DNA from: Escherichia coli
GTDB lineage: Bacteria; Pseudomonadota; Gammaproteobacteria; Enterobacterales; Enterobacteriaceae
Assembly (NCBI GenBank): GCA_902500055.1
Contig: GCA_902500055.1_4131.1
Length of the DNA: 64,000 nt
Reading direction: 5' to 3' (one strand)
Made by a program: the position numbers and the translations under genes. Positions 1 through 64,000 of this stretch are shown here, one piece after another. The notes below the pieces were generated by a model, which saw only the letters and a list, made by a program, of their open reading frames with translations, did not search any database and was not told the DNA's origin. The first letter of the stretch is position 1. The number at the start of each line of letters is the position of its first letter.

Positions 1-248
1 TCATGACAGTAAGAAATAGAAGAATCGCTATACATTACTACATCACGAATTGCAACTTCTTTTGTAAAACCTTTTTTGACGGAAATTTGAAAGTCATTGT
101 ATGGGAAGATTGTATATCCATCGTATGCATTTGATGTACTGATACCAAATGGTGTAGTAGAATTCAGAAATTCGTTGATATGTTCAAGTACTGAATACTT
201 TTTAAAATTAAGAAAATCTGAAATGTCTAACATATATACAATCCTCAT
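1..248 (-). CDS. hypothetical protein, 3' end beyond window edge; possible famA member
   Basis: Open minus-strand frame from ATG at 248 (MRIVYMLDIS...) runs off the window; YNDFQISV resembles the famA core. Confidence 0.35.
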   Translation of the reverse strand, partial: MRIVYMLDISDFLNFKKYSVLEHINEFLNSTTPFGISTSNAYDGYTIFPYNDFQISVKKGFTKEVAIRDVVMYSDSSISYCH

Positions 249-264
249 AAATTTAGACAAAAAA

Positions 265-396
265 TTAGTCGAGAATAAATCTCGACTTGTGTTTTACTTT
301 ACCATTTTTCATTTCTTTTTTACGATCCACATGTGTCTGAGGCTTGTTAAACTCATTCATGTGTTTCTGTACGAAATTGTTTACTTTCTTAGCCAT
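265..396 (-). CDS. small Lys-rich basic protein (43 aa)
   Basis: Hand-translated; ATG at 396 with GGAG 6 nt upstream; MAKKVNNFVQKHMNEF... Confidence 0.35.
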   Translation of the reverse strand: MAKKVNNFVQKHMNEFNKPQTHVDRKKEMKNGKVKHKSRFILD

Positions 397-398
397 AC

Positions 399-872
399 TT
401 ACTCCAAACTGGGATCTTTAACTGTTAGACTTTCTATGTCACTCGCATAAAGAACTACATTGGATTGATTTTCAGACACTTTAAAGTCGTGATAACTGTC
501 TTTGACGATAAAATTATCTAATATAAACCCTTTACTACAGCACATCATAATTTTATCATCTTTGATTGTGTAGGTGTTTTTCTTTTTACGTACTTCAGAT
601 TGTGGTGTAATACTATCGTTATTACGAATAACACAATCAATATATTGTTCATTTGTACTCATAGGCATACCCATGATAAACGAGTTTTCAGTACTGATTG
701 TTAGTATAAAAACGTTAGTATTTGGGTTGTGAAAAAAATCATGCATTGTCTTGCTACACAAAAATAGACATTGAATAATGTCCTTCACATTAAACATTAT
801 ATCATGAACTTTGAATGCGTCCAACTCTAAAATGTCATCAATTTTCCCATTTTCAACAGTTTTAATCTCCAT
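399..872 (-). CDS. hypothetical protein (degenerate famA-like)
   Basis: 157 aa ORF in minus-strand operon chain; no clear FQxS core. Confidence 0.5.
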   Translation of the reverse strand: MEIKTVENGKIDDILELDAFKVHDIMFNVKDIIQCLFLCSKTMHDFFHNPNTNVFILTISTENSFIMGMPMSTNEQYIDCVIRNNDSITPQSEVRKKKNTYTIKDDKIMMCCSKGFILDNFIVKDSYHDFKVSENQSNVVLYASDIESLTVKDPSLE

Positions 873-914
873 GATCTATCCTTGATCTTCTAATGCACTC
901 CATGTGCGTTTTTA

Positions 915-1412
915 TTAAGTCACTGCATTATATTTCTCTATAGCATTAGTAATATTTAATATAGCTTCAGGAACCATTTCTTTATTGTATTCACGTTTTA
1001 AATTTTCCATTTTCTTAATAATTTCCAAGAAAAATGGCAAAATACATGAAGTATCTGTAAAATTACATGAGTACAAAGTACTCATTTGAAATAATTCACC
1101 TGAATCAATATTAAGAGTATTGTATTCCTTAACAATGTTTTCGTTTGAATTGAAAATGTGAAATACTGTTCCCATGTGATGAAGATATACACCATTCTCA
1201 TTTTGAATATTGCATGGTGTGATTACAATAGCAGTGTTGTCAATATTATTTACTATTGATAAACGCAGACTATGTAAACCAAAAATAACAGTGCAATCAC
1301 TTGAACTGCTTTGAATTTGGTCAGCGGTTTGTGTAACACTTGTAATATTATCTCCATCAAGACAACTCTTGATTTTATCAAATGAATTTTTCATTGATTT
1401 AGTTAGATACAT
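915..1412 (-). CDS. famA paralog (FQxS-core), hypothetical protein
   Basis: 165 aa; core GELFQMSTLY. Confidence 0.6.
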   Translation of the reverse strand: MYLTKSMKNSFDKIKSCLDGDNITSVTQTADQIQSSSSDCTVIFGLHSLRLSIVNNIDNTAIVITPCNIQNENGVYLHHMGTVFHIFNSNENIVKEYNTLNIDSGELFQMSTLYSCNFTDTSCILPFFLEIIKKMENLKREYNKEMVPEAILNITNAIEKYNAVT

Positions 1413-1816
1413 TTATGAACACCTTCGAAATATTTGATTAATGATTTTATCATATCGCTACTAATGCCATGTAAGTCAACACCTAAACACTCGTATTGAA
1501 AAAAATCAATATCCTCCAGCGTGTTTAGATCAATTTCCACCTTATCATGACCCAACGAATTCATAATAACACTGTTATCATTAATTGTCAAGAAAGTTTT
1601 ATTACTTGAACCTAAAAAGATTTTAACATGTTTATTTGGCATTGCATCATAAGACAACGATTGTGAACCATAAATGTATGTACCTTCCATCGAACCAGTA
1701 TCTATAAAGTATAGACGAATACCTTTATGGTATTTTGAATCCTTAGTGATCGCCTCTATTAGTTCATCTGTGGTTGTTAACCTTATTTCTTTCTTCTCTG
1801 AATTGCTCAAATGCAT
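1403..1816 (-). CDS. famA-like paralog, hypothetical protein
   Basis: 137 aa; core DIDFFQYECL; 53-nt overlap with neighbour, start uncertain. Confidence 0.5.
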   Translation of the reverse strand: MHLSNSEKKEIRLTTTDELIEAITKDSKYHKGIRLYFIDTGSMEGTYIYGSQSLSYDAMPNKHVKIFLGSSNKTFLTINDNSVIMNSLGHDKVEIDLNTLEDIDFFQYECLGVDLHGISSDMIKSLIKYFEGVHKCI

Positions 1817-2237
1817 AAAATAATACCTTGATCATTTGTAATGTTTCAGACATAACGTCTGATGAAAATTGAACATCAGTGTATTTTACCATAGTACTTT
1901 GAGTAAAGAAAGTAGCTTCAATATCTTCAAGGTCAAATGGCTCATCAAATAAATTAGTACTGAACATATCAGTTTTTTTCTTATAAGTCAACATAAACTT
2001 AGCACTGTATCTCAATACAATTTCATCTTTACTTACTAAAATTCGTGCAATGTTCTGTCTACCCAGTGTTGTAATGTTAACATTAAACGTATTCTTTCGT
2101 GCCTCAACAATATCAACGAAATAACCATCACCTTGGTAAACGTTATGACGAACTTCTAATCCTTGTTGAACTGTATTGAACAGTGCATCCTGGATAAAAT
2201 AATTTGCAGTATCGATGTTTCCTAAAATATCTAACAT
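1764..2237 (-). CDS. famA-like paralog, hypothetical protein
   Basis: 157 aa; variant core IEATFFTQSTMV. Confidence 0.5.
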   Translation of the reverse strand: MLDILGNIDTANYFIQDALFNTVQQGLEVRHNVYQGDGYFVDIVEARKNTFNVNITTLGRQNIARILVSKDEIVLRYSAKFMLTYKKKTDMFSTNLFDEPFDLEDIEATFFTQSTMVKYTDVQFSSDVMSETLQMIKVLFYAFEQFREERNKVNNHR

Positions 2238-2767
2238 AACTTCTCCTTTATAGCTGTCATATTTAGAAGAAATTCAGTAAGCAATTCCTCCGTAACATGC
2301 TCTGTATACCAGAATATCACAATATCTTTTGAAAGTCGTGTATTCATAAAAATATCTACTAACTCTTTGTAGTACTCTAGCGTTTCGAGATTTGTGAGAA
2401 TTAACGAGTACTGAAAGAGTAATTCTTCTGTTAGATTAAATTCTGGATAAAGTAAATCATTGAACTCATGTGATGCAGTTTGAACTTTAATTTCTTTGAA
2501 GTTATTGGTTATACAACCGGAATAAATATTTCGGTGCAACTCTCTGTACAACGCAGCATAATCTATGAATTTTGCTTTAGGGTTAAAATCAAGAACACTT
2601 TCACCTTTATATGACAATCGGTGGAACGCCGAGAACATAGTCACTTCCCACGGTTGCTTAATATCTAGCTCAGTAATATCAATATTATTGGACAGAAGAA
2701 CCGTAAAAATCTCACCAATCTTTAATAGTAACTTAGTACGTGCCAGTGCTACCATCGGGTCAGTCAT
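2231..2767 (-). CDS. famA paralog, hypothetical protein
   Basis: 178 aa; core EELLFQYSLIL. Confidence 0.6.
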   Translation of the reverse strand: MTDPMVALARTKLLLKIGEIFTVLLSNNIDITELDIKQPWEVTMFSAFHRLSYKGESVLDFNPKAKFIDYAALYRELHRNIYSGCITNNFKEIKVQTASHEFNDLLYPEFNLTEELLFQYSLILTNLETLEYYKELVDIFMNTRLSKDIVIFWYTEHVTEELLTEFLLNMTAIKEKLC

Positions 2768-3180
2768 TATACACCTTCATATTCATCAAGAAAATCTTCG
2801 ATAATCATTTCAGCTTCATCCATATGCATAGCATCAACTTCAATGATGCGAACTTTAGATGCATCCCAAATCATAAAGCTAGGAACATTGTCTGGCTCGT
2901 AATCATTTTTGTACTGAACAGCATCATAACCTTGAGCAGTGCAATTCTCAATAAGTGAACGCCACTCATCATCACTGCCTAAATCTTCACACAGAAGCAC
3001 GTTATCAACATCAACTTCTAAGGTATGCAAGTATACTGTACATGCGTCTACTACGTTCAGTGGGCTTCTCAGCTTGCGTAATGCAGCTTCCAAAGCACTG
3101 TGTTTACCTCCCATATGAAGACCACCATACGGGATATAAAAGTTATCAATTTTTACAGTACTCGCATGATACAGTTTCAT
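2767..3180 (-). CDS. hypothetical protein (no famA core)
   Basis: 137 aa; MKLYHASTVKID...; acidic C-terminus. Confidence 0.5.
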   Translation of the reverse strand: MKLYHASTVKIDNFYIPYGGLHMGGKHSALEAALRKLRSPLNVVDACTVYLHTLEVDVDNVLLCEDLGSDDEWRSLIENCTAQGYDAVQYKNDYEPDNVPSFMIWDASKVRIIEVDAMHMDEAEMIIEDFLDEYEGV

Positions 3181-3189
3181 ATTTCATTC

Positions 3190-3774
3190 CTATTTCAGTA
3201 CTTTAGTCAATGCTTTCACTACAGTTTCAAGTTGAGCATAGTCGTTGATTGTAAGATAATGAATACCATGTGCATTCATTTCAGCATCTATTTTACTATA
3301 TAAATCAAACATGTCAAGGATATGATTGTATGCATATGAAGTATTTGAAACACACAATTCTTGGAACAAGCGTTCTTCCAAGTCATTCACAACTTCACCA
3401 TTAATGTCAAGTACTACACCATCTTTGTAAGTGTAGTATTCTTCACTCCAATCTTCAGAAAGTCGGAACAGTAACGGATTCCCGCCGAACACTTCCATGT
3501 CATAGGAATTTATCTCACTAAGTAGTGTTTCACCTGGTTCTGGTGTGAAGTCAAAATATGCGAGTGTTGAACCATCATAGTCCTTGAGTGATATACCAGT
3601 ATGATTTAAGGTTACTTCACCATAATTATTATTCTTGAACTTGATTTTGATATTAATCTCAATTGTTTTTACAGTGTCATCATCACTGAAATTGTAATCA
3701 ACTTTATACTTTTCCCAAAGAAGTTTGATATCTTTGAAGTACTTTAATTTACTTTCAATTTCTTTAAAGTCCAT
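3190..3774 (-). CDS. famA-like paralog, hypothetical protein
   Basis: 194 aa; variant core ERLFQELCVS. Confidence 0.55.
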   Translation of the reverse strand: MDFKEIESKLKYFKDIKLLWEKYKVDYNFSDDDTVKTIEINIKIKFKNNNYGEVTLNHTGISLKDYDGSTLAYFDFTPEPGETLLSEINSYDMEVFGGNPLLFRLSEDWSEEYYTYKDGVVLDINGEVVNDLEERLFQELCVSNTSYAYNHILDMFDLYSKIDAEMNAHGIHYLTINDYAQLETVVKALTKVLK

Positions 3775-4366
3775 CTGGAACCACCATTTCTTGAATGTGC
3801 TTACATTTTATATTTTCCATATTGGTATGTAATATAATGCTGTGTTTACGCAATGATTTTACTTTATAGCACTCATTGAGTACTGAAATAATTCCCCATA
3901 ACTCTTCTACACTAATAGTGATAGGTTCACTTGTACTCAGTTGCATCAGTGCTGCTTGAACATCATCTTTGTTATTAATAGTGAACTGGATTCCTCTTTT
4001 GAGAATTTTAGTTTTTGGATTGTACTCAGCTAATACATCACCTTCTGGATAACCCTCATGAAGTAATAATGTTGTTTCAAAATCACCGCAGTTGAAGTTA
4101 ATTTCATCATAATCAGGTACACAAATGTTCCCTTCCCCGTACTCATTAGGTTCAGATTCTAGTGTTAAAATACGCTGATTCTCATTGCTCAGGATGATAG
4201 AATCATTCCAGTACTGTGTAGTATATGCACTACGTTTCTTTTGAAAGCACATACTCGACATTGGACCATACTTCTTGTATATGGACTTCTTGAACTCAAT
4301 AGCAGCAGGAGCCACCTTGATAACTTCACGAATTAAGTCAATAGCTTCTTGATAACTTTTTCTCAT
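3764..4366 (-). CDS. hypothetical protein (degenerate famA-like)
   Basis: 200 aa; in operon chain. Confidence 0.5.
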   Translation of the reverse strand: MRKSYQEAIDLIREVIKVAPAAIEFKKSIYKKYGPMSSMCFQKKRSAYTTQYWNDSIILSNENQRILTLESEPNEYGEGNICVPDYDEINFNCGDFETTLLLHEGYPEGDVLAEYNPKTKILKRGIQFTINNKDDVQAALMQLSTSEPITISVEELWGIISVLNECYKVKSLRKHSIILHTNMENIKCKHIQEMVVPDGL

Positions 4367-4914
4367 TTATCGTATCCATATAAAATATGATCTAGTGTAC
4401 TTTGTACTTCTTCATGAAAGAATGAAGGGTAAACTTGTATCAATTTATCTTTAAGTTCAAGGGAATGGCATAGTTCTAAAGTTTTGTAACAATCCTCGTA
4501 CTGTGCCAGATCATGTAATGTACTTAACTGAAAATGTTGTTCTTCGGAGTACAATAAATCATAAACCATATTATCGGATAAAAGATTAGATTTGATTGAA
4601 GGATCAAGTACTGTCTGGTGGTGACCAACCCAAAAGATAGCTTTTGAGTTAATGTTATTACAACCCCATCCTTTCCCCATCTTTTGGTGAATAGCAAATA
4701 CACAGGAATCATACAAATTAATGCTCAGACGTTCTTCGTCTGCATGGATAGTTACACCATCAATAGATAGTGTATATTTGAAATCCATAGCCCCCTCACT
4801 TCGTACACGAGAACTAAAGACCAGATATCGATGAATTATGGTATTGATTTTATCTGTCCATCCATCAACACATTTGGATGCACATAATGTAAAAAGATCA
4901 TGATTGTAGTTCAT
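4363..4914 (-). CDS. famA paralog, hypothetical protein
   Basis: 183 aa; core EEQHFQLSTLH; ATGA overlap with downstream gene. Confidence 0.6.
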   Translation of the reverse strand: MNYNHDLFTLCASKCVDGWTDKINTIIHRYLVFSSRVRSEGAMDFKYTLSIDGVTIHADEERLSINLYDSCVFAIHQKMGKGWGCNNINSKAIFWVGHHQTVLDPSIKSNLLSDNMVYDLLYSEEQHFQLSTLHDLAQYEDCYKTLELCHSLELKDKLIQVYPSFFHEEVQSTLDHILYGYDK

Positions 4915-4932
4915 AAAATTCTCCTTTAGGAC

Positions 4933-4961
4933 AATGTATCATACAAAAATACCAGAGTCAA
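4933..4961 (-). promoter_or_regulatory. sigma70-like promoter inside famA array
   Basis: Minus sense TTGACT-17 nt-TACATT, then AAAGGAG and the ATG of 4976..5557. Confidence 0.4.
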
Positions 4962-4975
4962 CCCCTGGTACAAAT

Positions 4976-5557
4976 TTAATCCATCATAAGTGGGATAATT
5001 GCCCATATCTTTTTCATAATCATATCTTCAGTAAAAACAAATGTTTTAGGAGCAGTATATGATATTGATACACCAAATGGAAGATGGATTGCATCATCAA
5101 TTATATTATGAATATCAAACCATGTTTTAACATAATCATACGGTGGAAGTTCATGAATTGTACTTAACTGAAAGTAATTCTCTTCACCAAAATCATTATA
5201 TTCAATTTCACAAATTTTAGTGAATTGATGATTCCATTTAGATATAATACTATTTTTATTATTGTACATAGTAGTTCTATGCATAAAACCATTTTTGCTA
5301 GTATGATTTGATATTACGTTTTCTTCAATGTCAGTATCTATTTTAAAATTCATATCAAAGTTGTAGTACGGACTTGACGATTCTTTGAATTTTAAATGTA
5401 AATTACGATTGTTATTAATTTCAATTTCAATACAAAACACATCTGAATCAAAACGATTAAACTTGTAATCGTTATCTTCCGGTAGATTCTGTATTTTTTT
5501 CATAATACTAAGCATAGGGTGTACTACACTTTTAATAAAATCATTTGTTATTTTCAT
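4976..5557 (-). CDS. famA paralog, hypothetical protein
   Basis: 193 aa; core EENYFQLSTIH. Confidence 0.6.
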   Translation of the reverse strand: MKITNDFIKSVVHPMLSIMKKIQNLPEDNDYKFNRFDSDVFCIEIEINNNRNLHLKFKESSSPYYNFDMNFKIDTDIEENVISNHTSKNGFMHRTTMYNNKNSIISKWNHQFTKICEIEYNDFGEENYFQLSTIHELPPYDYVKTWFDIHNIIDDAIHLPFGVSISYTAPKTFVFTEDMIMKKIWAIIPLMMD

Positions 5558-6050
5558 AGTATTCCTTTAGAACTTTATATGATTCAACAATACTATTTTG
5601 TGTATAATTTGAACTATATACAACAGCACTTGTTTTAGTTGACCATAGATATGACATAAAGGTTATAACACTACTACATGGACTTAATGTATTGTTTTGA
5701 AATTCAATTTCTTCAATGTTATCAGTACTGGTATATATGAATTGGAAAGTATCCATTGATTTATTGGACAGCGATACTATAGTAGAATCCGTACCGGGAC
5801 TATACATGAATGTCTCATTACTAATTGAACTATCATTAGTATATGATGGTTTGGGAATATAAATCAAACGCATGATATCGCGTTCAAGACCTGACTTATT
5901 ACTTTCCACCAAAGAAATCATATCTATATTTGATATATTTTCAACACTGACATGGAACTTTTTGTCGAGAATCACATCTCCATGAGAATTTTTATATGAA
6001 GACAAAATCTCATACATCTCAACCAATTCGCGTGCATTTAATAAACTCAT
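5541..6050 (-). CDS. famA-like paralog, hypothetical protein
   Basis: 169 aa; variant core EIEFQNNTLS. Confidence 0.5.
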   Translation of the reverse strand: MSLLNARELVEMYEILSSYKNSHGDVILDKKFHVSVENISNIDMISLVESNKSGLERDIMRLIYIPKPSYTNDSSISNETFMYSPGTDSTIVSLSNKSMDTFQFIYTSTDNIEEIEFQNNTLSPCSSVITFMSYLWSTKTSAVVYSSNYTQNSIVESYKVLKEYYENNK

Positions 6051-6475
6051 GTTTTGTCTCTTAATGAAAGAATATCCTTAGTATAAACTGAAACAGAAAT
6101 ATGATTATATTTCATCATTAATTTATACACATAAGAAGCTAGTACTAAATCGTAAATTAATTTAGTATTATACAGTACTTGGTATTGTAACGCAAGTGAA
6201 TCAATATCATCTTTACTTTCAATATCCAGAAATGTACCAAAAATTGTAGTACCGTGGAGATGAAAAGTGGAATTAATGCAATCAATGCATTCATTGTCCA
6301 ACAGAGTAGATGCTGATGTCCTCGGTGAATCCCAAATAGTCACTGCGTGTATGTCCTCAACGAACAAATCTATCCATGTTTTGTGTCGTTGTCTTTTTTG
6401 TGTTTTATAATTTTCTGGATTTGAAAGTGTAGTTTCAATTATATCCCATATGTACAAACAATCATCTCTTGTCAT
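6047..6475 (-). CDS. hypothetical protein
   Basis: 142 aa; ATGA-coupled in chain. Confidence 0.5.
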   Translation of the reverse strand: MTRDDCLYIWDIIETTLSNPENYKTQKRQRHKTWIDLFVEDIHAVTIWDSPRTSASTLLDNECIDCINSTFHLHGTTIFGTFLDIESKDDIDSLALQYQVLYNTKLIYDLVLASYVYKLMMKYNHISVSVYTKDILSLRDKT

Positions 6476-7053
6476 TATAGCACCTTATCCATTGCTGAAT
6501 TTAATGCTTTTAAACGATCTACATTCAAATTATTGAAGATGTACGTTCCTAACATGTGGAAATCGAACTGGTTCTTTTTGTATTCATGATAAATTAAACT
6601 ACAAAAAATAACAGTACTAAGAACCTCTTCAGGTATAACAGTGCTCATCTGGAACAGTTCTTCTTCAACTGTACTTGAATCTGGATTGATAGCTTTTAAC
6701 ACATACTCTTCATCACCGAATAGAACTTTAATATTATATAAAACACCAACAGTACTAATATGGAATGGGTGATGTGAAAAACTTCCATCATCCTTAATTT
6801 GTATATCGGTTCTAATCTCACACTCTTCATTACTTTTACTTTTATTTTTTACAATACAAATATTTCTGGCCCCAGAAATAGTAAGAATACCGTGGTCGTA
6901 ATATTCATTTGACCAACATTTAGATGAAATTGCTACATCACGGATGAGATATTGTTTTTCAATTTCTTTCGCACTACCAACAATTGATAGCATTTTTTTA
7001 CTGATATCATATAATAACTGATGGCGTTCTGTCATATAACTATAAGCGTTCAT
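6475..7053 (-). CDS. famA paralog, hypothetical protein
   Basis: 192 aa; core EEELFQMSTVI. Confidence 0.6.
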   Translation of the reverse strand: MNAYSYMTERHQLLYDISKKMLSIVGSAKEIEKQYLIRDVAISSKCWSNEYYDHGILTISGARNICIVKNKSKSNEECEIRTDIQIKDDGSFSHHPFHISTVGVLYNIKVLFGDEEYVLKAINPDSSTVEEELFQMSTVIPEEVLSTVIFCSLIYHEYKKNQFDFHMLGTYIFNNLNVDRLKALNSAMDKVL

Positions 7054-7624
7054 ATTTTTCCTTAACAGATTCTATATTTTGAAGTAGTGTATTCAGAACA
7101 TCAGTCTTGCAATTGATAAAATCATTGTACATAACTAGTTCACCACAATCAAGAACTTTTGCAGTATCGTAACAAAGCATTAAGTACTCGAATTCTTTGT
7201 AATTGTCCAACAATGATTTCTGGAAAATGAATGCATCTCGAATATCTTCACTTTGGTCTAATTCTGGTGGAACTTCCAAACCAATAAAACCATCATCTTC
7301 ACTGAAATTAGATTCTACAATTTTATTCATTTTTTCATGTAATGCATTCGCAAATACCATATTATAAGAAATAGAACCAATACGTTCACGATTTCTGGAT
7401 GTGCGAATGTACATAGTAATCGTATCCCATGAACTTTTAATTTTTTTAGAAAATTCATAAGTTTTATATACATCCAACTGAACTGAACCAAAACGATGTT
7501 TGGATTTGTTTTCAATTTTCAGTCGATAATTATCAAATTCAACAATTTCTGTAATGTCATGAATCTCTGAAAGTTCTGCAATGTCATGCATGAGTCTCAA
7601 AATTTTAGTTCTGATATGGTTCAT
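7040..7624 (-). CDS. famA-like paralog, hypothetical protein
   Basis: 194 aa; variant core DAFIFQKSLL. Confidence 0.55.
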   Translation of the reverse strand: MNHIRTKILRLMHDIAELSEIHDITEIVEFDNYRLKIENKSKHRFGSVQLDVYKTYEFSKKIKSSWDTITMYIRTSRNRERIGSISYNMVFANALHEKMNKIVESNFSEDDGFIGLEVPPELDQSEDIRDAFIFQKSLLDNYKEFEYLMLCYDTAKVLDCGELVMYNDFINCKTDVLNTLLQNIESVKEKYERL

Positions 7625-8199
7625 TGTGCATCCTCGAATTTAACAGGTACATGTTCATTAATGAAATTCTTAAGAGCCTGTACTAAATCCTCTAATTCTT
7701 TTGTACTGTATTTTAAAATTGTTTTAAAGTGAATCAAATCTTTTCTTTCCATGATCTTTGGAATTTTATATGCTAACTCTAAACAGCGTACAGTACTGGC
7801 ATCATACAAAAGGTTTGCGTTGAACATTAGAACATTGTATTCATCAGATGAAATTTTATAATTATATGTATCAATCACTTCATGTGTGTATAAATTCTTA
7901 TACACAATTTTATTCTCACTGAAGTTTGAGCAAACACACAGATGATCGTTGTAAAATGAAGAACGATAATCTTGTTTACGTTGTACATCTGCTATGATTT
8001 GTAATACTGTATATTTTTCTTCAGAATCCAACTCAATGTTAGCATAACTGCTCGCAGTTTCAGATACAAGGATATTGATGTTATATTTCTCATTAACTTT
8101 AATGTACTGGCGGGAACCAGTATCAGGAATGAACTTAAAACAATGCTTCAGAAGTAATGTGACTTCTTTAATTAATTCAGTACTCATAGATTCCTCCAA
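7621..8199 (-). CDS. hypothetical protein (degenerate famA-like)
   Basis: 192 aa. Confidence 0.5.
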   Translation of the reverse strand: MEESMSTELIKEVTLLLKHCFKFIPDTGSRQYIKVNEKYNINILVSETASSYANIELDSEEKYTVLQIIADVQRKQDYRSSFYNDHLCVCSNFSENKIVYKNLYTHEVIDTYNYKISSDEYNVLMFNANLLYDASTVRCLELAYKIPKIMERKDLIHFKTILKYSTKELEDLVQALKNFINEHVPVKFEDAQ

Positions 8200-8214
8200 C
8201 TCTATTTAAAATCA

Positions 8215-8243
8215 AGTATAACACACCTGAATGCTCTTGTAAA
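8215..8243 (-). promoter_or_regulatory. sigma70-like promoter
   Basis: Minus sense TTTACA-17 nt-TATACT, then GGAGGAA and the ATG of 7621..8199. Confidence 0.4.
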
Positions 8244-8253
8244 GCCATAAACA

Positions 8254-8274
8254 CAAAAAGACCCATACGGGTCT
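8254..8274 (-). terminator. intrinsic terminator after 8275..8841
   Basis: Hairpin AGACCCGTATGGGTCT followed by a T-run on the minus sense strand. Confidence 0.5.
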
Positions 8275-8841
8275 TTATTTGGGTAAAACACTGTCAATGT
8301 ACGCTAGAACCTCATCTCGAAGGTACGTTCCATCTATAGTTAGGTAATAGTTCATGGGAATATCACTCCCAACCTTCTCATAAATTTTCATACATGATAT
8401 CACATCTTCATCACAAATGGTACTCAATTGAAAAAGAACTTCATCGGTTAACGGTACGATATCATGTTTAGATAGGGGATTTGTATTTTCATTCAACACA
8501 ATATTAATCAAGTTAGGAGTATTCTTTGACGAAATATAACGATGCTTACTACGAATTACCATTCTCGATAGTGAAATACTGGAACTCCATCTTGGATCAA
8601 CATCTTCATATGATAACGATATTAACATCTCGTGAAAATCTTGAAATTTCATTGACGCATAATATGTTTTATCCTCACCGTACATACCAAATGATTTAAA
8701 TTCAATATCCCCTACTTTGTATGTATCGACATCATTATTTGAGAACTTTATTAAACTATTAATTAGTCTAATTAGAATATCATCTTTATCCATTCTTAAA
8801 TAACTCCAAGTGCATGTCGTATAAATCTCTGAAGTCTTCAT
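8275..8841 (-). CDS. famA paralog, hypothetical protein
   Basis: 188 aa (start may be internal Met at 8793); core DEVLFQLSTIC. Confidence 0.6.
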   Translation of the reverse strand: MKTSEIYTTCTWSYLRMDKDDILIRLINSLIKFSNNDVDTYKVGDIEFKSFGMYGEDKTYYASMKFQDFHEMLISLSYEDVDPRWSSSISLSRMVIRSKHRYISSKNTPNLINIVLNENTNPLSKHDIVPLTDEVLFQLSTICDEDVISCMKIYEKVGSDIPMNYYLTIDGTYLRDEVLAYIDSVLPK

Positions 8842-9349
8842 AGAAATCTTTTTCTTCCAGAATATCCTTTAAACTAGGAAACACTGCCATAATTTCTTCT
8901 ATATCCGATTCCATGAAAAACCCTGATGGATTATCGTAGTTTTGTAACAGATAACTGAAAGTAATAATGTAAAGAAGTTCATTAGGATTATGAATTAAAC
9001 TTAGCTGGAACATAGCTGATTCTAAATCTGATTCAGTACTAAGATCAACCCAACGTGAATTTCTATAATCAATTCGCACTTGACTTGTATTTGGATTCCA
9101 TGTGAAGCAATGTGTACCAATATGACCTATACAACCAACCCTTGTACTGTCTCCGGTATCAACACTGATATCAACAAATAGTTCAATACCGATATCGGTT
9201 GATGTTACACGACCTTTTTTCAGAAATAAATCATTATCCTTACGAAATTGTTTGGATGAAAGAGTGTCAATGATGCACATCAATGTTTTTGCAAATGCAA
9301 CACAATGACGAAATTCAAGCCTATGAAATTGGTAATCATTGATATTCAT
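8786..9349 (-). CDS. famA paralog, hypothetical protein
   Basis: 187 aa; core ESAMFQLSLIH. Confidence 0.6.
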   Translation of the reverse strand: MNINDYQFHRLEFRHCVAFAKTLMCIIDTLSSKQFRKDNDLFLKKGRVTSTDIGIELFVDISVDTGDSTRVGCIGHIGTHCFTWNPNTSQVRIDYRNSRWVDLSTESDLESAMFQLSLIHNPNELLYIITFSYLLQNYDNPSGFFMESDIEEIMAVFPSLKDILEEKDFYEDFRDLYDMHLELFKNG

Positions 9350-9888
9350 AATTCAACCCTCAATATTTTATCAGCAATTGATATAACCTTATCATTGAAT
9401 ACATTACCAATCTCAATCCTTATATACATAGCAGGTGGAATCTTTCCTTGTAGTGAATAATATGTTTGTATACCTAAGTACTCATTATCTGATAATGAAA
9501 ATTTGATTCTCTCCATATCAATGTCTGTTACTGGTAAATCTATCATTTCATAATGGTAGTCAACGTTTTCAGTGTATATTTTATCGAAGTAATTTGAATA
9601 ATCACTACTAATGTAGATGCTATCATCACGAATAATTACTTTATAATCAGAAGGTTCAAATTTATCTTTACAGGAAAAGAATGCATCATCTATTTTCTCT
9701 TCTCTTATACCGAATAACATTTTACCATCATATTTTACATCAAGAATACTACCTAGTATATTAATGGTACAATGCTCATCAATATTATGATGTAATGAAC
9801 GTTTTTTGTATTTTGGATTAATGAAAATTTTCATTAATTTTATACAAATGTCAGTAATGCATTTTACATTCTCATTTTCTATGTACAT
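9346..9888 (-). CDS. hypothetical protein
   Basis: 180 aa; no clear core. Confidence 0.5.
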   Translation of the reverse strand: MYIENENVKCITDICIKLMKIFINPKYKKRSLHHNIDEHCTINILGSILDVKYDGKMLFGIREEKIDDAFFSCKDKFEPSDYKVIIRDDSIYISSDYSNYFDKIYTENVDYHYEMIDLPVTDIDMERIKFSLSDNEYLGIQTYYSLQGKIPPAMYIRIEIGNVFNDKVISIADKILRVEL

Positions 9889-10375
9889 TAAAAGCCCTCT
9901 TTAATTCTTTTACATTTTTAATGAATACTTTCATTGCAGAAATCTCAAAAGATAATGTATTAAATTTGCAGTACTTTTTAAAGTACGACATAATATATAA
10001 CATTTTGAGTTCTTTTTCTGTATAAATTAAACTGTTTTGAAAGTAACTTTCTTCGGAAATGTCCGTAAGAAAAGAATAAAATGTATTTTGCTTGTGCACA
10101 ATTTTAATACTATCAGACCAAGATTTGTATGAAACGTAATCAGTACGTGCAAAATCATATAGTGAATTAGATGTATCTGTGTATGTTTCCGAGAACACAA
10201 TCTTATATATCTTATCTTGAATTCGAGAACATATGTACCTATGGTCATCTGTCTCACTGATTGCAATGTATCTATGGAGTAAATCTTTATGAGCATTGAT
10301 GAACTCAAACACTTCTAAACACTCCCTAGCGAACTTCATAGTTTCTCTGTACTTTCGGTTCATTAGTCTCTCCAA
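9872..10375 (-). CDS. famA paralog, hypothetical protein
   Basis: 167 aa; core EESYFQNSLIY. Confidence 0.6.
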   Translation of the reverse strand: MERLMNRKYRETMKFARECLEVFEFINAHKDLLHRYIAISETDDHRYICSRIQDKIYKIVFSETYTDTSNSLYDFARTDYVSYKSWSDSIKIVHKQNTFYSFLTDISEESYFQNSLIYTEKELKMLYIMSYFKKYCKFNTLSFEISAMKVFIKNVKELKRAFNVHRK

Positions 10376-10776
10376 ACTTTACCAGGGAAGTGTTTCTCGT
10401 AGTACTCATCATCACTTAACATATAATCAGGAGTTTCTACTTCTATGGTTTTGAAGATTGTTTCTGGAATGTGTGTGACTTTATTGGGTTGTACTTTATG
10501 TTCGCGTAAAACCTTCTGTATCGCTCCTAGACGTTGTAAATCGATACATGTAGGAAAGACTAAGCTGTACTGAAATAACTCATCAGGGGTCATTATAGAC
10601 ACATCTTTAGCTTGTTTGATTTGATAATTAGTACTAATGAATATATCAAATCCTTGTACAGCATTATAGCTTACATAGGTTGTTTTATTTTTGTCAATAG
10701 GAGCACTTAAACGATATCCATATATCCCGTGTTGGTCAACAACACAACGTTGCATAATTTTAATCATTTCTAACAT
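10363..10776 (-). CDS. famA paralog, hypothetical protein
   Basis: 137 aa; core PDELFQYSLVF. Confidence 0.6.
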   Translation of the reverse strand: MLEMIKIMQRCVVDQHGIYGYRLSAPIDKNKTTYVSYNAVQGFDIFISTNYQIKQAKDVSIMTPDELFQYSLVFPTCIDLQRLGAIQKVLREHKVQPNKVTHIPETIFKTIEVETPDYMLSDDEYYEKHFPGKVWRD

Positions 10777-11122
10777 AATTTACCTCATATGTATTGTAAC
10801 ACCACGGTTTAACAATATCGATTTGTATATCATTTGCTTCATGAAAATGTTTAAGTACCTTCTGGTATTCCATTATTTCGTACACATCTTCAGTACTTAT
10901 AGTGCTCTCCTGAAATAATTCCTCTTCTGATAAAGTACTATAATCAGGGATTTTTATTTCTGAATATATATCATTTATCTTTCCATTATATTGATAAATC
11001 TGGATATAAAATTGATTGTATTCTGGAATATAGGTTACATAATGGTTGTGGTTGATTACATATCTTGAAACAAAGTATTCAGTACCATCAGTCATGTACT
11101 GAATTGTTGTCGTATTTTGCAT
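10760..11122 (-). CDS. famA paralog, hypothetical protein
   Basis: 120 aa; core EEELFQESTIS. Confidence 0.6.
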   Translation of the reverse strand: MQNTTTIQYMTDGTEYFVSRYVINHNHYVTYIPEYNQFYIQIYQYNGKINDIYSEIKIPDYSTLSEEELFQESTISTEDVYEIMEYQKVLKHFHEANDIQIDIVKPWCYNTYEVNYVRND

Positions 11123-11582
11123 TCAAATAATCCACGCATTTATAGTATACTGCTAAATCTAAAAAGAATCGTTGTTTGTATTTGTAATGATGAAGTAGTG
11201 CACCATAAAATAACATAGCATTAAGTACTTTTACATCATGAATACAAGAACCCTGAAAGTACATTTCCTCTGACATGAATACTAAATCATTATACGGAAC
11301 AAATACTGCTTCTCTAAATGTATCAATATTAATCTTCAAATCAGACCCAGGGCAATATGAAATGTATTCTGCTTTGTAATGAAAGTCATTATCATCAAAG
11401 TACTCCGCGTAGATTTGATTACCTCTACCATTAGTAAATGCTAGTCTTCCTTTAGATGAACTGAACTCATCGTATTGAAACATACCACCAAAAGGTTTAG
11501 GACTTCTGAACTCCTTTGCAATGCGATAGATATTTTCTGCAAATTCTAAAACACCATCGTAATCATATTCTGTAGTAATCAT
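11088..11582 (-). CDS. famA paralog, hypothetical protein
   Basis: 164 aa; core EEMYFQGSCIH. Confidence 0.6.
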   Translation of the reverse strand: MITTEYDYDGVLEFAENIYRIAKEFRSPKPFGGMFQYDEFSSSKGRLAFTNGRGNQIYAEYFDDNDFHYKAEYISYCPGSDLKINIDTFREAVFVPYNDLVFMSEEMYFQGSCIHDVKVLNAMLFYGALLHHYKYKQRFFLDLAVYYKCVDYLNAKYDNNSVHD

Positions 11583-12055
11583 AAACCATTTTTCTCCAGG
11601 TACTCAATAATACAATCGACATTGTTCAGGTCCAAGTAGAAATGATCACTATCGGAATTTAGTTCATTTTTAAGGGCTGTTAAAATCACTGAACTGAAAA
11701 CAATCCTCTCTGGATACACAGTATTGTACTGGAAGAACTCTTCTTCAGTGTTAATTACAATCGTATCAAATGCTTCATTTATAAGAAGATGATTGTAGTA
11801 TTTGAAATTATCTGAACTTGGGAAATGGTATGAAATAAAATCACCACTTGGTACTTCATCAAGCACTCTAATACTACAAGTTGATTCATCTGAACTATAG
11901 AGTAACCCATCCATAAAGGAAAGGTATCCATTTCGTTTTTTGACTGTATGTTTGCCCACTGAAAAATCTTCAGTAACATTCGAAAGGAATTTATAAACCC
12001 TGATAATGTCTTTTGCTATTTTTTGTGCATTGCTAAATGATAGGTCTTTGGACAT
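11579..12055 (-). CDS. famA paralog, hypothetical protein
   Basis: 158 aa; core EEEFFQYNTVY. Confidence 0.6.
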   Translation of the reverse strand: MSKDLSFSNAQKIAKDIIRVYKFLSNVTEDFSVGKHTVKKRNGYLSFMDGLLYSSDESTCSIRVLDEVPSGDFISYHFPSSDNFKYYNHLLINEAFDTIVINTEEEFFQYNTVYPERIVFSSVILTALKNELNSDSDHFYLDLNNVDCIIEYLEKNGL

Positions 12056-12065
12056 TGTGTTATAA

Positions 12066-12118
12066 CCCTTTACAATTAATATAAAGGGATTATATCACAA
12101 AAAATCGGTGGGTGTCAA
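12066..12118 (-). promoter_or_regulatory. sigma70-like promoter plus 5' leader hairpin
   Basis: Minus sense TTGACA-18 nt-TATAAT followed by palindrome CCCTTTA..TAAAGGG before the ATG of 11579..12055. Confidence 0.4.
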
Positions 12119-12699
12119 GAGTGGTTGCGAAGTTCTACCATTTCTTCCCAAACTAATTGGTAATCTTCTAAGTCCAGATAGAAGTCTTCATTCCAGTGCT
12201 CATGAAAGTACTTATACATGAATAGAACTCCTAAATCGTATGCAGGAAACAATAATGATAGTTGAAAGTAGTATTCCTGATTTAAAACTATATCAATAAA
12301 CTCTAATGTACGTATGCCACCTTTCGATGAACGTATCTCAATGTGTGAGGTATCCTTCATACTGTAACACATGAAACCACCTCTAAATTCTGGATCATAT
12401 TCACATTCGAACTGCTCACTGTTGTTATAGAAATCTCTCCCACTTTCTTGATCTTTCGGTCTACGTACTGATACATGAATATTTTTATCACGGTACATTG
12501 AACGATTTAGTATTTTCAAACATTTGAACTTATCTTCTTTAATGAACTTGATAATATCAATTATATCTTGTGCTGTACTGATAGCTGATTCGAATGTATC
12601 CAACTTAAGATGATTATATTGGGTTCCAGAGTTCATTTTTTTATCTAACATATAAACCTCATAATTCATACATTTTTGATTTGAACTGCATATGACCAC
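12115..12699 (-). CDS. famA paralog, hypothetical protein
   Basis: 194 aa; core QEYYFQLSLLF. Confidence 0.6.
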   Translation of the reverse strand: MVICSSNQKCMNYEVYMLDKKMNSGTQYNHLKLDTFESAISTAQDIIDIIKFIKEDKFKCLKILNRSMYRDKNIHVSVRRPKDQESGRDFYNNSEQFECEYDPEFRGGFMCYSMKDTSHIEIRSSKGGIRTLEFIDIVLNQEYYFQLSLLFPAYDLGVLFMYKYFHEHWNEDFYLDLEDYQLVWEEMVELRNHS

Positions 12700-13000
12700 C
12701 TATTTCACATGGATAACAATTCATAATTTTGTTCAATAGAATCTGGTATTTTTTAATAACTTCTATATCAATTTTTATATTACTATTAAAAACTAATGAT
12801 TCTTGAAATAATTCCCCCTCGTCAAGTGAAGTAAAATCATTTATCTTCAAGGGTATATTGTTGCATCGCAAGGAGAATGTATTTTCATCACGAATTAAAG
12901 TATAGAAATCATTATGTTTTTTATTATAATCAAATTTAACAAGTAGTAGTTTAATATGAGTAGCGTACATTACTTTAACTAATTCAGATTCACGTCGCAT
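12659..13000 (-). CDS. famA paralog, hypothetical protein
   Basis: 113 aa; core EGELFQESLVF. Confidence 0.6.
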   Translation of the reverse strand: MRRESELVKVMYATHIKLLLVKFDYNKKHNDFYTLIRDENTFSLRCNNIPLKINDFTSLDEGELFQESLVFNSNIKIDIEVIKKYQILLNKIMNCYPCEIGGHMQFKSKMYEL

Positions 13001-13422
13001 ACAATACCTCTCTTATGATGCAAACATTCTTGCATAATGTGTTGTATTTTTCGTAACAGAAACACATCCAGTTCATTAAAAACAGTACTGTACTGGAACA
13101 TCTCTTCTTCCCCGTACTCAGTTAAATCGTCAATTTCATCTCTAGAAACAGCTACAATATTAAAACCACGTGTACTACAATAACCCTTAGTAAGATAATA
13201 TATGTACTTGTACTCTCCGTTGATATCTAAGAGATCTTGTGTGATACAGAAGCTTTTGGGTGACAGTTTATCATCAGGAACCATATGCCTTGCTTGTACA
13301 TAGCAACGGATACCATCACCTATACTATATGTAATAACTTCAAATTCAATCTTCATAGGTGAATATAATCCTTTTATATTGCTCAGGTGCAGTACTGAAA
13401 CGTTTGATTGGATAATTATCAA
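12979..13422 (-). CDS. famA paralog, hypothetical protein
   Basis: 147 aa; core EEEMFQYSTVF. Confidence 0.6.
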   Translation of the reverse strand: MIIIQSNVSVLHLSNIKGLYSPMKIEFEVITYSIGDGIRCYVQARHMVPDDKLSPKSFCITQDLLDINGEYKYIYYLTKGYCSTRGFNIVAVSRDEIDDLTEYGEEEMFQYSTVFNELDVFLLRKIQHIMQECLHHKRGIVCDVNLN

Positions 13423-13708
13423 AGATTCTTTTCATTTCTTTCTGGATTAAACATAAGAAATCAAAGTTACAATCGTACTTATTATCCCATACTAAACTTT
13501 CTTGGAATAACTCATCCTCTTGCATTAGTGTAGTGTCAATTACATCTTCACGGACATAGCTATATACTTCATAGCTCTTGAAGCCATCTTCTGATAATTC
13601 TAATTCATATGCAGCCATATCAAACATATCATCATGGTTTGTCTTCAAAGATATTAAACAAGTAACTAATTTTTTAGTTGTATAGTATGTAATACTTAAT
13701 GTGTTCAT
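13346..13708 (-). CDS. famA paralog, hypothetical protein
   Basis: 120 aa; core EDELFQESLVW. Confidence 0.6.
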   Translation of the reverse strand: MNTLSITYYTTKKLVTCLISLKTNHDDMFDMAAYELELSEDGFKSYEVYSYVREDVIDTTLMQEDELFQESLVWDNKYDCNFDFLCLIQKEMKRIFDNYPIKRFSTAPEQYKRIIFTYED

Positions 13709-13713
13709 TTGTT

Positions 13714-14316
13714 TTATACCTCAGTGTATAGCTTACAATAACTTTCATCGAAGTCACAAACACTTCTCAAGTACTGACACAGGTCATTGAAAATATTTAC
13801 ATTTGATATATATACATTATCAAATTCTGTTCGTTGAAAGAATGTATGCATAGAATTTGTAATATATCGCATTGCATCTTCACGTCCCATAGTTATATCA
13901 TTTGTGAACATTGCATCTTCATCAGTACTGATGTGTTCTATTTTAAATGATTTCATAAATGGAATACTCTTTCCTAGGGCATAACCATCACCATATGATG
14001 CTTCTACTGCACCTTTGGAATAAAGGAATTGATATAAGTCCGAATCACGATTATAAAAAGTACGACATACGGAGGAACATAATTTATTATCTATATGAAA
14101 TAAAAATCTTTTAGCATTTTTGTCTAATACTATTCGCAATGCATCACTCTCTAGAAATATATCACCATCAAGCATAAATGAGAACTGTACTAATGCTTTT
14201 TCTAAATCCGCTCGTTTGTGATAAATCATTTCCTGCATATATATAATATCATTTGCTAATTTCTTAAAAAACAAATGCACATCTGCACTACAACATTTAT
14301 TTGCATTTATTGACAT
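13714..14316 (-). CDS. hypothetical protein (degenerate famA-like)
   Basis: 200 aa. Confidence 0.5.
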   Translation of the reverse strand: MSINANKCCSADVHLFFKKLANDIIYMQEMIYHKRADLEKALVQFSFMLDGDIFLESDALRIVLDKNAKRFLFHIDNKLCSSVCRTFYNRDSDLYQFLYSKGAVEASYGDGYALGKSIPFMKSFKIEHISTDEDAMFTNDITMGREDAMRYITNSMHTFFQRTEFDNVYISNVNIFNDLCQYLRSVCDFDESYCKLYTEV

Positions 14317-14867
14317 AATAGTTCCTTATACATATGATGTACTTTACAAATCTCATTATAGTATTTCATATCAATGTCATTTGTAATAAAAACGGAAACA
14401 GACAATACTGCTAACTTATCAATTAAGTAATTATTATCGGCGTACTGTTTTAACTTATTGAACATATAGATGCATTTTATACTTAATTCATCATGCAACA
14501 CACTGTTCTGAAAAATATTCTCTTCAGTATTAGGAGATAAGTAATCTTCAATTATATACGATAAACTACTATCGCAATCTTTATAGATTGAAATTGATGG
14601 ATGTAATGTGTCATACATTACACTAAACAGATCACCGTCATATGTGGATATTAAACTATTATTGGAAACAGTAGGATGATAATATTTCAGTACTGAAAAC
14701 TTTGAACAATCAGTGCAGTAAAAATGATCCATCCCTCGACGACTTTCGTATGAGAATAGTTTACTTGTATATTCAATCCCTTTGGTGCGACGGATTGTTT
14801 CATGCATTTCTGCACATTGCATTAAAATTACCATACGTTCAAACGCAAGATCTAAATCATCGTACAT
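14307..14867 (-). CDS. famA paralog, hypothetical protein
   Basis: 186 aa; core EENIFQNSVLH. Confidence 0.6.
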   Translation of the reverse strand: MYDDLDLAFERMVILMQCAEMHETIRRTKGIEYTSKLFSYESRRGMDHFYCTDCSKFSVLKYYHPTVSNNSLISTYDGDLFSVMYDTLHPSISIYKDCDSSLSYIIEDYLSPNTEENIFQNSVLHDELSIKCIYMFNKLKQYADNNYLIDKLAVLSVSVFITNDIDMKYYNEICKVHHMYKELLCQ

Positions 14868-15048
14868 AACGGATATCCTTCTTCAACGAATTAATATATT
14901 CCAAAATAACTTGTTCCTGATATTGGGTTCCCAAGTACATCAGTACTTTCAACTCTTTGAATTCAGTACTATATGAGTCTGTTTGCATCATTCTAGTAGA
15001 ATATATATTGAATAGTTTAGCAATATCATCTTGGTCTATTATTTTCAT
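14857..15048 (-). CDS. famB paralog (LGTNYQE-core small protein)
   Basis: 63 aa; core YLGTQYQEQVILEYI; isolated copy inside famA array. Confidence 0.55.
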   Translation of the reverse strand: MKIIDQDDIAKLFNIYSTRMMQTDSYSTEFKELKVLMYLGTQYQEQVILEYINSLKKDIRYVR

Positions 15049-15244
15049 TAACCCTCTTCTGTATTAGTTCCTGTAAGTGCTGAATATAACCCTTCATTGC
15101 AACATCCTGTTTGTTAGAGCCAACGAAGAACAAGAGCTTAAAGTCATGGTAATCCATTTTTGGTTTAGTAGTGAACCATATGTCCCACACTGCACTCACA
15201 GTTCTCATGTATTCAATTCGATTAAATGTTTTTGAATACTTCAT
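15026..15244 (-). CDS. famB-like small protein
   Basis: 72 aa; degenerate core FVGSNKQDVAMKGYI. Confidence 0.45.
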   Translation of the reverse strand: MKYSKTFNRIEYMRTVSAVWDIWFTTKPKMDYHDFKLLFFVGSNKQDVAMKGYIQHLQELIQKRVNENNRPR

Positions 15245-15758
15245 CGATGTTCATTGCCAATAAGTTAATATACAAATTACTGTTAAATGCTATCTGCAAT
15301 TCCATATAGAACTGAATGATTGCATAGTCAGGGTCAGTACACGATAGTTGAAAACACTGTTCGTCGAATGCATTGTAATTGTACTTAGGGATGTGAATTT
15401 CACGCTTCAAATCAGGTTGCCCCCACTTCATCGCGTACACACCAATGTTATTGTTCTTTTTCCTTTTCTTAAATGTTAATTGTTGAATATTTCCTGCGTT
15501 ATCCAGGAAAATAGAATTATTCGACACAGGTGCACCAATAGAAAACAATGATGTATCAATTACGTGTTTCTCACGTACATCACACTTCTGAAATGCACCT
15601 GTACCCTGTAATACACGATGAAAATTGTACTTCTCATTAACAACAGTACTAGGATCAATTAAACCAGTACTGCATTTTTTGAGTACTGGTACAATGGTGC
15701 GAATCTTTTTTGATAAATCTTGTAATGCATCAAAGTCATTGATGTTAACTTTCATCAC
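15222..15758 (-). CDS. famA paralog, hypothetical protein
   Basis: 178 aa; core DEQCFQLSCTD. Confidence 0.6.
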   Translation of the reverse strand: MMKVNINDFDALQDLSKKIRTIVPVLKKCSTGLIDPSTVVNEKYNFHRVLQGTGAFQKCDVREKHVIDTSLFSIGAPVSNNSIFLDNAGNIQQLTFKKRKKNNNIGVYAMKWGQPDLKREIHIPKYNYNAFDEQCFQLSCTDPDYAIIQFYMELQIAFNSNLYINLLAMNIDEVFKNI

Positions 15759-16204
15759 TCGAATGTAGCCTCTTCAGTAGTAACAAAATTGGTTAGTGTA
15801 TCCAGTTCAGCAGTGTCAAGATAAAATACATCTAGTACAGATTTCTGATATATTACACTGAATGTGCATAGATTGTCAAGTGTCCCTTGTTCATAAACAG
15901 TACTACCCTGGAAGTACCCTTCTTCAGTACTCAGGGATAAAATATCTGAAATTTTAAAAGATTCTTCAGTTGCATGTCTTTCTATATTAACTATATTGCC
16001 GTTTCGGTTCAATGAAATATAATCGTATGCTAACTCAATTAGACTATAATTATCCGCATTAGTGTCAAATAAAGCGACAATTTTTCGTCTCAATCTCTCA
16101 TCGTGATCATGGTTTTCATCAGCTAAGTATTCAGGATTTTCTTTGAAGAATTTAACGACGCGTAGAATATCATTTGCTTTCTTGATTGCACTTTCGTAAC
16201 TCAT
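15755..16204 (-). CDS. famA paralog, hypothetical protein
   Basis: 149 aa; core EEGYFQGSTVY. Confidence 0.6.
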   Translation of the reverse strand: MSYESAIKKANDILRVVKFFKENPEYLADENHDHDERLRRKIVALFDTNADNYSLIELAYDYISLNRNGNIVNIERHATEESFKISDILSLSTEEGYFQGSTVYEQGTLDNLCTFSVIYQKSVLDVFYLDTAELDTLTNFVTTEEATFE

Positions 16205-16509
16205 AATAATTCAACCACTCCATCTCTAAAGTACATATAACTACCACCATTGGATACTGTGAATTCTATTGTCCCCAATAATATATTATATTTTTTTATT
16301 TCACATGTAGTACTTGTAGTGTAAGGCTCACCATCTCCTAAGTACATTGACATATGACATAGAACTTTTCTACCAGCATATTTCTCTTCAAACGATTGTT
16401 CAAAACTATGCATAATTTGATTTAAAGCTGAAATGTAATTAATAAAGTCAGGTATTTCTGTCAATGAATTATAAACCGTACAAAGTGAATCAAATTCATT
16501 TTTAGTCAT
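16201..16509 (-). CDS. hypothetical protein
   Basis: 102 aa; no famA core. Confidence 0.5.
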   Translation of the reverse strand: MTKNEFDSLCTVYNSLTEIPDFINYISALNQIMHSFEQSFEEKYAGRKVLCHMSMYLGDGEPYTTSTTCEIKKYNILLGTIEFTVSNGGSYMYFRDGVVELL

Positions 16510-16823
16510 TATATTTCTATCTCAATGTAATCCTGTGTGATTAAGTAATTCCAATGATACTTCACCTGCTTTTGTAATTCAATTAACGTAAAGAAGTTGA
16601 TCGATTTATCCCACACGAGCGATTCCTGGAAAATAAATGATTCATGTTCATCGTAATAATCACACTCTAAAAAATCAGGTATATATTCACTATCGTGAAT
16701 GTATTCAACAAATGAACTAGCTTGGCATTTCTTTACTACTAGTAATAATGAATTATCATGATCAAACAGATACAATAAACTAATTTCACCAGGGACGTAC
16801 TGAACACTGAATAAGTTTTTCAT
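16509..16823 (-). CDS. famA paralog, hypothetical protein
   Basis: 104 aa; core ESFIFQESLVW. Confidence 0.6.
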   Translation of the reverse strand: MKNLFSVQYVPGEISLLYLFDHDNSLLLVVKKCQASSFVEYIHDSEYIPDFLECDYYDEHESFIFQESLVWDKSINFFTLIELQKQVKYHWNYLITQDYIEIEI

Positions 16824-17272
16824 TCTATACCTTCTGGATCTTTACGAAGTTCTTCGAAATCCAAATAAAATCGAGGACAGTTAACACTCTTTAAGTACCA
16901 CATAATAACTAATGCTTCAAGTACTTCATCATCGTAAACAGTACTGTTTTGGAAGTAATACTCTTCACTATCCCACGGACCTTCCAGTACTTCATAATTC
17001 AAAATTAATGGTTTTTTGCGATTAATAAAACGAATGCTACCATTTTCAACATAACTAATAAATTCTGCATCTCTATTGTATTCAGAAAACGATATAGGAC
17101 TATTGGAATTCAACCCAAGAATAACCCTTACACCAACGGAGTTATTATACATTTCATCCTTGTAGTAGTTGCCGTTCTCGGCTTTGTACACTTCTTTGAA
17201 CTTTCCTGCCTTTATATCGTCAAAGTATCCATGTAGTTCTTTTGCTTTTTCAAGAGCACTTTGTAATGACAT
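16820..17272 (-). CDS. famA subfamily A1 paralog
   Basis: 150 aa; N-term MSLQSALEKAK; core SEEYYFQNSTVY; tail VIMWYLK. Confidence 0.65.
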   Translation of the reverse strand: MSLQSALEKAKELHGYFDDIKAGKFKEVYKAENGNYYKDEMYNNSVGVRVILGLNSNSPISFSEYNRDAEFISYVENGSIRFINRKKPLILNYEVLEGPWDSEEYYFQNSTVYDDEVLEALVIMWYLKSVNCPRFYLDFEELRKDPEGIE

Positions 17273-17738
17273 TACCTTCTCCTACAGTATTCTCTACATA
17301 TTCATAATCAAAATAGAAACTACTGGAGTCAATACTTTTGAAATACCACATAATTACAATAACATCCAGTTCTTCTTCATTGTACAACGTACTATTCTGG
17401 AAGTAATACTCTTCACTATCCCACGGACCTTCTAGTACTGAATAAGGAATGATAGTGTCATCAGCATCACTATCTGTGTTGTAGATGGTAATATCTTCAT
17501 TACGGCAATAACTAATGTACTGATTGTACATATGATATTCACAGTTATCACTGTCACCAGTATCAGTGTGCAGTACTAATGTTTCTGCACATACCTCTGA
17601 TTCGTCATAATCATCTCTATCCTTAACGAAGAATTCCGTATCTGATGTTTTGTATACACCTGGTACTGAACCTTCCTGTACCATAATCATGTACTCATGA
17701 ATTTTCTTTGCTTCTTTCAATGCACTTTGTAATGACAT
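17250..17738 (-). CDS. famA subfamily A1 paralog
   Basis: 162 aa; MSLQSALKEAK; core SEEYYFQNSTLY. Confidence 0.65.
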   Translation of the reverse strand: MSLQSALKEAKKIHEYMIMVQEGSVPGVYKTSDTEFFVKDRDDYDESEVCAETLVLHTDTGDSDNCEYHMYNQYISYCRNEDITIYNTDSDADDTIIPYSVLEGPWDSEEYYFQNSTLYNEEELDVIVIMWYFKSIDSSSFYFDYEYVENTVGEGNVITKCS

Positions 17739-17740
17739 TA

Positions 17741-18181
17741 TTATTCCCCTGAAATTAAATACTCACATGATCCCCAGTCAAGAAAGAATGGTTCAAAATT
17801 CAATTCCTTAAAGTACCACAACACAACCAAGGAATCAAGCATTTCTTGGTTAAAAATGAGACTCTGTTGGAAGTAATACTCTTCAGTACCCCACGGGCCA
17901 TCAAGTACTCCGAAGTCAACAGGTGTATTTGATGTGTCAAAAGTAATCTTAGTACCAGGAATATATACCATAAAACTAGTATATTGACTACATGAAGAGT
18001 ACTGTATATTATTGTCTTTATCATGACCCATAAGTAAAATATCATTAGAGTATCTCTTTACTCCAGTGAGGTAATATTCATTCCCATATGCATGTACTTT
18101 ATCAGCATAGAACCCACTTTTTATTTTATCATGGTACTGATGTATTTTGTTGGCTAGTTCTAGTGCTTTTTCTAAACTCAT
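17741..18181 (-). CDS. famA subfamily A1 paralog
   Basis: 146 aa; MSLEKALELANK; core TEEYYFQQSLIF. Confidence 0.65.
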   Translation of the reverse strand: MSLEKALELANKIHQYHDKIKSGFYADKVHAYGNEYYLTGVKRYSNDILLMGHDKDNNIQYSSCSQYTSFMVYIPGTKITFDTSNTPVDFGVLDGPWGTEEYYFQQSLIFNQEMLDSLVVLWYFKELNFEPFFLDWGSCEYLISGE

Positions 18182-18648
18182 ATATCCTCTTTAAGTACTC
18201 TTAGTAGATCCAAGTCTATGTAGAAGCTACTATAATCCGTGTTATGAAAGTACCACGAAATAACAAGTTTGTCAAGTATATCTTCATTATATATAGTACT
18301 CTGCTGGAAATAGTAATCTTCACTACCCCAGTTATTATCCAGTACTGAATACGGAAGATATACCTCTGGTGCACCTGTTTGAATTAATGAATCTTGGATT
18401 AAAATATCAGCATCACGGCAGAAGTACATGTAATTATCTTCCAAATTAACATCACATCCTGTGAGTACTATGTCAGAATCATCTAAGTTTTCTTCATACA
18501 TATGGATATATTCACTACTGTCATCGTATATCATTCGACAATATGATTTACCTTCCTTGAATAGATATCCATTGAGACAATTTGATACAATTTCTTTGCT
18601 GCATAAATCAATTAACTTCGCAATCTCTAATGCTCTTTCTAAACTCAT
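18178..18648 (-). CDS. famA subfamily A1 paralog
   Basis: 156 aa; MSLERALEIAK; core SEDYYFQQSTIY. Confidence 0.65.
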   Translation of the reverse strand: MSLERALEIAKLIDLCSKEIVSNCLNGYLFKEGKSYCRMIYDDSSEYIHMYEENLDDSDIVLTGCDVNLEDNYMYFCRDADILIQDSLIQTGAPEVYLPYSVLDNNWGSEDYYFQQSTIYNEDILDKLVISWYFHNTDYSSFYIDLDLLRVLKEDI

Positions 18649-18649
18649 T

Positions 18650-19144
18650 TCAACCCCTGTTAATACCGTTATCTACAGTTTTCGTTACGTATCTGTAATC
18701 GAAATAGAAGTTCCCAGAACCAATACTTTTAAAGTACCACATAATAACTAATACTTCAAGTACTTCATCATCGTAAACAGTACTTTGTTGGAAGTAATAC
18801 TCTTCACTATCCCACTGACCTTCTAGTACTTCACTCGGAATTATAATGTCATCGGAATCGCAGTCAGTACTGTATATGGTAATATCTGCATCATTAATAT
18901 AGACCATGTACTCATTATGCATATCAATGAAACATTCATAATCATTAGGGTCGGTATCTAGTATGCACGTTTCTGTATCCAGTACGCACGTTTCTGTATC
19001 TGAGCAGTCATTATAAAGGAGGTTATCTGGCACATAATATTGAGTACTTGTGTCTTTGAAAACACCGTAAACTGAACCTTCTTTTGCCATATTCATGTAC
19101 TCATGAATCTTCTTTGCTTTTTCCAATGAACTCTGTAATGTCAT
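18650..19144 (-). CDS. famA subfamily A1 paralog
   Basis: 164 aa; MTLQSSLEKAK; core SEEYYFQQSTVY; internal tandem duplication TETCVLDTETCILDT. Confidence 0.65.
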   Translation of the reverse strand: MTLQSSLEKAKKIHEYMNMAKEGSVYGVFKDTSTQYYVPDNLLYNDCSDTETCVLDTETCILDTDPNDYECFIDMHNEYMVYINDADITIYSTDCDSDDIIIPSEVLEGQWDSEEYYFQQSTVYDDEVLEVLVIMWYFKSIGSGNFYFDYRYVTKTVDNGINRG

Positions 19145-19153
19145 TTTATAATC

Positions 19154-19513
19154 TCATATATTGAAATAATAATTATTCGTTCTTGATGGGGATGGATTAA
19201 ATACGTTTTCTTTTTCAAATCTCTTCATTTCATTTTGCAAAGAAACCATTTCTTCAAATGTACAGGAGTACTTATTCTTATCAAACACTAATGCTTCCTG
19301 AAATAGTTCACCATCGTCCAGTACTGTATAATCTATAAGACTCTCAGATTCATAGTCATAGCCATCATGTAATACATGAATAAATTTAAAACAAGAATCT
19401 TTGTAGTGCATATATAAACTCAACTCATGTTCCGAGTCTCCCTTAATAAGATTACAGCACAAGTCCCATCCTTTAGGTAACTTATAATAGTACATAGAAT
19501 AATCATATGTCAT
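19154..19513 (-). CDS. famA subfamily A2 paralog
   Basis: 119 aa; core DGELFQEALVFDK. Confidence 0.6.
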   Translation of the reverse strand: MTYDYSMYYYKLPKGWDLCCNLIKGDSEHELSLYMHYKDSCFKFIHVLHDGYDYESESLIDYTVLDDGELFQEALVFDKNKYSCTFEEMVSLQNEMKRFEKENVFNPSPSRTNNYYFNI

Positions 19514-19869
19514 TTTGGAATTCCTATATTGAATTTGTATTCTTGATTAATACATTCATTAGGTTTATTCAACGATGCATACACCTTCATTTCATTTTGT
19601 ATAGTAATTACTTCTTCAAGTGTACAGATGTACTTCTTGTCAAATACTAATGCAGCTTGAAATAGTTCACCAGCATCCATCAATGTATAGTCCGGCATAT
19701 CAGTGTATGGAAAATCTAATGAACTGTAATCAATAAATGAGAATTTACCATCAGTAAAATGAATATACTCATTCGCACTGTGCATTAAATCACCTTTGTT
19801 TAAATTACAAAAGTACTGATAACTGTGCTTAAAAGAATGTACTGATATTAAAAAATCAAATTCCATCAC
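19510..19869 (-). CDS. famA subfamily A2 paralog
   Basis: 119 aa; core AGELFQAALVFDKKYICTLEE. Confidence 0.6.
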   Translation of the reverse strand: MMEFDFLISVHSFKHSYQYFCNLNKGDLMHSANEYIHFTDGKFSFIDYSSLDFPYTDMPDYTLMDAGELFQAALVFDKKYICTLEEVITIQNEMKVYASLNKPNECINQEYKFNIGIPK

Positions 19870-20243
19870 ACTTCCCCTAGATTGAAATGATTACAAAAAT
19901 CAACTTCACCAGTACTGCACCAGATATCTATACATTCCCTGTGAATACATTTAATTCTACGCTGTAATTCAATCATCTCTTCTAATGTACAGATGTACTT
20001 CTTATCAAATACTAATGCCTCCTGAAACAGTGCAGCATCATCAAGTACTGTATAGTCCAACATCTCGGTTGCTTTACCCCTAAACCCAGTACTAAAATCC
20101 ATCAAATAAAAGTCAGCATTCCAGTACTTTAAAATCTTGTCCCTAGCGTAGTTTAAATCACCCTTGTATAAGTTAGAGTGCGTAACTAACTCACCAGTGT
20201 ACATCCATGTCCTTGCACAAAATTCATTATATTTTATTTCCAT
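19866..20243 (-). CDS. famA subfamily A2 paralog
   Basis: Track ORF 19866..20384 trimmed to Met48 (MEIKYNEF...); core AALFQEALVFDKKYICTLEE. Confidence 0.5.
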   Translation of the reverse strand: MEIKYNEFCARTWMYTGELVTHSNLYKGDLNYARDKILKYWNADFYLMDFSTGFRGKATEMLDYTVLDDAALFQEALVFDKKYICTLEEMIELQRRIKCIHRECIDIWCSTGEVDFCNHFNLGEV

Positions 20244-20439
20244 CTTAATCTCTACTATAATTAATAAGGTAAACTCCAATATAAGGAGCACGTTCGGCGG
20301 CGGGGTATTTTTTGTTTCAGGAAACATGAACTGTACTCTGAAAAACACAATATAAAACTTTATATTAAACATATACCTTAGCATGTTTTTCAGCGGAAAT
20401 TTTTTTGACCCCCCTGCGGCCTGTCAAAATGAAACGTCT

Positions 20440-29969: not shown

Positions 29970-30181
29970 TTTAGTTCAATCGCTCGTTTAAGTGTATTAA
30001 TATAATCTTTAATGTCGTGTTCTTGATAGTTCGTTCCAAGGGTAGCTAGAACATAGACTTCATTTCTCTTAATAATTTTATCCATATCTGGTATATCTGA
30101 TGTGTTAATGACGAAGAGCTTCAAAAACAGTCCATTTATGATTGTTAGGTATTCTGCATCGGTAATGATTTTCATTTGCAT
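29954..30181 (-). CDS. famB paralog
   Basis: 75 aa; core TLGTNYQEHDIKDYI. Confidence 0.6.
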   Translation of the reverse strand: MQMKIITDAEYLTIINGLFLKLFVINTSDIPDMDKIIKRNEVYVLATLGTNYQEHDIKDYINTLKRAIELKCQNH

Positions 30182-30387
30182 TTTCTCAGTACTAATTCTT
30201 TAAGTTCATTGATGTAGCACTCTACATATTCTTCTTGTAGGTTTGTTCCGATATGTAACAGTACTCTTAAATCTGCTCTCAGTACTTCTTTGTCATCTTC
30301 ATCTATATCAGACAGTGTTATGTTTAAGAATTTACTTGAACTCTCTATAAGTAATATTACTGAATCACCTTTGCTTAAAATTTTCAT
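30172..30387 (-). CDS. famB paralog
   Basis: 71 aa; core HIGTNLQEEYVECYI. Confidence 0.6.
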   Translation of the reverse strand: MKILSKGDSVILLIESSSKFLNITLSDIDEDDKEVLRADLRVLLHIGTNLQEEYVECYINELKELVLRKCK

Positions 30388-30595
30388 AATCTCTTTTTGC
30401 TTTCCTCGCCAAAAGGTACATATACGATTCTTCGTATTGTGCTTGGAAGTTTGTGTTTAAGAGTCGAAACAACTTCTGTTCTGCTAGAACGAGTTGCTTA
30501 TCTTCATAACAACGGTAGCGTATCAACTTTTTGTATTCGATGTTGATTACATCCATTACTATAAGCCCATGTTCATCATCTGTCAAGTGCTTCAT
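30365..30595 (-). CDS. famB paralog
   Basis: 76 aa; core LLNTNFQAQYEESYM. Confidence 0.55.
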   Translation of the reverse strand: MKHLTDDEHGLIVMDVINIEYKKLIRYRCYEDKQLVLAEQKLFRLLNTNFQAQYEESYMYLLARKAKRDYENFKQR

Positions 30596-30833
30596 GCTTT
30601 TTTCTTTTCCTGATGTGTTTAGTTAAAAGGTATATTAGTTTTCTGATGTATTCTTCCTGATAGTTTGTTCCTAGGAGTGCAAGAAGTTTTGCTTCAACTA
30701 GAGCTAATTGGCGTTCTTCGAATGTGTGTTCCAGTATGTACTTTGGGTTTGATTTTTTAGAAATTTCACTATTAGTTTTCATTACAATCTTATGATATTC
30801 ATTAACTGTTAGGATTTTTAAATTCTTGAGCAT
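30576..30833 (-). CDS. famB paralog
   Basis: 85 aa; core LLGTNYQEEYIRKLI. Confidence 0.6.
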   Translation of the reverse strand: MLKNLKILTVNEYHKIVMKTNSEISKKSNPKYILEHTFEERQLALVEAKLLALLGTNYQEEYIRKLIYLLTKHIRKRKKHEALDR

Positions 30834-31053
30834 GTATCTTTTCCTTTATAGAGAATTTAAGATATCGAAGCATACTTTCAATGTAATACTCTTGTCTGTC
30901 AGTTCCAAGAAAGTACATGAGTTGAATGTATAAAACTTCTGCACTCCTTTCGGCATGTGACTTGTTTGTGTCGTTTGGAAGTTGATTTGTAAGTTTTCTG
31001 GATTTAATTAGTCGTTCTTTTAACTCATCGTCTGTTAAGTATTTCATTTGCAT
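30802..31053 (-). CDS. famB paralog
   Basis: 83 aa; core FLGTDRQEYYIESML. Confidence 0.6.
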   Translation of the reverse strand: MQMKYLTDDELKERLIKSRKLTNQLPNDTNKSHAERSAEVLYIQLMYFLGTDRQEYYIESMLRYLKFSIKEKIHAQEFKNPNS

Positions 31054-31279
31054 TTACTTTTTCCTTAATAGTGATTTTAAGATATCTAATCATACGTGCA
31101 ACATATTCCTCTTGTCTATCAGTTCCCAGAAGATATGGTAGTGATTGGAATAATACTTCTGCACTCCTTTCTGCTGGGGTTTGGTTTAGGTCAATTGGAC
31201 GTTTATTGGTATATCTCTTGGCACGAACTAATCTCTCGACGTATTCATTATAGGTTAAGTATATCATTTCATTTTGCAT
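31025..31279 (-). CDS. famB paralog
   Basis: 84 aa; core LLGTDRQEEYVARMI. Confidence 0.6.
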   Translation of the reverse strand: MQNEMIYLTYNEYVERLVRAKRYTNKRPIDLNQTPAERSAEVLFQSLPYLLGTDRQEEYVARMIRYLKITIKEKVNANEILNRR

Positions 31280-31515
31280 TTAATGTTTCTTACGTAAATT
31301 GTCTGGATTAAACAATCAATCCAAGTTTGAATATATTGGTTTTGATACTGTGTGCCTAAGAGACTCTGCATTTTAAACTCTGCTTCAAGTTCATATCTCT
31401 TTTCTATAGAAAAGCTCAAATGACCATATTCTTTATCGTATCTTCTCAGTGCTTCCCCAATTCTATCAAATCTTTCTGCTAATCTGATGTTATTCACAAT
31501 ATTCATCGCATTCAT
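31264..31515 (-). CDS. famB paralog
   Basis: 83 aa; core LLGTQYQNQYIQTWI. Confidence 0.6.
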   Translation of the reverse strand: MNAMNIVNNIRLAERFDRIGEALRRYDKEYGHLSFSIEKRYELEAEFKMQSLLGTQYQNQYIQTWIDCLIQTIYVRNIKCKMK

Positions 31516-31790
31516 CGATCAGTACACCTCAGTGGCTGGGTCATTTGATGAAAGTACAGCTTACCTTTGATTTCCAATAGTAACTCAGCAATTAATCGAT
31601 TTACTTCTGGCTCTTGATAGTTTGTTCCCAAGAATACACCCATCTTTAACTCACGCATCATAATCATTTTCTTACTGTGTTGAATTTCTGGGTTGTGATA
31701 GATTGTATTACGTTTGTGCGTAATTTTTGTCATACGCTCGGTATATTCATCTTTACTTAAATTGATCATTTGCATGTTCATCAACCTCAC
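31512..31790 (-). CDS. famB paralog
   Basis: 92 aa; core FLGTNYQEPEVNRLI. Confidence 0.6.
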   Translation of the reverse strand: MRLMNMQMINLSKDEYTERMTKITHKRNTIYHNPEIQHSKKMIMMRELKMGVFLGTNYQEPEVNRLIAELLLEIKGKLYFHQMTQPLRCTDR

Positions 31791-32001
31791 ATTTATTTTC
31801 GATACAAATCATTAGTTCTCTAAGATAGTTTTTTACCTTACCTGCCTGATAGTTCGTCCCCAGGAAGTTGCATAACTCTGCTTCTATCATTTTGATTCTT
31901 CTGGTGTCAGGTTTCAATTTTTTGTTATTGAAGATTTGAATCCTTATATCCCTTGATGCATTTAAACGTTTTTGATAATCATGGTAAGATAAATGAATCA
32001 T
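31753..32001 (-). CDS. famB paralog
   Basis: 82 aa; core FLGTNYQAGKVKNYL. Confidence 0.6.
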   Translation of the reverse strand: MIHLSYHDYQKRLNASRDIRIQIFNNKKLKPDTRRIKMIEAELCNFLGTNYQAGKVKNYLRELMICIENKCEVDEHANDQFK

Positions 32002-32216
32002 TTACTTTGTATCTCTCTCTGGAGGGCATCAATTAACAACAGTACAGCATTCTCTTGATAGTTTGTTCCTAAGACTGAAAGCATCTTAATCTCATTTACT
32101 ACGATCAACTTCTTTGAGCGTTCAATAATGTTACTATTATAAACGGCGTTACGTGCTGGATAAGTTTTTGCAAGACGAACATAATATTCATCTTTACTTA
32201 AATTAATCATTTGCAT
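31998..32216 (-). CDS. famB paralog
   Basis: 72 aa; core VLGTNYQENAVLLLI. Confidence 0.6.
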   Translation of the reverse strand: MQMINLSKDEYYVRLAKTYPARNAVYNSNIIERSKKLIVVNEIKMLSVLGTNYQENAVLLLIDALQREIQSK

Positions 32217-32425
32217 TTACTTTTAACCTCTTTCTGTAGAGCGTCAATCCATAGATCCACATACATTTGTTGATAGTTTGTGCCTAAGAGTGCACCTACA
32301 TAGAGTTCAGTTACTAGTGCGTGCTTAAGGTTAGCTTGGATGCTCTTATCGCTTGATAAGATTTTCCTTCTGCTGGTGCATGTTTTCAGGAGTCTGATGT
32401 ATTCAAAGCCTTGTAAATTTCTCAT
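32207..32425 (-). CDS. famB paralog
   Basis: 72 aa; core LLGTNYQQMYVDLWI. Confidence 0.6.
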   Translation of the reverse strand: MRNLQGFEYIRLLKTCTSRRKILSSDKSIQANLKHALVTELYVGALLGTNYQQMYVDLWIDALQKEVKSKCK

Positions 32426-32649
32426 ATTTTGGATACCACCTTGTTACGTAAGGCACTTAACAATACGTCAGTGTAGATGTTTTGATAGTTTGTCCCTACG
32501 AAAGCACCCAACTTCATTTCAGCTATTATAACACATTTGTCCTCTTGTGCAATAGATTTGTTTAACACAATACTATACACTTTTGATTTGATAGTTTGTA
32601 ACCTCCAATGATACTGAAACTCATTTAGTGTTATCATTCTCGTCTCCAT
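32422..32649 (-). CDS. famB paralog
   Basis: 75 aa; core FVGTNYQNIYTDVLL. Confidence 0.6.
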   Translation of the reverse strand: METRMITLNEFQYHWRLQTIKSKVYSIVLNKSIAQEDKCVIIAEMKLGAFVGTNYQNIYTDVLLSALRNKVVSKI

Positions 32650-32870
32650 ATCTCGGTTCTAATGTGTTGACATTGTGCTTCGATGAACATATCTATTGAT
32701 TTGGCAATTGCTTTTTTATCAGTGCCTGTCATCAGTACAAGCATCTCTGCCTCACTATGAATTAAACGCATGATATCATAGGGTAATATTTCAGATACAG
32801 TGTCATAGTGTTTCTGTGCCAGTGTCTGCAATAGTTTACAATACATTTTGTGATTTAGTCTTTGTCGCAT
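32634..32870 (-). CDS. famB-like paralog
   Basis: 78 aa; divergent core LMTGTDKKAIAKSIDMFI. Confidence 0.5.
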   Translation of the reverse strand: MRQRLNHKMYCKLLQTLAQKHYDTVSEILPYDIMRLIHSEAEMLVLMTGTDKKAIAKSIDMFIEAQCQHIRTEIWRRE

Positions 32871-33127
32871 TGTTTATTCCATTCTTTTTTGGCTCTATGG
32901 GTTTTATATTGGATTTGGTTTCTCAATGCTGCCAGGTATCGTAGAATGAACAGTTCTTGATAGTTTGTTCCAATGAATTTCATAAGATAAACATCACCGT
33001 TGATAACATCCAATTCAGGTGCACCATGTAATGCATAGTTTTTTCTAAGGGTGTTAAGAATAGAGAAGAGGGCGGCTTGATACTCAGAGCTTGATAAAGT
33101 TTTCATATTTTTCCACAATTCGTTCAT
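32855..33127 (-). CDS. famB paralog
   Basis: 90 aa; core FIGTNYQELFILRYL. Confidence 0.6.
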   Translation of the reverse strand: MNELWKNMKTLSSSEYQAALFSILNTLRKNYALHGAPELDVINGDVYLMKFIGTNYQELFILRYLAALRNQIQYKTHRAKKEWNKQCDKD

Positions 33128-33341
33128 TTAGTTTTATCTGTATAAGATCCATTAGTTGTTCAAGATAATCGGTACAATATTTCTCTTGATATTGGGTTCC
33201 CACAAAGTACAGCAACCATAGCTCATGAACTTTAACTTTCATCTCGTTCCATGAAAGTGCATCGTCATCGTAGATTACTCTTGCTTCTGGGGTGAGCTTT
33301 CGAATTCTAAGTGAATATTCATCGTTCGTCAAGTGTTTCAT
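33084..33341 (-). CDS. famB paralog
   Basis: 85 aa; core FVGTQYQEKYCTDYL. Confidence 0.6.
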   Translation of the reverse strand: MKHLTNDEYSLRIRKLTPEARVIYDDDALSWNEMKVKVHELWLLYFVGTQYQEKYCTDYLEQLMDLIQIKLNERIVEKYENFIKL

Positions 33342-33496
33342 TTACATTTATCCCTTATTAGATTTGTGAGTGCAACTATGTGTTCATGGATATAAAAATT
33401 CTGATGAGAAGTTCCAAGAAAGTACAACATCCATCCCTCACTCTGCTCGACTTCTAGTTTAGTATCGAGTTGGTCAGATATGTTAATGAAAACCAT
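33338..33496 (-). CDS. famB paralog (52 aa, below track cutoff)
   Basis: Hand-translated MVFINISDQ...; core FLGTSHQNFYIHEHI; ATGA and TAATG junctions with neighbours. Confidence 0.5.
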   Translation of the reverse strand: MVFINISDQLDTKLEVEQSEGWMLYFLGTSHQNFYIHEHIVALTNLIRDKCK

Positions 33497-33753
33497 TAGT
33501 TCTTTTCCTTTCTTTCTATTTGTTTCATAAGAACATTGATATACTCACCCGCAAACCTATTCTGATACTGCGTCCCCATGAATTCCAACATCCATACTTC
33601 AGCAACCTTTTCTTCAATTTCAGTCCATTGTAAGTACATCATAGTGAAGTAAATGGTGTTCTCTTTTTTTCTGGCACTCTTAGCACGGGCCTCGTATTCA
33701 AAGTTATTAATGATGTTCATTACATTTGTCCATAATGTAATTCTTGAGTGCAA
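33496..33753 (-). CDS. famB paralog
   Basis: 85 aa (start probably internal Met); core FMGTQYQNRFAGEYI. Confidence 0.55.
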   Translation of the reverse strand: MHSRITLWTNVMNIINNFEYEARAKSARKKENTIYFTMMYLQWTEIEEKVAEVWMLEFMGTQYQNRFAGEYINVLMKQIERKEKN

Positions 33754-33934
33754 CTATGTGTGCAATAACATACTCTTCCTGGAAGTTCGTCCCCAGTACA
33801 GCCATCATGCGTATATCGGTGGTGTTTATCCTGTGTTCTCTTATACATAAACCTTCTTTGTGAGGAAGTGTAAAATATTTGTTTATTGCAGCAATGATAA
33901 TTTTATTCTTCTCGGAATTACTTAAATGTTTCAT
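33707..33934 (-). CDS. famB paralog
   Basis: 75 aa; core VLGTNFQEEYVIAHI. Confidence 0.6.
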   Translation of the reverse strand: MKHLSNSEKNKIIIAAINKYFTLPHKEGLCIREHRINTTDIRMMAVLGTNFQEEYVIAHIVALKNYIMDKCNEHH

Positions 33935-34143
33935 AGTTTACTCCTGATATAATTCTGAAGTGCAATTAAGTATTCCCCTACATAATACACCTGAAAGTCT
34001 GTATCAAGGAATGCACCCATAAGTAAATCTTTTTCTAATACCCTTGATAAGTTAAGGTCTGCATTTGAAAGGTATATAAGTAAGATTTCACCCTGTGCGG
34101 AATTGAAACGTTTCTTATATTCTTCTGGTGTTAAAAAAATCAT
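33931..34143 (-). CDS. famB paralog
   Basis: 70 aa; core FLDTDFQVYYVGEYL. Confidence 0.6.
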   Translation of the reverse strand: MIFLTPEEYKKRFNSAQGEILLIYLSNADLNLSRVLEKDLLMGAFLDTDFQVYYVGEYLIALQNYIRSKL

Positions 34144-34355
34144 AATTTGCTCCTGATATATTTCTCAAGAGATGACAAATACTTTTCCTCATAATACTTC
34201 TGATAGTCTGTTCCTAAGAATGCACCCAATAGTATATCATTTTCCAATACCTCGGCTAAGTTTAAATCAGAAGTCTCTTCGTATATTATGAGGATTTCAA
34301 GTTGTCTGGCAGCGATGCGTTCAGTATATTGATATGAGTTTTCTATAATAATCAT
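34140..34355 (-). CDS. famB paralog
   Basis: 71 aa; core FLGTDYQKYYEEKYL. Confidence 0.6.
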   Translation of the reverse strand: MIIIENSYQYTERIAARQLEILIIYEETSDLNLAEVLENDILLGAFLGTDYQKYYEEKYLSSLEKYIRSKL

Positions 34356-34561
34356 AATTTACTCTTTATATCTTCTATTAAAAATCGAATCCATTCTTCA
34401 ACATAATCTTCCTGATGGTTTGTGTTCAGTACAGCTAACATGCGGATCTCTGCTCTTGCAACTTGGATTTCAGTTTTAGGAAGGTCTTTGCTGATATCCA
34501 ACATTAAGTCCATGTATTTCAAGATAAGACCTAATGATTGGGTTCGTGTTATAGTTTTCAT
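34352..34561 (-). CDS. famB paralog
   Basis: 69 aa; core VLNTNHQEDYVEEWI. Confidence 0.6.
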   Translation of the reverse strand: MKTITRTQSLGLILKYMDLMLDISKDLPKTEIQVARAEIRMLAVLNTNHQEDYVEEWIRFLIEDIKSKL

Positions 34562-34764
34562 TGTTTACTCTTTATATCTTTTATTAAATGTAAAATCCAA
34601 TCATTAACAAAACTTTCTTGGAAGTTGGTTCCCAGTCCAGCCATCATCCACCACTCCGATAGAATAAACTTTTTTTCATCCCTAGATAACTCATCTGGTA
34701 TATATATATTCTTTCTATATTCGATCATAAGATTATATAGTTGAAATTGTGTGATAATTTTCAT
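34558..34764 (-). CDS. famB paralog
   Basis: 68 aa; core GLGTNFQESFVNDWI. Confidence 0.6.
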   Translation of the reverse strand: MKIITQFQLYNLMIEYRKNIYIPDELSRDEKKFILSEWWMMAGLGTNFQESFVNDWILHLIKDIKSKQ

Positions 34765-34958
34765 AGTTTACCCGTTATATCTTCAATTAAATATGAAATC
34801 CAATCCTTGACATACCTTTCCTGAAAGTTAGTTCCAATGAATAGTGCCATAACCAATTCACGCTTATATGCAATACCACGGATATGTGACATATGTAGGA
34901 TATATGCCATGTTATTGATAAGTCTTTCGTGATGTTCTGCTTGAGTTAAAATACGCAT
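34761..34958 (-). CDS. famB paralog (first gene of array)
   Basis: 65 aa; core FIGTNFQERYVKDWI. Confidence 0.6.
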   Translation of the reverse strand: MRILTQAEHHERLINNMAYILHMSHIRGIAYKRELVMALFIGTNFQERYVKDWISYLIEDITGKL

Positions 34959-34988
34959 AGGGACTCCATTAAAAATAATATCAATCCT

Positions 34989-35016
34989 ATAATATACGAT
35001 TCGTATAAAAAGTCAA
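34989..35016 (-). promoter_or_regulatory. sigma70-like promoter heading the famB array
   Basis: Minus sense TTGACT-16 nt-TATTAT about 30 nt upstream of the ATG at 34958. Confidence 0.4.
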
Positions 35017-35207
35017 TAACATTTTATTAGTAATACCCCTTTATCGAAGTCGCTAAGGTTACCCGCAGTTAAGCCCCCTACGCATTTTGCCATAGTCCAA
35101 TCCCTTTTTATTCATAAAAGTCAAGGGATTACCTATGCATTTTTTTAACGCTGAAATTTAAAAATGCCTTGACTTTTTTATGATTCAGTACTAAATCCTT
35201 TTACGCA

Positions 35208-35417
35208 TTAATCCTTCGTTACGCTTACGATTATCTGTGTATCCCCATAGTCCTGCCATACTTCCACGCCAGCCGTCGCCCTGGTTAGTCGTGCTGTCAT
35301 CTGCTTAATGGTCTTAGGCTTTAGTGGAACCTGTTGCAGTACTGTACGCATAGCACTATCGACGTTATCATGTACGCCTGCAATAGTGCCTAGAACGCTG
35401 TATACTGTATAGAACAT
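35208..35417 (-). CDS. hypothetical protein
   Basis: 69 aa; AGGAGG upstream of ATG. Confidence 0.5.
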   Translation of the reverse strand: MFYTVYSVLGTIAGVHDNVDSAMRTVLQQVPLKPKTIKQMTARLTRATAGVEVWQDYGDTQIIVSVTKD

Positions 35418-35443
35418 ATGTATGCCCTCCTGATATAGTTAAG

Positions 35444-35461
35444 GCCGCTAGAGAGCGGCCT
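35444..35461 (-). terminator. hairpin, probable terminator
   Basis: Perfect palindrome GGCCGCT-AGAG-AGCGGCC just downstream of 35486..35887. Confidence 0.4.
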
Positions 35462-35485
35462 ATGATGTTTGGTGATGTGTATTGC

Positions 35486-35887
35486 TTACAGCCCTAAGAT
35501 AGTACGTGCTTCGTTACGTTCCTTAGTTTGCTGCATGATGTAAGCTAACTGGTCCTTGCTAATGTATCCCTTGTCCATAGCTTCACGGATAGATACATCA
35601 TAAGCACCGAACCCCGTGCGAACGATACGCACATCATTCAGGTTAGTGTTATAGATACCGCCGAGATCAACGGATTCGAATACTGCATCAACTGTATATT
35701 CGTTGTTACCGTCATTGAAGTTTTCAATCTCAATGTTACGGGACACGGCCCAACGTTTACAGCTTCCAATGATGCGGCAATATTCAGGGTGCATATGACC
35801 ATTACTTACAGCGTGTTCAAGGCCAGCTTTACCAAAAGTCCGGGCCAGTACTAAAACGTCAGCGAAGGAATTGATTGAGAAGGTCAT
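35486..35887 (-). CDS. hypothetical protein
   Basis: Track ORF trimmed to Met12 (MTFSINSF...), which follows AAGGAG; the longer ORF reads through the leader hairpin. Confidence 0.55.
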   Translation of the reverse strand: MTFSINSFADVLVLARTFGKAGLEHAVSNGHMHPEYCRIIGSCKRWAVSRNIEIENFNDGNNEYTVDAVFESVDLGGIYNTNLNDVRIVRTGFGAYDVSIREAMDKGYISKDQLAYIMQQTKERNEARTILGL

Positions 35888-35941
35888 GATAAAACTCCTT
35901 AATTTAGGAGGGAGAACCATTTCCCCCTCTCTATGTAAAAC

Positions 35942-35970
35942 ATTATACTTGATTCTAAGTACTATGCAAG
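35942..35970 (-). promoter_or_regulatory. conserved early-type promoter
   Basis: Minus sense CTTGCA-17 nt-TATAAT, then leader hairpin and the ATG at 35887. Confidence 0.5.
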
Positions 35971-35976
35971 TACTTT

Positions 35977-36309
35977 TTACATTTTAATACCTGGATTCAG
36001 GTAGCGGTGAGATCCATATTCTGGATCGGTTTCGGTCCAGTACTGTAAATCGATAGTACCTTTCGCGTTAATCTTGTCTACCAGCTTATTCATCTTAGCG
36101 TATACTACATCAGCATCGATGCGTTTAAAGCCAGTGGCTTTAGTGAAGTAGTAGTGATTTGCTTCACTATCATTCAGGATGTACCGAGAACCGTTTGCCG
36201 TTTGTGCGATAATGATTGAGTATTCTACGTTACGGTCGAGGCCGTCGATGAATACAGAGGAAACATTAGTACGGATGAAAGCTTTAACGATAGCGATTGA
36301 AGTAGTCAT
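35977..36309 (-). CDS. hypothetical protein
   Basis: 110 aa; AGGAG upstream. Confidence 0.55.
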   Translation of the reverse strand: MTTSIAIVKAFIRTNVSSVFIDGLDRNVEYSIIIAQTANGSRYILNDSEANHYYFTKATGFKRIDADVVYAKMNKLVDKINAKGTIDLQYWTETDPEYGSHRYLNPGIKM

Positions 36310-36363
36310 TTTGAATCTCCTAACTTTGTGGGCCGTCGCACCATTGCCGCCCTACGAGATACA

Positions 36364-36391
36364 TTATTGCAGTACTGATATACTTTGTCAA
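36364..36391 (-). promoter_or_regulatory. conserved early-type promoter
   Basis: Minus sense TTGACA-17 nt (contains CAGTACTG)-AATAAT. Confidence 0.45.
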
Positions 36392-36461
36392 TACTTTTTT
36401 TATTAATAGTTTTCACTCCACCAGCAGATAGTTACTCACCGTTATTAACTATATATTTTGG

Positions 36462-36540
36462 ATACACTTATGCACCCTGTGGGCTAGTTTTTGTCTATGC
36501 GTATATAATAGCAAAGGGACTGACCGGAGTCAATCCCTTT
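36462..36540 (+). repeat. conserved intergenic unit, copy 1
   Basis: ATACACTTATGCACCCTGTGGGCTAG ... hairpin AAAGGGACTGACCGGAGTCAATCCCTTT plus T-run; also at 39212, 42222, 45607. Confidence 0.6.
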
Positions 36541-36555
36541 TTTTATTCTTTTTTG

Positions 36556-36756
36556 TTAGATGATTCTCCAATCATCAACGATCATGGTAAGATACCGAAC
36601 CAGTGATTCGAGTGATTCGTGTTCTCGATAGTCTGCCGCACCGCCAGCGGTACAAGTACAGCCGATTAAGCCGTTTTGCAATTCCTTAATCTGTACATCG
36701 ATAAGGTTGGCTTTAGCTTCTTTCAGTACTTCAACCAGGGCGATAGCGATAGACAT
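36556..36756 (-). CDS. hypothetical protein
   Basis: 66 aa. Confidence 0.5.
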   Translation of the reverse strand: MSIAIALVEVLKEAKANLIDVQIKELQNGLIGCTCTAGGAADYREHESLESLVRYLTMIVDDWRII

Positions 36757-36778
36757 AATGTTTTACTCCAAACTATTG

Positions 36779-36839
36779 GCGGGAGAACTATTCCCCCGCT
36801 CTATGTAAAACATTATACATTACTGGTTAGTACTGTCAA
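36779..36839 (-). promoter_or_regulatory. conserved promoter plus 5' leader hairpin
   Basis: Minus sense TTGACA-N-TATAAT followed by GCGGGGGAA..TTCTCCCGC palindrome. Confidence 0.5.
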
Positions 36840-36846
36840 ATAGTTT

Positions 36847-37104
36847 TTATGAAATATCTTCGATGTAGTCGGCCCATTTCATTTTTTCAGTACTGTCAAG
36901 TGCAATCGGATTGCTAGGATCAAACCATTCACCATTCCCGCAATACATCCCCACGGCGACGGTTTTATATCCATCCTGGGCCGCACTCCACGACATTGCA
37001 CGATAGATATGGCCTTTAACTGGTTGCAGTACTGGTAACGTTTTATGGTCTTCTACGTAGGCCATAGCTTGAGGATTTACCCGATATTGTGTGAATTGAT
37101 CCAT
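36847..37104 (-). CDS. hypothetical protein
   Basis: 85 aa. Confidence 0.5.
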   Translation of the reverse strand: MDQFTQYRVNPQAMAYVEDHKTLPVLQPVKGHIYRAMSWSAAQDGYKTVAVGMYCGNGEWFDPSNPIALDSTEKMKWADYIEDIS

Positions 37105-37180
37105 TATGTTTCCCCTTGTAGTTAGTAAAGTTATTACATCAGTACTATCAAGCTATGTCAATAGTACTGAAATAAAACTT

Positions 37181-37405
37181 TTAGATTAGATTATTGAGGC
37201 CGTTGATGGTAGACTCGCTTTCTTCTTTCTCCCATTGGCGGTAGTACTTCCATGCTTCATGATATGTGGCGATTAGTTCATCTTTTTGATCCTGGTTACA
37301 TGCCAGTACTGAATCACGGTGAGCGGTGTTATAGATAGAATCGAATGATTTCTTCTCTTCTGCCAGGTTAGCTACTTCCCGCATCAGTTCATCAAAGTTA
37401 GCCAT
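37181..37405 (-). CDS. hypothetical protein
   Basis: 74 aa; AAAGGAG upstream. Confidence 0.55.
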   Translation of the reverse strand: MANFDELMREVANLAEEKKSFDSIYNTAHRDSVLACNQDQKDELIATYHEAWKYYRQWEKEESESTINGLNNLI

Positions 37406-37423
37406 TTTATTACTCCTTTTAGT

Positions 37424-37480
37424 GGGGGAGGATATCTCCCCCTATGCAAAACATTATACTTTGTTTTAGTTATTATGCAA
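37424..37480 (-). promoter_or_regulatory. conserved promoter plus 5' leader hairpin
   Basis: Minus sense TTGCAT-16 nt-TATAAT, then GGGGGAGATATCCTCCCCC palindrome. Confidence 0.5.
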
Positions 37481-37736
37481 GTACTTTTTTCATATAAACA
37501 TTAAATTCTACACCGCCGTAACCTTCCACGATGATATGTTTTGCGTTATCACGCTTGCACATAGTGAAACCGTTGTTGATATGTTCTGCATTTTCCAGGG
37601 ATACATCACCGATTGCAGCACATACGGCACTAATAACAGTATTCCGCAAAGTACTGGTATCATTAGCGGTCATAGTAGTTTGCAGTACTACGTTGTCGTA
37701 TACGTGTGCATTGATAGTGATTTCGATAGTGTTCAT
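37473..37736 (-). CDS. hypothetical protein
   Basis: Track ORF trimmed to Met19 (MNTIEITIN...); upstream part is leader hairpin read-through. Confidence 0.5.
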   Translation of the reverse strand: MNTIEITINAHVYDNVVLQTTMTANDTSTLRNTVISAVCAAIGDVSLENAEHINNGFTMCKRDNAKHIIVEGYGGVEFNVYMKKVLA

Positions 37737-37823
37737 GGTGTATCTCCTGGACTTGAGGGGAAACCATTTCCCCCTCTCGATATAAAACATTATACGTTAA
37801 TCTAACTACAATGCAAGTACTTT

Positions 37824-38015
37824 TTAAATTTTATTTCCGATATAGTCCGGCATGTTCTTTTCAGTCATACGCTTTGCTAATGTCTGCATATGGCTTATAG
37901 CGTTCAAGGTGTCTTCCTCCAGGGATGAATCAAGATAATCAGGATCATTCTTCACCTTGCAATGATTATGATAGCGTAGTACAGCCAGTACTTTTTTAAC
38001 TTCTTCAACTGTCAT
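37824..38015 (-). CDS. hypothetical protein
   Basis: 63 aa. Confidence 0.5.
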   Translation of the reverse strand: MTVEEVKKVLAVLRYHNHCKVKNDPDYLDSSLEEDTLNAISHMQTLAKRMTEKNMPDYIGNKI

Positions 38016-38284
38016 AATAAGTACCCCACTTCGTTAGCTTTCAGGTTAGTATCAATCATCAGTGGATTTTTGTAGTTCACAAAACGATTAGTTTTCTCGA
38101 TAGCGAATCCCATATAATCCAGCTTGCTTACAGTACATTCATTCTTAAAAACTTCTTTCGCTGTATCGATGGCTGATTGCATGGATAACCGCCCATCTAA
38201 ATTAATGTTTCCAAATGATCCACCAGCAGAAGTAGGATTACCGTTCATATCTTTAATGATCATAGTAGCGGAGTAGCTGGACAT
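38012..38284 (-). CDS. hypothetical protein
   Basis: 90 aa; ATGA-coupled to downstream gene. Confidence 0.5.
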   Translation of the reverse strand: MSSYSATMIIKDMNGNPTSAGGSFGNINLDGRLSMQSAIDTAKEVFKNECTVSKLDYMGFAIEKTNRFVNYKNPLMIDTNLKANEVGYLL

Positions 38285-38372
38285 AATTTTGTTTCCTTTT
38301 ATTGGTGGGGGAGAACTATTCTCCCCTTGATGTAAACTATTATACAGTACTGATATACTTTGTCAAATACTT

Positions 38373-38777
38373 TTATTCGCCCATATAGATTAAGTTATCA
38401 TCGCCTACATAGGGATCGCAAACGTTGATTTCTTCGCAGTACTTCGTGAATACATCGCCATAGTGACCTAAACCACGATCCCAAAAACCAGTTCCGTGAC
38501 CTTCGCGGGTAAGGAACAGATCATGACCAGCTTGCTCATAACCGTAATCAATAAACATACCGCGAACTACTTCCAGATCATTACCGTGTTTCTCAATGAA
38601 GCGAGAACATGCAATCACCGCCGCTTGACGTGCTTCATCAGATAACTCATAATCTTCCAGGTAATCGCCGTTATCATTATGTACAGTACTGAATTGCATA
38701 GCTTCAATGTAACCAGCGACCATTGCAGCATGATTTTTATCGTTGGCGATATTCCGAGCAAGATTAGTAGTAGTCAT
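38373..38777 (-). CDS. hypothetical protein
   Basis: 134 aa; motif REGHGTGFWDRG. Confidence 0.55.
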   Translation of the reverse strand: MTTTNLARNIANDKNHAAMVAGYIEAMQFSTVHNDNGDYLEDYELSDEARQAAVIACSRFIEKHGNDLEVVRGMFIDYGYEQAGHDLFLTREGHGTGFWDRGLGHYGDVFTKYCEEINVCDPYVGDDNLIYMGE

Positions 38778-38798
38778 GATTTTATTCCTTTTAGTATC

Positions 38799-38857
38799 GG
38801 GGAGAACTATTCTCCCCTTGATGTAAACTATTATACAGTACTAAGATACTTTGTCAA
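38799..38857 (-). promoter_or_regulatory. conserved promoter plus 5' leader hairpin (archetype)
   Basis: Minus sense TTGACA-16 nt (AGTACTG)-TATAAT, GTTTACATCAA, then GGGGAGAATAGTTCTCCCC, then AAAGGAA and ATG. Confidence 0.55.
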
Positions 38858-38861
38858 ATAC

Positions 38862-39083
38862 TTAATTACGTTTAAAATGATATGTACCTTTATCATCCTG
38901 TACGCCCCATACTGATTTACCATCAACACCAGTGAAGCCGGATTGTAATTCAATATGGAAACCATTATTATCAACTACAAAAACTTTTTTATTTTCATCC
39001 CGATAACATTGATATTCTGAATCAACATTAAAGGCCGCATCATTCAGACGATTGGAAGCGTAAATGCAAGTCATTGTAGTCAT
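38862..39083 (-). CDS. hypothetical protein
   Basis: Track ORF trimmed to Met12 (MTTMTCIY...). Confidence 0.5.
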   Translation of the reverse strand: MTTMTCIYASNRLNDAAFNVDSEYQCYRDENKKVFVVDNNGFHIELQSGFTGVDGKSVWGVQDDKGTYHFKRN

Positions 39084-39211
39084 GATTTTATTCCTTAATA
39101 TACCAGGGAGAACCATTTCCCCCTCTCGATATAAAACATTATACTTGATTCTAAGTACAATGCAAGTACTTTTTAAAAAATAGTTTTCAGTACTGAATAC
39201 TTATATAATAG

Positions 39212-39295
39212 ATACACTTCCGCACCCTATGGGTCAGTGAGTTATCTCTCAATGGATATATAATAGCAAAGGGACTGACCGGAGTCAATCCCTTT
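39212..39295 (+). repeat. conserved intergenic unit, copy 2
   Basis: GATACACTTCCGCACCCTATGGGTCAG ... AAAGGGACTGACCGGAGTCAATCCCTTTTTT. Confidence 0.6.
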
Positions 39296-39306
39296 TTTAA
39301 TCTTTT

Positions 39307-39891
39307 TTATCGTGTTACCTTACTTGCTGCCACATCACGCTTTTTATAGTACTGATTCCAGATATTGCAGGTTAAACCGTAATCAAGTACTTTAATAAGG
39401 CCATTACGATCCTGGCCGATATTCTGTTTTCTGATATCTCTTATCGTTAGTGTTGATAATGTATCATCGACGTGTTGTAGTGCATCAGCAAAGCGGTGCT
39501 GGCGTTCGATTGCATTACGTTTAATATTGTACTTTAATTCATTGCACGCGTTTACGTGCTTCACACTACCTTTGCTTGCAGTACTCAACCGATCCATAAC
39601 GATAAACATATTATCAGGATCGCATAAATGCATATGCACCTTTGCAAAGTACTGTTTCAACTGAGGGCGGTCATAGTCTAAAAAATTCCATACCTTACAT
39701 TCAGTTTCATTTTGTTCTACACCCGCATCACAATTCGCGACCTTAATCACTAACCGATCATTTAAAGCGAAAACTATACGGGAAGAACCAGCACCGATGA
39801 TCTCCAGGCCAGCTAACCGACAAGCTGAAAGGATCTCTTTGTTGGTTTCCATTTCTGACAGTGTACGGATGAATTTAGTATAATTACGCAT
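39307..39891 (-). CDS. Hanks-type (eukaryotic-like) Ser/Thr protein kinase-like protein
   Basis: Trimmed to Met20 after AAGGAG; Gly loop IGAGSSRIVF, Lys in VIKV, catalytic-loop-like RDIRKQN, DYG in place of DFG. Confidence 0.55.
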   Translation of the reverse strand: MRNYTKFIRTLSEMETNKEILSACRLAGLEIIGAGSSRIVFALNDRLVIKVANCDAGVEQNETECKVWNFLDYDRPQLKQYFAKVHMHLCDPDNMFIVMDRLSTASKGSVKHVNACNELKYNIKRNAIERQHRFADALQHVDDTLSTLTIRDIRKQNIGQDRNGLIKVLDYGLTCNIWNQYYKKRDVAASKVTR

Positions 39892-39922
39892 TGCATGTTC
39901 TCCTTGAGTTAATGAAACTATA

Positions 39923-40165
39923 TTACAGTACTTTACTATCAATGGCAACTACTTTTTTAACATTAACGGCGTGGATCACTTCCTTCGTGTTTTTAGTACT
40001 GAATACTTTCGCCGCTCCTTGTTCGACCGTGATACGATAGCGACCATTAACATCAACCATATTAATAAAGTCCGGCGTGCTGAATGGTGTTGTTTTACAT
40101 TTGAGTACTGTTAACAGTTCCACCAGCGATGTAGTTTCTTTGATACGTTTTTCTAAAGTAATCAT
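39923..40165 (-). CDS. hypothetical protein
   Basis: Track ORF trimmed to Met20 (MITLEKRIK...). Confidence 0.5.
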   Translation of the reverse strand: MITLEKRIKETTSLVELLTVLKCKTTPFSTPDFINMVDVNGRYRITVEQGAAKVFSTKNTKEVIHAVNVKKVVAIDSKVL

Positions 40166-40222
40166 TTTGTTTCCCCCGTGTTGGTATGTACATATAGTAC
40201 TAAAACATTTGAGTACTGTCAA

Positions 40223-40441
40223 TTAGATAATATTATATTTCTTTAAAGATAATGCGTCTTGGGTTGGCTGATACTCGATACCGTTCCCATTATTGACTTC
40301 AACTAATAAACCTTTGTCAATTAGTTTTTTAATAGTACGATACCCCTGTTGAAAATTGGTAAAATGTGAATCATTACGAAAGGTATAACCGTGCTTAACT
40401 GCTTCATCAATAGTTTTCTTTTCGATTTTAGATAATTTCAT
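40223..40441 (-). CDS. hypothetical small protein, possible DNA-binding
   Basis: Trimmed to Met20 (MKLSKIEKK...); shares leader sequence with the upstream gene. Confidence 0.45.
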   Translation of the reverse strand: MKLSKIEKKTIDEAVKHGYTFRNDSHFTNFQQGYRTIKKLIDKGLLVEVNNGNGIEYQPTQDALSLKKYNII

Positions 40442-40494
40442 TTTGTTTCTCCCGTGTTGGTATGTGTACATAATACTAAAACAATTGAGTACTG

Positions 40495-40749
40495 TCAACG
40501 TGATATTAGTTTTATTTTCTTATTATATTGTTGGTGTTCATATAGGTTTATTTTTCCTGTGTTCTCTATTACTATTCTGTTGTTAGTGTCCACATCGATT
40601 ACACGCAGTTTCCCGTTGCTTAACTTCCTTGGTAATAGGTTACCATTAATAAACTCATTAGCAAGCTGTACGGCCTTTGTGATGATTCTCTTCGGTGCTT
40701 TATAGTGTACCCGTAAGATGTTATCTTTATATAGTTGAACCTTAATCAT
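40495..40749 (-). CDS. hypothetical protein
   Basis: 84 aa. Confidence 0.5.
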   Translation of the reverse strand: MIKVQLYKDNILRVHYKAPKRIITKAVQLANEFINGNLLPRKLSNGKLRVIDVDTNNRIVIENTGKINLYEHQQYNKKIKLISR

Positions 40750-40810
40750 TTTGTTTGTCCTATAAAAAAGGCGGGATCAGTTCCCGCCGTGTTGTTAGTA
40801 CTGCAAGTTA

Positions 40811-41206
40811 TTAGATAACCTGGCGGCGTTTACTGTATACTGTTACACGATTACCCTTACGATCATGTCGGATCTCTTTCTGGTTGCGAATCAGTTCACT
40901 TGGACGCTTAAGGTTTGCCAGGTGATCCGCGTGAGTCCATGCGGTGTGGTTTACCTGTACTTTGATATCAGAATCAGCGATAAACTCATCTTGTGCGTCA
41001 AGTATTGCCGCCAGCATATCCGCTCGTTTTAGTTCTGCTGCTGTTAGTACTGGCTCAGGTGAATTCACAATATCAGAGATTTCTTTGAACTGTACGGCCC
41101 AGCGTTGACCTTTCGGTGCTGTCGTTCCCATGTCTTTAAATGCTGCTCCTTCCTCGCGTGCAACAATACGGGCAGCTTCACGGGTAGCGTAGAATTTAGT
41201 AATCAT
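40811..41206 (-). CDS. hypothetical protein, paralog of 52866..53132
   Basis: Start set to Met4 (MITKFYATREAARIV...) by alignment with MNIKYFATREQARIA; shared ...RKGNRVTVY tail. Confidence 0.55.
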   Translation of the reverse strand: MITKFYATREAARIVAREEGAAFKDMGTTAPKGQRWAVQFKEISDIVNSPEPVLTAAELKRADMLAAILDAQDEFIADSDIKVQVNHTAWTHADHLANLKRPSELIRNQKEIRHDRKGNRVTVYSKRRQVI

Positions 41207-41301
41207 GGTATACATCCTATTAGTTGAGTTAGTACTACAAGTTAGAGTCTATTATAAAGTACTATCTGGGCAATGTCAAATAGTACTTTAAATGGATTCT
41301 A

Positions 41302-41625
41302 TTACATGTCTTTCTTACGTTTTACATCGTAGTAGCGAACTGTTATTTCTTTGTTAATCTCTTTTTCGATGCGGTGAATAACTTTTTCTTTCGGGTTGAA
41401 ACCTATAACGGTTTCTTTAATGATCTCCAAACCAGTGTATTCGCCTTGCGTACCGTAACCGTATGTAAAGGTTTCGTGTCCCAGGTCTTCCCAGCGGTCG
41501 CCAATTAACGCAGACACGTAGCAAGAGTGGTAAGTATTGCCGTTCCGATCAGTCCAGCGATTAACTTTAATGTCAAAGGAGGTTACAATTTTCAATTCCA
41601 CTTTCTGGGTAAGGATCATAGCCAT
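41302..41625 (-). CDS. hypothetical protein, paralog of 47258..47602
   Basis: 107 aa; shared YGYG and C-terminal VKRKKD. Confidence 0.55.
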   Translation of the reverse strand: MAMILTQKVELKIVTSFDIKVNRWTDRNGNTYHSCYVSALIGDRWEDLGHETFTYGYGTQGEYTGLEIIKETVIGFNPKEKVIHRIEKEINKEITVRYYDVKRKKDM

Positions 41626-41712
41626 TTTTATTTCTCTCTCTTTGTTAGGAGGGGAACCATTTCCCCGCCTTGATGTAAACTATTATACAGTACTAAGATA
41701 CTTTGTCAATAC

Positions 41713-41988
41713 TTAAGTATTGTAAATGTCGTGAATAGTGATAAAGTTTTTACGCCCGTAAACCTGTAAATCGGTATTAATGTAATGCTTATCAAGTACA
41801 TCCTCGACGCTTAAAGCCGTGTCGTGAATATCTTCGTAGAATTGAGGATCTACAATCTTGCTTAAGTCATCCGGCGTTAACTTATCGTTAAGCCATTGAA
41901 CCGCCTGGATATCTGCATCACGTTTCCATTGTTCCAGGTTAGTAGTCAGTACTTGTTCGATTTCGTTAGCTGTCAGTAGAATCCGCAT
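41713..41988 (-). CDS. hypothetical protein
   Basis: 91 aa. Confidence 0.5.
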   Translation of the reverse strand: MRILLTANEIEQVLTTNLEQWKRDADIQAVQWLNDKLTPDDLSKIVDPQFYEDIHDTALSVEDVLDKHYINTDLQVYGRKNFITIHDIYNT

Positions 41989-42008
41989 TTTAATGTTTCC
42001 TTATCAGT

Positions 42009-42150
42009 GGTTGATGTAAGTATTATACTCGTTTACTTTCTATTGTCAAACTATTTTATCAGGGGAGTTTTTCGTATGTCTTACTCCTGGACTACTTAAC
42101 GGGGTTACTTGTTTCGTTCCCCGTCCTGATGTAAAACATTATACTTGATT
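42009..42150 (-). repeat. duplicated ~140-bp leader cassette, copy 1
   Basis: Near-identical to 52141..52282; contains two tandem promoters and hairpins CGGGGAACG..CCCCG and GGAGTAAG..CTCC. Confidence 0.55.
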
Positions 42151-42221
42151 CTAAGTACAATGCAAGTACTTTTTAAAAATAGTTTTCAGTACTTGATAGT
42201 ACTAGCCACCAGCAAACAATA

Positions 42222-42301
42222 GATACATTTATGCACCCGGTGGGCTAATTTGTTTCTATGCGTATATAATAGCAAAGGGACTGACCGGAGTCAATCCCTT
42301 T
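42222..42301 (+). repeat. conserved intergenic unit, copy 3
   Basis: GATACATTTATGCACCCGGTGGGCTAA ... AAAGGGACTGACCGGAGTCAATCCCTTTTT. Confidence 0.6.
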
Positions 42302-42312
42302 TTCAATTATTT

Positions 42313-42462
42313 TTAAACTTCTTTCGGGTTGCGATAGGTGATAGCGTTCGGGTACATTTGTTTAATGTTATTCCATGCCTGGTTAACATTATAACCACTT
42401 GAGCGAATCAGTTGGTTACTACCGACACCTTGAAACACTACTTCAAATAAGAATTCTTTCAT
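42313..42462 (-). CDS. small hypothetical protein (49 aa)
   Basis: Hand-translated MKEFLFEVVFQGVGSNQ...; ATGA-coupled to upstream gene. Confidence 0.35.
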   Translation of the reverse strand: MKEFLFEVVFQGVGSNQLIRSSGYNVNQAWNNIKQMYPNAITYRNPKEV

Positions 42463-42632
42463 GCTTTCACCTCGCTATCTGCTTTGCCTTTACGCCAGGC
42501 CGTTGCTAATTGTTCGCGTTGCCATAAGTCGAGTGATACGTAAAGTTTTGCATTATCACCCTTCGGATATTCGCCAGTAGTACCAATCCGATAAAACAGA
42601 TCTTTCAGTACTGTTAATTCTACCTGGACCAT
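42459..42632 (-). CDS. small hypothetical protein
   Basis: Track ORF trimmed to Met35 (MVQVELTVLKDLF...) downstream of the leader hairpin. Confidence 0.45.
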   Translation of the reverse strand: MVQVELTVLKDLFYRIGTTGEYPKGDNAKLYVSLDLWQREQLATAWRKGKADSEVKA

Positions 42633-42718
42633 TATACTTTCCTCTTTGTTAGGAGGGGAACTATTCCCCTTCCGATATAAAACATTATACACTTTATTCA
42701 GTACAGTGCAAGTACTTT

Positions 42719-42931
42719 TTAATCTTTCAGCCAATGATCCTGAATGAATTTTTCACCGAAACCTTGCTGCATTGATTGTAACAGACGTTCGCGATGAGCG
42801 GCGGCGAATTGCTCAGTACTATGCGTTACACCTGGTTGATATCTGGATTCACCATTGGGGGCGATGTATTGTACATCCCACGGTTTTTCGTTAGTATCAG
42901 ACCATTTACGAACGATTAGTTGACCTTGCAT
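42719..42931 (-). CDS. hypothetical protein
   Basis: 70 aa. Confidence 0.5.
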   Translation of the reverse strand: MQGQLIVRKWSDTNEKPWDVQYIAPNGESRYQPGVTHSTEQFAAAHRERLLQSMQQGFGEKFIQDHWLKD

Positions 42932-43017
42932 TTTTCTTTCCTCTTAGTGGGGAGAATCATTTTCTCCCCTTCATGTAACTTATTATACAGTACTATAATC
43001 TATTGTCCAGTACTTTT

Positions 43018-43206
43018 TTACAGTTTATGAATTAATTCTTTATCTAAGCGATAGCGTACATTATTAATGGTAACAGCATTATTTTTAATGCTACGCTGTA
43101 CGGGTCCACCAGCAATAACAAACGTTGCTTTATTGCCCCGAACAATGATAGCACTTCCAGGATTACCGAAATCATCTTGTACTAAAATACTTGATAAGTT
43201 TTCCAT
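43018..43206 (-). CDS. hypothetical protein
   Basis: 62 aa. Confidence 0.5.
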   Translation of the reverse strand: MENLSSILVQDDFGNPGSAIIVRGNKATFVIAGGPVQRSIKNNAVTINNVRYRLDKELIHKL

Positions 43207-43284
43207 TTTTATTTCCTCTTAGTAGGGGAAGATGTTTCCCCTTGATGCAAGTACTATAACAGTACTGAAAACTAAATGCAAGTA

Positions 43285-43641
43285 CTATGATAAAATCATG
43301 ATAGGATATTCACTATCTATCAATACCTCGAATCCGAAACCTTCGTACCATTCTTTAAGATTAAAGGCGTTATCTTCTCCCGTATCGCATTCTAAGATGA
43401 TACAATCTGAATCATCGGCGGCATCGATAAAGGCATTCATTAATTCGTTACCTTCACCATTGCCCCGACTATCAGGATCAACATAAAGAGAATCAATAAA
43501 CGCTACACGGTCATAATCAAGATCCGGTGCAATGATTCCACGTTTAACAAACCAGTACTGCAATTGTGCTACTTTGCCCTGTACCTGATAACCAGTGATC
43601 TCTCCATTGTCAGTAGTACGCGTGATATGTTGTATTCCCAT
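43285..43641 (-). CDS. GNAT-family N-acetyltransferase-like protein
   Basis: 118 aa; acetyl-CoA motif-A-like IDSLYVDPDSRGNGEGNELMNAFIDAA. Confidence 0.5.
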   Translation of the reverse strand: MGIQHITRTTDNGEITGYQVQGKVAQLQYWFVKRGIIAPDLDYDRVAFIDSLYVDPDSRGNGEGNELMNAFIDAADDSDCIILECDTGEDNAFNLKEWYEGFGFEVLIDSEYPIMILS

Positions 43642-43705
43642 GATTACTATCCTCAGTTAAGATATAAAACATTATACACTATCTTTCAGTACTGTCAATT
43701 ACTTT

Positions 43706-43963
43706 TTATCTCATAGATCTATGCCAACAATTACGCGGTTGACGTTTAAAAATACTATCATGATCCTCCTGGCAAGTTATGCAGTACTTACACCCCTTAA
43801 CGACCTGGCGGCGATTCTCAGGGATTTTATCGCCGCAGTCGAGGCAATGTATCAGTGATTCTATTTGTGCGTTAATTTGCGTTCTAGCGTGGTTAACAGC
43901 AGCCTGAATCACTGCGTTAATCTCGTCTTGTTCGGCCCCATCTTTCGCGAATCCTACAGCCAT
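43706..43963 (-). CDS. TraR/DksA-type C4 zinc-finger protein
   Basis: 85 aa; CLDCGDKIPENRRQVVKGCKYCITC (CxxC...CxxC). Confidence 0.5.
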   Translation of the reverse strand: MAVGFAKDGAEQDEINAVIQAAVNHARTQINAQIESLIHCLDCGDKIPENRRQVVKGCKYCITCQEDHDSIFKRQPRNCWHRSMR

Positions 43964-44164
43964 TATTTTAACCTCATTATAAAAATACTATAGTACTGTA
44001 ATGCGACAATAATATTACTTGTTCTTACTTTTTCCAATCCACATGATACCACATATTCATTACCATATGTGCGGAACGATACACCATGAAAATTTTTATA
44101 CACTTGCACTACTAATCATAACCTTTCGTCTAACCAACTGCATAGAATTATACTACTTTACGCA

Positions 44165-44205
44165 AATTGATCAAGTATTGATCAGATCATTTTTGATCAA
44201 TATTA
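44165..44205 (-). promoter_or_regulatory. cluster of TTGATCA palindromes (4 GATC sites in ~40 bp) in a leader
   Basis: AAATTGATCAAGTATTGATCAGATCATTTTTGATCAATATT. Confidence 0.4.
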
Positions 44206-44293
44206 TACAGTTACATTTGTGCACCCTATGGGTTAGTGACGTTCTCGTCTTGATGTAAGTATTATGCCAGTACTGGATGATATTGTCAATAGA

Positions 44294-44491
44294 TTATTTT
44301 AATTTTTTTCTGTCATTGATTAATGCTTTCAGTACTATACTAATGATTTGCAATGATTCATCAATGACTATAAAATTATTTTCTTTCATTAGATGATAGT
44401 TACCATTGATTGTATATTCTAAGGAGTACTGTTTACGTTTAATTTTTGATAATGTTTCTATTTGTTTTTGTACTGATTTCATGCTAATCAT
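44294..44491 (-). CDS. hypothetical protein
   Basis: 65 aa. Confidence 0.45.
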   Translation of the reverse strand: MISMKSVQKQIETLSKIKRKQYSLEYTINGNYHLMKENNFIVIDESLQIISIVLKALINDRKKLK

Positions 44492-44596
44492 TGGTAAACG
44501 TCCTGTAACGCATTCTAACGAGATAAACGGTTGAGTACTGGCATTGTATAGGGTAATGAATTAAAGCCCACCAGCGTTAACCAGTGGGCTATAATC

Positions 44597-44740
44597 TTAC
44601 ATCTTGCGGATAATCTTAACAGTATCTTTCACCGATTTACCGTTTTGCTGACATTGCTCGATCATCGCGTATTGTTCTGCGGTCAGATCCTCGCCAGTTT
44701 TTGCCAGTACTGCGTCGATGAATGAATCCAGTGCGATCAT
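44597..44740 (-). CDS. small hypothetical protein (47 aa)
   Basis: Hand-translated MIALDSFIDAVLAKTGEDLTAEQ...; promoter and leader upstream. Confidence 0.35.
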   Translation of the reverse strand: MIALDSFIDAVLAKTGEDLTAEQYAMIEQCQQNGKSVKDTVKIIRKM

Positions 44741-44832
44741 TTTGTTTCTCTCTCTTAGGTTAAGTTAACTACTGTTTATAAAACTTATTATACAGTACTA
44801 TCAAACGTTGTCAATAGTACTGGTAATATATT

Positions 44833-45045
44833 TTAATTGATGATGGTTAATGTAAAGTTATAATCCCCTGCCTGGTATAGTACTTTATCGCCGAACGTGC
44901 CGACACGTTTCATATTGCAATAGATACCCATAACACTTTTTACATCTTTGATATTCCGAACGCCCGTAATATCCTTGTTTAAATGATCGTGATCAGAAAA
45001 TAAAACTTGTTTTGCATTTTTCAGTACAGTGCAGATATTAGCCAT
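44833..45045 (-). CDS. hypothetical protein
   Basis: 70 aa. Confidence 0.5.
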   Translation of the reverse strand: MANICTVLKNAKQVLFSDHDHLNKDITGVRNIKDVKSVMGIYCNMKRVGTFGDKVLYQAGDYNFTLTIIN

Positions 45046-45141
45046 TTTGTTTTCTCTCTCTGTTAGTGGGGAGAAGTTTTTCTCCCCTTGATGTAAACTA
45101 TTATACAGTACTATAATCTATTGTCAAACTATTTTTTTATA

Positions 45142-45483
45142 TTATTCGAAATCTTCTGGACCGGACTGATAATCATCTTCACCGTATGCACTTTCTAACT
45201 TCTCGCCAGTGTGATCATCAGTTAGTGAATCATCCTCATAATTCACGTCTACGCCTACAATGTAAAACTGGCTATCGTCTGGATCATTGAAATTAATTTT
45301 CTGAATGTTTACAATAACTGTATTGATGCCCAGGACACAGCCATCAGCCGTTACAAAGTACTGATATTTTTCACAACCGCCTGAATTGAAACCGTAATTA
45401 ATTTCGGCCCGACCATCATTTAAACGCAGTGCCTGGGCGATGATTTCATTTTCAAAGTTAGATTGAGCAATTGAGATAGTCAT
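45142..45483 (-). CDS. hypothetical protein with acidic C-terminus
   Basis: 113 aa; C-terminal ...ESAYGEDDYQSGPEDFE. Confidence 0.5.
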   Translation of the reverse strand: MTISIAQSNFENEIIAQALRLNDGRAEINYGFNSGGCEKYQYFVTADGCVLGINTVIVNIQKINFNDPDDSQFYIVGVDVNYEDDSLTDDHTGEKLESAYGEDDYQSGPEDFE

Positions 45484-45606
45484 GATTTGTTTCCTTATTA
45501 CCAGGGGAAACCGTTTCCCCTTTCGATGTAAAACATTATACGCTTATTGAGATAGTTTGCAAGTACTTTTTAAAAATAGTTTTCAGTACTCAATACTTAT
45601 ATAATA

Positions 45607-45692
45607 GATACACTTATGCACCCGGTGGGCTAGTGAGCTATCTCTCAATGAATATATAATAGCAAAATGGCTGACCGAAGTCAACCACTTTT
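45607..45692 (+). repeat. conserved intergenic unit, copy 4 (degenerate hairpin)
   Basis: GATACACTTATGCACCCGGTGGGCTAGTGAG ... AAAATGGCTGACCGAAGTCAACCACTTTTTT. Confidence 0.55.
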
Positions 45693-45697
45693 TTCAT

Positions 45698-45832
45698 TTA
45701 TTTTTTAGCTTTCAGTACTGCCGCCTTTCGCGTCATGCCTTGCTTAATGTACTCCTTTACTTTCGCTTTACGTGCTTTCGCTTTATCTGCTTTCGTTTTA
45801 GGAGTACTGTAAATTAAACCGTTAGGATTCAT
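45698..45832 (-). CDS. small basic protein (44 aa)
   Basis: Hand-translated MNPNGLIYSTPKTKADKAKARKAK...; TAAATG junction with upstream peptide. Confidence 0.35.
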   Translation of the reverse strand: MNPNGLIYSTPKTKADKAKARKAKVKEYIKQGMTRKAAVLKAKK

Positions 45833-45922
45833 TTAAATCACCATAAAGAATAGATAGGTTACTAACAATGCCGCGATCAATGCACCGATCACCGCTGAAC
45901 TGTAATAAGCTAATGATTTCAT
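45833..45922 (-). CDS. small hydrophobic peptide (29 aa), probable single TM helix
   Basis: Hand-translated MKSLAYYSSAVIGALIAALLVTYLFFMVI; ATGA-coupled to upstream gene. Confidence 0.35.
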   Translation of the reverse strand: MKSLAYYSSAVIGALIAALLVTYLFFMVI

Positions 45923-46071
45923 TTTTTAGCCTGAAAATAATGTTTAATTTGAGCGGCGGTCAGTGCACAATTACGCAGGAAGTTTTCTGTATAACTTTTG
46001 CGAGTACTGAAAGAGAATTGACCTTTGCCGTTACCGATAGTAACATCAAACCGAGCGTTGTATTGTTTCAT
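45919..46071 (-). CDS. small hypothetical protein (50 aa)
   Basis: Track ORF trimmed to Met11 (MKQYNARFDVTIGNGKGQ...). Confidence 0.4.
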   Translation of the reverse strand: MKQYNARFDVTIGNGKGQFSFSTRKSYTENFLRNCALTAAQIKHYFQAKK

Positions 46072-46152
46072 TTTGTTTCTCCTGTTATTGGGGAGAATCA
46101 TTTCTCCCCTTCATGTAAACTATTATACAGTACTAAAAACTAATTGCAAGTA

Positions 46153-46299
46153 CTATTTTTTAGATTTACGCAAACTTTCTACCATCTCAGGAGTAAGGCC
46201 CGGCGGGTAGGAAACTACTTCATCAACGAAACGTAAAGGGAATACCCCAGCGAAAGGTGAACGTGCTTTCTTAGTATTACTCTTTTTTGATGCTTTCAT
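46153..46299 (-). CDS. small basic protein (48 aa)
   Basis: Hand-translated MKASKKSNTKKARSPFAGVF...; leader hairpin GGGGAGAATCATTTCTCCCC upstream. Confidence 0.4.
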   Translation of the reverse strand: MKASKKSNTKKARSPFAGVFPLRFVDEVVSYPPGLTPEMVESLRKSKK

Positions 46300-46368
46300 T
46301 TCATATTCCTTAATTAGTGGGGAGAATCATTTCTCCCCTTCATGTAAAACATTATACGCGTTTAAAAA

Positions 46369-46578
46369 CTAATTGCAAGTACTATTTGAAAGTAAATGCT
46401 CATACGCTGCATTAACTACGTTTTCAATAACCGACTGTACAGAAAGATCCCCCACGTCCTGGCTATAGTAGAAATCGCTTACAGTGGTGTCATCGTATGC
46501 AAATACTTTACCAGGTACGGCATCAATCACATACATATTAACCTTTAAGATGTCGATCTTATCCTGTACAGTAAGCAT
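46369..46578 (-). CDS. hypothetical protein
   Basis: 69 aa. Confidence 0.5.
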   Translation of the reverse strand: MLTVQDKIDILKVNMYVIDAVPGKVFAYDDTTVSDFYYSQDVGDLSVQSVIENVVNAAYEHLLSNSTCN

Positions 46579-46583
46579 ATTAA

Positions 46584-46856
46584 TTAACCTTTTAAGTACT
46601 GGCTTAAGTAGTCTTGTTGATCTTCGGTGATTGCAGCCATCTTCCCTAGTACTGGATTGATGATATAATCCCCTGTAACGTCCTGTAACGCATTCTCAGG
46701 CGGTTTAACGGCTGGGGTAGCCATAGCCATTGCCTGGACTTGTTCGACGCTGTAACGCTCATATAGGCGGCATTCTTCCGGTGTTAACATAGCATCAGTA
46801 CGCTTCATCGGTTTAATGATGCTTTCGATCTCATTCAGTACTTGATTAACGTTCAT
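46584..46856 (-). CDS. hypothetical protein
   Basis: 90 aa. Confidence 0.5.
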   Translation of the reverse strand: MNVNQVLNEIESIIKPMKRTDAMLTPEECRLYERYSVEQVQAMAMATPAVKPPENALQDVTGDYIINPVLGKMAAITEDQQDYLSQYLKG

Positions 46857-46907
46857 GGTATAATCCCCAATATAAGCGGCCTGAATCGACCGCTAACGAT
46901 GTTTTGA

Positions 46908-47177
46908 TTAATAGGTGTATGGTTGACGCTCAAACAATGATTGCACGTTGTACGCCCCGCTTATGGGCTTCGCTGGTAAATCAATTTTATATTGTTCACG
47001 CTTAAAGATAATAAAACGGCAATTGTTTTTAACATCAAAATTGATTGAACGTTCCAGGAGTTTACCATCGTGCACAAATACAAGATAACCGCTTGGTACT
47101 TGTTTTGTAGTACTGGTTGCAACCATAGACCGCCGAACATGTGTACCTGCATCGATTAAAGTACTGATATTTTTCAT
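46908..47177 (-). CDS. hypothetical protein
   Basis: 89 aa. Confidence 0.5.
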   Translation of the reverse strand: MKNISTLIDAGTHVRRSMVATSTTKQVPSGYLVFVHDGKLLERSINFDVKNNCRFIIFKREQYKIDLPAKPISGAYNVQSLFERQPYTY

Positions 47178-47257
47178 TATACGATCCTCTTAAGTTAATT
47201 TAATTTCTTTCCCCTATGCAGACACTATATCAAAGTATCTGCATAAAGTAAAGCTAA

Positions 47258-47602
47258 TTAAAGATCTTTTTTGCGTTTAACATCAGTTACCGAACTGTAA
47301 ACAGTGATATTATTGTCACGGCAAAAACGGGAAAGATAAGAACCGCGTAAAAACTCTTTATCTTCCATATTAATAACCTTGCTAAATTCTTCCATTGCTA
47401 CAGTGTCAAAGTGATCCCCGTATCCATATTGGAACGGCACGTTTACTACTTCAATAAAATTACCATCAATTTCTACGTCTACACTTAAAGAGAAATAAGT
47501 GTTACCATATGAAGCCTGGAACCAACGCCGAGCGGCAATATGTACAACTTCAACAGAAGACAGGTTGATATTTTGTTTTGCGATAGTGTTGATATTAGCC
47601 AT
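47258..47602 (-). CDS. hypothetical protein, paralog of 41302..41625
   Basis: 114 aa; shared YGYG and VKRKKD tail. Confidence 0.55.
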   Translation of the reverse strand: MANINTIAKQNINLSSVEVVHIAARRWFQASYGNTYFSLSVDVEIDGNFIEVVNVPFQYGYGDHFDTVAMEEFSKVINMEDKEFLRGSYLSRFCRDNNITVYSSVTDVKRKKDL

Positions 47603-47683
47603 TTTAATTTCCTCTTAGTTGTCTTGATAAAATCTATTATGCCAGTACTATCAAACTATGTCAATAGTACTGTGATAATATTT

Positions 47684-47896
47684 TTACTTACTTTCTTTCG
47701 CTGCTTTGTGCGTTGCCACTGCCATAACCACATCAGCACGAACAAAGTTTTTTACCGTGTCAGTGTAGTAATTGATTGCATCGTCAACATCTGTAAAAAT
47801 CCGATACATGCCGCACCACGATACTTTATAACCTTCTTTCACTTCTTCCAGCTTAACCAGTGATTTGTTTACTTTGATTTTTGTGATGATAGCCAT
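47684..47896 (-). CDS. hypothetical protein
   Basis: 70 aa; promoter TTGACA-17-CATAAT upstream, duplicated at 47620 and 47920. Confidence 0.5.
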   Translation of the reverse strand: MAIITKIKVNKSLVKLEEVKEGYKVSWCGMYRIFTDVDDAINYYTDTVKNFVRADVVMAVATHKAAKESK

Positions 47897-47980
47897 TATT
47901 GTTTCCTCTTAGTTGTCTTGATAAAATCTATTATGCCAGTACTATCAAACTATGTCAATAGTACTGTGATAATATTTTTA

Positions 47981-48121
47981 CTTACTTTTTGCTTTCTTTG
48001 CTGCTTCCACCTGGTCGGCCCACTCTTTACCCCATACCTGAGCGTTATAGTGATACTGACAAAGAGCAACGCCCCGCTTTAAACCAGTAATAGATTTCTG
48101 ACCACATTGACAAGTTTTCAT
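47981..48121 (-). CDS. small Cys-containing protein (46 aa), possible zinc ribbon
   Basis: Hand-translated MKTCQCGQKSITGLKRGVALCQYHY...; leader hairpin upstream. Confidence 0.35.
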
Positions 48122-48207
48122 TTTAGTTTCCTTGTAGTGGGGAGAACCATTTTCTCCCCTTGATGTAATGTATTATACTTTATTCGATTTACTTTGCAAG
48201 TACTTTT

Positions 48208-48435
48208 TTAATTTAATTCATCAAGGCAAAGGATACGCTCAACGCCCAAATCAGTTAAACTAATCGACGGCACTTGATAGGTTTCAATGTATGCTACACT
48301 TGCCCACTGACCGAACTCATTAACGGCCCAGGTATTCATTGCATTTTGCAATTCCGCACCTTCCTTGTTGGTAATGACTGCAACTACTTGTTCGTTGCCA
48401 GTAGTACCAGATACGCGAGTAATGATAATAGCCAT
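48208..48435 (-). CDS. hypothetical protein
   Basis: Track ORF trimmed to Met20 (MAIIITRVSG...). Confidence 0.5.
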   Translation of the reverse strand: MAIIITRVSGTTGNEQVVAVITNKEGAELQNAMNTWAVNEFGQWASVAYIETYQVPSISLTDLGVERILCLDELN

Positions 48436-48549
48436 TGTTTTGATTCCTTTGATTTGGAAGGAGAACCGTTTCCCCCTCTCGATGTAAAACATTATACGCT
48501 AATCTCTTAATCGTGCAAGTACTTTTTATTACTTTTTGCAAAATACTTT

Positions 48550-48650
48550 AAACGCACTCAATCGCATTCTAACGACTTTAACGCCACCAGCTAGGGCAAT
48601 GCATCAGATAAACAGTTTAATACGTTAGAATCGTTTCTAGGCGGTGCTGG
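48550..48650 (-). other. interleaved inverted repeats (A-B-A'-B')
   Basis: CGCATTCTAACG ... GCCACCAGC ... CGTTAGAATCG ... GCTGGTGGC. Confidence 0.4.
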
Positions 48651-48672
48651 TGGCCTGGTAAACGATAAACAC

Positions 48673-48698
48673 AAAAAAGCCCACTGTATAAGTGGGCT
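48673..48698 (-). terminator. intrinsic terminator after 48720..49202
   Basis: Hairpin AGCCCACTTATACAGTGGGCT followed by T-run on minus sense. Confidence 0.55.
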
Positions 48699-48719
48699 AA
48701 TGATTCAGTACTTTAATTG

Positions 48720-49202
48720 TTATGCTTCAACTTTGCGATGAGCTTCGATCCATTCCTCGCGAGTCATACCACTGGAGTTAATCGCATCCAGTACTACCGC
48801 AATGCAGTTACCACGCACCGGAATCAGATATTCTTCCCCGTTATCAAGTACTACCGCTACACGTTCTTGAATCCATTTTTTAGCTTTTACTTCTGGCTTA
48901 TCTTCACCGTACTTTTTCGCCAGGGCTTTTTGTGCCATCTCTGTAACTACTTCCAGATCCAATCCAACTACTGCCGCCTGAATACTTTCAATTGTTGCTT
49001 GTAGTTCTGCTTCACGGGCCGCCTTTGCCGCTTCAATTTCTGCCGCTTTATTTGCTTGTAGTTCTTTCGCAGTACTGTAAGCGATGTTAAAATTATTGCG
49101 TACCGCTTTCATGGTATCGTTATCCAGTTCAGCCAGGATCTCAGCCGCGACGTTAGTTTCATTTGCTACCAGTGCTTTGATGAATGATTTTACATTAGCC
49201 AT
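48720..49202 (-). CDS. Ala/Glu-rich coiled-coil protein, hypothetical
   Basis: Trimmed to Met6 (MANVKSF...) after GAGGA; central KAAEIEAAKAAREAELQATIESIQAA. Confidence 0.5.
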   Translation of the reverse strand: MANVKSFIKALVANETNVAAEILAELDNDTMKAVRNNFNIAYSTAKELQANKAAEIEAAKAAREAELQATIESIQAAVVGLDLEVVTEMAQKALAKKYGEDKPEVKAKKWIQERVAVVLDNGEEYLIPVRGNCIAVVLDAINSSGMTREEWIEAHRKVEA

Positions 49203-49408
49203 TTTATAAATCCTCAATTAAAGTTTAGTTTACGTTTATTAGTGTATCAAAGTTTTCTCGACGTGTCCAGTTTTTCGTTCGACTTACTGGCGGTCTACTT
49301 AGTGCTCCCCGTCTTGATGTAATACATTCTACGCTTTTCTGCGGTAATGTCAACTACTTTCTTAAAACTATTTTCAAAGTATCTCAGTACTACGATACTA
49401 CAAAAACA

Positions 49409-49430
49409 AAAAAAGCCCACCAGGTGGGCT
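49409..49430 (-). terminator. intrinsic terminator after 49437..49667
   Basis: Hairpin AGCCCACCTGGTGGGCT followed by T-run on minus sense. Confidence 0.5.
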
Positions 49431-49436
49431 ATGTAC

Positions 49437-49667
49437 TTAATCAGTGAGTAAAATATTAAACACTTTACCATTTAACGTTATTGGTGCACTGCTACCAGGC
49501 TCAAGATCCGTTAATATACCTGCAATCGCTTTATCATTGGCGACCTTTCCAGTGTCCAACAGTACTACAGTACTGATAAGATTAACGCTCGTTTCAATAT
49601 CATAATGCACGGCGTTAAGTAGTTGTGTAGTACTGCTTTCGTTAAGTAAAACAATTCGCTTAGTCAT
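49437..49667 (-). CDS. hypothetical protein
   Basis: 76 aa. Confidence 0.5.
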   Translation of the reverse strand: MTKRIVLLNESSTTQLLNAVHYDIETSVNLISTVVLLDTGKVANDKAIAGILTDLEPGSSAPITLNGKVFNILLTD

Positions 49668-49688
49668 GATGTTACCCCGTAGTATCTA

Positions 49689-49988
49689 TCAACGGCAATT
49701 AATAACGCCGGTATGCGTTACTTTCTCAGTATCCATTACAGTGACCGAACCGCGTTTAGTACTGGCATCATAATAAATTGTCGTGCTACCGTTTTCGTCT
49801 TCTTCATGGAACGGGCCGTTTTTAAATGCTTCCGGCTGAATCTCCAGATCCTTTAATACAATCTCGCCAGTACTTTCATCGGTCATTGCAACAGTGCACT
49901 GAATGAATTTTTCACTACTTACATCTAATGACGCATTAACAGCGAAAGAGGAAACAGATAAAGCCAGGGCGATGATTGTAATTTTCAT
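49689..49988 (-). CDS. secreted or periplasmic small protein
   Basis: 99 aa; N-terminal signal peptide MKITIIALALSVSSFAVNA with AxA-type cleavage site. Confidence 0.5.
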   Translation of the reverse strand: MKITIIALALSVSSFAVNASLDVSSEKFIQCTVAMTDESTGEIVLKDLEIQPEAFKNGPFHEEDENGSTTIYYDASTKRGSVTVMDTEKVTHTGVINCR

Positions 49989-50072
49989 TTGATTATCCTT
50001 AGTTACCAGGGGGAACCGCTCCCCCTTGCGATGTAAAATATTATACAGTACTAAAAACTATTATCAAGTACT

Positions 50073-50309
50073 TTATGATTTTTTATAAAACATTTCAGCA
50101 GTGATATTTTTACCCGTTGGCTGTACTTTATCCAGAATTTTTTGATGCCCTGGTCGTCCAAAGGAATATGATCCGTAAACAGTAAACCAGTAGTTGCCAT
50201 CAGTGTTTACATGTACAGCACAATAGGGTACGCCCCGCGATTCATCACTAGTAAAGTGTGCTACCGTTCCCGTTACATTCGAAGTCGTTGATTTGATTTG
50301 TTCAAGCAT
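50073..50309 (-). CDS. hypothetical protein
   Basis: 78 aa. Confidence 0.5.
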   Translation of the reverse strand: MLEQIKSTTSNVTGTVAHFTSDESRGVPYCAVHVNTDGNYWFTVYGSYSFGRPGHQKILDKVQPTGKNITAEMFYKKS

Positions 50310-50418
50310 TTTATTATTCCTTAGTTACCAGGGGGAACCGCTCCCCCTATGCAAAACATTATACGCGTTTAAAAACTAATTGCAAGTATTTTAATAAAAA
50401 GTATTTGAAAAATAGTTG

Positions 50419-50447
50419 TTGACAAGTGCATCCAGTACTGGCATAAT
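50419..50447 (+). promoter_or_regulatory. plus-strand sigma70-like promoter, divergent from early genes
   Basis: TTGACA-17 nt (CCAGTACTG)-CATAAT on the plus strand. Confidence 0.45.
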
Positions 50448-50448
50448 T

Positions 50449-50562
50449 ACTACATCAAGACGAAACAGTCACTAACCCACCGGGTGCCGAGATCCGTCTA
50501 TTAAATGATTCAGTACTGAAAAAGTAACGGGGAGTTATTATCTCCCCGCGTTGTTATTTTGT
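50449..50562 (+). ncRNA. candidate short plus-strand transcript
   Basis: Runs from the promoter at 50419 to hairpin CGGGGAGTTATTATCTCCCCG plus T-rich tract; contains CCCACCGGGTGC box; no ORF. Confidence 0.25.
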
Positions 50563-50775
50563 AAGGTATAAACAGAAGTCGCCTTTATTTGCTACGCCGC
50601 CAGTGTAACGCGATGAATAGTTAGAAACGTCCTGGACTTCTGCTATTACCAGGGTATCATCATTCAATTCGTCGCAGAAGCAAACGGCTGGATCTTGTAC
50701 GCCGATTTTGTCGGCATGTTCCCGCATAGATTTCACCAGTGCTTCCAGTTGGGAAAGAGTAGTGATATTAGCCAT
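50554..50775 (-). CDS. hypothetical protein
   Basis: Track ORF trimmed to Met11 (MANITTLSQ...). Confidence 0.5.
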   Translation of the reverse strand: MANITTLSQLEALVKSMREHADKIGVQDPAVCFCDELNDDTLVIAEVQDVSNYSSRYTGGVANKGDFCLYLTK

Positions 50776-50863
50776 TTTATTTTCCTCATTACCAGGGAGA
50801 ACCATTTCTCCCTTTGATGTAAACCATTATACAGTACTGAAAACTAATTGCAAGTACTTTTTT

Positions 50864-51124
50864 TCAGTATTGTTTATCGTCGTCTTCCTCGATGAATTGA
50901 CCGACGAAATGATCTACTTTCGCTTTGAGGCTTTTATAATCTTCTTCTACTTCCGTTAAACGTTCCTGGTAGTATTCCAGTGCCTCAAGATACGCCGCCT
51001 CAGCAGTTTTTGCACGCATAGCTAAATTCATTCCACGCGTTTCATCATAAAGCCAATAACCATCGGTGCACTGGCTAATAGATAATGACTTGCTTAGTGC
51101 TGTATAGCTAATTACTTTACTCAT
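50864..51124 (-). CDS. hypothetical protein
   Basis: 86 aa. Confidence 0.5.
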   Translation of the reverse strand: MSKVISYTALSKSLSISQCTDGYWLYDETRGMNLAMRAKTAEAAYLEALEYYQERLTEVEEDYKSLKAKVDHFVGQFIEEDDDKQY

Positions 51125-51181
51125 TAGATAACCCTCAGTAAAGGCGGGAACTATTACCCGCCATTATCTCAGTACTGAATA

Positions 51182-51421
51182 TTACATTCCAACCATTGCA
51201 GCACGGATCGCCGTAGTGCTATACTTGAATCCGTCCGGCGTTGTAGTAGTACCGTTGGCTTTTAATCTGCGGTACATACATTCCGCAGCAATATCTTTCG
51301 TTTTACTTTGTGCGATGCAATTTTGAGCAATCCGGTATAATGATTCATCGTTATTGATCCAAAGGCTTACATTCCAATGAGTTTTGTTTTTGTGCCCGTT
51401 GTAAGTTTTAGTACTAGCCAT
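51182..51421 (-). CDS. hypothetical protein, paralog of 53221..53460
   Basis: Trimmed to Met11 (MASTKTYNGHKNKTHWNVSLWINNDE...); shared C-terminal PDGFKYSTTAIRAAMVGM. Confidence 0.55.
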   Translation of the reverse strand: MASTKTYNGHKNKTHWNVSLWINNDESLYRIAQNCIAQSKTKDIAAECMYRRLKANGTTTTPDGFKYSTTAIRAAMVGM

Positions 51422-51511
51422 TTTTAAATCCTCGTTTGAGCGGGGAACCACTCCCCGCCTTGATGTAAAGTATTATACGCTTTTAAACTTAGTTTACAAG
51501 TACTTTTTAAA

Positions 51512-52120
51512 TTAATATTCGATTGATTCCACTACGCCATCAATAACATTGAATTGATATTCGTTACCCTCAATCAGTGCAGTAATGTTTTCAGTAGTGA
51601 ATTGATCCTCATATGCATTCTCTAAATCACGGTACAACTTACGAGATAATTCACGGATCGCATCAGTCAGTAAGTTTTCCAGATCCTCAGCCAATGCCGC
51701 CTGTTTTACAGTTAAATCAGTGTAGCGAGTATCAACGCAACCGCCTACCGTGTTTTCGTGTGCGTAGCGTGATTGGAAACGTTCTACACTCATTTCTAAA
51801 TCATCCTCGTTCAACAGGTGACGGATTGAACGATATTTCGTTAACGCCTTAACCTTGCGTAAAAACTTCTCAGCGTCAACGTGGTTAGTACTGATTGATG
51901 CACCGTCACCTTGCGACCAAAAACCACTGTATTGCAATTCAGCTTCATCTATGCCGTATTCTGGTAGTACTGTTTCTTTATAGTACTCGATAACGCCCTC
52001 AGCAAAGAAATTATCCTCACATGAACGCTCACGATCCCGAACCAGTTCAATAGCCGCCGTTTTTTGTTCTGCGTTCAGTTCAGAAAAAGCCATAACAAAA
52101 GTAGTAGTGATAGTTTTCAT
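51512..52120 (-). CDS. hypothetical protein
   Basis: 202 aa; motif SGFWSQGDGAS; preceded by duplicated leader cassette. Confidence 0.55.
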   Translation of the reverse strand: MKTITTTFVMAFSELNAEQKTAAIELVRDRERSCEDNFFAEGVIEYYKETVLPEYGIDEAELQYSGFWSQGDGASISTNHVDAEKFLRKVKALTKYRSIRHLLNEDDLEMSVERFQSRYAHENTVGGCVDTRYTDLTVKQAALAEDLENLLTDAIRELSRKLYRDLENAYEDQFTTENITALIEGNEYQFNVIDGVVESIEY

Positions 52121-52140
52121 TTTGTAACCCTCATTCAGTA

Positions 52141-52282
52141 GTTGATGTAAGTATTATACGCTTTTACTTTCTATTGTCAAACTATTTTATCAGGGGAGTT
52201 TTTCGTGTGCCTTACTCCTGGGCTACTTAACGGGAAGTTACTTATTTCGTTCCCCGTCCTGATGTAAAACATTATACGCCTT
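52141..52282 (-). repeat. duplicated ~140-bp leader cassette, copy 2
   Basis: Near-identical to 42009..42150. Confidence 0.55.
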
Positions 52283-52344
52283 TAAACATAGTTTACAAGT
52301 ACTTTTTAAAAATAGTTTTCAGTACTGAATATTAAAAAAAAGTA

Positions 52345-52373
52345 TTGACAGCATTATCAAGTACTGGCATAAT
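52345..52373 (+). promoter_or_regulatory. plus-strand sigma70-like promoter
   Basis: TTGACA-17 nt-CATAAT, followed by CCCACCGGGTGC box. Confidence 0.4.
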
Positions 52374-52547
52374 ATACCCCATGACAACAGCTAACCCACC
52401 GGGTGCACAATTGTAACTATACTAAACTAATTTTTCTATAGATACACTCCCGCACCCTATGGGCTACGGCTTATCTGCCAATGAATACATTATGCCAGTA
52501 CTGACAAAATAAGTCAATACCGGCAATTGTAAAGATTTGTAAACTGC

Positions 52548-52784
52548 TTATACTGCAATCGCGTCCAGGCTGTAATAATAATAAGTGCCGTATTGGTGTA
52601 CTTTATTACCTTTTATTTCAGTACTGAATGAATCCGAACGGTTTGCATATGATGTTAATTTAAAGTACTTTGATTTGCTGATACGTTGCCATACACCACA
52701 GATCCGCTGTAAGTAAGTAGTTTTATTCGTGGTAGTATCTTTTACGGTTTTAACTTCAGTCATATACATATTAGTCATTTTCAT
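52548..52784 (-). CDS. hypothetical protein
   Basis: 78 aa. Confidence 0.45.
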   Translation of the reverse strand: MKMTNMYMTEVKTVKDTTTNKTTYLQRICGVWQRISKSKYFKLTSYANRSDSFSTEIKGNKVHQYGTYYYYSLDAIAV

Positions 52785-52865
52785 TACTCCAGGTTATAGG
52801 CGGGAAGAGTTCCCGCTCTCGATGTAAAACATTATACGCTTTTATCAGTACGGTGCAAGTACTTT

Positions 52866-53132
52866 TTATTCAAGTACTGCAATCTTTTTAGTACGGTACA
52901 CGGTCACGCGGTTGCCCTTTCGGTCGAGCTTTATTTCTACCACTCGACGCGATACACTATCGGGACTTTTTAAGGCCGCTAACCAGTACTGTAATGATCT
53001 GGCCGTACTACGCTTTACAATGGCCCAACGTTCACCACTTGCCGATCCCGCTCCCATATCTTTAAACGTTGCCCCGTCCTGGCGTGCGGCGATCCGAGCT
53101 TGTTCACGCGTCGCAAAATACTTAATATTCAT
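52866..53132 (-). CDS. hypothetical protein, paralog of 40811..41206
   Basis: Trimmed to MNIKYFATREQARIA... Confidence 0.55.
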   Translation of the reverse strand: MNIKYFATREQARIAARQDGATFKDMGAGSASGERWAIVKRSTARSLQYWLAALKSPDSVSRRVVEIKLDRKGNRVTVYRTKKIAVLE

Positions 53133-53220
53133 GTTGTTGCCCTTATCGTTGGTGTATGAATAAAACACTATTATAAAGTACTATCCCCGTGCAATAGTAC
53201 TTTAAATAAATTCTATTCTA

Positions 53221-53460
53221 TTACATTCCAACCATAGCCGCACGGATCGCAGTAGTGCTATATTTGAATCCGTCCGGTGTTTTATCTTGTCCAGTCTGTT
53301 CTAAAAATAACATCATATGACGGGCCGCATCATTGCGATTAGTATTGGCGGCAATAAAGTCCAGGGCCAACCGATACAATCCCTCATCGTTATTAATCCA
53401 CAGGCTTACATTCCAATGAGTTTTGTTTTTGTGACCTAAGAACATTTTTGATTTAGCCAT
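53221..53460 (-). CDS. hypothetical protein, paralog of 51182..51421
   Basis: Trimmed to Met14 (MAKSKMFLGHKNKTHWNVSLWINNDE...). Confidence 0.55.
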   Translation of the reverse strand: MAKSKMFLGHKNKTHWNVSLWINNDEGLYRLALDFIAANTNRNDAARHMMLFLEQTGQDKTPDGFKYSTTAIRAAMVGM

Positions 53461-53552
53461 TTTTTTAATCCTCTTATATAGTGGGGAACTATTCCCCACC
53501 TGATGTAAAACATTATACGCTTTTATTCAGTACTGTCAAACTAATTTTTAAC

Positions 53553-53915
53553 TTATTCGTAAATTTTGCCACTGTCAGCCCATACCAGGAAACGAGGCAT
53601 ATTATCCCATGCATCTTGTTTTAAATTTAAACCGTGTAATACTTCTGTACTTTCCATTCCTGGTACTGGTTTACTATACACCGCGAAATTTTCGCCCATA
53701 TACTGATAAACCATCGTCAAATCACTGGCGATCATCTTATGGATCATCGCATCAAGCATCACGGTGGCGGCGTATTGTTCACGCTTAAGCGGCAGCATTT
53801 TAATCAGTTCGCGGTATGCGTCAATGTGAGTTTTAACCGTTGCCGCCGGAAGATCTTTCATATCGTCGCGGAAGTTAACCAGGTTAGCAATGATTTTAGT
53901 GATTTGAGTCGCCAT
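53553..53915 (-). CDS. hypothetical protein
   Basis: 120 aa; first gene of the early-like cluster. Confidence 0.55.
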   Translation of the reverse strand: MATQITKIIANLVNFRDDMKDLPAATVKTHIDAYRELIKMLPLKREQYAATVMLDAMIHKMIASDLTMVYQYMGENFAVYSKPVPGMESTEVLHGLNLKQDAWDNMPRFLVWADSGKIYE

Positions 53916-54028
53916 CGTTTTAATCTCTTAAAAGTGAGTAGGGAAGTGTTCCCGCTCTCGATGTAAAACATTATACGCTTTTTTCAGTACTGTGCAAGTA
54001 CTTTCTACAAATACTTTTAAAATAGTTT

Positions 54029-54125
54029 TCTTTCTATATAGGGGAACTATTATTCAGTACTGAATCAATCCAGGGGAACTATCTTTCTATATAGGAGTAC
54101 TATTATTCAGTACTGAATCAATCCA
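54029..54125 (+). repeat. two ~43-bp direct repeats
   Basis: TCTTTCTATATAGGGGAACTATTATTCAGTACTGAATCAATCCA repeated with 2 mismatches. Confidence 0.6.
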
Positions 54126-54277
54126 CTAAATCATCCCTATACCCCGTAAAACGGCCTCAGACGCATTCTAACGCATTAATACACCTAAGCTATACATTTG
54201 CACCATTCTAATCATTCCAGGGCTTTACGGGCCGTTTAAACGCGTTAAATTATTTTCAATTATTTTGTTTTTAGGTA

Positions 54278-54305
54278 TTGACTTGATCCTGAAAAAGCGT
54301 ATAAT
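54278..54305 (+). promoter_or_regulatory. plus-strand sigma70-like promoter
   Basis: TTGACT-16 nt-TATAAT. Confidence 0.4.
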
Positions 54306-54493
54306 TACTACATAGACGCGAGAAAGCGGAAACCCCAGGGGGTGCGGAATTACGCCCAAAATTCAAGATATAAAAAAAGGATACACTCCCGCACCCTAGC
54401 AGGCAAACGCACTTTCTCAGTACTGAAATATAGTACCATAGTCCGGCCCAGGATAGCAAGCAAATTAATTAAAATTTTTTTGCTTCCAGGGTA

Positions 54494-54521
54494 TTGCTTT
54501 ATTTTTTCAGTACTGTATAAT
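54494..54521 (+). promoter_or_regulatory. plus-strand sigma70-like promoter
   Basis: TTGCTT-16 nt (CAGTACTG)-TATAAT; downstream sequence paralogous to that after 54305. Confidence 0.4.
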
Positions 54522-54743
54522 AGTTCCATCAAGTCGAGAAAGACTCAAGCCCACCGGGTGCATAGTTACGCCCAAAATTCAGTACTGAAAAAATTTTTAA
54601 AAATATCCGTCCAGGCCGTTGACATTGCCCCCAGTTTATAAGATAATGATTCCAGATTCAGAAAAATCTAACTCCAGATACTGCGGGGAAACTATCCCCA
54701 CGCGGTAGGGGAACTATTGGAAAAAACAAAATAAAATTTTGAT

Positions 54744-54870
54744 TTAGCCGTCTATACTTCCAGACGTGTAACCATCTAGCCGTTTAGCCGTCCAAACGTC
54801 TAGCCATCCAGCCATCCAGAAATCTAGCCGTTTAGCCGTCTAGATGGATAGCCATCTTTACTTCCAGACT
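54744..54870 (+). repeat. iteron-like short direct repeats
   Basis: At least 8 copies of TAGCC(G/A)T within ~110 bp, flanked by CTTCCAGAC x2. Confidence 0.5.
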
Positions 54871-55925
54871 TCTGGAGGGCTAGACATATCTACGTCCAAA
54901 ATCCACCCAGGGTAACTACACCCAAAATCCGTCAGTACTATACCATAGATCTATCTTTTGAAAGGGAGTATTCAGTACTGCCATCATAGCCCTCACTATG
55001 TTACCCTAGGAGGATGAAGACCATCATGTAGTACTGAATACTGTTAGAGGGAATCCACCAGCTTGTGCTGGTGGCATAATGCATTAAATTAAAATCAGTA
55101 CTGACACCATTCTGTTAATATCAGTACTGTTTATATTACGAAAAAAGAGGTTATAAAAAGATGTACCACCCATAGGAGGAACTATCCTTTCAGTACTGTC
55201 TCACGACAGGAGGTAGAGTGAATGAATTGTTTGCGGCAACTCATCTCTCTATGTAGAACATTATACAGTACTGAATCATAATGTCAATAGCTTTCTTTCA
55301 TTATTCAGTACTGATATTCTTGAGAACTACCCGACTACAAACATCATTATATCCCACAAATCATAAACGTCCCAACGTAAATTTCAACTTTCGAAGATCC
55401 AACTTTTATTTCATAGGTACTCCAAAATTTTTAGGATCGAGATTTAGGATGGAGTACTAACCAACTTTTTGCTGGAGCCTCAAGGGGTAATGGAATTTTA
55501 CCCCGAAGGGTAAAAGGGTAATTGTAATTAAGGTGAAAGTAATAATTCAGTACTAATCATTGTGTGATTACTTTTGATTACATTTGATGTAATTTGCAAA
55601 ATGGAAAAGGAGCTTGGAAACTACAAAGTACGGCAGACTTCCTCTGCCTACTTAGTGGGATATCAGTACTGAATCATTCACACACATTTCCGTGCATTCT
55701 TGAGCAATCTTGTCTATACTAATCAGTACTGAATCATATATAATCATTCTGTGATTCTACGGTGCTCATATAAATGTTTATATATGATTACTTATGACTA
55801 CCTATGATTACGGGGTTTAGCCTGGGGAGAATCCTAGTGATCGCATTTGTCCAGGCTGAATTTTAACAATTCGCCTGTACATAAAGGTTGTTCACTAGGA
55901 GCTTCCCCTGTCTCTATGTGTTTAA

Positions 55926-56117
55926 TTACTTTCTATATATAAGCATTAAGATATAGTAGTACTGATTATACTGTACATTCTCTTTAATATTATAAGGGTC
56001 TATAGCAATCTCGGTACATCTGTTAAATGCATATCTATTAAATGCCAGTGGAATTATAGATCTAATCCATACTTGTTCATTTTCTTTTAGTTTACTTATA
56101 TAGAAGTTTTTATACAT
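55926..56117 (-). CDS. famC paralog (KEYY...LIFRY small protein)
   Basis: 63 aa; MYKNFYISKL...ILMLIYRK. Confidence 0.5.
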   Translation of the reverse strand: MYKNFYISKLKENEQVWIRSIIPLAFNRYAFNRCTEIAIDPYNIKENVQYNQYYYILMLIYRK

Positions 56118-56132
56118 AGTATTCTCTATTAA

Positions 56133-56315
56133 TTAATATGATAGTACTAGTGTTAGTACTGAGCACAATTGTTCTTTATAGTTCTTATGGTATATAGAAT
56201 CTTTTATGCACTCATTGAAGTGCCATAGGTATAATCTTGGGTCGCATTCTTTATATATTCTTACGGGGACGAATGTTAGTTTTCGTATATAGAATTCTTT
56301 ATGTTCTTTATTCAT
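56133..56315 (-). CDS. famC paralog
   Basis: 60 aa; MNKEHKEFYIRKL... Confidence 0.5.
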   Translation of the reverse strand: MNKEHKEFYIRKLTFVPVRIYKECDPRLYLWHFNECIKDSIYHKNYKEQLCSVLTLVLSY

Positions 56316-56316
56316 A

Positions 56317-56505
56317 TTAGTACCTGAATATAAGTAGGATTATGTTATAGTACTGGTTAGTACTGCAATGATTCTCTATACATCGATTAACAGTTATGGA
56401 ATAGCTATATCTGGCGTAAGCATTATCCAGCGGGATTTTACATTGAGCACTTAGAGAAAGTACAGTAGGTAGTGTATTCAAATAGAAGTCTTTGTAATTA
56501 TTCAT
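56317..56505 (-). CDS. famC paralog
   Basis: 62 aa; MNNYKDFYLNTL...IILLIFRY. Confidence 0.55.
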   Translation of the reverse strand: MNNYKDFYLNTLPTVLSLSAQCKIPLDNAYARYSYSITVNRCIENHCSTNQYYNIILLIFRY

Positions 56506-56707
56506 ACAGGAATAGTATACCTATGATACCTGAGTACAGGTTAGTACTGTTACCATCTTCGTTTGCGTTTAAAGTCATTTGAATACAATTATTGTAGCAT
56601 ACTCTGCCGAAAAATGTATTAGTACTTAAAGGTGGAGTAGTCCTTAGAAACATTTGTTCTGAGGGGCTGAGGTGTTTGGAGTAGTATTCTTTATGTTCTT
56701 TATTCAT
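56498..56707 (-). CDS. famC paralog
   Basis: 69 aa; MNKEHKEYYSKHL... Confidence 0.5.
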   Translation of the reverse strand: MNKEHKEYYSKHLSPSEQMFLRTTPPLSTNTFFGRVCYNNCIQMTLNANEDGNSTNLYSGIIGILFLYE

Positions 56708-56712
56708 ATTAG

Positions 56713-56898
56713 TTAGTGTCTGTATATAAGTAATAGTAAGAATACGTACTGCACTTGTTCATCTTTAGTATTGAGTACTGTACGTATTGCGTCATTAAAC
56801 AAGAATATAGTACTTGGGTCATGAGAATTTAAAGGGGTTCTGGGTACGGCATGTTTGTAGTTCCCTTTAACAAATTGTGTGTAGTATTCTCTATGCAT
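56713..56898 (-). CDS. famC paralog
   Basis: 61 aa; MHREYYTQFV...LLLLIYRH. Confidence 0.55.
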   Translation of the reverse strand: MHREYYTQFVKGNYKHAVPRTPLNSHDPSTIFLFNDAIRTVLNTKDEQVQYVFLLLLIYRH

Positions 56899-56899
56899 A

Positions 56900-57085
56900 T
56901 TAGTACCTATATATTAGGGCGATAATGTAGTACAATTCATATGGAATGTAATTTGGGGTGATCGCACACTGTGTATGGTAAATGAATTGTTCGGTATTTT
57001 TCTTATCCTTGATATCTATTGGGATTAGTGGTATAAGCATTTGGGAGTTTAGATCGAGATGGCTTAAGTAGAATTCTTTATGCAT
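56900..57085 (-). CDS. famC paralog
   Basis: 61 aa; MHKEFYLSHL...IIALIYRY. Confidence 0.55.
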   Translation of the reverse strand: MHKEFYLSHLDLNSQMLIPLIPIDIKDKKNTEQFIYHTQCAITPNYIPYELYYIIALIYRY

Positions 57086-57094
57086 ATTGTTCTT

Positions 57095-57283
57095 TTAGAA
57101 TACGAAAGCTAGGTACAGGGTATGATACAGTACTCGATGATAGCTATCAAAATCTAGTATACATGCTTTAGTGCACATAGTAAAGTACACTTTATCGTTT
57201 TGTGCAATGATACCGCGAGGTTTATCTAATAGATTAGTACTGAGGTACATTGGGAAATATTTTGTGTAGTATTCTTTATGCAT
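57095..57283 (-). CDS. famC paralog
   Basis: Track ORF trimmed to Met16 (MHKEYYTKYF...). Confidence 0.5.
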   Translation of the reverse strand: MHKEYYTKYFPMYLSTNLLDKPRGIIAQNDKVYFTMCTKACILDFDSYHRVLYHTLYLAFVF

Positions 57284-57284
57284 A

Positions 57285-57467
57285 TTAGTACCTGAATATA
57301 AGTAGGATAGTGTTATATAGCTGGTCATAACTACTACTATTTTCTATACTTCGTTCTATGCAGTTATTGAATCCCAGTACTGCCAAATCGTTATCCATAG
57401 GGACTTTGTATCTGGCGTAGTGTTCAAAAATGCTGGGGAGAAATTGTGTGTAGTATTCTTTGTGCAT
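57285..57467 (-). CDS. famC paralog
   Basis: 60 aa; MHKEYYTQFL...ILLIFRY. Confidence 0.55.
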   Translation of the reverse strand: MHKEYYTQFLPSIFEHYARYKVPMDNDLAVLGFNNCIERSIENSSSYDQLYNTILLIFRY

Positions 57468-57468
57468 A

Positions 57469-57660
57469 TTAGTACCTATATATTAGTAAAAGGATGTGAT
57501 ACAGTACTCGATTATAGTCTTCAATATATATCGAGGATTTAGTGCACTTAATGAAATAGTCTTTTTCGTAGTCTTTTTCTATACTCAATTGTTTTGTTGG
57601 TACAAGGTGTTGGAGATACATTGGGAGTTTCTCTATGTAGTATTCTTTGTGGTTATTCAT
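57469..57660 (-). CDS. famC paralog
   Basis: 63 aa; MNNHKEYYIEKL...ILLLIYRY. Confidence 0.55.
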   Translation of the reverse strand: MNNHKEYYIEKLPMYLQHLVPTKQLSIEKDYEKDYFIKCTKSSIYIEDYNRVLYHILLLIYRY

Positions 57661-57668
57661 ATTATGTG

Positions 57669-57848
57669 TTATTTCGTGAAAACAAGGGTTAGTACTGCAT
57701 AGTACAAGTCATACGTATCTTTAGGGTTAATAGCACCTTTAATACATTCTTTCATTACTTCATTATAGATAATTTTAGTACTGAATGTATTGGATGTTAC
57801 TATATCGGAATTAAGGTACGAGAGGTAGAATTCTTTATAAGTATTCAT
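57669..57848 (-). CDS. famC paralog (59 aa, below track cutoff)
   Basis: Hand-translated MNTYKEFYLSYL...AVLTLVFTK; coordinates approximate. Confidence 0.4.
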   Translation of the reverse strand: MNTYKEFYLSYLNSDIVTSNTFSTKIIYNEVMKECIKGAINPKDTYDLYYAVLTLVFTK

Positions 57849-57849
57849 A

Positions 57850-58032
57850 TTAGTACCTGAATGTTAGCATTACTACGTAGTACAGCATATATGGATTATC
57901 ATCGTATATGAGCGTGTACTTAGTACATTGTTGGAACATTATCTTTGCGTGATCTTTGATACCCAATGCAACGTTTGGTATATGGTGTTGTAGATGCATT
58001 GGGATTTTATCTTTGTAGTATTCTTTATACAT
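57850..58032 (-). CDS. famC paralog
   Basis: Track ORF trimmed to Met22 (MYKEYYKDKIP...VVMLTFRY). Confidence 0.5.
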   Translation of the reverse strand: MYKEYYKDKIPMHLQHHIPNVALGIKDHAKIMFQQCTKYTLIYDDNPYMLYYVVMLTFRY

Positions 58033-58684
58033 AGTTTGAAATATACGTAATGAGGTGATGAAATTTCTTATCAGTACTGATAAGTTCCTGTACATGTTTT
58101 GTTAGTTTGTACGCGTTTTTATAGAGTTCTGGATTATCGATTACAGTACTGTACATGAATTCTTCTTCTGGTGTTAATTCTTTGTTTTGTAGTTCTTTGA
58201 GGAATTGCAGTACTGTATCAGTTTCGTTAGTACGTTGCTTTTGGAAGAAGTGCATGTTATCGTGTATTTTTTCTGAACCCATGCAGTACATATCGCCGAT
58301 TTGGAATTGTGCAGTACTGATATCATGGGTGCTATTACAATTCCCGAAGAAGTATACATTCCCGAAAGATAGAATTATAGTGCACGGGATATTATCCATG
58401 TGTATATAGATAGATGCATTCTTTAGTGCTTTTGTGCTGGTATTAGTACTCAATACTTTTAAATCAGTATGATAGATATTAATAAAAGCAAGAGCTATAT
58501 TATTTTTCTTCAAGTACGATTTGAGGTTCTTAGATACGAGAACATTTCTGGATTTTTTCTTTTTATTTCGTTTCTTTAGTACATTAGGGTGATACGTATA
58601 TGCAGATGTAATAGATTCTGCTTGAATACTGTTGAGGTACTTAAAGTGCTTAAGGTATTGTTTGCTGTGTGCATTAAGTTTCAT
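58025..58684 (-). CDS. hypothetical protein with famA-like core, embedded in famC array
   Basis: 219 aa; EEEFMYSTVIDNPELY resembles the famA core. Confidence 0.5.
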   Translation of the reverse strand: MKLNAHSKQYLKHFKYLNSIQAESITSAYTYHPNVLKKRNKKKKSRNVLVSKNLKSYLKKNNIALAFINIYHTDLKVLSTNTSTKALKNASIYIHMDNIPCTIILSFGNVYFFGNCNSTHDISTAQFQIGDMYCMGSEKIHDNMHFFQKQRTNETDTVLQFLKELQNKELTPEEEFMYSTVIDNPELYKNAYKLTKHVQELISTDKKFHHLITYISNYV

Positions 58685-58694
58685 TTGGTTTCCT

Positions 58695-58874
58695 TTATAC
58701 AGATGCTAGTGCGAGGATTTCCCTGAAGGGATTATCTTTTGTTAGTGCGTGATGAATGCAGCTATTGAGATTAATATTTTTAGTACTGTTAGTTGCCAGG
58801 TTGTAGTACTTCACGAAGGTGTCGTACATGAAACGGTCTTTAATGCTTATGTGTTCTATATAGTATTCTTGCAT
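58695..58874 (-). CDS. famC paralog
   Basis: Track ORF trimmed to Met26 (MQEYYIEHIS...). Confidence 0.5.
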   Translation of the reverse strand: MQEYYIEHISIKDRFMYDTFVKYYNLATNSTKNINLNSCIHHALTKDNPFREILALASV

Positions 58875-58882
58875 ATTATTCC

Positions 58883-59062
58883 TTACATAGAGATGAGTTT
58901 CAGTACTTCTCTGTACGTGTACTTTTCGTTTTGTGCTTCTACTGTACATGATAGAAAGTATCGTTTTTTATCTCTTTTGTTCCCGACTGTGTAGTACCTT
59001 TGGAATTTATTATAGTTGTATCTATCTTTGTGCTGAAGTTTATAGATATAGAATTCTTGCAT
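58883..59062 (-). CDS. famC paralog (59 aa, below track cutoff)
   Basis: Hand-translated MQEFYIYKLQ...REVLKLISM; coordinates approximate. Confidence 0.4.
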   Translation of the reverse strand: MQEFYIYKLQHKDRYNYNKFQRYYTVGNKRDKKRYFLSCTVEAQNEKYTYREVLKLISM

Positions 59063-59070
59063 AGAGTACC

Positions 59071-59256
59071 TTAGATAGAGATTAGTTTCAGTACTTCAAT
59101 ATATGTGCGGTACTCTGCTTTAATTAAATTTGTACACACTGTAAGGGAATTTCTTTGTATAAGTTTATTGCCGCTTTTATACGCATTTCTCCACACATAG
59201 AGATGAGATCTTTCTGGCATAGATAGTTTATTTGTATAGTACTCAAATGTATTCAT
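59071..59256 (-). CDS. famC paralog
   Basis: Track ORF trimmed to Met8 (MNTFEYYTNKL...IEVLKLISI). Confidence 0.5.
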   Translation of the reverse strand: MNTFEYYTNKLSMPERSHLYVWRNAYKSGNKLIQRNSLTVCTNLIKAEYRTYIEVLKLISI

Positions 59257-59266
59257 AGTATTCTCT

Positions 59267-59452
59267 TTACATATCAATAAGTTTCAGTACTGCTCTGTAC
59301 GTGTACTTAGTTGTTAGTGTTTCTTTTATAGCAGTACTGAAGTAATGTTGTTTGTCCCTTATACTACCGCGTTTGTAGTACCATACATGGGAGTTGTGGG
59401 TGTACTTGTCCCTGTCGGATAGATTTTGGTAATAGTATAATATATGATTCAT
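59267..59452 (-). CDS. famC paralog
   Basis: 61 aa; MNHILYYYQNL...RAVLKLIDM. Confidence 0.5.
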   Translation of the reverse strand: MNHILYYYQNLSDRDKYTHNSHVWYYKRGSIRDKQHYFSTAIKETLTTKYTYRAVLKLIDM

Positions 59453-59652
59453 GGTAATGTAATTAGCCTTATTATGTTAAAGTACTCGGTTCCTGGTACA
59501 CCTTGTAGAATATTATCAACTACATTTTCTTGGTGCAGGATTAATACATTCGGTGCGGTTCTTTTAAGGTTTTTTAAAGTACTGTATTCTTGTTTAAGGA
59601 TGAACTGTACATCTTTAGGGAGAATATCTAAGTAGTACTGGTGTATGTTCAT
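59449..59652 (-). CDS. famC paralog
   Basis: Track ORF trimmed to Met4 (MNIHQYYLDILP...). Confidence 0.5.
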   Translation of the reverse strand: MNIHQYYLDILPKDVQFILKQEYSTLKNLKRTAPNVLILHQENVVDNILQGVPGTEYFNIIRLITLP

Positions 59653-59672
59653 AGTTTTCATATAGTACTCTT

Positions 59673-59858
59673 TTAGAACTTAAAGATGAGGTTCATGATA
59701 GATAAGTACTTAGTTTCAGGAAATTGATGTTCTATTGCATAACGTGTCTCCAGTCTGAAGTCAAATTTATAAAAGGGACTATTCATATCCATAGGTTCAT
59801 TGGGAAATGAATCTCTGTATTGTTTGTGCAGCTTACTACAGTAGAATTCTTTATACAT
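59673..59858 (-). CDS. famC paralog
   Basis: 61 aa; MYKEFYCSKL...IMNLIFKF. Confidence 0.5.
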   Translation of the reverse strand: MYKEFYCSKLHKQYRDSFPNEPMDMNSPFYKFDFRLETRYAIEHQFPETKYLSIMNLIFKF

Positions 59859-59859
59859 A

Positions 59860-60063
59860 TTAGTGCTCGATTAAAAGGGTTAGGATGTAATAGTATTGCA
59901 TACTTTCTACCCCTTGTACAGCATTTCTTATTTTATTATTCCTGTACGAGTTCAAGAGTTTAGGACAATGTTTGAAGTTTATATAATTATTTTGTGTATA
60001 CAGTAGGCTTTCTCGTAGACCTTTTGTTGGTAGTGCATCGATGTAGTACTGTTCAATGTTCAT
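59860..60063 (-). CDS. famC paralog
   Basis: Track ORF trimmed to Met4 (MNIEQYYIDALP...ILTLLIEH). Confidence 0.5.
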   Translation of the reverse strand: MNIEQYYIDALPTKGLRESLLYTQNNYINFKHCPKLLNSYRNNKIRNAVQGVESMQYYYILTLLIEH

Positions 60064-60068
60064 AGTGT

Positions 60069-60296
60069 TCATAGAGCTACCAGTACTAAGATTTTTGATA
60101 ATTGTTTATTGCTATCCCCGCAGATGGTGCTGTGTAAAATACTCACTACAAGGGTATCAAGTGCATTGTTCAGCATAAGGTTACATCCAGTACTGTTATG
60201 TGTTTTTAGCTCTATTAGCCACGAACAATCCGCGAGAAACTTACCGTACTCTAGTTCATTTAGAGTATTAATGTAGTACTTAAGTGTAGCTGTCAT
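60069..60296 (-). CDS. famC-like protein (first gene of array)
   Basis: Track ORF trimmed to Met19 (MTATLKYYINTLNE...). Confidence 0.45.
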   Translation of the reverse strand: MTATLKYYINTLNELEYGKFLADCSWLIELKTHNSTGCNLMLNNALDTLVVSILHSTICGDSNKQLSKILVLVAL

Positions 60297-60398
60297 GTGT
60301 AGTTCTCCTTGTATTCCTTCTATAGTACACCAGTACTGAAAGGATGTCAAGGGTTTTGTTTATGGGGTAAATATGATATAATGAATAAAGGAGGAAAT

Positions 60399-61304
60399 AT
60401 GTTACCTTTTGTTAGAATGTTTGATTATGGGAATGAAGCTCCATTACCAGCCCCAAATGGTGGTATACGAACTCAATTTACCACATCACCAGTACCTTCA
60501 GCACGAAATAACTTTGGTTATACGTATGATGCATCAAGAAATACTGCTTATATATTTGGTGGTATAATGAATACTTCGAACCAGGATAATCAGTTATGGA
60601 GTTTTAATTTAAATTCTAGAATATGGGTACAATTATCATCACCACCAGTATCCACCTATGGAAGTGCATTGTGTGCCTATCAAGGAAAAATATATTTGTT
60701 CGGTGGTTTAGGTGCAGCGAATGTTGCTAATAATAATTTTTATGTATATGACATAAGCTCTGATACATGGACACTGAATAATACAAGTGTTGGCAAACCT
60801 AACCAGGCAGTATATAGTAAGATGATTACTACAGGGGATAAGATATATTTGTGGGGTTCACCGTCTAATACTGCATTATATAGTTATACGCCGAGTACTA
60901 ATACATGGGCATCGTTAGGTACTACTGGGAATACAACAAACAATGGTGGTGGTGATATGTGCACTGATGGTACTTACATATATTTTACAGGACAAGGATC
61001 TACTCCTGCACAAAAATATCACATAGAGAGTGCGGTTTGGTCAAGAATGGCAGCAGTTGGTGGAGCTAACCCTAGTAAGATAATTTACAATAGATATGAC
61101 AAAGGTATATATGCAGTATCTTATGGTGCATTAAATTTATTAAAATATGATGCCGAGCAAAACAAATGGATACCATTAGCTATCAATACAACGTTGAGTA
61201 ATAGTACTGGTGCATTATTTGGCTCTAATAATAGTGCTGAAATATTTTACGTACTTGGTTACGACAACGGGACACGTGTTAATACGCAGTATGTTTTTAA
61301 ATAA
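60399..61304 (+). CDS. famD: Kelch-like beta-propeller protein with conserved MLPFVRMFDYGNEAP N-terminus
   Basis: Start set at ATG after AAAGGAGG; Kelch-like periodicity AYIFGG...LWSF, KIYLFGGLG...DTWT, KIYLWG...NTWA. Confidence 0.6.
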   Translation: MLPFVRMFDYGNEAPLPAPNGGIRTQFTTSPVPSARNNFGYTYDASRNTAYIFGGIMNTSNQDNQLWSFNLNSRIWVQLSSPPVSTYGSALCAYQGKIYLFGGLGAANVANNNFYVYDISSDTWTLNNTSVGKPNQAVYSKMITTGDKIYLWGSPSNTALYSYTPSTNTWASLGTTGNTTNNGGGDMCTDGTYIYFTGQGSTPAQKYHIESAVWSRMAAVGGANPSKIIYNRYDKGIYAVSYGALNLLKYDAEQNKWIPLAINTTLSNSTGALFGSNNSAEIFYVLGYDNGTRVNTQYVFK

Positions 61305-61316
61305 TTTGGAGGAAAT

Positions 61317-62466
61317 ATGTTACCTTTTGTAAGAATGTTTGATTATGGGAATGAAGCACCTACCAACTCTGGGCGTTTTAAAATATATTCCAGTGATTCT
61401 ATGTATCTTCATGATACTTATACTGATAAGTTGTATGCATCTTCTGCGACGAATTGGGGTACTGGTACAGGTGTAGCATCGAGTAAATTTATTCTTTGTG
61501 CGGAGAATGTTAAACGAGTTCTATTGGAAGATAACAGTAGTGATTGTCAATTGTATGAAGAGAAAGGTACTGGAAAAGTTTTTATCACTGGTAACACGAA
61601 GGCATTCACTGGTGTAACTGATAGAAAAACTTTGTGGACGGACTGTACTACGTGGATAACATCAAGTGGTATTAATGTTTCTGATATAAAATACATGAGT
61701 AGTTTTTATGATATGAAGGTGAATTTGATAACAAACGATGGTACATTGTATTGTTGTGGAACTAACAATATATCGAACATATCATCATTTGGTGATGGCA
61801 CAAACATTAATTCTTTTAACACATTCAAAAGAGTAGATACTATAACTTCGGTTAAAAAGGCAGTTGGTAACATTTATTTGCGAGAAGATAATACTTTATG
61901 GGGTTGTGGTTTTAACTATTACTACCAGTTGGGTACTGGTAATCAAACTTCGATTACTGGGGTGACGATGATTTCTTCGGATGTTATAGATTTTGATGTA
62001 AGTTATCAGAGTACATTTTTTTATCAAATCGGATAATAATTTGTACGCATGTGGGAAGCAGTACGGAGCACAATATGGTAATGAATTTGGCACAGGTGGA
62101 ACATCTACTAGTACTGATATTCAATACAAGACTCCTACATTATTGAGTACAGGGGTATATGGTGTATATGCATGTGTTGCTAACATGGCATCACATATTG
62201 TCAAAGCAGATGAAGTTCTATATGCTTCTGGATCGAATGGGTTTGGGCAATTAGGTGTTGGTAATAATAATAATCAGTACTCCTATACTCCTTCATATAC
62301 TTCGTTTAATACTTCGTGTAATTTGGTACGCACTCCATCTGGTTCACTTATACTTACTGACACTTCGAAGTTATATTATTCGGGTGCTTCATTTGTAGTA
62401 ATGGGTGGTAGTGCTGGACAGAACGTTCTTAATTATACCGAAGTCGATATGTCATTTGTGCAGTAA
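61317..62466 (+). pseudogene. famD: RCC1-like repeat protein split by a frameshift in a T7 run
   Basis: ORFs 61317..62036 and 62041..62466 both carry RCC1-like repeats (LYCCGTNN, LWGCGFNYYYQLGTGN; LYACGKQYG, LYASGSNGFGQLGVGN); a 1-nt shift in TTTTTTT at 62016-62022 joins them. Confidence 0.5.
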
Positions 62467-62475
62467 ATTAATATA

Positions 62476-62500
62476 CCAGTACTTGATACTGGCTTTTTTT
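62476..62500 (+). terminator. intrinsic terminator
   Basis: Hairpin CCAGTA-CTTGA-TACTGG followed by TTTTTTT. Confidence 0.6.
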
Positions 62501-62534
62501 GATTAAATATAGTATAATGAATAAAGGAGGAAAT

Positions 62535-63644
62535 ATGTTACCTTTTGTAAGAATGGTTAAGTACGGGAATATTGCACCAGTACCGAAAAAAATAAAGAAA
62601 GTTATAGCAGGATATGATAATTTATATGTACTATATGGTGATGGTTCGCTATATGGTTGTGGAATCAATAACTATCAACAGTTAAATATTGATGGAACTG
62701 CTACACAAAATAATTGGGTACTAATTACCAATGGTGTTAGTAATGCATGGGCTGGTGGATACAATATTTTATATTTGAAAGAAGATAAATTTATAATGCA
62801 CGGAACTAATGTCTCATTAGGTTTAGGAAATACTACAATTCCATTAGGTGGAGTAGATGTAACTTCTTCATTCCCAGATATCTCTAATATTAAAATGATA
62901 TCCATTGGTTTTGATTCAATGCACTATGTTAGTGCTGATGGTACAACTGTATATGGAAGAGGTATGAACACAAATGGTTCTGTTGGTTCAGGTAGTACTT
63001 ACTCACAGAGTACTTTCACTTCAGTACTGAATAATGGAACTAATCAGGTTATTGATATATTTGGTAACGTTAATAATACAGTGCTTCTAACATCGAATGG
63101 TGAGCTTCGAGCATGTGGGACAAGTGCTTATGGTTCTATAGGAAATGAAACTGGTAAGTGGACATCGTTTGGTTTAAAATTATCTGGCACTAAAATAATG
63201 GGTGGTAATGGGTATAGTACGCTTGCATATACAAATTCGGGAATGTACCACTCAGGGTGGCAGTTAAATGGGGAACTAGGAAATGGTTTAGATACTAACG
63301 TACAGGTATATCCATTTCAATTTAACTCTAAAACGATAGATAGCAAGATAGATAAAATTGCCAAATCATCATCTGGGTCATATGTTAACATGTACTCAAC
63401 AACAGAAGGAAAGATATATACGACAGGTTCGTTTGGTAAAAACGGGTCAACTACTGCATTGAATTTGTTCACCAATACATTAACACTTATAAATTACAAT
63501 CCAGATACCGCCTCGTTGTATACGTGCACAAACTTCAGTGTTGTGTATGATGGTAATGAAACTATTGCTGTAAGTGGTAGTCCTACATATGTACCAGGGG
63601 GCGTTGCCGCTAATAGATGGACTACAATTCCATTACCCAAGTAA
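62535..63644 (+). CDS. famD: RCC1-like repeat beta-propeller protein with MLPFVRMVKYGN N-terminus
   Basis: Start at ATG after AAAGGAGG; repeats LYGCGINNYQQLNIDG, VYGRGMNTNGSVGSG, LRACGTSAYGSIGNE, MYHSGWQLNGELGNG. Confidence 0.6.
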   Translation: MLPFVRMVKYGNIAPVPKKIKKVIAGYDNLYVLYGDGSLYGCGINNYQQLNIDGTATQNNWVLITNGVSNAWAGGYNILYLKEDKFIMHGTNVSLGLGNTTIPLGGVDVTSSFPDISNIKMISIGFDSMHYVSADGTTVYGRGMNTNGSVGSGSTYSQSTFTSVLNNGTNQVIDIFGNVNNTVLLTSNGELRACGTSAYGSIGNETGKWTSFGLKLSGTKIMGGNGYSTLAYTNSGMYHSGWQLNGELGNGLDTNVQVYPFQFNSKTIDSKIDKIAKSSSGSYVNMYSTTEGKIYTTGSFGKNGSTTALNLFTNTLTLINYNPDTASLYTCTNFSVVYDGNETIAVSGSPTYVPGGVAANRWTTIPLPK

Positions 63645-63651
63645 TACTATG

Positions 63652-63676
63652 CCAGTACTTGATACTGGCTTTTTTT
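63652..63676 (+). terminator. intrinsic terminator
   Basis: Same hairpin CCAGTACTTGATACTGG plus T-run as at 62476. Confidence 0.6.
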
Positions 63677-63711
63677 GATTAAATATAGTATAATGAATAA
63701 AGGAGGGAATT

Positions 63712-64000
63712 ATGTTACCTTTTGTTAGAATGTTTGATTATGGGAATATAATCGAAGTTAATAATATAAAGAAAAGTGTTGTTAGTTACACTCTTGAAAT
63801 GTTTCTAATGCAAGATGGCACTGTATATGCACACGGTGAAGATTCAAACTATAATGCGGGTTTAAGTACAAAGTTTGTATCGTTAGGAGCAGTTCAACAA
63901 ATCACAACTGAAGTTGATGACTTATGGTTAGGATCGTTTTCCGTTGTTATTAAAGGTGATAAAATATATGGTTCAGGTTCAACATATGCATTCACGAATT
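63712..64000 (+). CDS. famD: RCC1-like repeat protein, 3' end beyond window
   Basis: Starts MLPFVRMFDYGNIIEV after the conserved cassette (here AAGGAGGG); VYAHGEDSNYNAGL, IYGSGS; open to window end. Confidence 0.5.
   Translation, partial: MLPFVRMFDYGNIIEVNNIKKSVVSYTLEMFLMQDGTVYAHGEDSNYNAGLSTKFVSLGAVQQITTEVDDLWLGSFSVVIKGDKIYGSGSTYAFTN

Follow-up and report, generated by a model that had tools for sequence, protein, structure and literature searches.

The locus analyzed here carries a gene for a GNAT-like acetyltransferase next to a gene for a zinc-finger protein of the TraR/DksA type, and raises the question of whether the two act together on the host transcription machinery. A preliminary description had proposed that the pair represents a host-transcription takeover module. 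Analysis of the whole 64,000-nt stretch of DNA that contains the genes (hereafter, the window) and of related phage genomes favors a different reading, to which we assign a probability of about 0.6, namely that the pair consists of early-gene cassettes that are unrelated, have transcription and mobility of their own, and lie in a hyperplastic terminal-repeat region. According to this reading, the zinc-finger protein is likely an RNA polymerase (RNAP) factor, the GNAT is likely a protein acetyltransferase, and their adjacency would have arisen from promoter-mediated shuffling rather than from functional coupling.

Phage setting of the locus

The window was found to represent an Asteriusvirus (121Q/PBECO4-like) jumbo coliphage, with the 2.6 kb around the gene pair approximately 94% identical to Asteriusvirus genomes; the genomes of these relatives are about 350 kb in size. 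Positions 1 to 29 kb contain tightly packed minus-strand genes, followed from about 29 to 59 kb by an array of small minus-strand genes and, from 60 kb on, by genes on the plus strand. No tRNAs were found in the window and an Rfam search of the entire window returned zero matches. Annotations of both genes exist in several of these relatives; in phage 121Q, for example, gene 295 is labelled "GNAT family N-acetyltransferase" and gene 294 "DksA-like zinc-finger protein". Both family assignments are correct and were already present in public annotation before this analysis.

In phage fEgEco12, both genes are located at 11.5-12.2 kb, within a direct terminal repeat of 20,993 bp that is experimentally supported (PMC13070987); the paper describing this genome mentions neither of the genes nor the promoters. 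The annotated terminal repeat of vB_Ec-M-J also spans both genes, and several phage records contain both genes in two copies. The pre-early genes of phage T5 represent an analogy for first-expressed genes located in a terminal repeat. Judged by this analogy, by the promoters described below and by the position of the genes in relatives, both genes are probably among the first expressed in infection, which is compatible with each of them serving host takeover in a general way and on its own. Both ORFs were confirmed at precisely the coordinates given in the preliminary description, which had not named the strand, and both are on the minus strand. The features of the locus are listed in Table 1.

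Table 1. Positions of genes and regulatory elements at the locus, in window coordinates.
Feature	Coordinates	Strand	Description	Basis
Gene following the GNAT gene	43018..43206	minus		
Downstream boundary of GNAT cassette	43207..43284	minus	Promoter (-35-like TTGCAT, -10-like TATAGT), hairpin, Shine-Dalgarno sequence of next gene	
5' UTR hairpin	43225..43241	minus	GGGGAA-N5-TTCCCC	
Mini-GNAT acetyltransferase CDS	43285..43641	minus	118 aa, pI 4.05	Motif A, Pfam, PHROG
Shine-Dalgarno sequence of GNAT gene	43650..43654	minus	GAGGA, 8 nt upstream of ATG	Read from sequence
GNAT gene's own promoter	43671..43698	minus	TTGACA-16-TATAAT, 12/12 consensus; A+T-rich discriminator GTTTTAT	Promoter search
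TraR/YbiI-clade DksA-family C4 zinc-finger CDS	43706..43963	minus	85 aa	PF01258, phrog_54, PDB matches, model, dN/dS
orf48 (uncertain ORF)	43963..44109	minus	48 aa, GTG start; stop overlaps zinc-finger ATG by 1 nt (TAATG)	
Weaker promoter-like site	44147..44174	minus		
Promoter-like site	44261..44289	minus	TTGACA-17-CATAAT, 11/12; TG before -10	

Family assignment and predicted function of the two proteins

The zinc-finger gene is preceded by a Shine-Dalgarno sequence and is a real gene under purifying selection, with pairwise dN/dS values of 0.09-0.35 against relatives (here, and for the GNAT gene, 121Q, fEgEco12, SHEFM2K, phAPEC6, TH47, PBECO4 and SF1-1). The encoded protein contains an N-terminal helix, the cysteine pairs C40xxC43 and C61xxC64, the segment I47-P-E-N-R51-R52 and a conserved basic tail, FKRxPRNCWHRSMR. 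It matches PF01258 (zf-dskA_traR) at 43.9 bits, with a cut-off of 24.9 bits (E 2e-11), as well as phrog_54, "DksA-like zinc-finger protein", and all four cysteines of the CxxC-N17-CxxC zinc ribbon are invariant among 46 homologues, which confirms the TraR/DksA-type CxxC...CxxC pattern noticed previously. Among PDB sequence matches, E. coli YbiI (2kgo) was identified as the closest solved relative (E 9e-12, residues 1-69), with RNAP-bound TraR (5w1s/6n57) next (E 4e-6). NCBIfam also ranks a YbiI model, NF008243, first, at 79.2 bits and below its cut-off of 96 bits; the matches to TIGR02419, C4_traR_proteo (51.5 bits, cut-off 59.7), and to the TraR models are likewise sub-threshold. The nearest homologues, with 65-72% identity, are found in T4-like phages such as Moon, VR26 and MHG19, and remoter ones in Slopekvirus and Yoloswagvirus.

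An AF2 model built with the 46 homologues (pLDDT 76) predicts a helix at residues 5-28, the zinc ribbon, two short helices at 49-54 and 62-68, and the tail. When this model was used in a Foldseek search, YbiI and RNAP-complexed TraR were the sole matches at E <= 0.001 (TM 0.47-0.56). By sequence and model, binding in the secondary channel of RNAP appears to be the likeliest function of the protein, and is one that we favor by a small measure. The N-terminal helix would be inserted into the secondary channel of the host RNAP, and the phage's own consensus promoters, with their A+T-rich discriminators, would be spared. The predicted helix has about the length of that in TraR (residues 2-27; PMC6970531), with a pLDDT of about 80 (below 50 for residues 1-5). 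Among the 46 homologues, I47, P48, R51 and R52 do not vary, and conservation of E49 is at least 90%. These positions correspond to TraR P45, E46, R48 and R49, which are rim-helix/Si3 contact residues (PMC6970531, PMC9239242), so that the match goes past the zinc ribbon.

A rival explanation is that the YbiI-type clade serves a different purpose, for instance the binding of nucleic acids or metals, and has only the C4 zinc ribbon in common with TraR and DksA. The DxxDxA tip motif, whose critical importance to TraR and lambda Orf73 has been described (PMC9239242), was found to be absent in an alignment with these two proteins. The tip of the phage protein, M-A-V-G-F-A-K-D8-G-A-E11-Q-D13, has a 3-residue insertion compared to TraR and keeps only the acidic residue equivalent to TraR D6 (D8/D9), while D13 is replaced by L in many homologues. 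The C-terminal helix, which in TraR spans residues 58-73 and contacts the beta-lobe/Si1 (PMC6970531), is modelled as the short helix at 62-68 only, and the conserved basic tail behind it, modelled at low confidence, includes a Cys/His/Trp-containing segment, RNCWHRSMR, for which TraR has no counterpart. DksA-family members without this motif and helix failed to behave like DksA and have been reported to be inactive (PMC9239242), and it is for this reason that our preference for RNAP binding is kept small. Moreover, the function of YbiI itself is unproven; a link to iron metabolism has been suggested (PMC2613031), and the only functional statement found in the YbiI literature is the remark, with data not shown, that YbiI at high expression rescues dksA auxotrophy (PMC2613031).

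These points are opposed not only by the match beyond the zinc ribbon and the retained D6-equivalent acid, but also by the conservation of the N-terminal tip, which is near-invariant in the YbiI clade (M-A-[VS]-G-[FW]-A-x-D) and represents its most conserved part, as would be expected of a channel-inserting factor. In addition, P2 Orf82 and Gp34 have imperfect motifs and still worked (PMC9239242). A role away from RNAP is therefore considered doubtful, and RNAP binding is retained as the favored prediction for the zinc-finger protein.

The GNAT gene encodes the segment S58-R-G-N-G-E-G64, in which R59-x-x-G62-x-G64 is an exact motif A (Q/R-x-x-G-x-G/A, the acetyl-CoA pyrophosphate loop); the segment had initially been described as motif-A-like. 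The motif-B tyrosine is Y99, within W98-Y99. Three Pfam GNAT models matched above their gathering cut-offs, i.e., Acetyltransf_1 (PF00583; 37.2 vs. 20.7 bits, E 4e-9), Acetyltransf_7 (PF13508; 33.5 vs. 27 bits) and Acetyltransf_10 (PF13673; 26.3 vs. 23.6 bits), and the ORF also matches phrog_1249, "acetyltransferase". Among 52 family members, R59, G62, G64 and Y99 are invariant or at least 90% conserved; further conserved residues are G17, Y18, L83, D86, E89, F93, L95, W98, F104, P113 and M115. Pairwise dN/dS values against relatives are 0-0.08, and the amino acid sequence is 100% identical in 18 records. A very recent sweep as the sole cause of this identity was ruled out, as each pair differs by 4-27 synonymous and 0-6.5 non-synonymous changes; synonymous differences have accumulated while non-synonymous ones stayed low, which indicates purifying selection on this gene.

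When 1.8 billion representative proteins were scanned in full with HMMER, about 290 relatives of the GNAT were identified, most of them 117-140 aa long and alignable from end to end. The full scan was needed since word-indexed searches yielded only 2 proteins with the sequence alone and 8 with the family profile. Pfam contains no dedicated family for these mini-GNATs. The same domain was also found in terminal position in large proteins with PARP-like and ParB_N, Amidoligase_2 or DUF5661 domains, architectures reminiscent of the polyvalent proteins, injected by phages, that are the subject of a discussion in PMC7824862. The Pfam match begins at position 53 of the 116-position profile and runs to its end, covering just the C-terminal half, and the AF2 model (pLDDT 94) consists of a beta-hairpin (residues 3-21), a helix (25-33) and then the beta4-alpha3-beta5-alpha4-beta6-beta7 core fold; by both, the canonical N-terminal beta1-alpha1-alpha2 arm is missing from this protein. 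For both genes, predicted structures thus agree with the families to which they had been assigned.

Sequence and model together assign the GNAT to an unnamed, mostly phage-borne family of short acidic proteins that appear to be built like AcrVA5. The pI of AcrVA5 is the same as that of the GNAT (4.05), and the family median is 4.4. The family profile aligned with AcrVA5 over 65 columns of the generic GNAT core (E 2.8e-5), and AcrVA5 was not among the PDB profile matches listed at E<=0.01 for the GNAT; because the hhalign probability was only 74%, the resemblance is regarded as architectural and not as proven family membership. We infer that the GNAT is probably a host-protein acetyltransferase with lysine or N-terminal specificity. 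Equipped with a complete acetyl-CoA site and devoid of the N-terminal substrate-binding arm, it would acetylate amino groups on basic host proteins, in a manner similar to AcrVA5. To our knowledge, Cas12a is not normally carried by E. coli, and the target of the phage enzyme must therefore differ from that of AcrVA5. The latter acetylates a key lysine of Cas12a, and also many proteins of E. coli extracts in basic contexts, a modification reversed by CobB (10.1101/2021.11.16.468554).

Alternatively, the substrate of the GNAT could be a small and basic compound, for which polyamines, aminoglycoside-like antibiotics, derivatives of amino acids or nucleotides, and signalling molecules of defence are candidates; the enzyme would then contribute to detoxification, metabolic reprogramming or signal quenching. 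Its top structural neighbours are uncharacterised or small-molecule enzymes; many neighbours, on the other hand, are N-terminal protein acetyltransferases (RimI, Naa50 and Naa30). Furthermore, small-molecule pockets are usually built by the N-terminal arm, which is missing here; AcrVA5, which alone among enzymes of this minimal type has been characterised, acetylates lysines of proteins (10.1101/2021.11.16.468554); and fusions of the domain with ART and ParB_N domains resemble polyvalent proteins in their architecture. A small-molecule substrate is accordingly judged the less likely but a serious alternative, and protein acetylation is preferred as the predicted activity. No defence-system match was obtained with PADLOC for either the GNAT or the zinc-finger protein.

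Transcription, distribution and mobility of the two genes

The idea that the two genes form one takeover module implies a functional pair, in which the TraR-like protein would dock on RNAP and the GNAT would acetylate RNAP or the zinc-finger protein (e.g., at Ala2). In its favor, the genes are direct neighbours on one strand with a gap of 64 bp, both are located in the presumed early region, and no terminator was predicted between them, which makes co-transcription by read-through possible. Further support could be seen in Rac of phage LUZ19, a GNAT by which host RNAP is inactivated in an indirect way (PMC7552054), and in jumbo-phage GNATs predicted to modify RNAP (PMC7824862). Moreover, the best, albeit weak, NCBIfam match of the GNAT is RimI (E 4e-4), an N-terminal alanine acetyltransferase, and the zinc-finger protein starts with M-A-V.

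Against a common module, the GNAT has its own consensus promoter, which is located inside the gap between the two genes. A promoter immediately preceding the zinc-finger ATG was rejected, as the TATAAT found there is too near the Shine-Dalgarno sequence and has no -35 element. The zinc-finger gene is preceded by orf48, which is annotated in 121Q, PBECO4 and fEgEco12, shows about 60% identity between phage subgroups and is absent in phAPEC6; the stronger of the two promoter-like sites upstream of this ORF would be the most likely driver of a transcript comprising orf48 and the zinc-finger gene. Across the window, 12 perfect TTGACA-N16/17-TATAAT sites were found, where 0.15 are expected, all of them on the minus strand between 36.8 and 55.3 kb. 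Many of these sites share the arrangement TTGACA-N16-TATAAT-AGTTTACATCAA-GGGGAGAA..TTCTCCCC, with a hairpin followed by a Shine-Dalgarno sequence, AGTACT in the spacer and A+T-rich discriminators. The hairpin is absent at the GNAT promoter itself.

The two genes also occur separately. PBECO4 has kept the zinc-finger gene (92.9% identity, unannotated) and is missing the GNAT, while Shigella phage SF1-1 (146 kb) encodes the GNAT with 96% amino acid identity and Klebsiella phage 05F01 (Stephanstirmvirinae) encodes it with 47% identity, in both cases with no zinc-finger gene within 3-4 kb; these GNAT-only phages have genomes of 146-147 kb. At an identity of at least 80%, the zinc-finger gene is present in about 34 phage records, compared to 24 with the GNAT. 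HMMs of both families were then run on all fetched loci, with the GNAT-family loci collected using 6 close members as query. In flanks of about 3-5 kb, and with relaxed thresholds too, no GNAT-family member was found near the zinc-finger gene at 20 further viral loci, including those of T4-like phages, Slopekvirus and Yoloswagvirus, and no zinc-finger gene near the GNAT family at 15 further loci, which represent a sample of the GNAT-family neighbourhoods outside the 121Q type. Pairing is therefore limited to a subset of Asteriusvirus, with none of 35 other, independent loci combining both families.

Comparison of the intergenic regions located the cassette junctions inside promoters. The single intergenic region of PBECO4 is a chimera, in which the 5' half matches the GNAT promoter of the window up to -35/GTACT and the 3' half consists of the -10 element, hairpin and Shine-Dalgarno sequence of the promoter that, in the window, precedes the next gene. 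In SF1-1, the conserved block comprises the -10 element, the 5' UTR, the GNAT ORF and about 20 nt, and a copy of the "GNAT-type" promoter is found downstream of the GNAT instead. These junctions indicate that the GNAT is a cassette bounded by promoters, and that recombination between the motifs of such promoters is the means by which it moves. As for Rac, a comparison of the GNAT family profile with LUZ19 gp28 (Rac) yielded an hhalign probability of 3.6%, so that there is no specific kinship between the two and a Rac-like label was rejected.

Taking into consideration the GNAT's own promoter, the split occurrence of the genes, the junctions inside promoters, the lack of kinship with Rac and the fragmentation of the GNAT in phage CMSTMSU, a functional pair is highly improbable. 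Of the takeover reading put forward in the preliminary description, the family assignments thus stand but the two-gene module is not supported.

Implications and comparison with known systems

The main value of these results lies in correcting the module interpretation and in documenting promoter-bounded cassette shuffling in a jumbo-phage terminal repeat. Modest new points are that the GNAT has a minimal, AcrVA5-like architecture and belongs to an unnamed family, that tip and tail are non-canonical in the YbiI-type clade of lytic phages, and that the cassette junctions can be placed at promoter level. If the zinc-finger protein binds RNAP, TraR-style host reprogramming, so far shown only for the F plasmid and temperate-phage homologues, would extend to strictly lytic jumbo and T4-like phages, and a natural variant of the active-site tip motif would be available for work on the mechanism. 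Should the mini-GNAT acetylate proteins of the host, it would become the second characterised minimal acetyltransferase phage effector after AcrVA5; GNAT-plus and GNAT-minus sister phages, such as 121Q and PBECO4, occur naturally. A broader scenario can be put forward tentatively and with considerable doubt, in which mini-GNATs are widespread phage effectors of AcrVA5 architecture, small and acidic acetyltransferases of low specificity for lysines or N-termini that, expressed from the first-entering DNA, would neutralise basic residues of a host protein involved in defence or DNA binding and so disable it, and would move between phage families as promoter-bounded cassettes, while the lytic-phage YbiI-type clade would represent a TraR variant with a different active-site tip.

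Among characterised acetyltransferases, AcrVA5 (PDB 6iuf), a 92-aa anti-CRISPR, resembles the phage GNAT in its minimal architecture and in being small and acidic; however, identity is only 20-22%, and the phage GNAT carries an additional helix and loop at about residues 22-44. Rac of LUZ19, another GNAT of phage origin, serves host takeover and as such provided the precedent for the module idea (PMC7552054), but it is a full-length GNAT of 157 aa that adjoins phage RNAP and structural genes and acts in another host.

With YbiI and the group of F-plasmid TraR and lambda Orf73, the phage zinc-finger protein shares the Pfam domain, the C4 zinc ribbon, the invariant I-P-E-x-R-R and an origin on mobile elements; it is also small (85 aa) like them and has one long N-terminal helix, similar in length to that of TraR. 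An N-terminus of the form M-A-x-G-[FW]-A-x-D is common to YbiI and the phage protein. In contrast to TraR and lambda Orf73, the phage protein has no DxxDxA motif and a C-terminal helix that is modelled as short, and in contrast to YbiI, in which the tail reads YNRRGSKDSQLR, its clade carries FKRxPRNCWHRSMR. The phage gene is also found in strictly lytic jumbo and T4-like phages, whereas the phage homologues studied so far are from temperate phages.

Shuffling of the kind proposed here has been described for the PeSL (promoter-early stem-loop) cassettes of T4-type phages (PMC2839356, PMC4122927). Both systems consist of small non-essential ORFs, each behind a strong sigma-70 promoter that is often followed by a G+C stem-loop, both have indel junctions inside promoter or stem-loop motifs, and both show transfer between phages. 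By its promoters and junctions, the array in the window has the make-up of PeSL-like mobile regulatory cassettes, although it is located in a jumbo-phage terminal repeat, the motif sequence is a different one and the GNAT promoter has no hairpin.

The zinc-finger gene and the reading frame upstream

The 85-aa TraR/YbiI-like ORF is intact in phage PBECO4, where it is 92.9% identical to the zinc-finger protein of the window and is unannotated in the RefSeq record. Taken by itself, the C-terminal tail of the zinc-finger protein (residues 60-85) hits a different PHROG, phrog_25948 (E 2e-12), and shows 73-77% identity to short stretches in the T4-like phages HX01 and 308Ecol101PP. These stretches could be gene remnants, or the tail peptide could be in independent use. 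Upstream, a 48-aa ORF with a GTG start overlaps the ATG of the zinc-finger gene by 1 nt; it shows ~60% identity between phage subgroups with a dN/dS of 0.3-0.4, and is missing from phAPEC6. Its assignment as a coding gene is uncertain.

Locations of features in the window and in related phages
Feature	Sequence	Position	Strand
48-aa ORF	window	43963..44109	-
Zinc-finger protein tail	window	43706..43783	-
85-aa TraR/YbiI-like ORF	PBECO4 (NC_027364.1)	2760..3014	
GNAT homologue	CMSTMSU (MH494197.1)	120963..121313	
107-aa gene cassette	fEgEco12	2117..2440	
107-aa gene cassette	PBECO4	2136..2459	
Genes whose homologues flank the 107-aa cassette	window	42719..42931, 43018..43206	
Early-promoter cassettes	window	36391..55287	-
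Highest AGTACT density	window	36000..60000	
Packed ORFs	window	1..29100	-
Kelch-repeat beta-propeller protein	window	60309..61304	+
RCC1-like repeat protein	window	62499..63644	+

Relatives of the mini-GNAT

The GNAT homologue of phage CMSTMSU was recovered in three tblastn pieces and is annotated as an 80-aa fragment; this gene is probably disrupted in that phage, unless its sequence contains an error. In three relatives of 262-984 aa (P0063, P0115 and P0075), the mini-GNAT domain is joined to a PARP-like ART plus ParB_N, to Amidoligase_2 or to DUF5661, architectures that resemble those of polyvalent proteins.

Gene content around the early array

An additional 107-aa gene cassette, found in fEgEco12 and PBECO4 between homologues of two window genes and missing from the window, 121Q and SHEFM2K, is a further case of gain or loss of one cassette. 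At one end of the window, 56 ORFs of 100-230 aa are packed so closely that stop and start codons overlap; these include paralogue clusters, one with 8 members and one with 5, and none of five sampled ORFs had a Pfam match. Transcription of the Kelch-repeat and RCC1-like repeat genes runs in the opposite direction, away from the early array.

The early-promoter cassettes

Window positions 1..64000 contain 272 copies of the palindromic hexamer AGTACT, compared to ~22 expected from base composition. Most copies lie in promoter spacers (…AGTACTG-TATAAT or TTGACA-GTACTG), and single intergenic regions often hold several. AGTACT may act as the operator site of some regulator, or it could simply be a component of a shuffled promoter cassette. 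The early-promoter cassettes have in common a long consensus, TTGACA-N16-TATAAT-AGTTTACATCAA-GGGGAGAA-N4-TTCTCCCC-ACTAAGAGGAAA-ATG, in which the promoter, with a spacer of mostly 16 bp rather than 17, is followed by a G+C hairpin in the 5’ UTR and a Shine-Dalgarno sequence. In this they are like the PeSL (promoter-early stem-loop) elements of T4-type phages.

Follow-up and report, generated by a model that had tools for sequence, protein, structure and literature searches.

What do four GATC sites crowded into 30 bp upstream of a DksA/TraR-like gene do in a jumbo coliphage, and which protein, if any, reads them? An initial annotation of the 64,000-nt stretch analyzed here (hereafter, the window) had placed these sites, as three TTGATCA palindromes, in a long leader, and had read them, depending on the host, either as Dam methylation targets and SeqA binding sites or as an operator array. 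The four sites are indeed present, starting at 44169, 44180, 44185 and 44195, as is the TTGATCA triplet (44167, 44178 and 44193, representing three of the five copies in 64 kb), and the quoted 41-nt string AAATTGATCAAGTATTGATCAGATCATTTTTGATCAATATT is found at 44165-44205. Comparison with related phages indicates that the cluster is a genuine, conserved cis-regulatory array. It also suggests that the Dam-site and operator readings are compatible, since the units of the array look like Fis sites made of Dam sites.

Genomic setting of the GATC cluster

The window derives from a jumbo coliphage, an Asteriusvirus (121Q/PBECO4-like, Rak2-type). The region shares 97-98% identity with PBECO4, SP27, JP4 and BAU.Micro_ELP-22, and ~90% with 121Q-type phages. 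The hosts of this phage group are E. coli and Salmonella, which are Dam+, SeqA+ and Fis+, so that the GATC sites of the cluster are Dam substrates in these hosts. Phage vB_Ec-M-J has an annotated direct terminal repeat of 21.5 kb, with the homologous stretch ~12 kb into it, and we infer that the cluster likewise lies within a direct terminal repeat of ~21 kb. Such terminal repeats were experimentally confirmed in fEgEco12 (PMC13070987). All genes of the region are on the minus strand, most of them with their own consensus TTGACA-N16/17-TATAAT promoter; a tRNA scan of the window found none.

The next tightest group of four GATC sites in the window spans 153 bp, as compared with 30 bp for the cluster. 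Such clustering has a probability of ~0.003 under random placement of the 137 GATC sites in 64 kb, and of ~0.012 against the denser background of the terminal repeat (85 GATC in 21.5 kb). Window-wide, GATC is depleted (137 observed vs 200 +/- 12 expected). The inferred terminal repeat (34800-56350), with its 85 sites (3.9 per kb), is at expectation, whereas its flanks carry 45 sites in 34.8 kb and 7 in 7.6 kb, ~0.4 of expectation, indicating that the avoidance is a property of the main genome and not of the early/terminal-repeat region. GATC density, which had been put forward as a means of deciding whether the cluster is meaningful, therefore cannot serve as the sole arbiter: the local density is at expectation, and yet the cluster is conserved (see below).

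The Dam-family methyltransferase of this phage group is encoded elsewhere in the genome than in the window, where tblastn with E. coli Dam detected no homologue. In phage Sharanji, gp542 is a 173-aa N6-adenine methyltransferase of the Dam family (PF05869, E = 7e-32; stretch L199, 20316-20837); a second annotated Sharanji "methyltransferase" (WNN14829) had no Pfam or PDB support.

Another tetranucleotide, GCGC, is absent from the window (0 vs 42.9 +/- 7.1 expected from dinucleotide shuffles), with CGCG (48) and GGCC (42) occurring at normal frequencies. GCGC is also missing from all other Rak2-like stretches compared (0 vs ~23 in 30 kb of Sharanji; 0 vs ~10 in Hallingskeid), a pattern suggesting that the clade as a whole avoids a nuclease or restriction system specific for GCGC.

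The 331-bp cassette and its promoters

Judging from its distribution among related phages, the presumed leader is an accessory, dispensable cassette. Alignment revealed that positions 43962-44292 (331 bp) constitute an insertion/deletion difference between phages, bounded by a 10-bp direct repeat (Table 1). This segment is carried by 27/36 related records and missing from 7. In G17, phAPEC6 and Sharanji, which do not have the cassette, the DksA-like gene directly overlaps the upstream 65-aa gene; G17 and phAPEC6 have a single copy of ATTATTTTAA, and the flanking genes abut.

The cluster does lie 5' of the DksA/TraR-like gene, as first described, but not in a simple long leader, because a 48-aa gene intervenes. 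It is the predicted promoter of this conserved gene that the cluster overlaps, and the gene separates the cluster from the DksA-like gene, whose ATG shares bases with the small gene's stop codon (TAATG). Comparison among phages argues that the 48-aa ORF is a real gene, previously overlooked.

Two minus-strand promoters were predicted in the cassette. The -35 hexamer of P2 (TTGATC, 44174-44169) contains one of the GATC sites, and P2 is predicted to drive the small gene together with the overlapping DksA-like gene. The leader that follows P1 contains an SD-like GGGTG and then ATG-TAA within its CTAACCCATAGGGTGCACAAATGTAAC portion, and over 52 nt it has 87% identity to Erwinia phage Hallingskeid. 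A candidate promoter on the plus strand (TTGATC-N17-TATTAT, 44178-44206) was dropped, as it is not conserved in the 121Q-type and Hallingskeid-type alleles.

Table 1. Sequence features of the cassette and its surroundings (positions in the window)
Feature	Position	Strand	Basis or remark
DksA/TraR-type C4 zinc-finger gene	43706..43963	-	Pfam PF01258, E 2e-11
Left ATTATTTTAA copy, 10-bp direct repeat	43962..43971		Cassette bound
48-aa gene, GTG start (121Q gp293, phrog_38664)	43963..44109	-	ORF and comparison
Predicted sigma70 promoter P2, TTGATC-N16-TATAAT	44147..44174	-	Promoter scan, 10/12 matches
Unit 2, intact 15-bp box GATCAAGTATTGATC (gene strand GATCAATACTTGATC)	44169..44183		Promoter-proximal six bases are the P2 -35, TTGATC
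Unit 1, GATCATTTTTGATC, 14 bp in the window	44185..44198		Center at ~-52 of P2
P1-unit leader, hairpin GACGagaaCGTC, then CTAACCCATAGGGTGCACAAATGTAAC	44205..44254	-	One of ~10 copies in the window
Promoter P1, TTGACA-N17-CATAAT	44261..44289	-	Promoter scan; member of the repeated "orphan" promoter unit
Right ATTATTTTAA copy	44293..44302		Holds the stop codon of the upstream gene
Upstream 65-aa gene (121Q gp292, phrog_36844)	44294..44491	-	ORF list
Orphan units, minus strand	36483, 39233, 42244, 44232, 45629, 52463	-	Repeat copies
Orphan units, plus strand	50476, 52395, 54334, 54550	+	Repeat copies

The orphan unit to which P1 belongs occurs in ~10 copies, all of them inside the inferred terminal repeat. 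It is composed of a strong sigma70 promoter, a short hairpin with a covarying stem, and then YTARCCCAYNGGGTGC...TGTATCTA. The YTARCCCAYNGGGTGC element is followed by (A/G/T)TG TAT CTA, with mini-ORFs of 1-14 codons, and the -35 is often located within a GC hairpin. Several units have no gene ahead of the next promoter, and those at 52395(+) and 52463(-) converge without an intervening ORF; these elements could be small RNAs or regulatory leader cassettes. Independent metagenome contigs (L013, L014, L016, L017 and L073) end 100-165 nt upstream of the small gene, in or beside the repeated P1 unit, which fits assembly breaks at that repeat.

The hexamer AGTACT is present in 272 copies in 64 kb vs roughly 20 expected at 34.5% GC (for example, at 44268, 43687, 44705 and 45713), with CAGTACTG occurring 65 times in 64 kb and GTAC having an observed/expected ratio of 1.6. 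The motif is found within the spacers of promoters (..AGTACTGTATAAT) and in intergenic TTCAGTACTGAA palindromes, and is also enriched in the non-repeat 30-kb Sharanji stretch (99 copies).

Two phased 15-bp units at the predicted promoter P2

In its canonical layout, the cluster is composed of two 15-bp GATC-N7-GATC units separated by one base, with the pattern T-GATC-A-(A/T)5-T-GATC-A and GATC start-to-start spacings of 11, 5 and 11 bp. These boxes cover the -35 hexamer and the upstream region of P2, a predicted early promoter, from about -59 to -29. Unit 2 is identical in JP4, SHEFM2K, SD-2_S15, SP27 and PBECO4. Unit 1 is 15 bp long in 5/5 close relatives, reading GATCAAAAAATGATC on the gene strand; its counterpart in the window is GATCAAAAATGATC, the result of a private 1-bp deletion at 44189-44194 (A5 instead of A6 on the gene strand, as compared with the same five phages). 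This deletion shortens one spacing from 11 to 10 bp, giving 10, 5 and 11 bp in the window and leaving its unit 1 out of frame, and could represent either a natural regulatory variant or a homopolymer sequencing error. The 8-bp palindrome TTGATCAA occurs twice in the window, both times within the cluster.

Pairs of such units are found at the same promoter in diverged phages. PBECO4-type and 121Q-type DNA are ~65% identical at the 48-aa gene, with mostly conservative changes in the protein; the Hallingskeid-type lineage was represented by nine distinct alleles. Each of the three lineages keeps two GATC-N7-GATC units at P2. Unit 1 is centered at ~-52 in all three, and unit 2 is positioned over the -35 in the PBECO4/window-type, just after the -10 in the 121Q-type, at about -3 (or +1) to +12, and around the -10 in the Hallingskeid-type. 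The -35/-10 pair at the equivalent position is TGGATC-N16-TATAAT in the 121Q-type, with an orphan GATC in its -35, and TTGACT-N17-AATAAT in the Hallingskeid-type, whose unit 2 reads GATC-AATAATT-GATC. In the Hallingskeid-type alleles, the GATC spacing stays at 11 / 31-33 / 11 and a fixed 27 nt separates the last GATC from the start codon, with free variation in the spacer bases and in the spacer between -35 and -10. Across lineages as well, the spacer bases vary and the 11-bp register is fixed. Two phased units in every lineage, the second of which has been relocated, are a signature of selected binding sites.

The boxes thin out in the more distant members of the gene family. They are present upstream of the genes of the E. 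coli phages, the Hallingskeid-type phages, and the homologues P0009 (first half-sites), P0010 (unit 1 only) and P0012 (unit 2 only), and no boxes were found upstream of homologues P0013, P0016, P0017 and that of phage CBB. Two variants have lost a GATC: L073 O2, in which TTGATC became TTAATC, and L204 O1, in which TGATC became TGTTC. In L204 and L205 the first half-site, TTGATCAA, is kept and the second half has decayed.

Scanning viral contigs for this pair-of-pairs pattern yielded 121Q as the only relevant match. The other matches were rejected, being collagen-like coding repeats (GSKGDQG) or unrelated 11-bp tandem arrays, and a scan with TGATCAANNNNTGATCAA was uninformative among the matches listed. 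Unrelated IMG/VR contigs (L025/L062, L039/L045, L052, L041, L033 and L072) carry non-coding arrays in which GATC recurs strictly every 11 or 20 bp, such as (GATCAATCAGT)x8, and TTGATCAAAAAATGATCAGA repeats beside a -10-like TATAAT; these could be iterons or operator arrays made up of Dam sites.

Given the conservation of GATC-N7-GATC units at one promoter in three diverged lineages, the operator-array reading is supported in a general sense. The boxes are probably protein-binding sites that modulate P2, and sequence comparison points to host Fis, gated by Dam, or the product of the 48-aa gene as the factor that most likely controls P2 through them.

Methylation-gated Fis binding as a candidate mechanism

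As the best explanation for the boxes we tentatively propose binding of the host nucleoid protein Fis, gated by adenine methylation, on the strength of the base pattern of the units and of an analogous site in a transposon (see below). Fis would bind both boxes on the predicted P2, and this binding would be gated by N6-adenine methylation of the GATC half-sites, for which host Dam, and possibly also the phage Dam-family enzyme, would be responsible. In the window-type arrangement, a protein on unit 2 would cover the -35 and should occlude or remodel RNA polymerase binding. The output of P2 would consequently depend on both the growth state of the host, through the level of Fis, and the methylation state of the phage DNA. 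We infer the use of P2, the binding of Fis, its dependence on methylation and the sign of its effect from the pattern described here.

High-affinity Fis sites are characterized by a G/C at +/-7, a Y-R step at +/-(3-4) and an A/T-rich center, as well as a T/A at +/-8, with G at -8 being inhibitory and T at +4 disfavored (PMC4784862); a consensus of GNtYAaWWWtTRaNC was also reported (PMC2816674). Every intact unit, both unit 2 of the window and those of its relatives, displays all of these hallmarks. C-A and T-G steps are found in every intact unit, with no T at +4 and no A at -4, 4-5 of the 5 central bases are A/T, position -8 is T except in 121Q O1 (C), and position +8 is A in most. The 14-bp unit 1 of the window lacks the 15-bp Fis core, which has G at -7 and C at +7 as its bounds. 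Intact units score 13-15/15 against the consensus. Matches of at least 14/15 occur in the window at the background rate of AT-rich DNA (8 observed vs 8.8 in Markov simulations), and so the support for Fis comes from the conservation across lineages and not from the match itself.

The Fis hallmarks explain the T before and the A after each GATC, and also the exact 11-bp register. In addition, the two GATC-losing variants, L073 O2 and L204 O1, still display every hallmark, and two clearly decayed units do not. Identical boxes occur in phages even though their neighboring small proteins have only 29-35% identity, a situation that fits a conserved host factor better than a co-evolving phage repressor. 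However, neither the A at -6 nor the preference for C over T at -4 is required by Fis, and yet GATC is nearly invariant. Something specific to GATC (Dam, SeqA or another protein) must therefore also act, and the invariance points to the involvement of Dam. Further arguments weigh against Fis: a protein that reads the TGATCA palindrome would explain the same flanking bases, the persistence of the TTGATCAA half-site in L204 and L205 is not predicted by a 15-bp Fis unit, the adjacent gene encodes a protein with a DNA-binding-like fold, and unit 1 of the window itself is out of frame.

The 48-aa protein as an alternative regulator

The main rival to Fis is autoregulation by the 48-aa protein. This protein is basic, and its four beta strands and C-terminal helix form an AP2-like fold, in which the beta sheet packs on one helix and which matches solved AP2 domains; among the structural matches, the best is to a DNA-bound AP2 domain. 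No paralogue was found in a six-frame translation of the window. Homologues of 53-62 aa (29-35% identity) are encoded by Erwinia phage Hallingskeid and several metagenomic contigs, and an exhaustive profile search added 13 further homologues of 47-74 aa, each a stand-alone protein. Pectobacterium phage CBB has an unannotated 48-aa homologue (MRVLKSHNDIIFATYGDCYMVKKGRMKIV...) in its terminal repeat, between gp042 and gp043 (16897-17043 of the record; 443-589 of L211), preceded by a plain TTGACA-N17-TATAGT promoter with no GATC boxes. In BFVD, the same fold was found in uncharacterized small proteins of RaK2, pEa_SNUABM_47 and AmPh_EK52; tblastn with homologues P0011 and P0018 did not recover the RaK2 homologue detected by structure.

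It is possible, if rather unlikely, that this protein binds the TGATCA(A) boxes as dimers or as one-face pairs and represses its own P2. The coupled DksA-like gene would then also be limited, and Dam methylation of the boxes could modulate the binding. The position of the gene, the fold of its product and the confinement of TTGATCAA to the cluster within the window all favor such autoregulation. On the other hand, proteins that do not bind DNA, a capsid protein domain among them, match the fold as well, and a Foldseek search of the protein against PDB returned nothing significant. Nor could a sequence-level link to AP2 be detected: the protein had no Pfam match at E <= 10 and no AP2 match in a PDB profile search, hhalign against plant AP2 domains gave a probability of 9.7%, with no significant link, and membership by sequence in neither the AP2 nor the RHH family was found. 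Autoregulation is further weakened by the occurrence of identical boxes beside proteins that are only about a third identical, by the box-less genes of the four distant homologues (P0013, P0016, P0017 and CBB), and by the finding that no residue pattern distinguishes the box-bearing from the box-less family members.

Direct methylation control and other alternatives

Dam and SeqA might also control P2 directly, with no other specific protein, if methylation of the -35 GATC altered RNA polymerase affinity and/or SeqA sequestered the promoter; in the latter variant, SeqA dimers would occupy the one-turn GATC pairs on hemimethylated, post-replication phage DNA. SeqA is known to prefer GATC pairs that are about one turn apart on the same helical face (PMC2691817). 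The 7 bp between paired GATCs produces just such an arrangement, and the 11-bp spacing within each canonical unit agrees with the demand for at least two same-face GATC sites within ~1-3 turns. Direct control is also consistent with the almost invariant GATC core, the GATC in the -35, the Dam+ enterobacterial hosts and the Dam-family methyltransferase of a relative, and the strong avoidance of GATC outside the terminal repeat argues that the cluster sites are not there by drift. We nevertheless consider this explanation improbable. Dam and SeqA need only the GATC, which leaves over the conserved T before it, the A after it and a center rich in A/T, and the variants that have lost one GATC kept everything else. 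Conservation thus extends beyond GATC to the flanks and center of the units, and it is these flanks that the SeqA reading of the initial annotation, taken alone, misses.

That the cluster has no selected function in regulation, being either a chance or decaying remnant of the cassette or a packaging or replication signal (P1 pac-like or oriC-like), appears quite improbable. It would agree with the dispensability of the cassette, missing from seven related records, with the frame-breaking deletion in unit 1 of the window, and with the box-less distant homologues; the packaging variant would also agree with the clustered TGATCA hexamers of P1 pac. Against it, the units have been retained in lineages whose surrounding DNA is ~35% diverged, the position of unit 2 has changed, and the cluster is always on a promoter. 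A P1 pac-like site and a replication origin were ruled out by the position of the cluster, ~12 kb inside the 21.5-kb terminal repeat and not at a terminus, by its layout as a single cluster and not two flanking a cut site, and by its dispensability.

Finally, it is very improbable that the units act as an RNA element, with the self-complementary TGATCA forming a 6-7 bp hairpin per unit in P1 read-through transcripts and altering their stability or translation: hairpins do appear at both units in the MFE fold of the P1 transcript (the 145-nt leader has z = -2.8), but the cluster alone has z = -1.6 and AU-rich stems of 6-7 bp, the stems are invariant with no covariation, unit 2 precedes the P2 start in one lineage and follows it in another, and an Rfam search of 43800-44500 at permissive thresholds yielded nothing below E = 1, only chance-level matches.

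Discussion

To our knowledge, very little is known of the regulation of the dozens of tiny early genes that reside in the 20-kb terminal repeats of Rak2-like phages. The Asteriusvirus and CBB literature that we examined mentions only general sigma70-like promoters and methyltransferases, and the cassette, the protein family and the boxes all appear to be undescribed. The locus therefore provides a concrete case, in which a dispensable 331-bp cassette places a DksA/TraR-type polymerase modulator under a predicted promoter with conserved, phased GATC boxes.

Although doubtful, two switches of wider interest can be envisaged from the sequence. In one, methylation-gated Fis would tie the DksA-type modulator and its 48-aa AP2-fold partner to the growth state of the host and to the methylation of incoming or replicated DNA; in the other, the 48-aa protein would be a minimal AP2-like repressor with a methylation-sensitive operator made of Dam sites. 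If either is true, the 331-bp unit would amount to a self-contained, portable cassette for regulation, moving from one Rak2-like phage to another. Were the boxes Dam-gated Fis sites, the phage would read growth phase and methylation, both of them host signals, at a single promoter. A link to Fis would make biological sense, Fis and DksA being the two classical regulators of ribosomal RNA promoters. Should the 48-aa protein bind the boxes instead, it would be among the smallest sequence-specific regulators known, with an AP2-like fold. The natural alleles provide ready controls for such models, including the 11- vs 10-bp spacing, the lineage-specific positions of the boxes, and the phages that lack the cassette.

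Comparison with known systems

Several known systems resemble parts of this array. P1 pac is composed of clusters of TGATCA/G hexamers and undergoes Dam-regulated cleavage, and in both cases several TGATCA hexamers, each a Dam site, are found within ~40 bp of a coliphage genome. In P1, however, two clusters flank a cut site at which packaging starts, whereas the cluster described here is single, interior, located on a promoter and dispensable.

Autoregulated repressors of the MetJ/Arc type likewise bind short palindromic boxes in helical register on their own promoters, and ApiAP2 proteins bind paired short motifs (PfSIP2, PDB 6sy0), AP2 also being the best structural match of the 48-aa protein. 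Unlike these regulators, the phage protein has only 48 aa and no AP2 or RHH membership by sequence, and its distant relatives are box-less. The GATC pairs bound by SeqA in oriC sequestration and in lambda pR activation are, like those of the phage units, about one turn apart on the same face; SeqA, however, ignores the flanking bases, and the phage site has no origin context.

A GATC in a core hexamer, as in the -35 of P2, is also a feature of the Dam-sensitive promoters IS10 pIN, the IS50 transposase promoter, dnaA P2 and P1 cre (the transposase cases are summarized in PMC3347997). The predicted P2, in a Dam+ host, shares this feature. The GATC sites of those promoters are single or irregular, whereas those of the phage form strictly phased pairs with conserved flanks, and these properties point to an additional binding protein.

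The closest parallel is the inside end of IS50/Tn5 (GATCAGATCTTGATC; sequence verified in 232 plasmids), which, like the phage boxes, has a 15-bp GATC-N7-GATC core in which the Fis hallmarks are built from Dam sites, and which shares with the window the 11-mer TTGATCAGATC. Both are found in mobile or accessory elements of enterobacteria. The IS50 site differs from the phage boxes in having a third GATC in its center and a G/C-richer middle (3/5 A/T), and, being a transposon end, it affects transposition, whereas the phage boxes are on a predicted promoter. Weinreich and Reznikoff reportedly found in 1992 that Fis binds this inside end only when it is unmethylated. The IS50 inside end would thus represent a precedent for methylation-gated binding of Fis at the phage boxes.

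Follow-up and report, generated by a model that had tools for sequence, protein, structure and literature searches.

A coupled three-gene operon in the terminal repeat of Asteriusvirus jumbo phages and a candidate two-protein module at the host envelope

Here we describe three adjoining micro-genes on the minus strand of a 64,000-nt stretch of DNA (the window) that was assembled as Escherichia coli (GCA_902500055.1, contig GCA_902500055.1_4131.1). The genes, named orf50, orf29 and orf44 after the number of residues they encode, form a tricistronic operon in the direct terminal repeat (DTR) of about 21 kb of Asteriusvirus jumbo phages. We propose that the operon is expressed early and that the products of orf50 and orf29 work together as a module at the host envelope, a reading to which we give roughly an even chance of being correct.

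The genomes of jumbo phages hold tiny early genes by the hundred, and the smallest of these are annotated inconsistently. The genes described here have been deposited as hypothetical proteins, two of them with PHROG families, and coupled micro-genes and small membrane peptides are both familiar in phage early regions; the case is a fairly ordinary one, of modest interest. What is new is the evidence for a genuine 29-codon gene, the recurrence of a pair consisting of a phrog_7119 gene and a transmembrane (TM) micro-ORF, and the placement of the operon in the DTR. With three genes in 374 bp, it offers a cheap and concrete test case for phage micro-proteins at the host membrane. The comparative evidence supports the re-annotation of RaK2-like and Asteriusvirus genomes and by itself reveals no new mechanism.

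Genomic setting and operon anatomy

Compared with Escherichia phage vB_EcoM_phAPEC6 the region shows 98.2% identity, and with about 35 further Asteriusvirus jumbo phages (350-385 kb) it shows 91-97%; judged by this identity, the source of the window is an Asteriusvirus jumbo coliphage. Direct terminal repeats of 20,993 bp, confirmed by restriction digests, have been reported for phage fEgEco12 (PMC13070987). The operon occupies 9106-9488 of the linear fEgEco12 record and so lies within its DTR, which projects on the window from 55,652 (equivalent to position 1) down to about 35,056. The window sequence runs on beyond 55652, and the source assembly was therefore probably closed circularly with a single copy of the repeat. 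The fEgEco12 repeat holds 56 co-oriented, mostly tiny genes, one of which is annotated as 'protein spackle'. In phage Muenster, the RaK2-like homologue is located about 9 kb into a predicted terminal repeat (1-20030).

In PA5oct, a related jumbo phage of a different genus, transcription of the terminal-repeat genes is early and at a high level, and host RNA polymerase is used (PMC7318152). A literature search for an Asteriusvirus transcriptome found none. Because of its promoter type, its position in the DTR and the analogy with PA5oct, we infer that the operon is early and transcribed by host RNA polymerase, in line with an earlier note on this DNA that had assigned the genes to a phage early region. 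The pre-early genes of T5 lie in a long direct terminal repeat and are the first to be expressed. Like these and the early DTR genes of PA5oct, the operon sits in a repeat, here of about 21 kb, among co-oriented small genes with host-type promoters; the T5 genes A1, A2 and dmp have no homologues among its genes, and two-step DNA transfer is not known from Asteriusvirus.

A promoter scan placed a sigma-70-type promoter, TTGCAA-16 nt-TATAAT, at 46149..46122 on the minus strand (10/12 matches), and this is invariant in 17 relatives. It is a member of a family of AGTACTTGCAA-N16-TATAAT cassettes; the minus strand has 18 strict copies of them between 35.9 and 54 kb, where 0.06 would be expected. 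Between 35942 and 55287 (minus) the cassettes follow a common layout: (AGTAC)TTGCAA or TTGACA, 16-17 nt, TATAAT, then ..TTTACATCAA, a hairpin, about 10 nt, a Shine-Dalgarno sequence and ATG. The hairpin, which is carried by about 15 copies, is GC-rich (GGGGAGAA..TTCTCCCC). The whole resembles a mobile promoter and 5'-stabiliser module fronting nearly every small gene.

In the operon itself the 5'-UTR stem-loop (GGGGAGAAATGATTCTCCCC, 46083..46102, minus) is situated between the -10 box and the Shine-Dalgarno sequence of orf50; its RNA fold has a predicted energy of -13.9 kcal/mol (z = -3.8), and relatives show G-U-compatible changes. At the other end, an intrinsic terminator was detected by scan at 45691..45664 (minus; 12 pairs, UUCG loop, T-run ATTTTGC), 7 nt past the orf44 stop; it is conserved in relatives, and phage G17 has a terminator annotated at the homologous place. 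An Rfam scan of 44-48 kb returned nothing relevant.

The upstream neighbour is a 48-aa Lys-rich gene (46153..46299, minus) with its own cassette promoter, left unannotated in phAPEC6. There is no terminator between this gene and the operon promoter, so read-through into the operon from the promoter at 46378..46351 is possible. The sequence 5' of the operon promoter differs in 121Q, TH47, PBECO4, SD-1_S14 and Turkey3.

The earlier note had claimed three translationally coupled genes of 50, 29 and 44 aa with ATGA and TAAATG joins, and all three were recovered on the minus strand. The first, orf50 (46071..45919, MKQYNARFDVTIGNGKGQFSFSTRKSYTENFLRNCALTAAQIKHYFQAKK), starts with ATG at 46071, 6 nt downstream of the Shine-Dalgarno sequence AGGAGA. 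Its TGA is overlapped by the ATG of orf29 (45922..45833, MKSLAYYSSAVIGALIAALLVTYLFFMVI) in the sequence ATGA, and the TAA of orf29 is abutted by the ATG of orf44 (45832..45698, MNPNGLIYSTPKTKADKAKARKAKVKEYIKQGMTRKAAVLKAKK). A Shine-Dalgarno sequence complementary to the 16S 3' end, GGTGAT, stands just upstream of orf44. The ribosome site of orf29 amounts to a weak CAGG, and translation of this gene probably depends on coupling. Both junctions are invariant among the aligned relatives with intact ORFs. Overlapping coupled genes with ATGA or TAATG joins are common in phage and bacterial operons, and coupling, as read here from the sequence, would make the Asteriusvirus operon nothing unusual: its conserved ATGA and TAA-ATG have counterparts in the TAATG and ATGA of RaK2 and the TTGA of Muenster.

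A longer, 60-aa reading of orf50 from 46101 was considered and rejected. Its start falls in the loop of the 5' hairpin, and it is out of frame or stopped in G17 and Sharanji; 50 aa is therefore taken as the correct length.

Coding constraint and annotation status

The operon was aligned from 17 Asteriusvirus relatives, and pN/pS was computed in six frames for each ORF. All three ORFs are intact in 16/17 genomes, the exception being CMSTMSU, an UNVERIFIED record with homopolymer indels. The coding frame had the lowest pN/pS of the six in every case: 0.07 for orf50 (variable columns by codon position 4, 2, 15), 0.25 for orf29 (5, 2, 8; a small sample of 15) and 0.28 for orf44 (9, 8, 25). By these measures the three ORFs are real, conserved genes.

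A 91-aa antisense ORF (45868..46143, plus), which overlaps orf50 and orf29 and is annotated as a CDS in UE-S1, is a probable false call, since antisense ORFs are broken in RaK2 and in the metagenomic contig L020. The low antisense pN/pS (0.43 in the wobble-matched frame of orf29) is the artefact expected of wobble matching.

All three ORFs are annotated in phAPEC6 (gp521c, gp520c and gp519c), SD-1_S14, JP4 and fEgEco12, two of them in G17, SP27, PBECO4 and Turkey3, one in several records and none in Ecwhy_1 and Sharanji. About one in four of the close relatives examined has the 29-codon gene annotated. The view that all three fall below normal annotation cutoffs thus holds for some records and fails for others, in that four genomes annotate the full set and two of the genes have PHROG families. 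These are phrog_7119 for orf50 (full-length HMM match, E = 1.3e-27, residues 1-50 on profile 3-52 of 52) and phrog_29913 for orf44 (full-length, E = 5.6e-32, residues 1-44 on profile 1-44 of 45), both families of hypothetical proteins (phAPEC6 gp521c/gp519c, 121Q gp286/gp287, RaK2 ORF338, rV5 ORF196). The annotation of rV5 ORF196 (94 aa) appears over-extended upstream. Across other Asteriusvirus genomes, orf50 and orf44 retain 94-100% identity. A search through the main text of the paper on the phAPEC6 virion proteome found no mention of the three ORFs.

The gene products and their pairing across jumbo phages

The product of orf50 is a soluble, basic protein of 50 aa whose model suggests a small SH3-like beta/alpha fold; structural comparison of the model gave no functional match. 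A tblastn search of the phage collection returned homologues in 169 phage records, spanning Asteriusvirus, RaK2-like Alcyoneusvirus, rV5-like Vequintavirinae, CR9, Hallingskeid and KP13-7. Sixteen records labelled 'Campylobacter phage' (MG0656xx, about 137 kb) carry an rV5-type homologue with the identity seen in E. coli rV5-like phages, and their host labels look doubtful.

An assignment of orf50 to the Pfam family SAM_SMF was rejected as sub-threshold (20.5 bits vs a cutoff of 27). An exhaustive HMMER search of 1.84 billion representatives produced 5 hits, one of which, to an FG-GAP-like repeat protein, was set aside as local (orf50 residues 7-28) and uninformative. In a 347-aa bacterial protein of FG-GAP/VCBS-like type, the unit VGISNGNGTFSFS matches the N-terminal beta-hairpin motif of orf50 (VTIGNGKGQFSFSTR) five times; the likeness probably reflects convergent turn geometry.

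For orf29, a single TM helix had been predicted, and hydropathy bears this out. The best 19-residue Kyte-Doolittle window covers residues 11-29 with a score of 2.73, and summing the Hessa scale gives -3.4, so that the peptide contains a hydrophobic stretch of bilayer length and is a predicted single-pass TM helix. When the six frames of the window were scanned for ATG-initiated ORFs of 25-45 aa, 2 of the 215 reached a best-window value of 2.5 or above, orf29 among them. The other such ORF lies at 61345 on the plus strand (43 aa, MGMKHLPTLGVLKYIPVILCIFMILILISCMHLLRRIGVLVQV). The peptide has Lys2 at its N-terminus, aromatic YY and YLFF elements about 17 residues apart, and no C-terminal tail. 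By the positive-inside rule, Lys2 would predict an N-in topology.

The ORF is unbroken, at 29 aa, in 35 Asteriusvirus records; the aligned relatives never differ in its length, and every substitution among them is conservative (V/L, I/V, T/A, G/V, L/M, K/R, S/T, L/F). Matches by tblastn were limited to Asteriusvirus, with none in plasmids or E. coli genomes, and searches of PHROG, Pfam, NCBIfam and PADLOC assigned it to no family.

The last gene, orf44, is Lys-rich, as had been noted, with 14 K/R in 44 residues and a net charge of +12. Its matches are confined to Asteriusvirus, and a comparison with PDB sequences gave no match. In the AF2 model (pLDDT 81), helices span residues 14-30 and 35-43 with QGMT as the linker between them, and the N-terminus ahead of them is disordered. 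Neither helix is amphipathic: lysines lie all round, and the hydrophobic moment (0.13) is no higher than that of shuffles. This distribution of lysines argues for polyanion binding over binding at a membrane surface, and orf44 would most likely bind a polyanion, either nucleic acid or an acidic protein. The N-terminus comes in two alleles separated by an in-frame indel of 6 nt; BF17 has a 15-nt in-frame deletion, and the invariant core is KAKV(K/Q)EYIKQGMTRKAA. At the 3' end (45698-45712) the relatives have an A-run of either A6 or A5, which gives a C-terminus of ...KAKK* or ...KAKNK*; both versions stay short because a second stop lies just downstream. A reading of orf44 as a class IId cationic bacteriocin of the aureocin A53 type was rejected (16.5 bits vs a cutoff of 27, and no amphipathic helix).

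A TM micro-ORF also follows orf50 homologues in two other jumbo phage lineages. In RaK2 (L005 1650-1766), an unannotated 38-aa TM ORF (MIVKVLTTIIQYCIITGVAFVLAVAIVFSTVIVLGNIS) lies between ORF338, the orf50 homologue, and ORF339, entered through TAATG and left through ATGA. Muenster (L028, between CDS 1001-1162 and CDS 1272-1577) keeps the same 38 codons, likewise unannotated, despite 21 nucleotide changes relative to RaK2. These lead to 10 amino acid replacements, all of them conservative (pN/pS 0.46), and the ORF now starts with a TTG that overlaps a new TGA. In random-substitution trials on the RaK2/Muenster TM ORF, 4% kept both the ORF and its hydrophobicity. The TM component was uncalled in both RaK2-like records inspected (RaK2 and Muenster). 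In the metagenomic contigs L020 and L021, an orf50 homologue with 72% identity is followed by a 33-aa TM ORF, (TTG)MKKWLMLVLTYSTITITAAVMAVLAVFLFFTLI, that starts 1 nt past the stop.

The peptides were compared against composition-matched shuffles. The score of orf29 against the L020 peptide was 50 vs 24 +/- 4.4 (p = 2e-4), and that of the L020 peptide against the RaK2 peptide was 42 vs 27.7 +/- 4.6 (p = 0.008). Direct similarity between orf29 and the RaK2 peptide was not significant by the same measure, and the homology is therefore transitive through L020. The L020 peptide had no match in the phage collection. The third position is taken by orf44 in Asteriusvirus; in RaK2 and L020 it is taken by a gene for a 101-102-aa protein.

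A TM micro-ORF is absent after the orf50 homologue in six lineages (rV5-like, CR9, Hallingskeid, KP13-7, L036 and L037), and the pairing is therefore optional. In L036 the slot holds a 59-aa soluble ORF joined by ATGA, and in L037 a 28-aa Lys-rich ORF, whose likeness to orf44 (a shared KTKAD) was not significant (p = 0.11). The 113-aa gene downstream of the operon (phrog_18238, 45142-45483) has a homologue at L036 606-917, which likewise lies downstream of the orf50 homologue. The flanks thus preserve synteny, while the slot after orf50 is variable, containing a TM and a K-rich gene, a TM and a 101-aa gene, a 59-aa soluble or a 28-aa K-rich product, or nothing. Scans of IMG/VR and metagenomes added few further lineages. 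The pairing of orf50 with a TM micro-ORF is recurrent and could be mere synteny; its return directly after orf50 homologues in two other jumbo lineages suggests a peptide that is functionally linked to the 50-aa protein and not one that works independently.

Candidate function and alternative readings

On the preferred reading, host RNA polymerase would start at the cassette promoter and produce an mRNA with a stabilising hairpin at its 5' end and the intrinsic terminator at its 3' end. Ribosomes recruited by the strong Shine-Dalgarno sequence of orf50 would pass through ATGA to orf29 and through TAA-ATG to orf44, with co-production of the three micro-proteins. The orf50 protein would fold as a small SH3-like domain, and orf29 would cross the inner membrane once, as a helix with no tail, with its N-terminal Lys in the cytoplasm and its aromatic YY and YLFF belts at the two interfaces. 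The two would act as a soluble domain with its membrane partner, and orf44 would be a lineage-specific add-on, a very basic alpha-hairpin that binds polyanions. Soon after infection the orf50-orf29 module may then serve at the host envelope in host takeover or in the exclusion of other phages.

A more ambitious version, which we regard as unlikely, is that the pair constitutes an unrecognised two-component early module of Rak2-group jumbo phages, in which the peptide tethers or activates the SH3-like protein at the inner membrane and so disables a host envelope function or excludes phages. If this were true, the TM component would have been missed systematically in RaK2-like annotations.

The peptide could also act alone, an idea raised in the earlier note and still a plausible guess, as a small membrane modulator that inhibits or re-tunes a host inner-membrane protein (a transporter, a protease, the divisome or secretion) or blocks the entry of superinfecting DNA, its place after orf50 being an operon convenience. 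We consider this possible, if on balance rather doubtful. Many bacterial membrane proteins of 30-50 aa, such as AcrZ, MgtS, PmrR and KdpF, do work as modulators, and a single TM helix encoded in an early-type region would suit the role. The gene named after spackle, a superinfection exclusion protein, in the fEgEco12 repeat points the same way, as does the frequency with which orf50 homologues occur without a TM partner. However, the TM micro-ORF was seen only directly after orf50 homologues, stop/start-coupled, in three lineages, and orf29 has neither similarity to known families of small membrane proteins nor a homologue in E. coli genomes or plasmids.

That the TM micro-ORF is kept in the RaK2-like and L020 lineages, although the next gene there encodes a different protein of 101-102 aa, speaks against a reading we hold quite improbable, namely that orf29 is a translational bridge. 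On that account the gene would carry ribosomes from orf50 to orf44 and unfold the orf44 start, and its peptide would be functionless or the ORF fortuitous. The invariant length of 29 aa, the hydrophobic-conservative substitutions and the scarcity of hydrophobic ORFs (about 1% of comparable ORFs in the window) tell against it as well. It draws support from the last 20 nt of orf29, including GGTGAT, which are invariant in the DNA of all 17 genomes, from a pN/pS of 0.25 that indicates weaker constraint than on orf50, next to a likewise low value in the antisense frame, and from the many annotators who skipped the gene.

Least probable of all, and by our estimate very much so, is that orf29 is a peptide of the toxin or holin kind, by which the inner membrane would be depolarised or permeabilised. 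It is short and very hydrophobic, of a size typical of type I toxins, and the one hint of an antisense RNA antitoxin is a weak promoter-like site (9/12 matches) within orf50, at 46018-46046 of the opposite strand, a place with no Rfam hit. Yet charged and amphipathic segments are missing from the peptide, as is a hydrophilic C-terminal tail, since it ends inside the helix, and the antisense ORFs are broken in other lineages, as described above. By Pfam, NCBIfam and PADLOC it belongs to none of the type I toxin families Hok, Ldr, Ibs, TisB, ShoB and Zor, and it matches no holin family. Its setting also differs from that of a holin or antiholin: no endolysin or spanin is nearby, the neighbours are small hypothetical genes of early type, and the cassette promoter is early, whereas lysis genes are late.

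Among known systems, the closest in form are the bacterial inner-membrane regulatory proteins of about 30-50 aa, AcrZ, MgtS, PmrR, KdpF and CydX, which orf29 resembles in size, in its one TM helix, in its short positive N-terminus and in the scantness of its extramembrane sequence. It differs from them in showing no sequence similarity and in being phage-encoded and coupled to the gene of a soluble partner. T4 Imm and Sp (spackle) are much larger than orf29 and showed no homology to it; they share with it an early expression and an envelope location, both presumed in the case of orf29, and it is Sp whose name recurs in the fEgEco12 terminal repeat.

Follow-up and report, generated by a model that had tools for sequence, protein, structure and literature searches.

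The window, that is, the whole stretch of 64,000 nucleotides that was analysed, is DNA of an Asteriusvirus, a jumbo coliphage of the 121Q/PBECO4-like type. By megablast, positions 50300-52600 match 177 phage records, the best of which are Asteriusvirus jumbo coliphages of 350-385 kb, led by UE-S1 (95.6%) and followed by PBECO4, G17, and others. Between about 30 kb and about 60.3 kb, the long open reading frames are almost all small and lie on the minus strand, and from about 35.5 kb upward the gaps between genes carry promoters and terminators. Position 1 of phage vB_Ec-M-J aligns with position 55652 of the window, and the end of its annotated direct terminal repeat of 21,525 bp aligns with about 35057, so that 35057..55652 is the equivalent of this repeat and the physical left end lies at about 55652. 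The neighbouring proteins gave no functional clue, all belonging to PHROGs without assigned function and two containing DUF7249, and ARAGORN found no tRNA or tmRNA gene in the window.

One of the gaps holds a plus-strand promoter at 50419..50447, composed of the -35 hexamer TTGACA (50419-50424), a 17-nt spacer with CAGTACTG at 50433-50440, in which an extended -10 TG occupies 50439-50440, and the -10 hexamer CATAAT (50442-50447). The initial annotation had described this promoter together with a second of the form TTGACA-17-CATAAT, located on the plus strand at 52345..52373. Both are present and above chance, with 11 of 12 hexamer matches and a TG extended -10 each, and both are indeed divergent from minus-strand early promoters, which adjoin them at 50385..50358 and 52298..52271.

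Downstream of the first promoter, the putative start site is A50454, the A of a CAT, with which a conserved 5' RNA domain begins (50454..50499, plus strand); the covariance model described below matches 50454-50505 with 47.7 bits (E 3e-13). Judged by pair counts and the orthologue alignment, the domain opens with a hairpin, HP1, formed by GAC (50459-50461) and GUC (50468-50470) around a loop at 50462-50467. A family box follows at 50476-50487, reading CCCACCGGGTGC as DNA and CCCACCGGGUGC as RNA, over which the mini-hairpin ACCC-ACC-GGGU can be drawn at 50475-50485; alternatively, GGGUG at 50482-50486 pairs with CGUCU at 50495-50499. An A/U-rich spacer of 28 nt between core and terminator (50500..50527) contains UUCAGUACUGAA, also given as CAGUACUG, and carries CAGTACTG at 50511-50518. 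It leads to the terminator at 50528..50562, CGGGGAG-UUAUUAU-CUCCCCG, whose hairpin spans 50528-50548 and whose U-rich tail reaches to about 50562. This hairpin with its T-rich tract, already recognised in the initial annotation, scores as terminator-like on both strands, ending the small RNA on the plus strand and gene 50554..50805 on the minus strand. The absence of an open reading frame was also borne out, no plus-strand frame of at least 30 amino acids lying between promoter and hairpin. The length of about 115 nt first given for the RNA had to be shortened to about 103-109 nt, counted from A50454 with consensus-based ends. Its overlap with an opposite transcript is confined to the shared terminator of the convergent gene.

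The 50.4 kb promoter is conserved in G17, UB, phAPEC6, EJP2, 121Q, and the Klebsiella phage RaK2, in all of which hexamers, box, and spacer are kept and the unit is flanked by two opposite-strand genes, its orientation being maintained; in 121Q and EJP2 the left-hand gene has been replaced and the unit persists. Compared with RaK2, the core is 70% identical, against 22-42% for the flanking coding DNA, while among close relatives the unit is about as conserved as its flanks and not more. The spacer at 50500..50527 shows 89-100% identity across Asteriusvirus and 67% to RaK2, and stand-alone units of other genera have a counterpart spacer, mostly with AGUACUG. Within the domain, the HP1 loop varies among orthologues (GAAACA, GAUACA, GAGAAA, GAGAUA), both HP1 stem strands are changed in RaK2 (GAC/GUC to AGC/GCU), and the pentamer changes from CGUCU to UAUCU. 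Terminator stems covary as well, occurring as GGGGAG/CUCCCC, GGGGAU/AUCCCC, and GGGAGAC/GUCUCCC. On these sequence comparisons, the suggestion that this locus yields a small RNA, one half of what had been proposed, is strongly supported: the 50.4 kb unit, kept as far as RaK2 with compensatory changes, is a small-RNA candidate and would be a clean gene of about 105 nt, standing alone.

The 52.3 kb unit is built differently. Its 5' RNA domain on the plus strand (52381..52424) is of a short-leader type with no clear HP1, the covariance model matching 52373-52424 with 42.5 bits. The box that both sites had been said to share is found here as CCCACCGGGTGC at 52395-52406, and GGGUG (52401-52405) stands opposite UAACU (52414-52418) with one G·A mismatch. 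The initial annotation had this unit reading antisense into the leader of gene 51512..52120; the unit is in fact directed away from that gene and its proximal promoters, and is antisense only to a convergent sister unit on the minus strand (52434..52517). The sister unit comprises a promoter TTGACT-17-CATAAT at 52517..52489, which is also the distal upstream promoter of gene 51512..52120, and an RNA domain at 52485..52434 with HP1 UGGC-AGAUAA-GCCG and the box CCCAUAGGGUGC at 52463..52452, 57 nt from box to box. The 52.3 kb RNA is fully complementary to the transcript of this 52517 unit, and read-through of the two arms gives a long hairpin with predicted folding energies of -28.8 kcal/mol on the plus strand and -42.7 kcal/mol on the minus strand.

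The two sites turned out to be not a special pair but two of ten units of a larger terminal-repeat family with the same box, promoter type, and layout. A covariance model derived from 54 copies and run with filters off finds exactly 10 full units and 1 relic in the 64 kb window, ranging from 36.4 to 54.6 kb, and no further units elsewhere in it. Those on the minus strand begin at 36454, 39204, 42215, 44203, 45600, and 52434, those on the plus strand at 50454, 52373, 54312, and 54528, and the relic is a decayed half-copy at 54373-54398 (minus strand). Five minus-strand units are co-oriented with the genes. The unit at 45600..45651 has its promoter -35 within a terminator-like hairpin and is followed by the next early promoter; that at 44203..44254 is served by a promoter at 44289..44261 of the same type as in the 50.4 and 52.3 kb units; a Chi sequence lies just downstream of that at 42215..42266; and 39204..39255 and the innermost copy, 36454..36505, were found by the covariance model. 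The remaining two plus-strand units are aimed at the genome end: 54312..54363, with the promoter TTGACT-16-TATAAT at 54278-54305 and the relic as its decayed convergent partner, and 54528..54579, with the pairing GGGUG/CGCCC. Further on, three tandem plus-strand promoters read into an array of repeats with an 8-bp period at 54749-54860.

Chance does not account for this repetition. The promoter pattern with the AGTACTGG spacer has 8 matches in the window, where 0.01 are expected by chance, and the box with up to 2 mismatches has 13, where 0.38 are expected. Around the box matches lies a shared module, in which a strong promoter and a CAT start are followed, usually after a small hairpin, by CCCAnnGGGTGC, 8 nt, and a pyrimidine-rich pentamer. 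All 10 units fall inside the terminal-repeat equivalent, and the four on the plus strand, including those at 50.4 and 52.3 kb, aim at the physical left end from 1.1-5.6 kb away. In vB_Ec-M-J, likewise, all of its own ten units lie within the annotated terminal repeat and none in the next 8.5 kb. Because the family is confined to the terminal repeat, with ten copies in each, a packaged genome holds about twenty.

Beyond this phage, 65-76 distinct units were collected from contigs sized as RaK2, GAP32, and CBB and from other contigs of 350-380 kb. In exact-pattern scans of IMG/VR, true units, with promoter and full architecture, occur only in contigs of 345-378 kb, the sizes of RaK2, GAP32, CBB, 121Q, and related phages, and these contigs contain several copies each; the other matches are chance occurrences in unrelated small contigs, which also make up most of what the looser collection pattern returned. 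The invariance of CCCA and GGGTG is partly due to the way the copies were collected, although searches with the model brought up no more than mild variants. A blastn search with the 161-nt 50.4 kb unit matched 52 phage records, of Escherichia (33), Klebsiella (10), Salmonella (8), and Erwinia (1) phages, in which hypothetical proteins or nothing at all are listed under the matches, and RNA annotation at these loci is absent from all records inspected. A host origin or host mimicry was rejected, since a blastn search of 5,426 complete E. coli genomes with the whole unit returned no match. Rfam (release 15) at gathering thresholds has no match in the whole window, and an E-value scan of 50380-50600 yielded only weak matches far below threshold, the best being sroE over the terminator (22.3 bits against a threshold of 51). 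In the literature searched on Asteriusvirus, 121Q, PBECO4, RaK2, GAP32, CBB, jumbo-phage small RNAs, and terminal repeats, RpoD-like promoters are reported and the motif is not described. The units apparently constitute a so far undescribed, structured, multi-copy RNA family of RaK2-like jumbo phages of enterobacteria, kept across their genera.

The transcribed strand of each unit opens with a conserved domain of about 46-52 nt behind a near-consensus host sigma-70 promoter. Its order is the 5'-terminal hairpin HP1, YUAR as a short linker, and R-CCC-ANN(N)-GGG-U-GC, which is near-invariant. HP1 begins 2-5 nt past the inferred start site and closes purine- or A-rich loops of 4-8 nt, such as GAGAAA, AGAUAA, and AGAACAA. 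Its stem occurs in 27 distinct sequences, all complementary, including GAC/GUC, UGAG/CUCA, UGGC/GCCG, CGC/GCG, AGCA/UGCU, AGACA/UGUCU, GGAG/CUCC, ACCAC/GUGGU, and GCCA/UGGC. The hairpin score is 4.43, compared with 3.11 +/- 0.12 after shuffling, and none of 1000 shuffles reaches it; in a subset of units HP1 is only a 3-bp UAG/CUA or is absent. The mini-hairpin of 4 bp, R-CCC/ANN/GGG-U, is paired in 98.6% of cells over 72 distinct sequences, around a loop of 3 or 4 nt (ACA, AUA, UAGA, UCAA, and others). Its inner G is changed to A in only two copies (L030 7800 and L010 4521), and both have the C opposite changed to U, giving CCU...AGG.

A second pairing joins GGGUG to a YRYYY pentamer at a fixed distance of 8 nt, the five positions being paired in 92-100% of sequences, compared with 33-66% in slid controls. 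Variation in YRYYY consists exclusively of wobble-compatible transitions, from G·U to G-C or from U-A to U·G; with the GGGUG strand invariant, the support for this pairing comes from one-sided changes in YRYYY only. On the opposite strand each G·U pair would be A·C, which ties the fold to the strand that is transcribed. The mini-hairpin and the GGGUG/YRYYY pairing use the same GGG and are mutually exclusive, and a conformational switch between the two is possible.

Such a pattern bears on the proposal that the units act as DNA, either as a protein-binding palindrome of the CCC-N3-GGG kind or as transcription-primed replication origins or R-loop sites near the genome end. In favour of this, the box has the form of an interrupted palindrome, no units occur outside the terminal repeat, four units are aimed at the physical end, and the three tandem plus-strand promoters run into the array with the 8-bp period; origins of the T4 type, moreover, consist of a promoter plus a downstream element. 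Against this, a box spacer of 3 or 4 nt and arms that change together (CCU/AGG) fit a hairpin and fit a dimeric DNA site poorly, the YRYYY changes preserve G·U or G-C pairing, which is meaningless in duplex DNA or on the other strand, HP1 covaries, and the distance to the promoter is not fixed, making a DNA-level element improbable. The distance of the box from the inferred start site varies from +16 to +24 with the fold kept, which argues against a fixed DNA site that loads a factor onto the polymerase. A loading site of the Q or ops type was rejected on the same ground, the evidence favouring RNA pairing.

Several other readings of the core were also tried and discarded. A helix between the 5' leader (AGAUA, AUAGA, AGACG) and a 3' UAUCU or CGUCU, predicted by RNAalifold in Asteriusvirus orthologues, is broken in RaK2, and complementarity to a unit's own leader (4.23) exceeds that to other leaders (4.14) by no more than chance would give (p = 0.22). 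A mini-ORF, in which an SD-like GGGUG would precede AUG/GUG/UUG, UAU, CUA, and a stop, has its start codon in only about 55% of units, and the frames are not conserved. No unit has a boxA-like sequence (resembling CGCUCUUUA), the HP1 loops are not the fixed, GNRA-like pentaloop of a boxB hairpin, and HP1 is missing in some units, which speaks against a lambda-type nut site. A CsrB-like sponge for CsrA was dismissed as well, GGA being present in only a subset of the 8-nt loops and the invariant motif being GGGUG.

Orientation divides the family into nearly equal parts. Among the 51 units with enough flanking sequence, 26 run with the neighbouring genes, 22 run against them, and 3 are unclear. 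The opposed stand-alone units number 15, and 8 of them pass a strict terminator rule of GC pairs plus a T-rich tail, with the hairpin starting 9-27 nt past the core in these eight and 23-27 nt past it in seven; inspection across genera, including the window and RaK2, shows a similarly placed hairpin in at least 13 of the 15. Usually AGUACUG and an A-rich run form the spacer before it, and in some clades the hairpin consists of two AGUACUGG motifs without a clear U tail. The predicted RNA of these units is about 100 nt long.

The co-oriented units lie behind the terminator of the upstream gene, with the -35 TTGAC inside that hairpin in several cases. The next promoter, where detected, is located 24-75 nt downstream and belongs to the next gene. 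These units have no GC-rich terminator and no conserved 3' end, showing at best an AU hairpin with a U run, and what they produce may be no more than a long leader of the following gene. Read most simply, the 5' RNA domain would be the product that matters, with a strong stop present where read-through would produce antisense RNA and dispensable where read-through enters the next gene in the sense direction. Additionally, fourteen units are involved in convergent face-to-face pairs; in five lineages the two boxes are exactly 57 nt apart, and in another clade 68-75 nt. Read-through of the window's convergent pair would let each RNA form one long hairpin with its partner's complement (the energies, -28.8 or -42.7 kcal/mol, being those given above).

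These counts weigh on the other half of the original proposal, namely that the RNAs are cis-antisense regulators which pair or interfere with the minus-strand early genes and their leaders. The four plus-strand units of the window do run counter to the gene row, the complementarity of the 52.3 kb RNA to the 52517 transcript lies upstream of 51512..52120, and strong promoters placed back to back and face to face can interfere with each other. Half of the family, however, is sense-oriented (26/51), so that overlap is not a family property and antisense orientation is not supported as a defining one. The opposed stand-alone members are terminated before coding sequence, contrary to what an antisense regulator would require, as the 50.4 kb RNA, which overlaps the shared terminator only, illustrates, and what is conserved is a G·U-rich intramolecular fold rather than complementarity to a target. 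Apart from the units themselves, the window contains no complement of the box. Taken together, a cis-antisense role is very unlikely; independent small RNAs are favoured over it because at least 13 of the 15 opposed stand-alone units have a hairpin at a fixed distance and the co-oriented units have none.

The promoters themselves raise the question of whether the RNA has any dedicated function, given that the units could be duplicated promoter-terminator cassettes whose initial transcribed region is retained because it aids promoter escape or lets repeats recombine. In several units the -35 lies within a terminator-like stem-loop, promoters of the same type at 47664 and 47958 (minus strand) drive ordinary mRNAs, and strong phage promoters typically have purine-rich initial transcribed regions. 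Such cassettes resemble the PeSL elements of T4-type phages, in which an intergenic terminator-like stem-loop and a sigma-70 early promoter are repeated among small early genes, and in four units of the present family a stem-loop of this kind encloses the -35. PeSL cassettes are not known to have a conserved structured domain transcribed downstream of the promoter, whereas in the present family the transcribed domain is the most conserved part. Conservation reaches +45 or +50, well past the initial transcribed region, the changes are compensatory and preserve wobble pairs instead of reflecting plain sequence identity, and stand-alone copies across genera have their own hairpin at a fixed distance, leaving little room for mere cassettes.

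Short non-coding transcripts are familiar from other phages. Lambda oop, the 6S RNA derived from PR', and the P4 CI RNA are single-copy transcripts with a strong constitutive promoter and a nearby terminator, or are processed from a leader, and they act by antisense pairing or arise as by-products of Q or immunity control. They resemble the 50.4 kb unit as short promoter-to-terminator transcripts and differ from the family in that the latter is multi-copy and paralogous, with a common structured core. The stand-alone copies, including 50419-50562, also resemble Hfq-type small RNAs: each has a dedicated promoter and a structured 5' part, a stretch rich in A and U leads to a Rho-independent terminator, and the RNA measures about 100 nt. 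Unlike those RNAs, the family has no conserved single-stranded seed or target complementarity that could be found, its invariant nucleotides are located in a hairpin, and its copy number far exceeds that of any bacterial small RNA. A promoter and a Rho-independent terminator delimiting an RNA of 50-300 nt are seen in the stand-alone opposed units, some of whose hairpins are without a clear U tail, and not in the co-oriented ones. The family falls among phage non-coding RNAs and promoter-proximal RNA elements. In the distantly related Pseudomonas jumbo phage PA5oct, RNA-seq has defined ncRNA001 and ncRNA002, of 236 and 451 nt, as ORF-free RNAs of the long terminal repeat that are highly transcribed throughout infection (PMC7318152). 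The likeness lies in ORF-free regions of a terminal repeat; homology was rejected, the model finding 0 matches in the 17-kb stretch of repeat that contains both.

The main rival to a small RNA acting in trans is a cis-acting antiterminator similar to the put sites of phage HK022, in which the 5' domain, while still nascent, would attach to the transcribing host RNA polymerase and protect it against pausing and termination, so that transcription could cross the many terminators between the small early genes of the repeat. The putL element starts at +3 of a transcript made from an early phage promoter by host RNA polymerase (PMC9378689), and the family domain similarly starts at +2/+3 of a strong early promoter. 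As in putL and putR, a structured RNA occupies the 5' end of a strong early-promoter transcript and needs no open reading frame. The variation of the start distance from +16 to +24 with the fold kept implies action as RNA, co-oriented copies recur at intervals of 1.4-7 kb in a gene row interrupted by terminators and have no conserved 3' end, and a partner found throughout the enterobacteria, such as the polymerase, would explain the invariant nucleotides. Put RNA is about 73 nt long, with two long stems and a triple helix, is present in one or two copies, and always lies upstream of the genes served; the family domain has about 46-52 nt with a hairpin of 3-5 bp and a 4-bp mini-hairpin and/or a 5-bp G·U-rich helix, and occurs in ten copies per repeat, half of which oppose genes and some of which have their own hairpin. 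Similarity in sequence to put is not established. For the 22 of 51 copies that oppose genes, reading through hairpins at a fixed distance would make only antisense RNA, and most downstream genes have a strong promoter of their own, so antitermination is not obviously needed. A put-like element would cover the co-oriented half only, and as an account of the family it appears doubtful.

The reading preferred here, to which a probability of roughly 0.45 is assigned, is that the units are independent immediate-early small-RNA genes acting in trans through binding of a factor. Host polymerase would transcribe them as soon as the terminal repeat enters the cell, which would probably place the family RNA among the first products of the phage. 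Function would reside in the 5' RNA domain itself, within an RNA of about 75-105 nt, and the remaining architecture of the unit would merely insulate that RNA. In trans, the RNA may bind, titrate, or recruit a factor conserved among enterobacterial hosts or among these phages, the contact being made through the invariant hairpin nucleotides and not by antisense pairing. Small-RNA genes of this kind would account for both orientations, the hairpins of the stand-alone units, the insulation of the co-oriented ones, the high copy number, and the strong promoters. The convergent pairs at exactly 57 nt are awkward for a simple trans-acting small RNA, as they would give fully complementary RNAs.

A bolder extension of the small-RNA reading, which the sequence patterns render conceivable and which is offered tentatively, is an infection programme that begins with RNA, in which some 20 strong host-type promoters in the repeats would fill the cell with small RNAs of a single family, all sharing one scaffold. 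Acting ahead of the first phage protein, they would shut down or redirect some conserved machine of the host, which might be RNA polymerase or the machinery of termination, a chaperone or nuclease of RNA, or a defence that senses RNA, with the mutually exclusive pairings of the GGG acting as a conformational switch. If this proved true, phage effector RNAs would gain a new class.

The RaK2/121Q group of jumbo phages is under development for therapy, yet some 80% of the genes and the whole of the regulatory RNA in these phages are uncharted. The invariant 12-nt box and the strong promoters make the units easy to mutate, to tag, and to use as probes, and for annotation the empty gaps of 150-250 bp in these repeats are, in our view, genes. 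If RNA polymerase proved to be its target, the RNA would join the one other type of protein-independent antiterminator RNA known to us; should it serve as a decoy, it would be one of very few RNA-based counter-measures of phages. Host takeover would gain a new player in a structured RNA that is conserved, multi-copy, and promoter-driven, and whose DNA is probably the first to enter the cell.

The palindrome CAGTACTG occurs 65 times in the window against 0.75 copies expected, with dense stretches at 13-20 kb and 35-60 kb, and is probably the site of a regulator. Example copies lie at 50433-50440, 50511-50518, and 52320-52327, and the spacer of the TTGACA-N8-CAGTACTGG-CATAAT promoters contains the palindrome. 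It is also found about 40-60 bp upstream of the early promoters, the minus-strand promoters of small early genes, while its AGTACT form immediately adjoins their -35 element, giving AAAAAGTACTTGCA. At 50419, the small-RNA promoter includes a copy that also lies upstream of the early promoter diverging from it. In other genera, two copies build the stems of hairpins with the arrangement CAGUACUGG-N8-CCAGUACU.

Sixteen minus-strand early promoters between 35974 and 54002, including those at 50858, 51504, and 52303, share the pattern AAAAAGTACTTGCA-N16/17-TATAAT. Most of their mRNAs carry a second conserved element at the 5' start, ahead of the Shine-Dalgarno sequence, consisting of CAU, a few nucleotides, and a hairpin that pairs a G-rich with a C-rich strand and has GGUU in its loop, as exemplified by GGGGGAAAUGGUUCUCCC. 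Two identical copies of a TTGACA-N8-TAGTACTGG-CATAAT promoter, at 47636-47664 and 47930-47958 on the minus strand, lack the 12-nt box of the RNA units (promoters followed by a conserved folded 5' RNA domain) and drive ordinary mRNAs that start with ATCAAGAC, followed by a Shine-Dalgarno sequence and ATG, so promoters of this class are not restricted to the RNA units.

Two paralogous early proteins, encoded at 51182..51451 and 53221..53499 on the minus strand, contain DUF7249 and belong to phrog_871. All neighbouring proteins (10/10) fall into PHROGs of unknown function. Directly beyond the inferred boundary of the terminal repeat, at about 55900-57330 on the minus strand, lies a run of small paralogous ORFs of fewer than 70 amino acids with the common start ATGAATAAAGAACATAAAGAATTC (MNKEHKEF).

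Four unit promoters, at 36540-36500, 39290-39255, 42300-42266, and 45685-45651 on the minus strand, have their -35 element TTGACT within a terminator-like hairpin, GGGATTGAC-TCCG-GTCAGTCCC, followed by TTTGCTATTATAT. A single sequence would therefore stop one transcript and begin the following one, and this layout is conserved in RaK2, GAP32, CBB, and others. In one clade of related phages, AATGATAATCATT is present in the spacer between convergent units, which face each other, at about 2830 and 8090 of contig L002, about 6095 of L033, and about 1085 of L053; it resembles the core of the Fur-box consensus.

Near the left end of the genome, inferred at about 55652, an array of about nine repeats with an 8-bp period, TAGCCGTY / CAGCCATC, occupies 54749-54860, about 0.8 kb from that end. 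Three tandem plus-strand promoters (54278, ~54495, and 54619) transcribe into the array, which may serve as an origin or as a signal for packaging or for the terminus. Of the E. coli Chi sequence GCTGGTGG the window has 11 copies, where 0.41 would be expected; they lie on the minus strand at 36418, 38220, 40120, 42206, 43106, 44568, 48584, and 55055, and on the plus strand at 48646, 55067, and 62751. Seven minus-strand copies lie inside the terminal repeat, and a palindromic Chi pair, CCACCAGC-TTGT-GCTGGTGG, is situated within about 0.6 kb of the genome's inferred left end. Unit promoters of other RaK2-like phages hold Chi or its complement in their spacer. The Chi copies suggest that the genome ends are protected against RecBCD.
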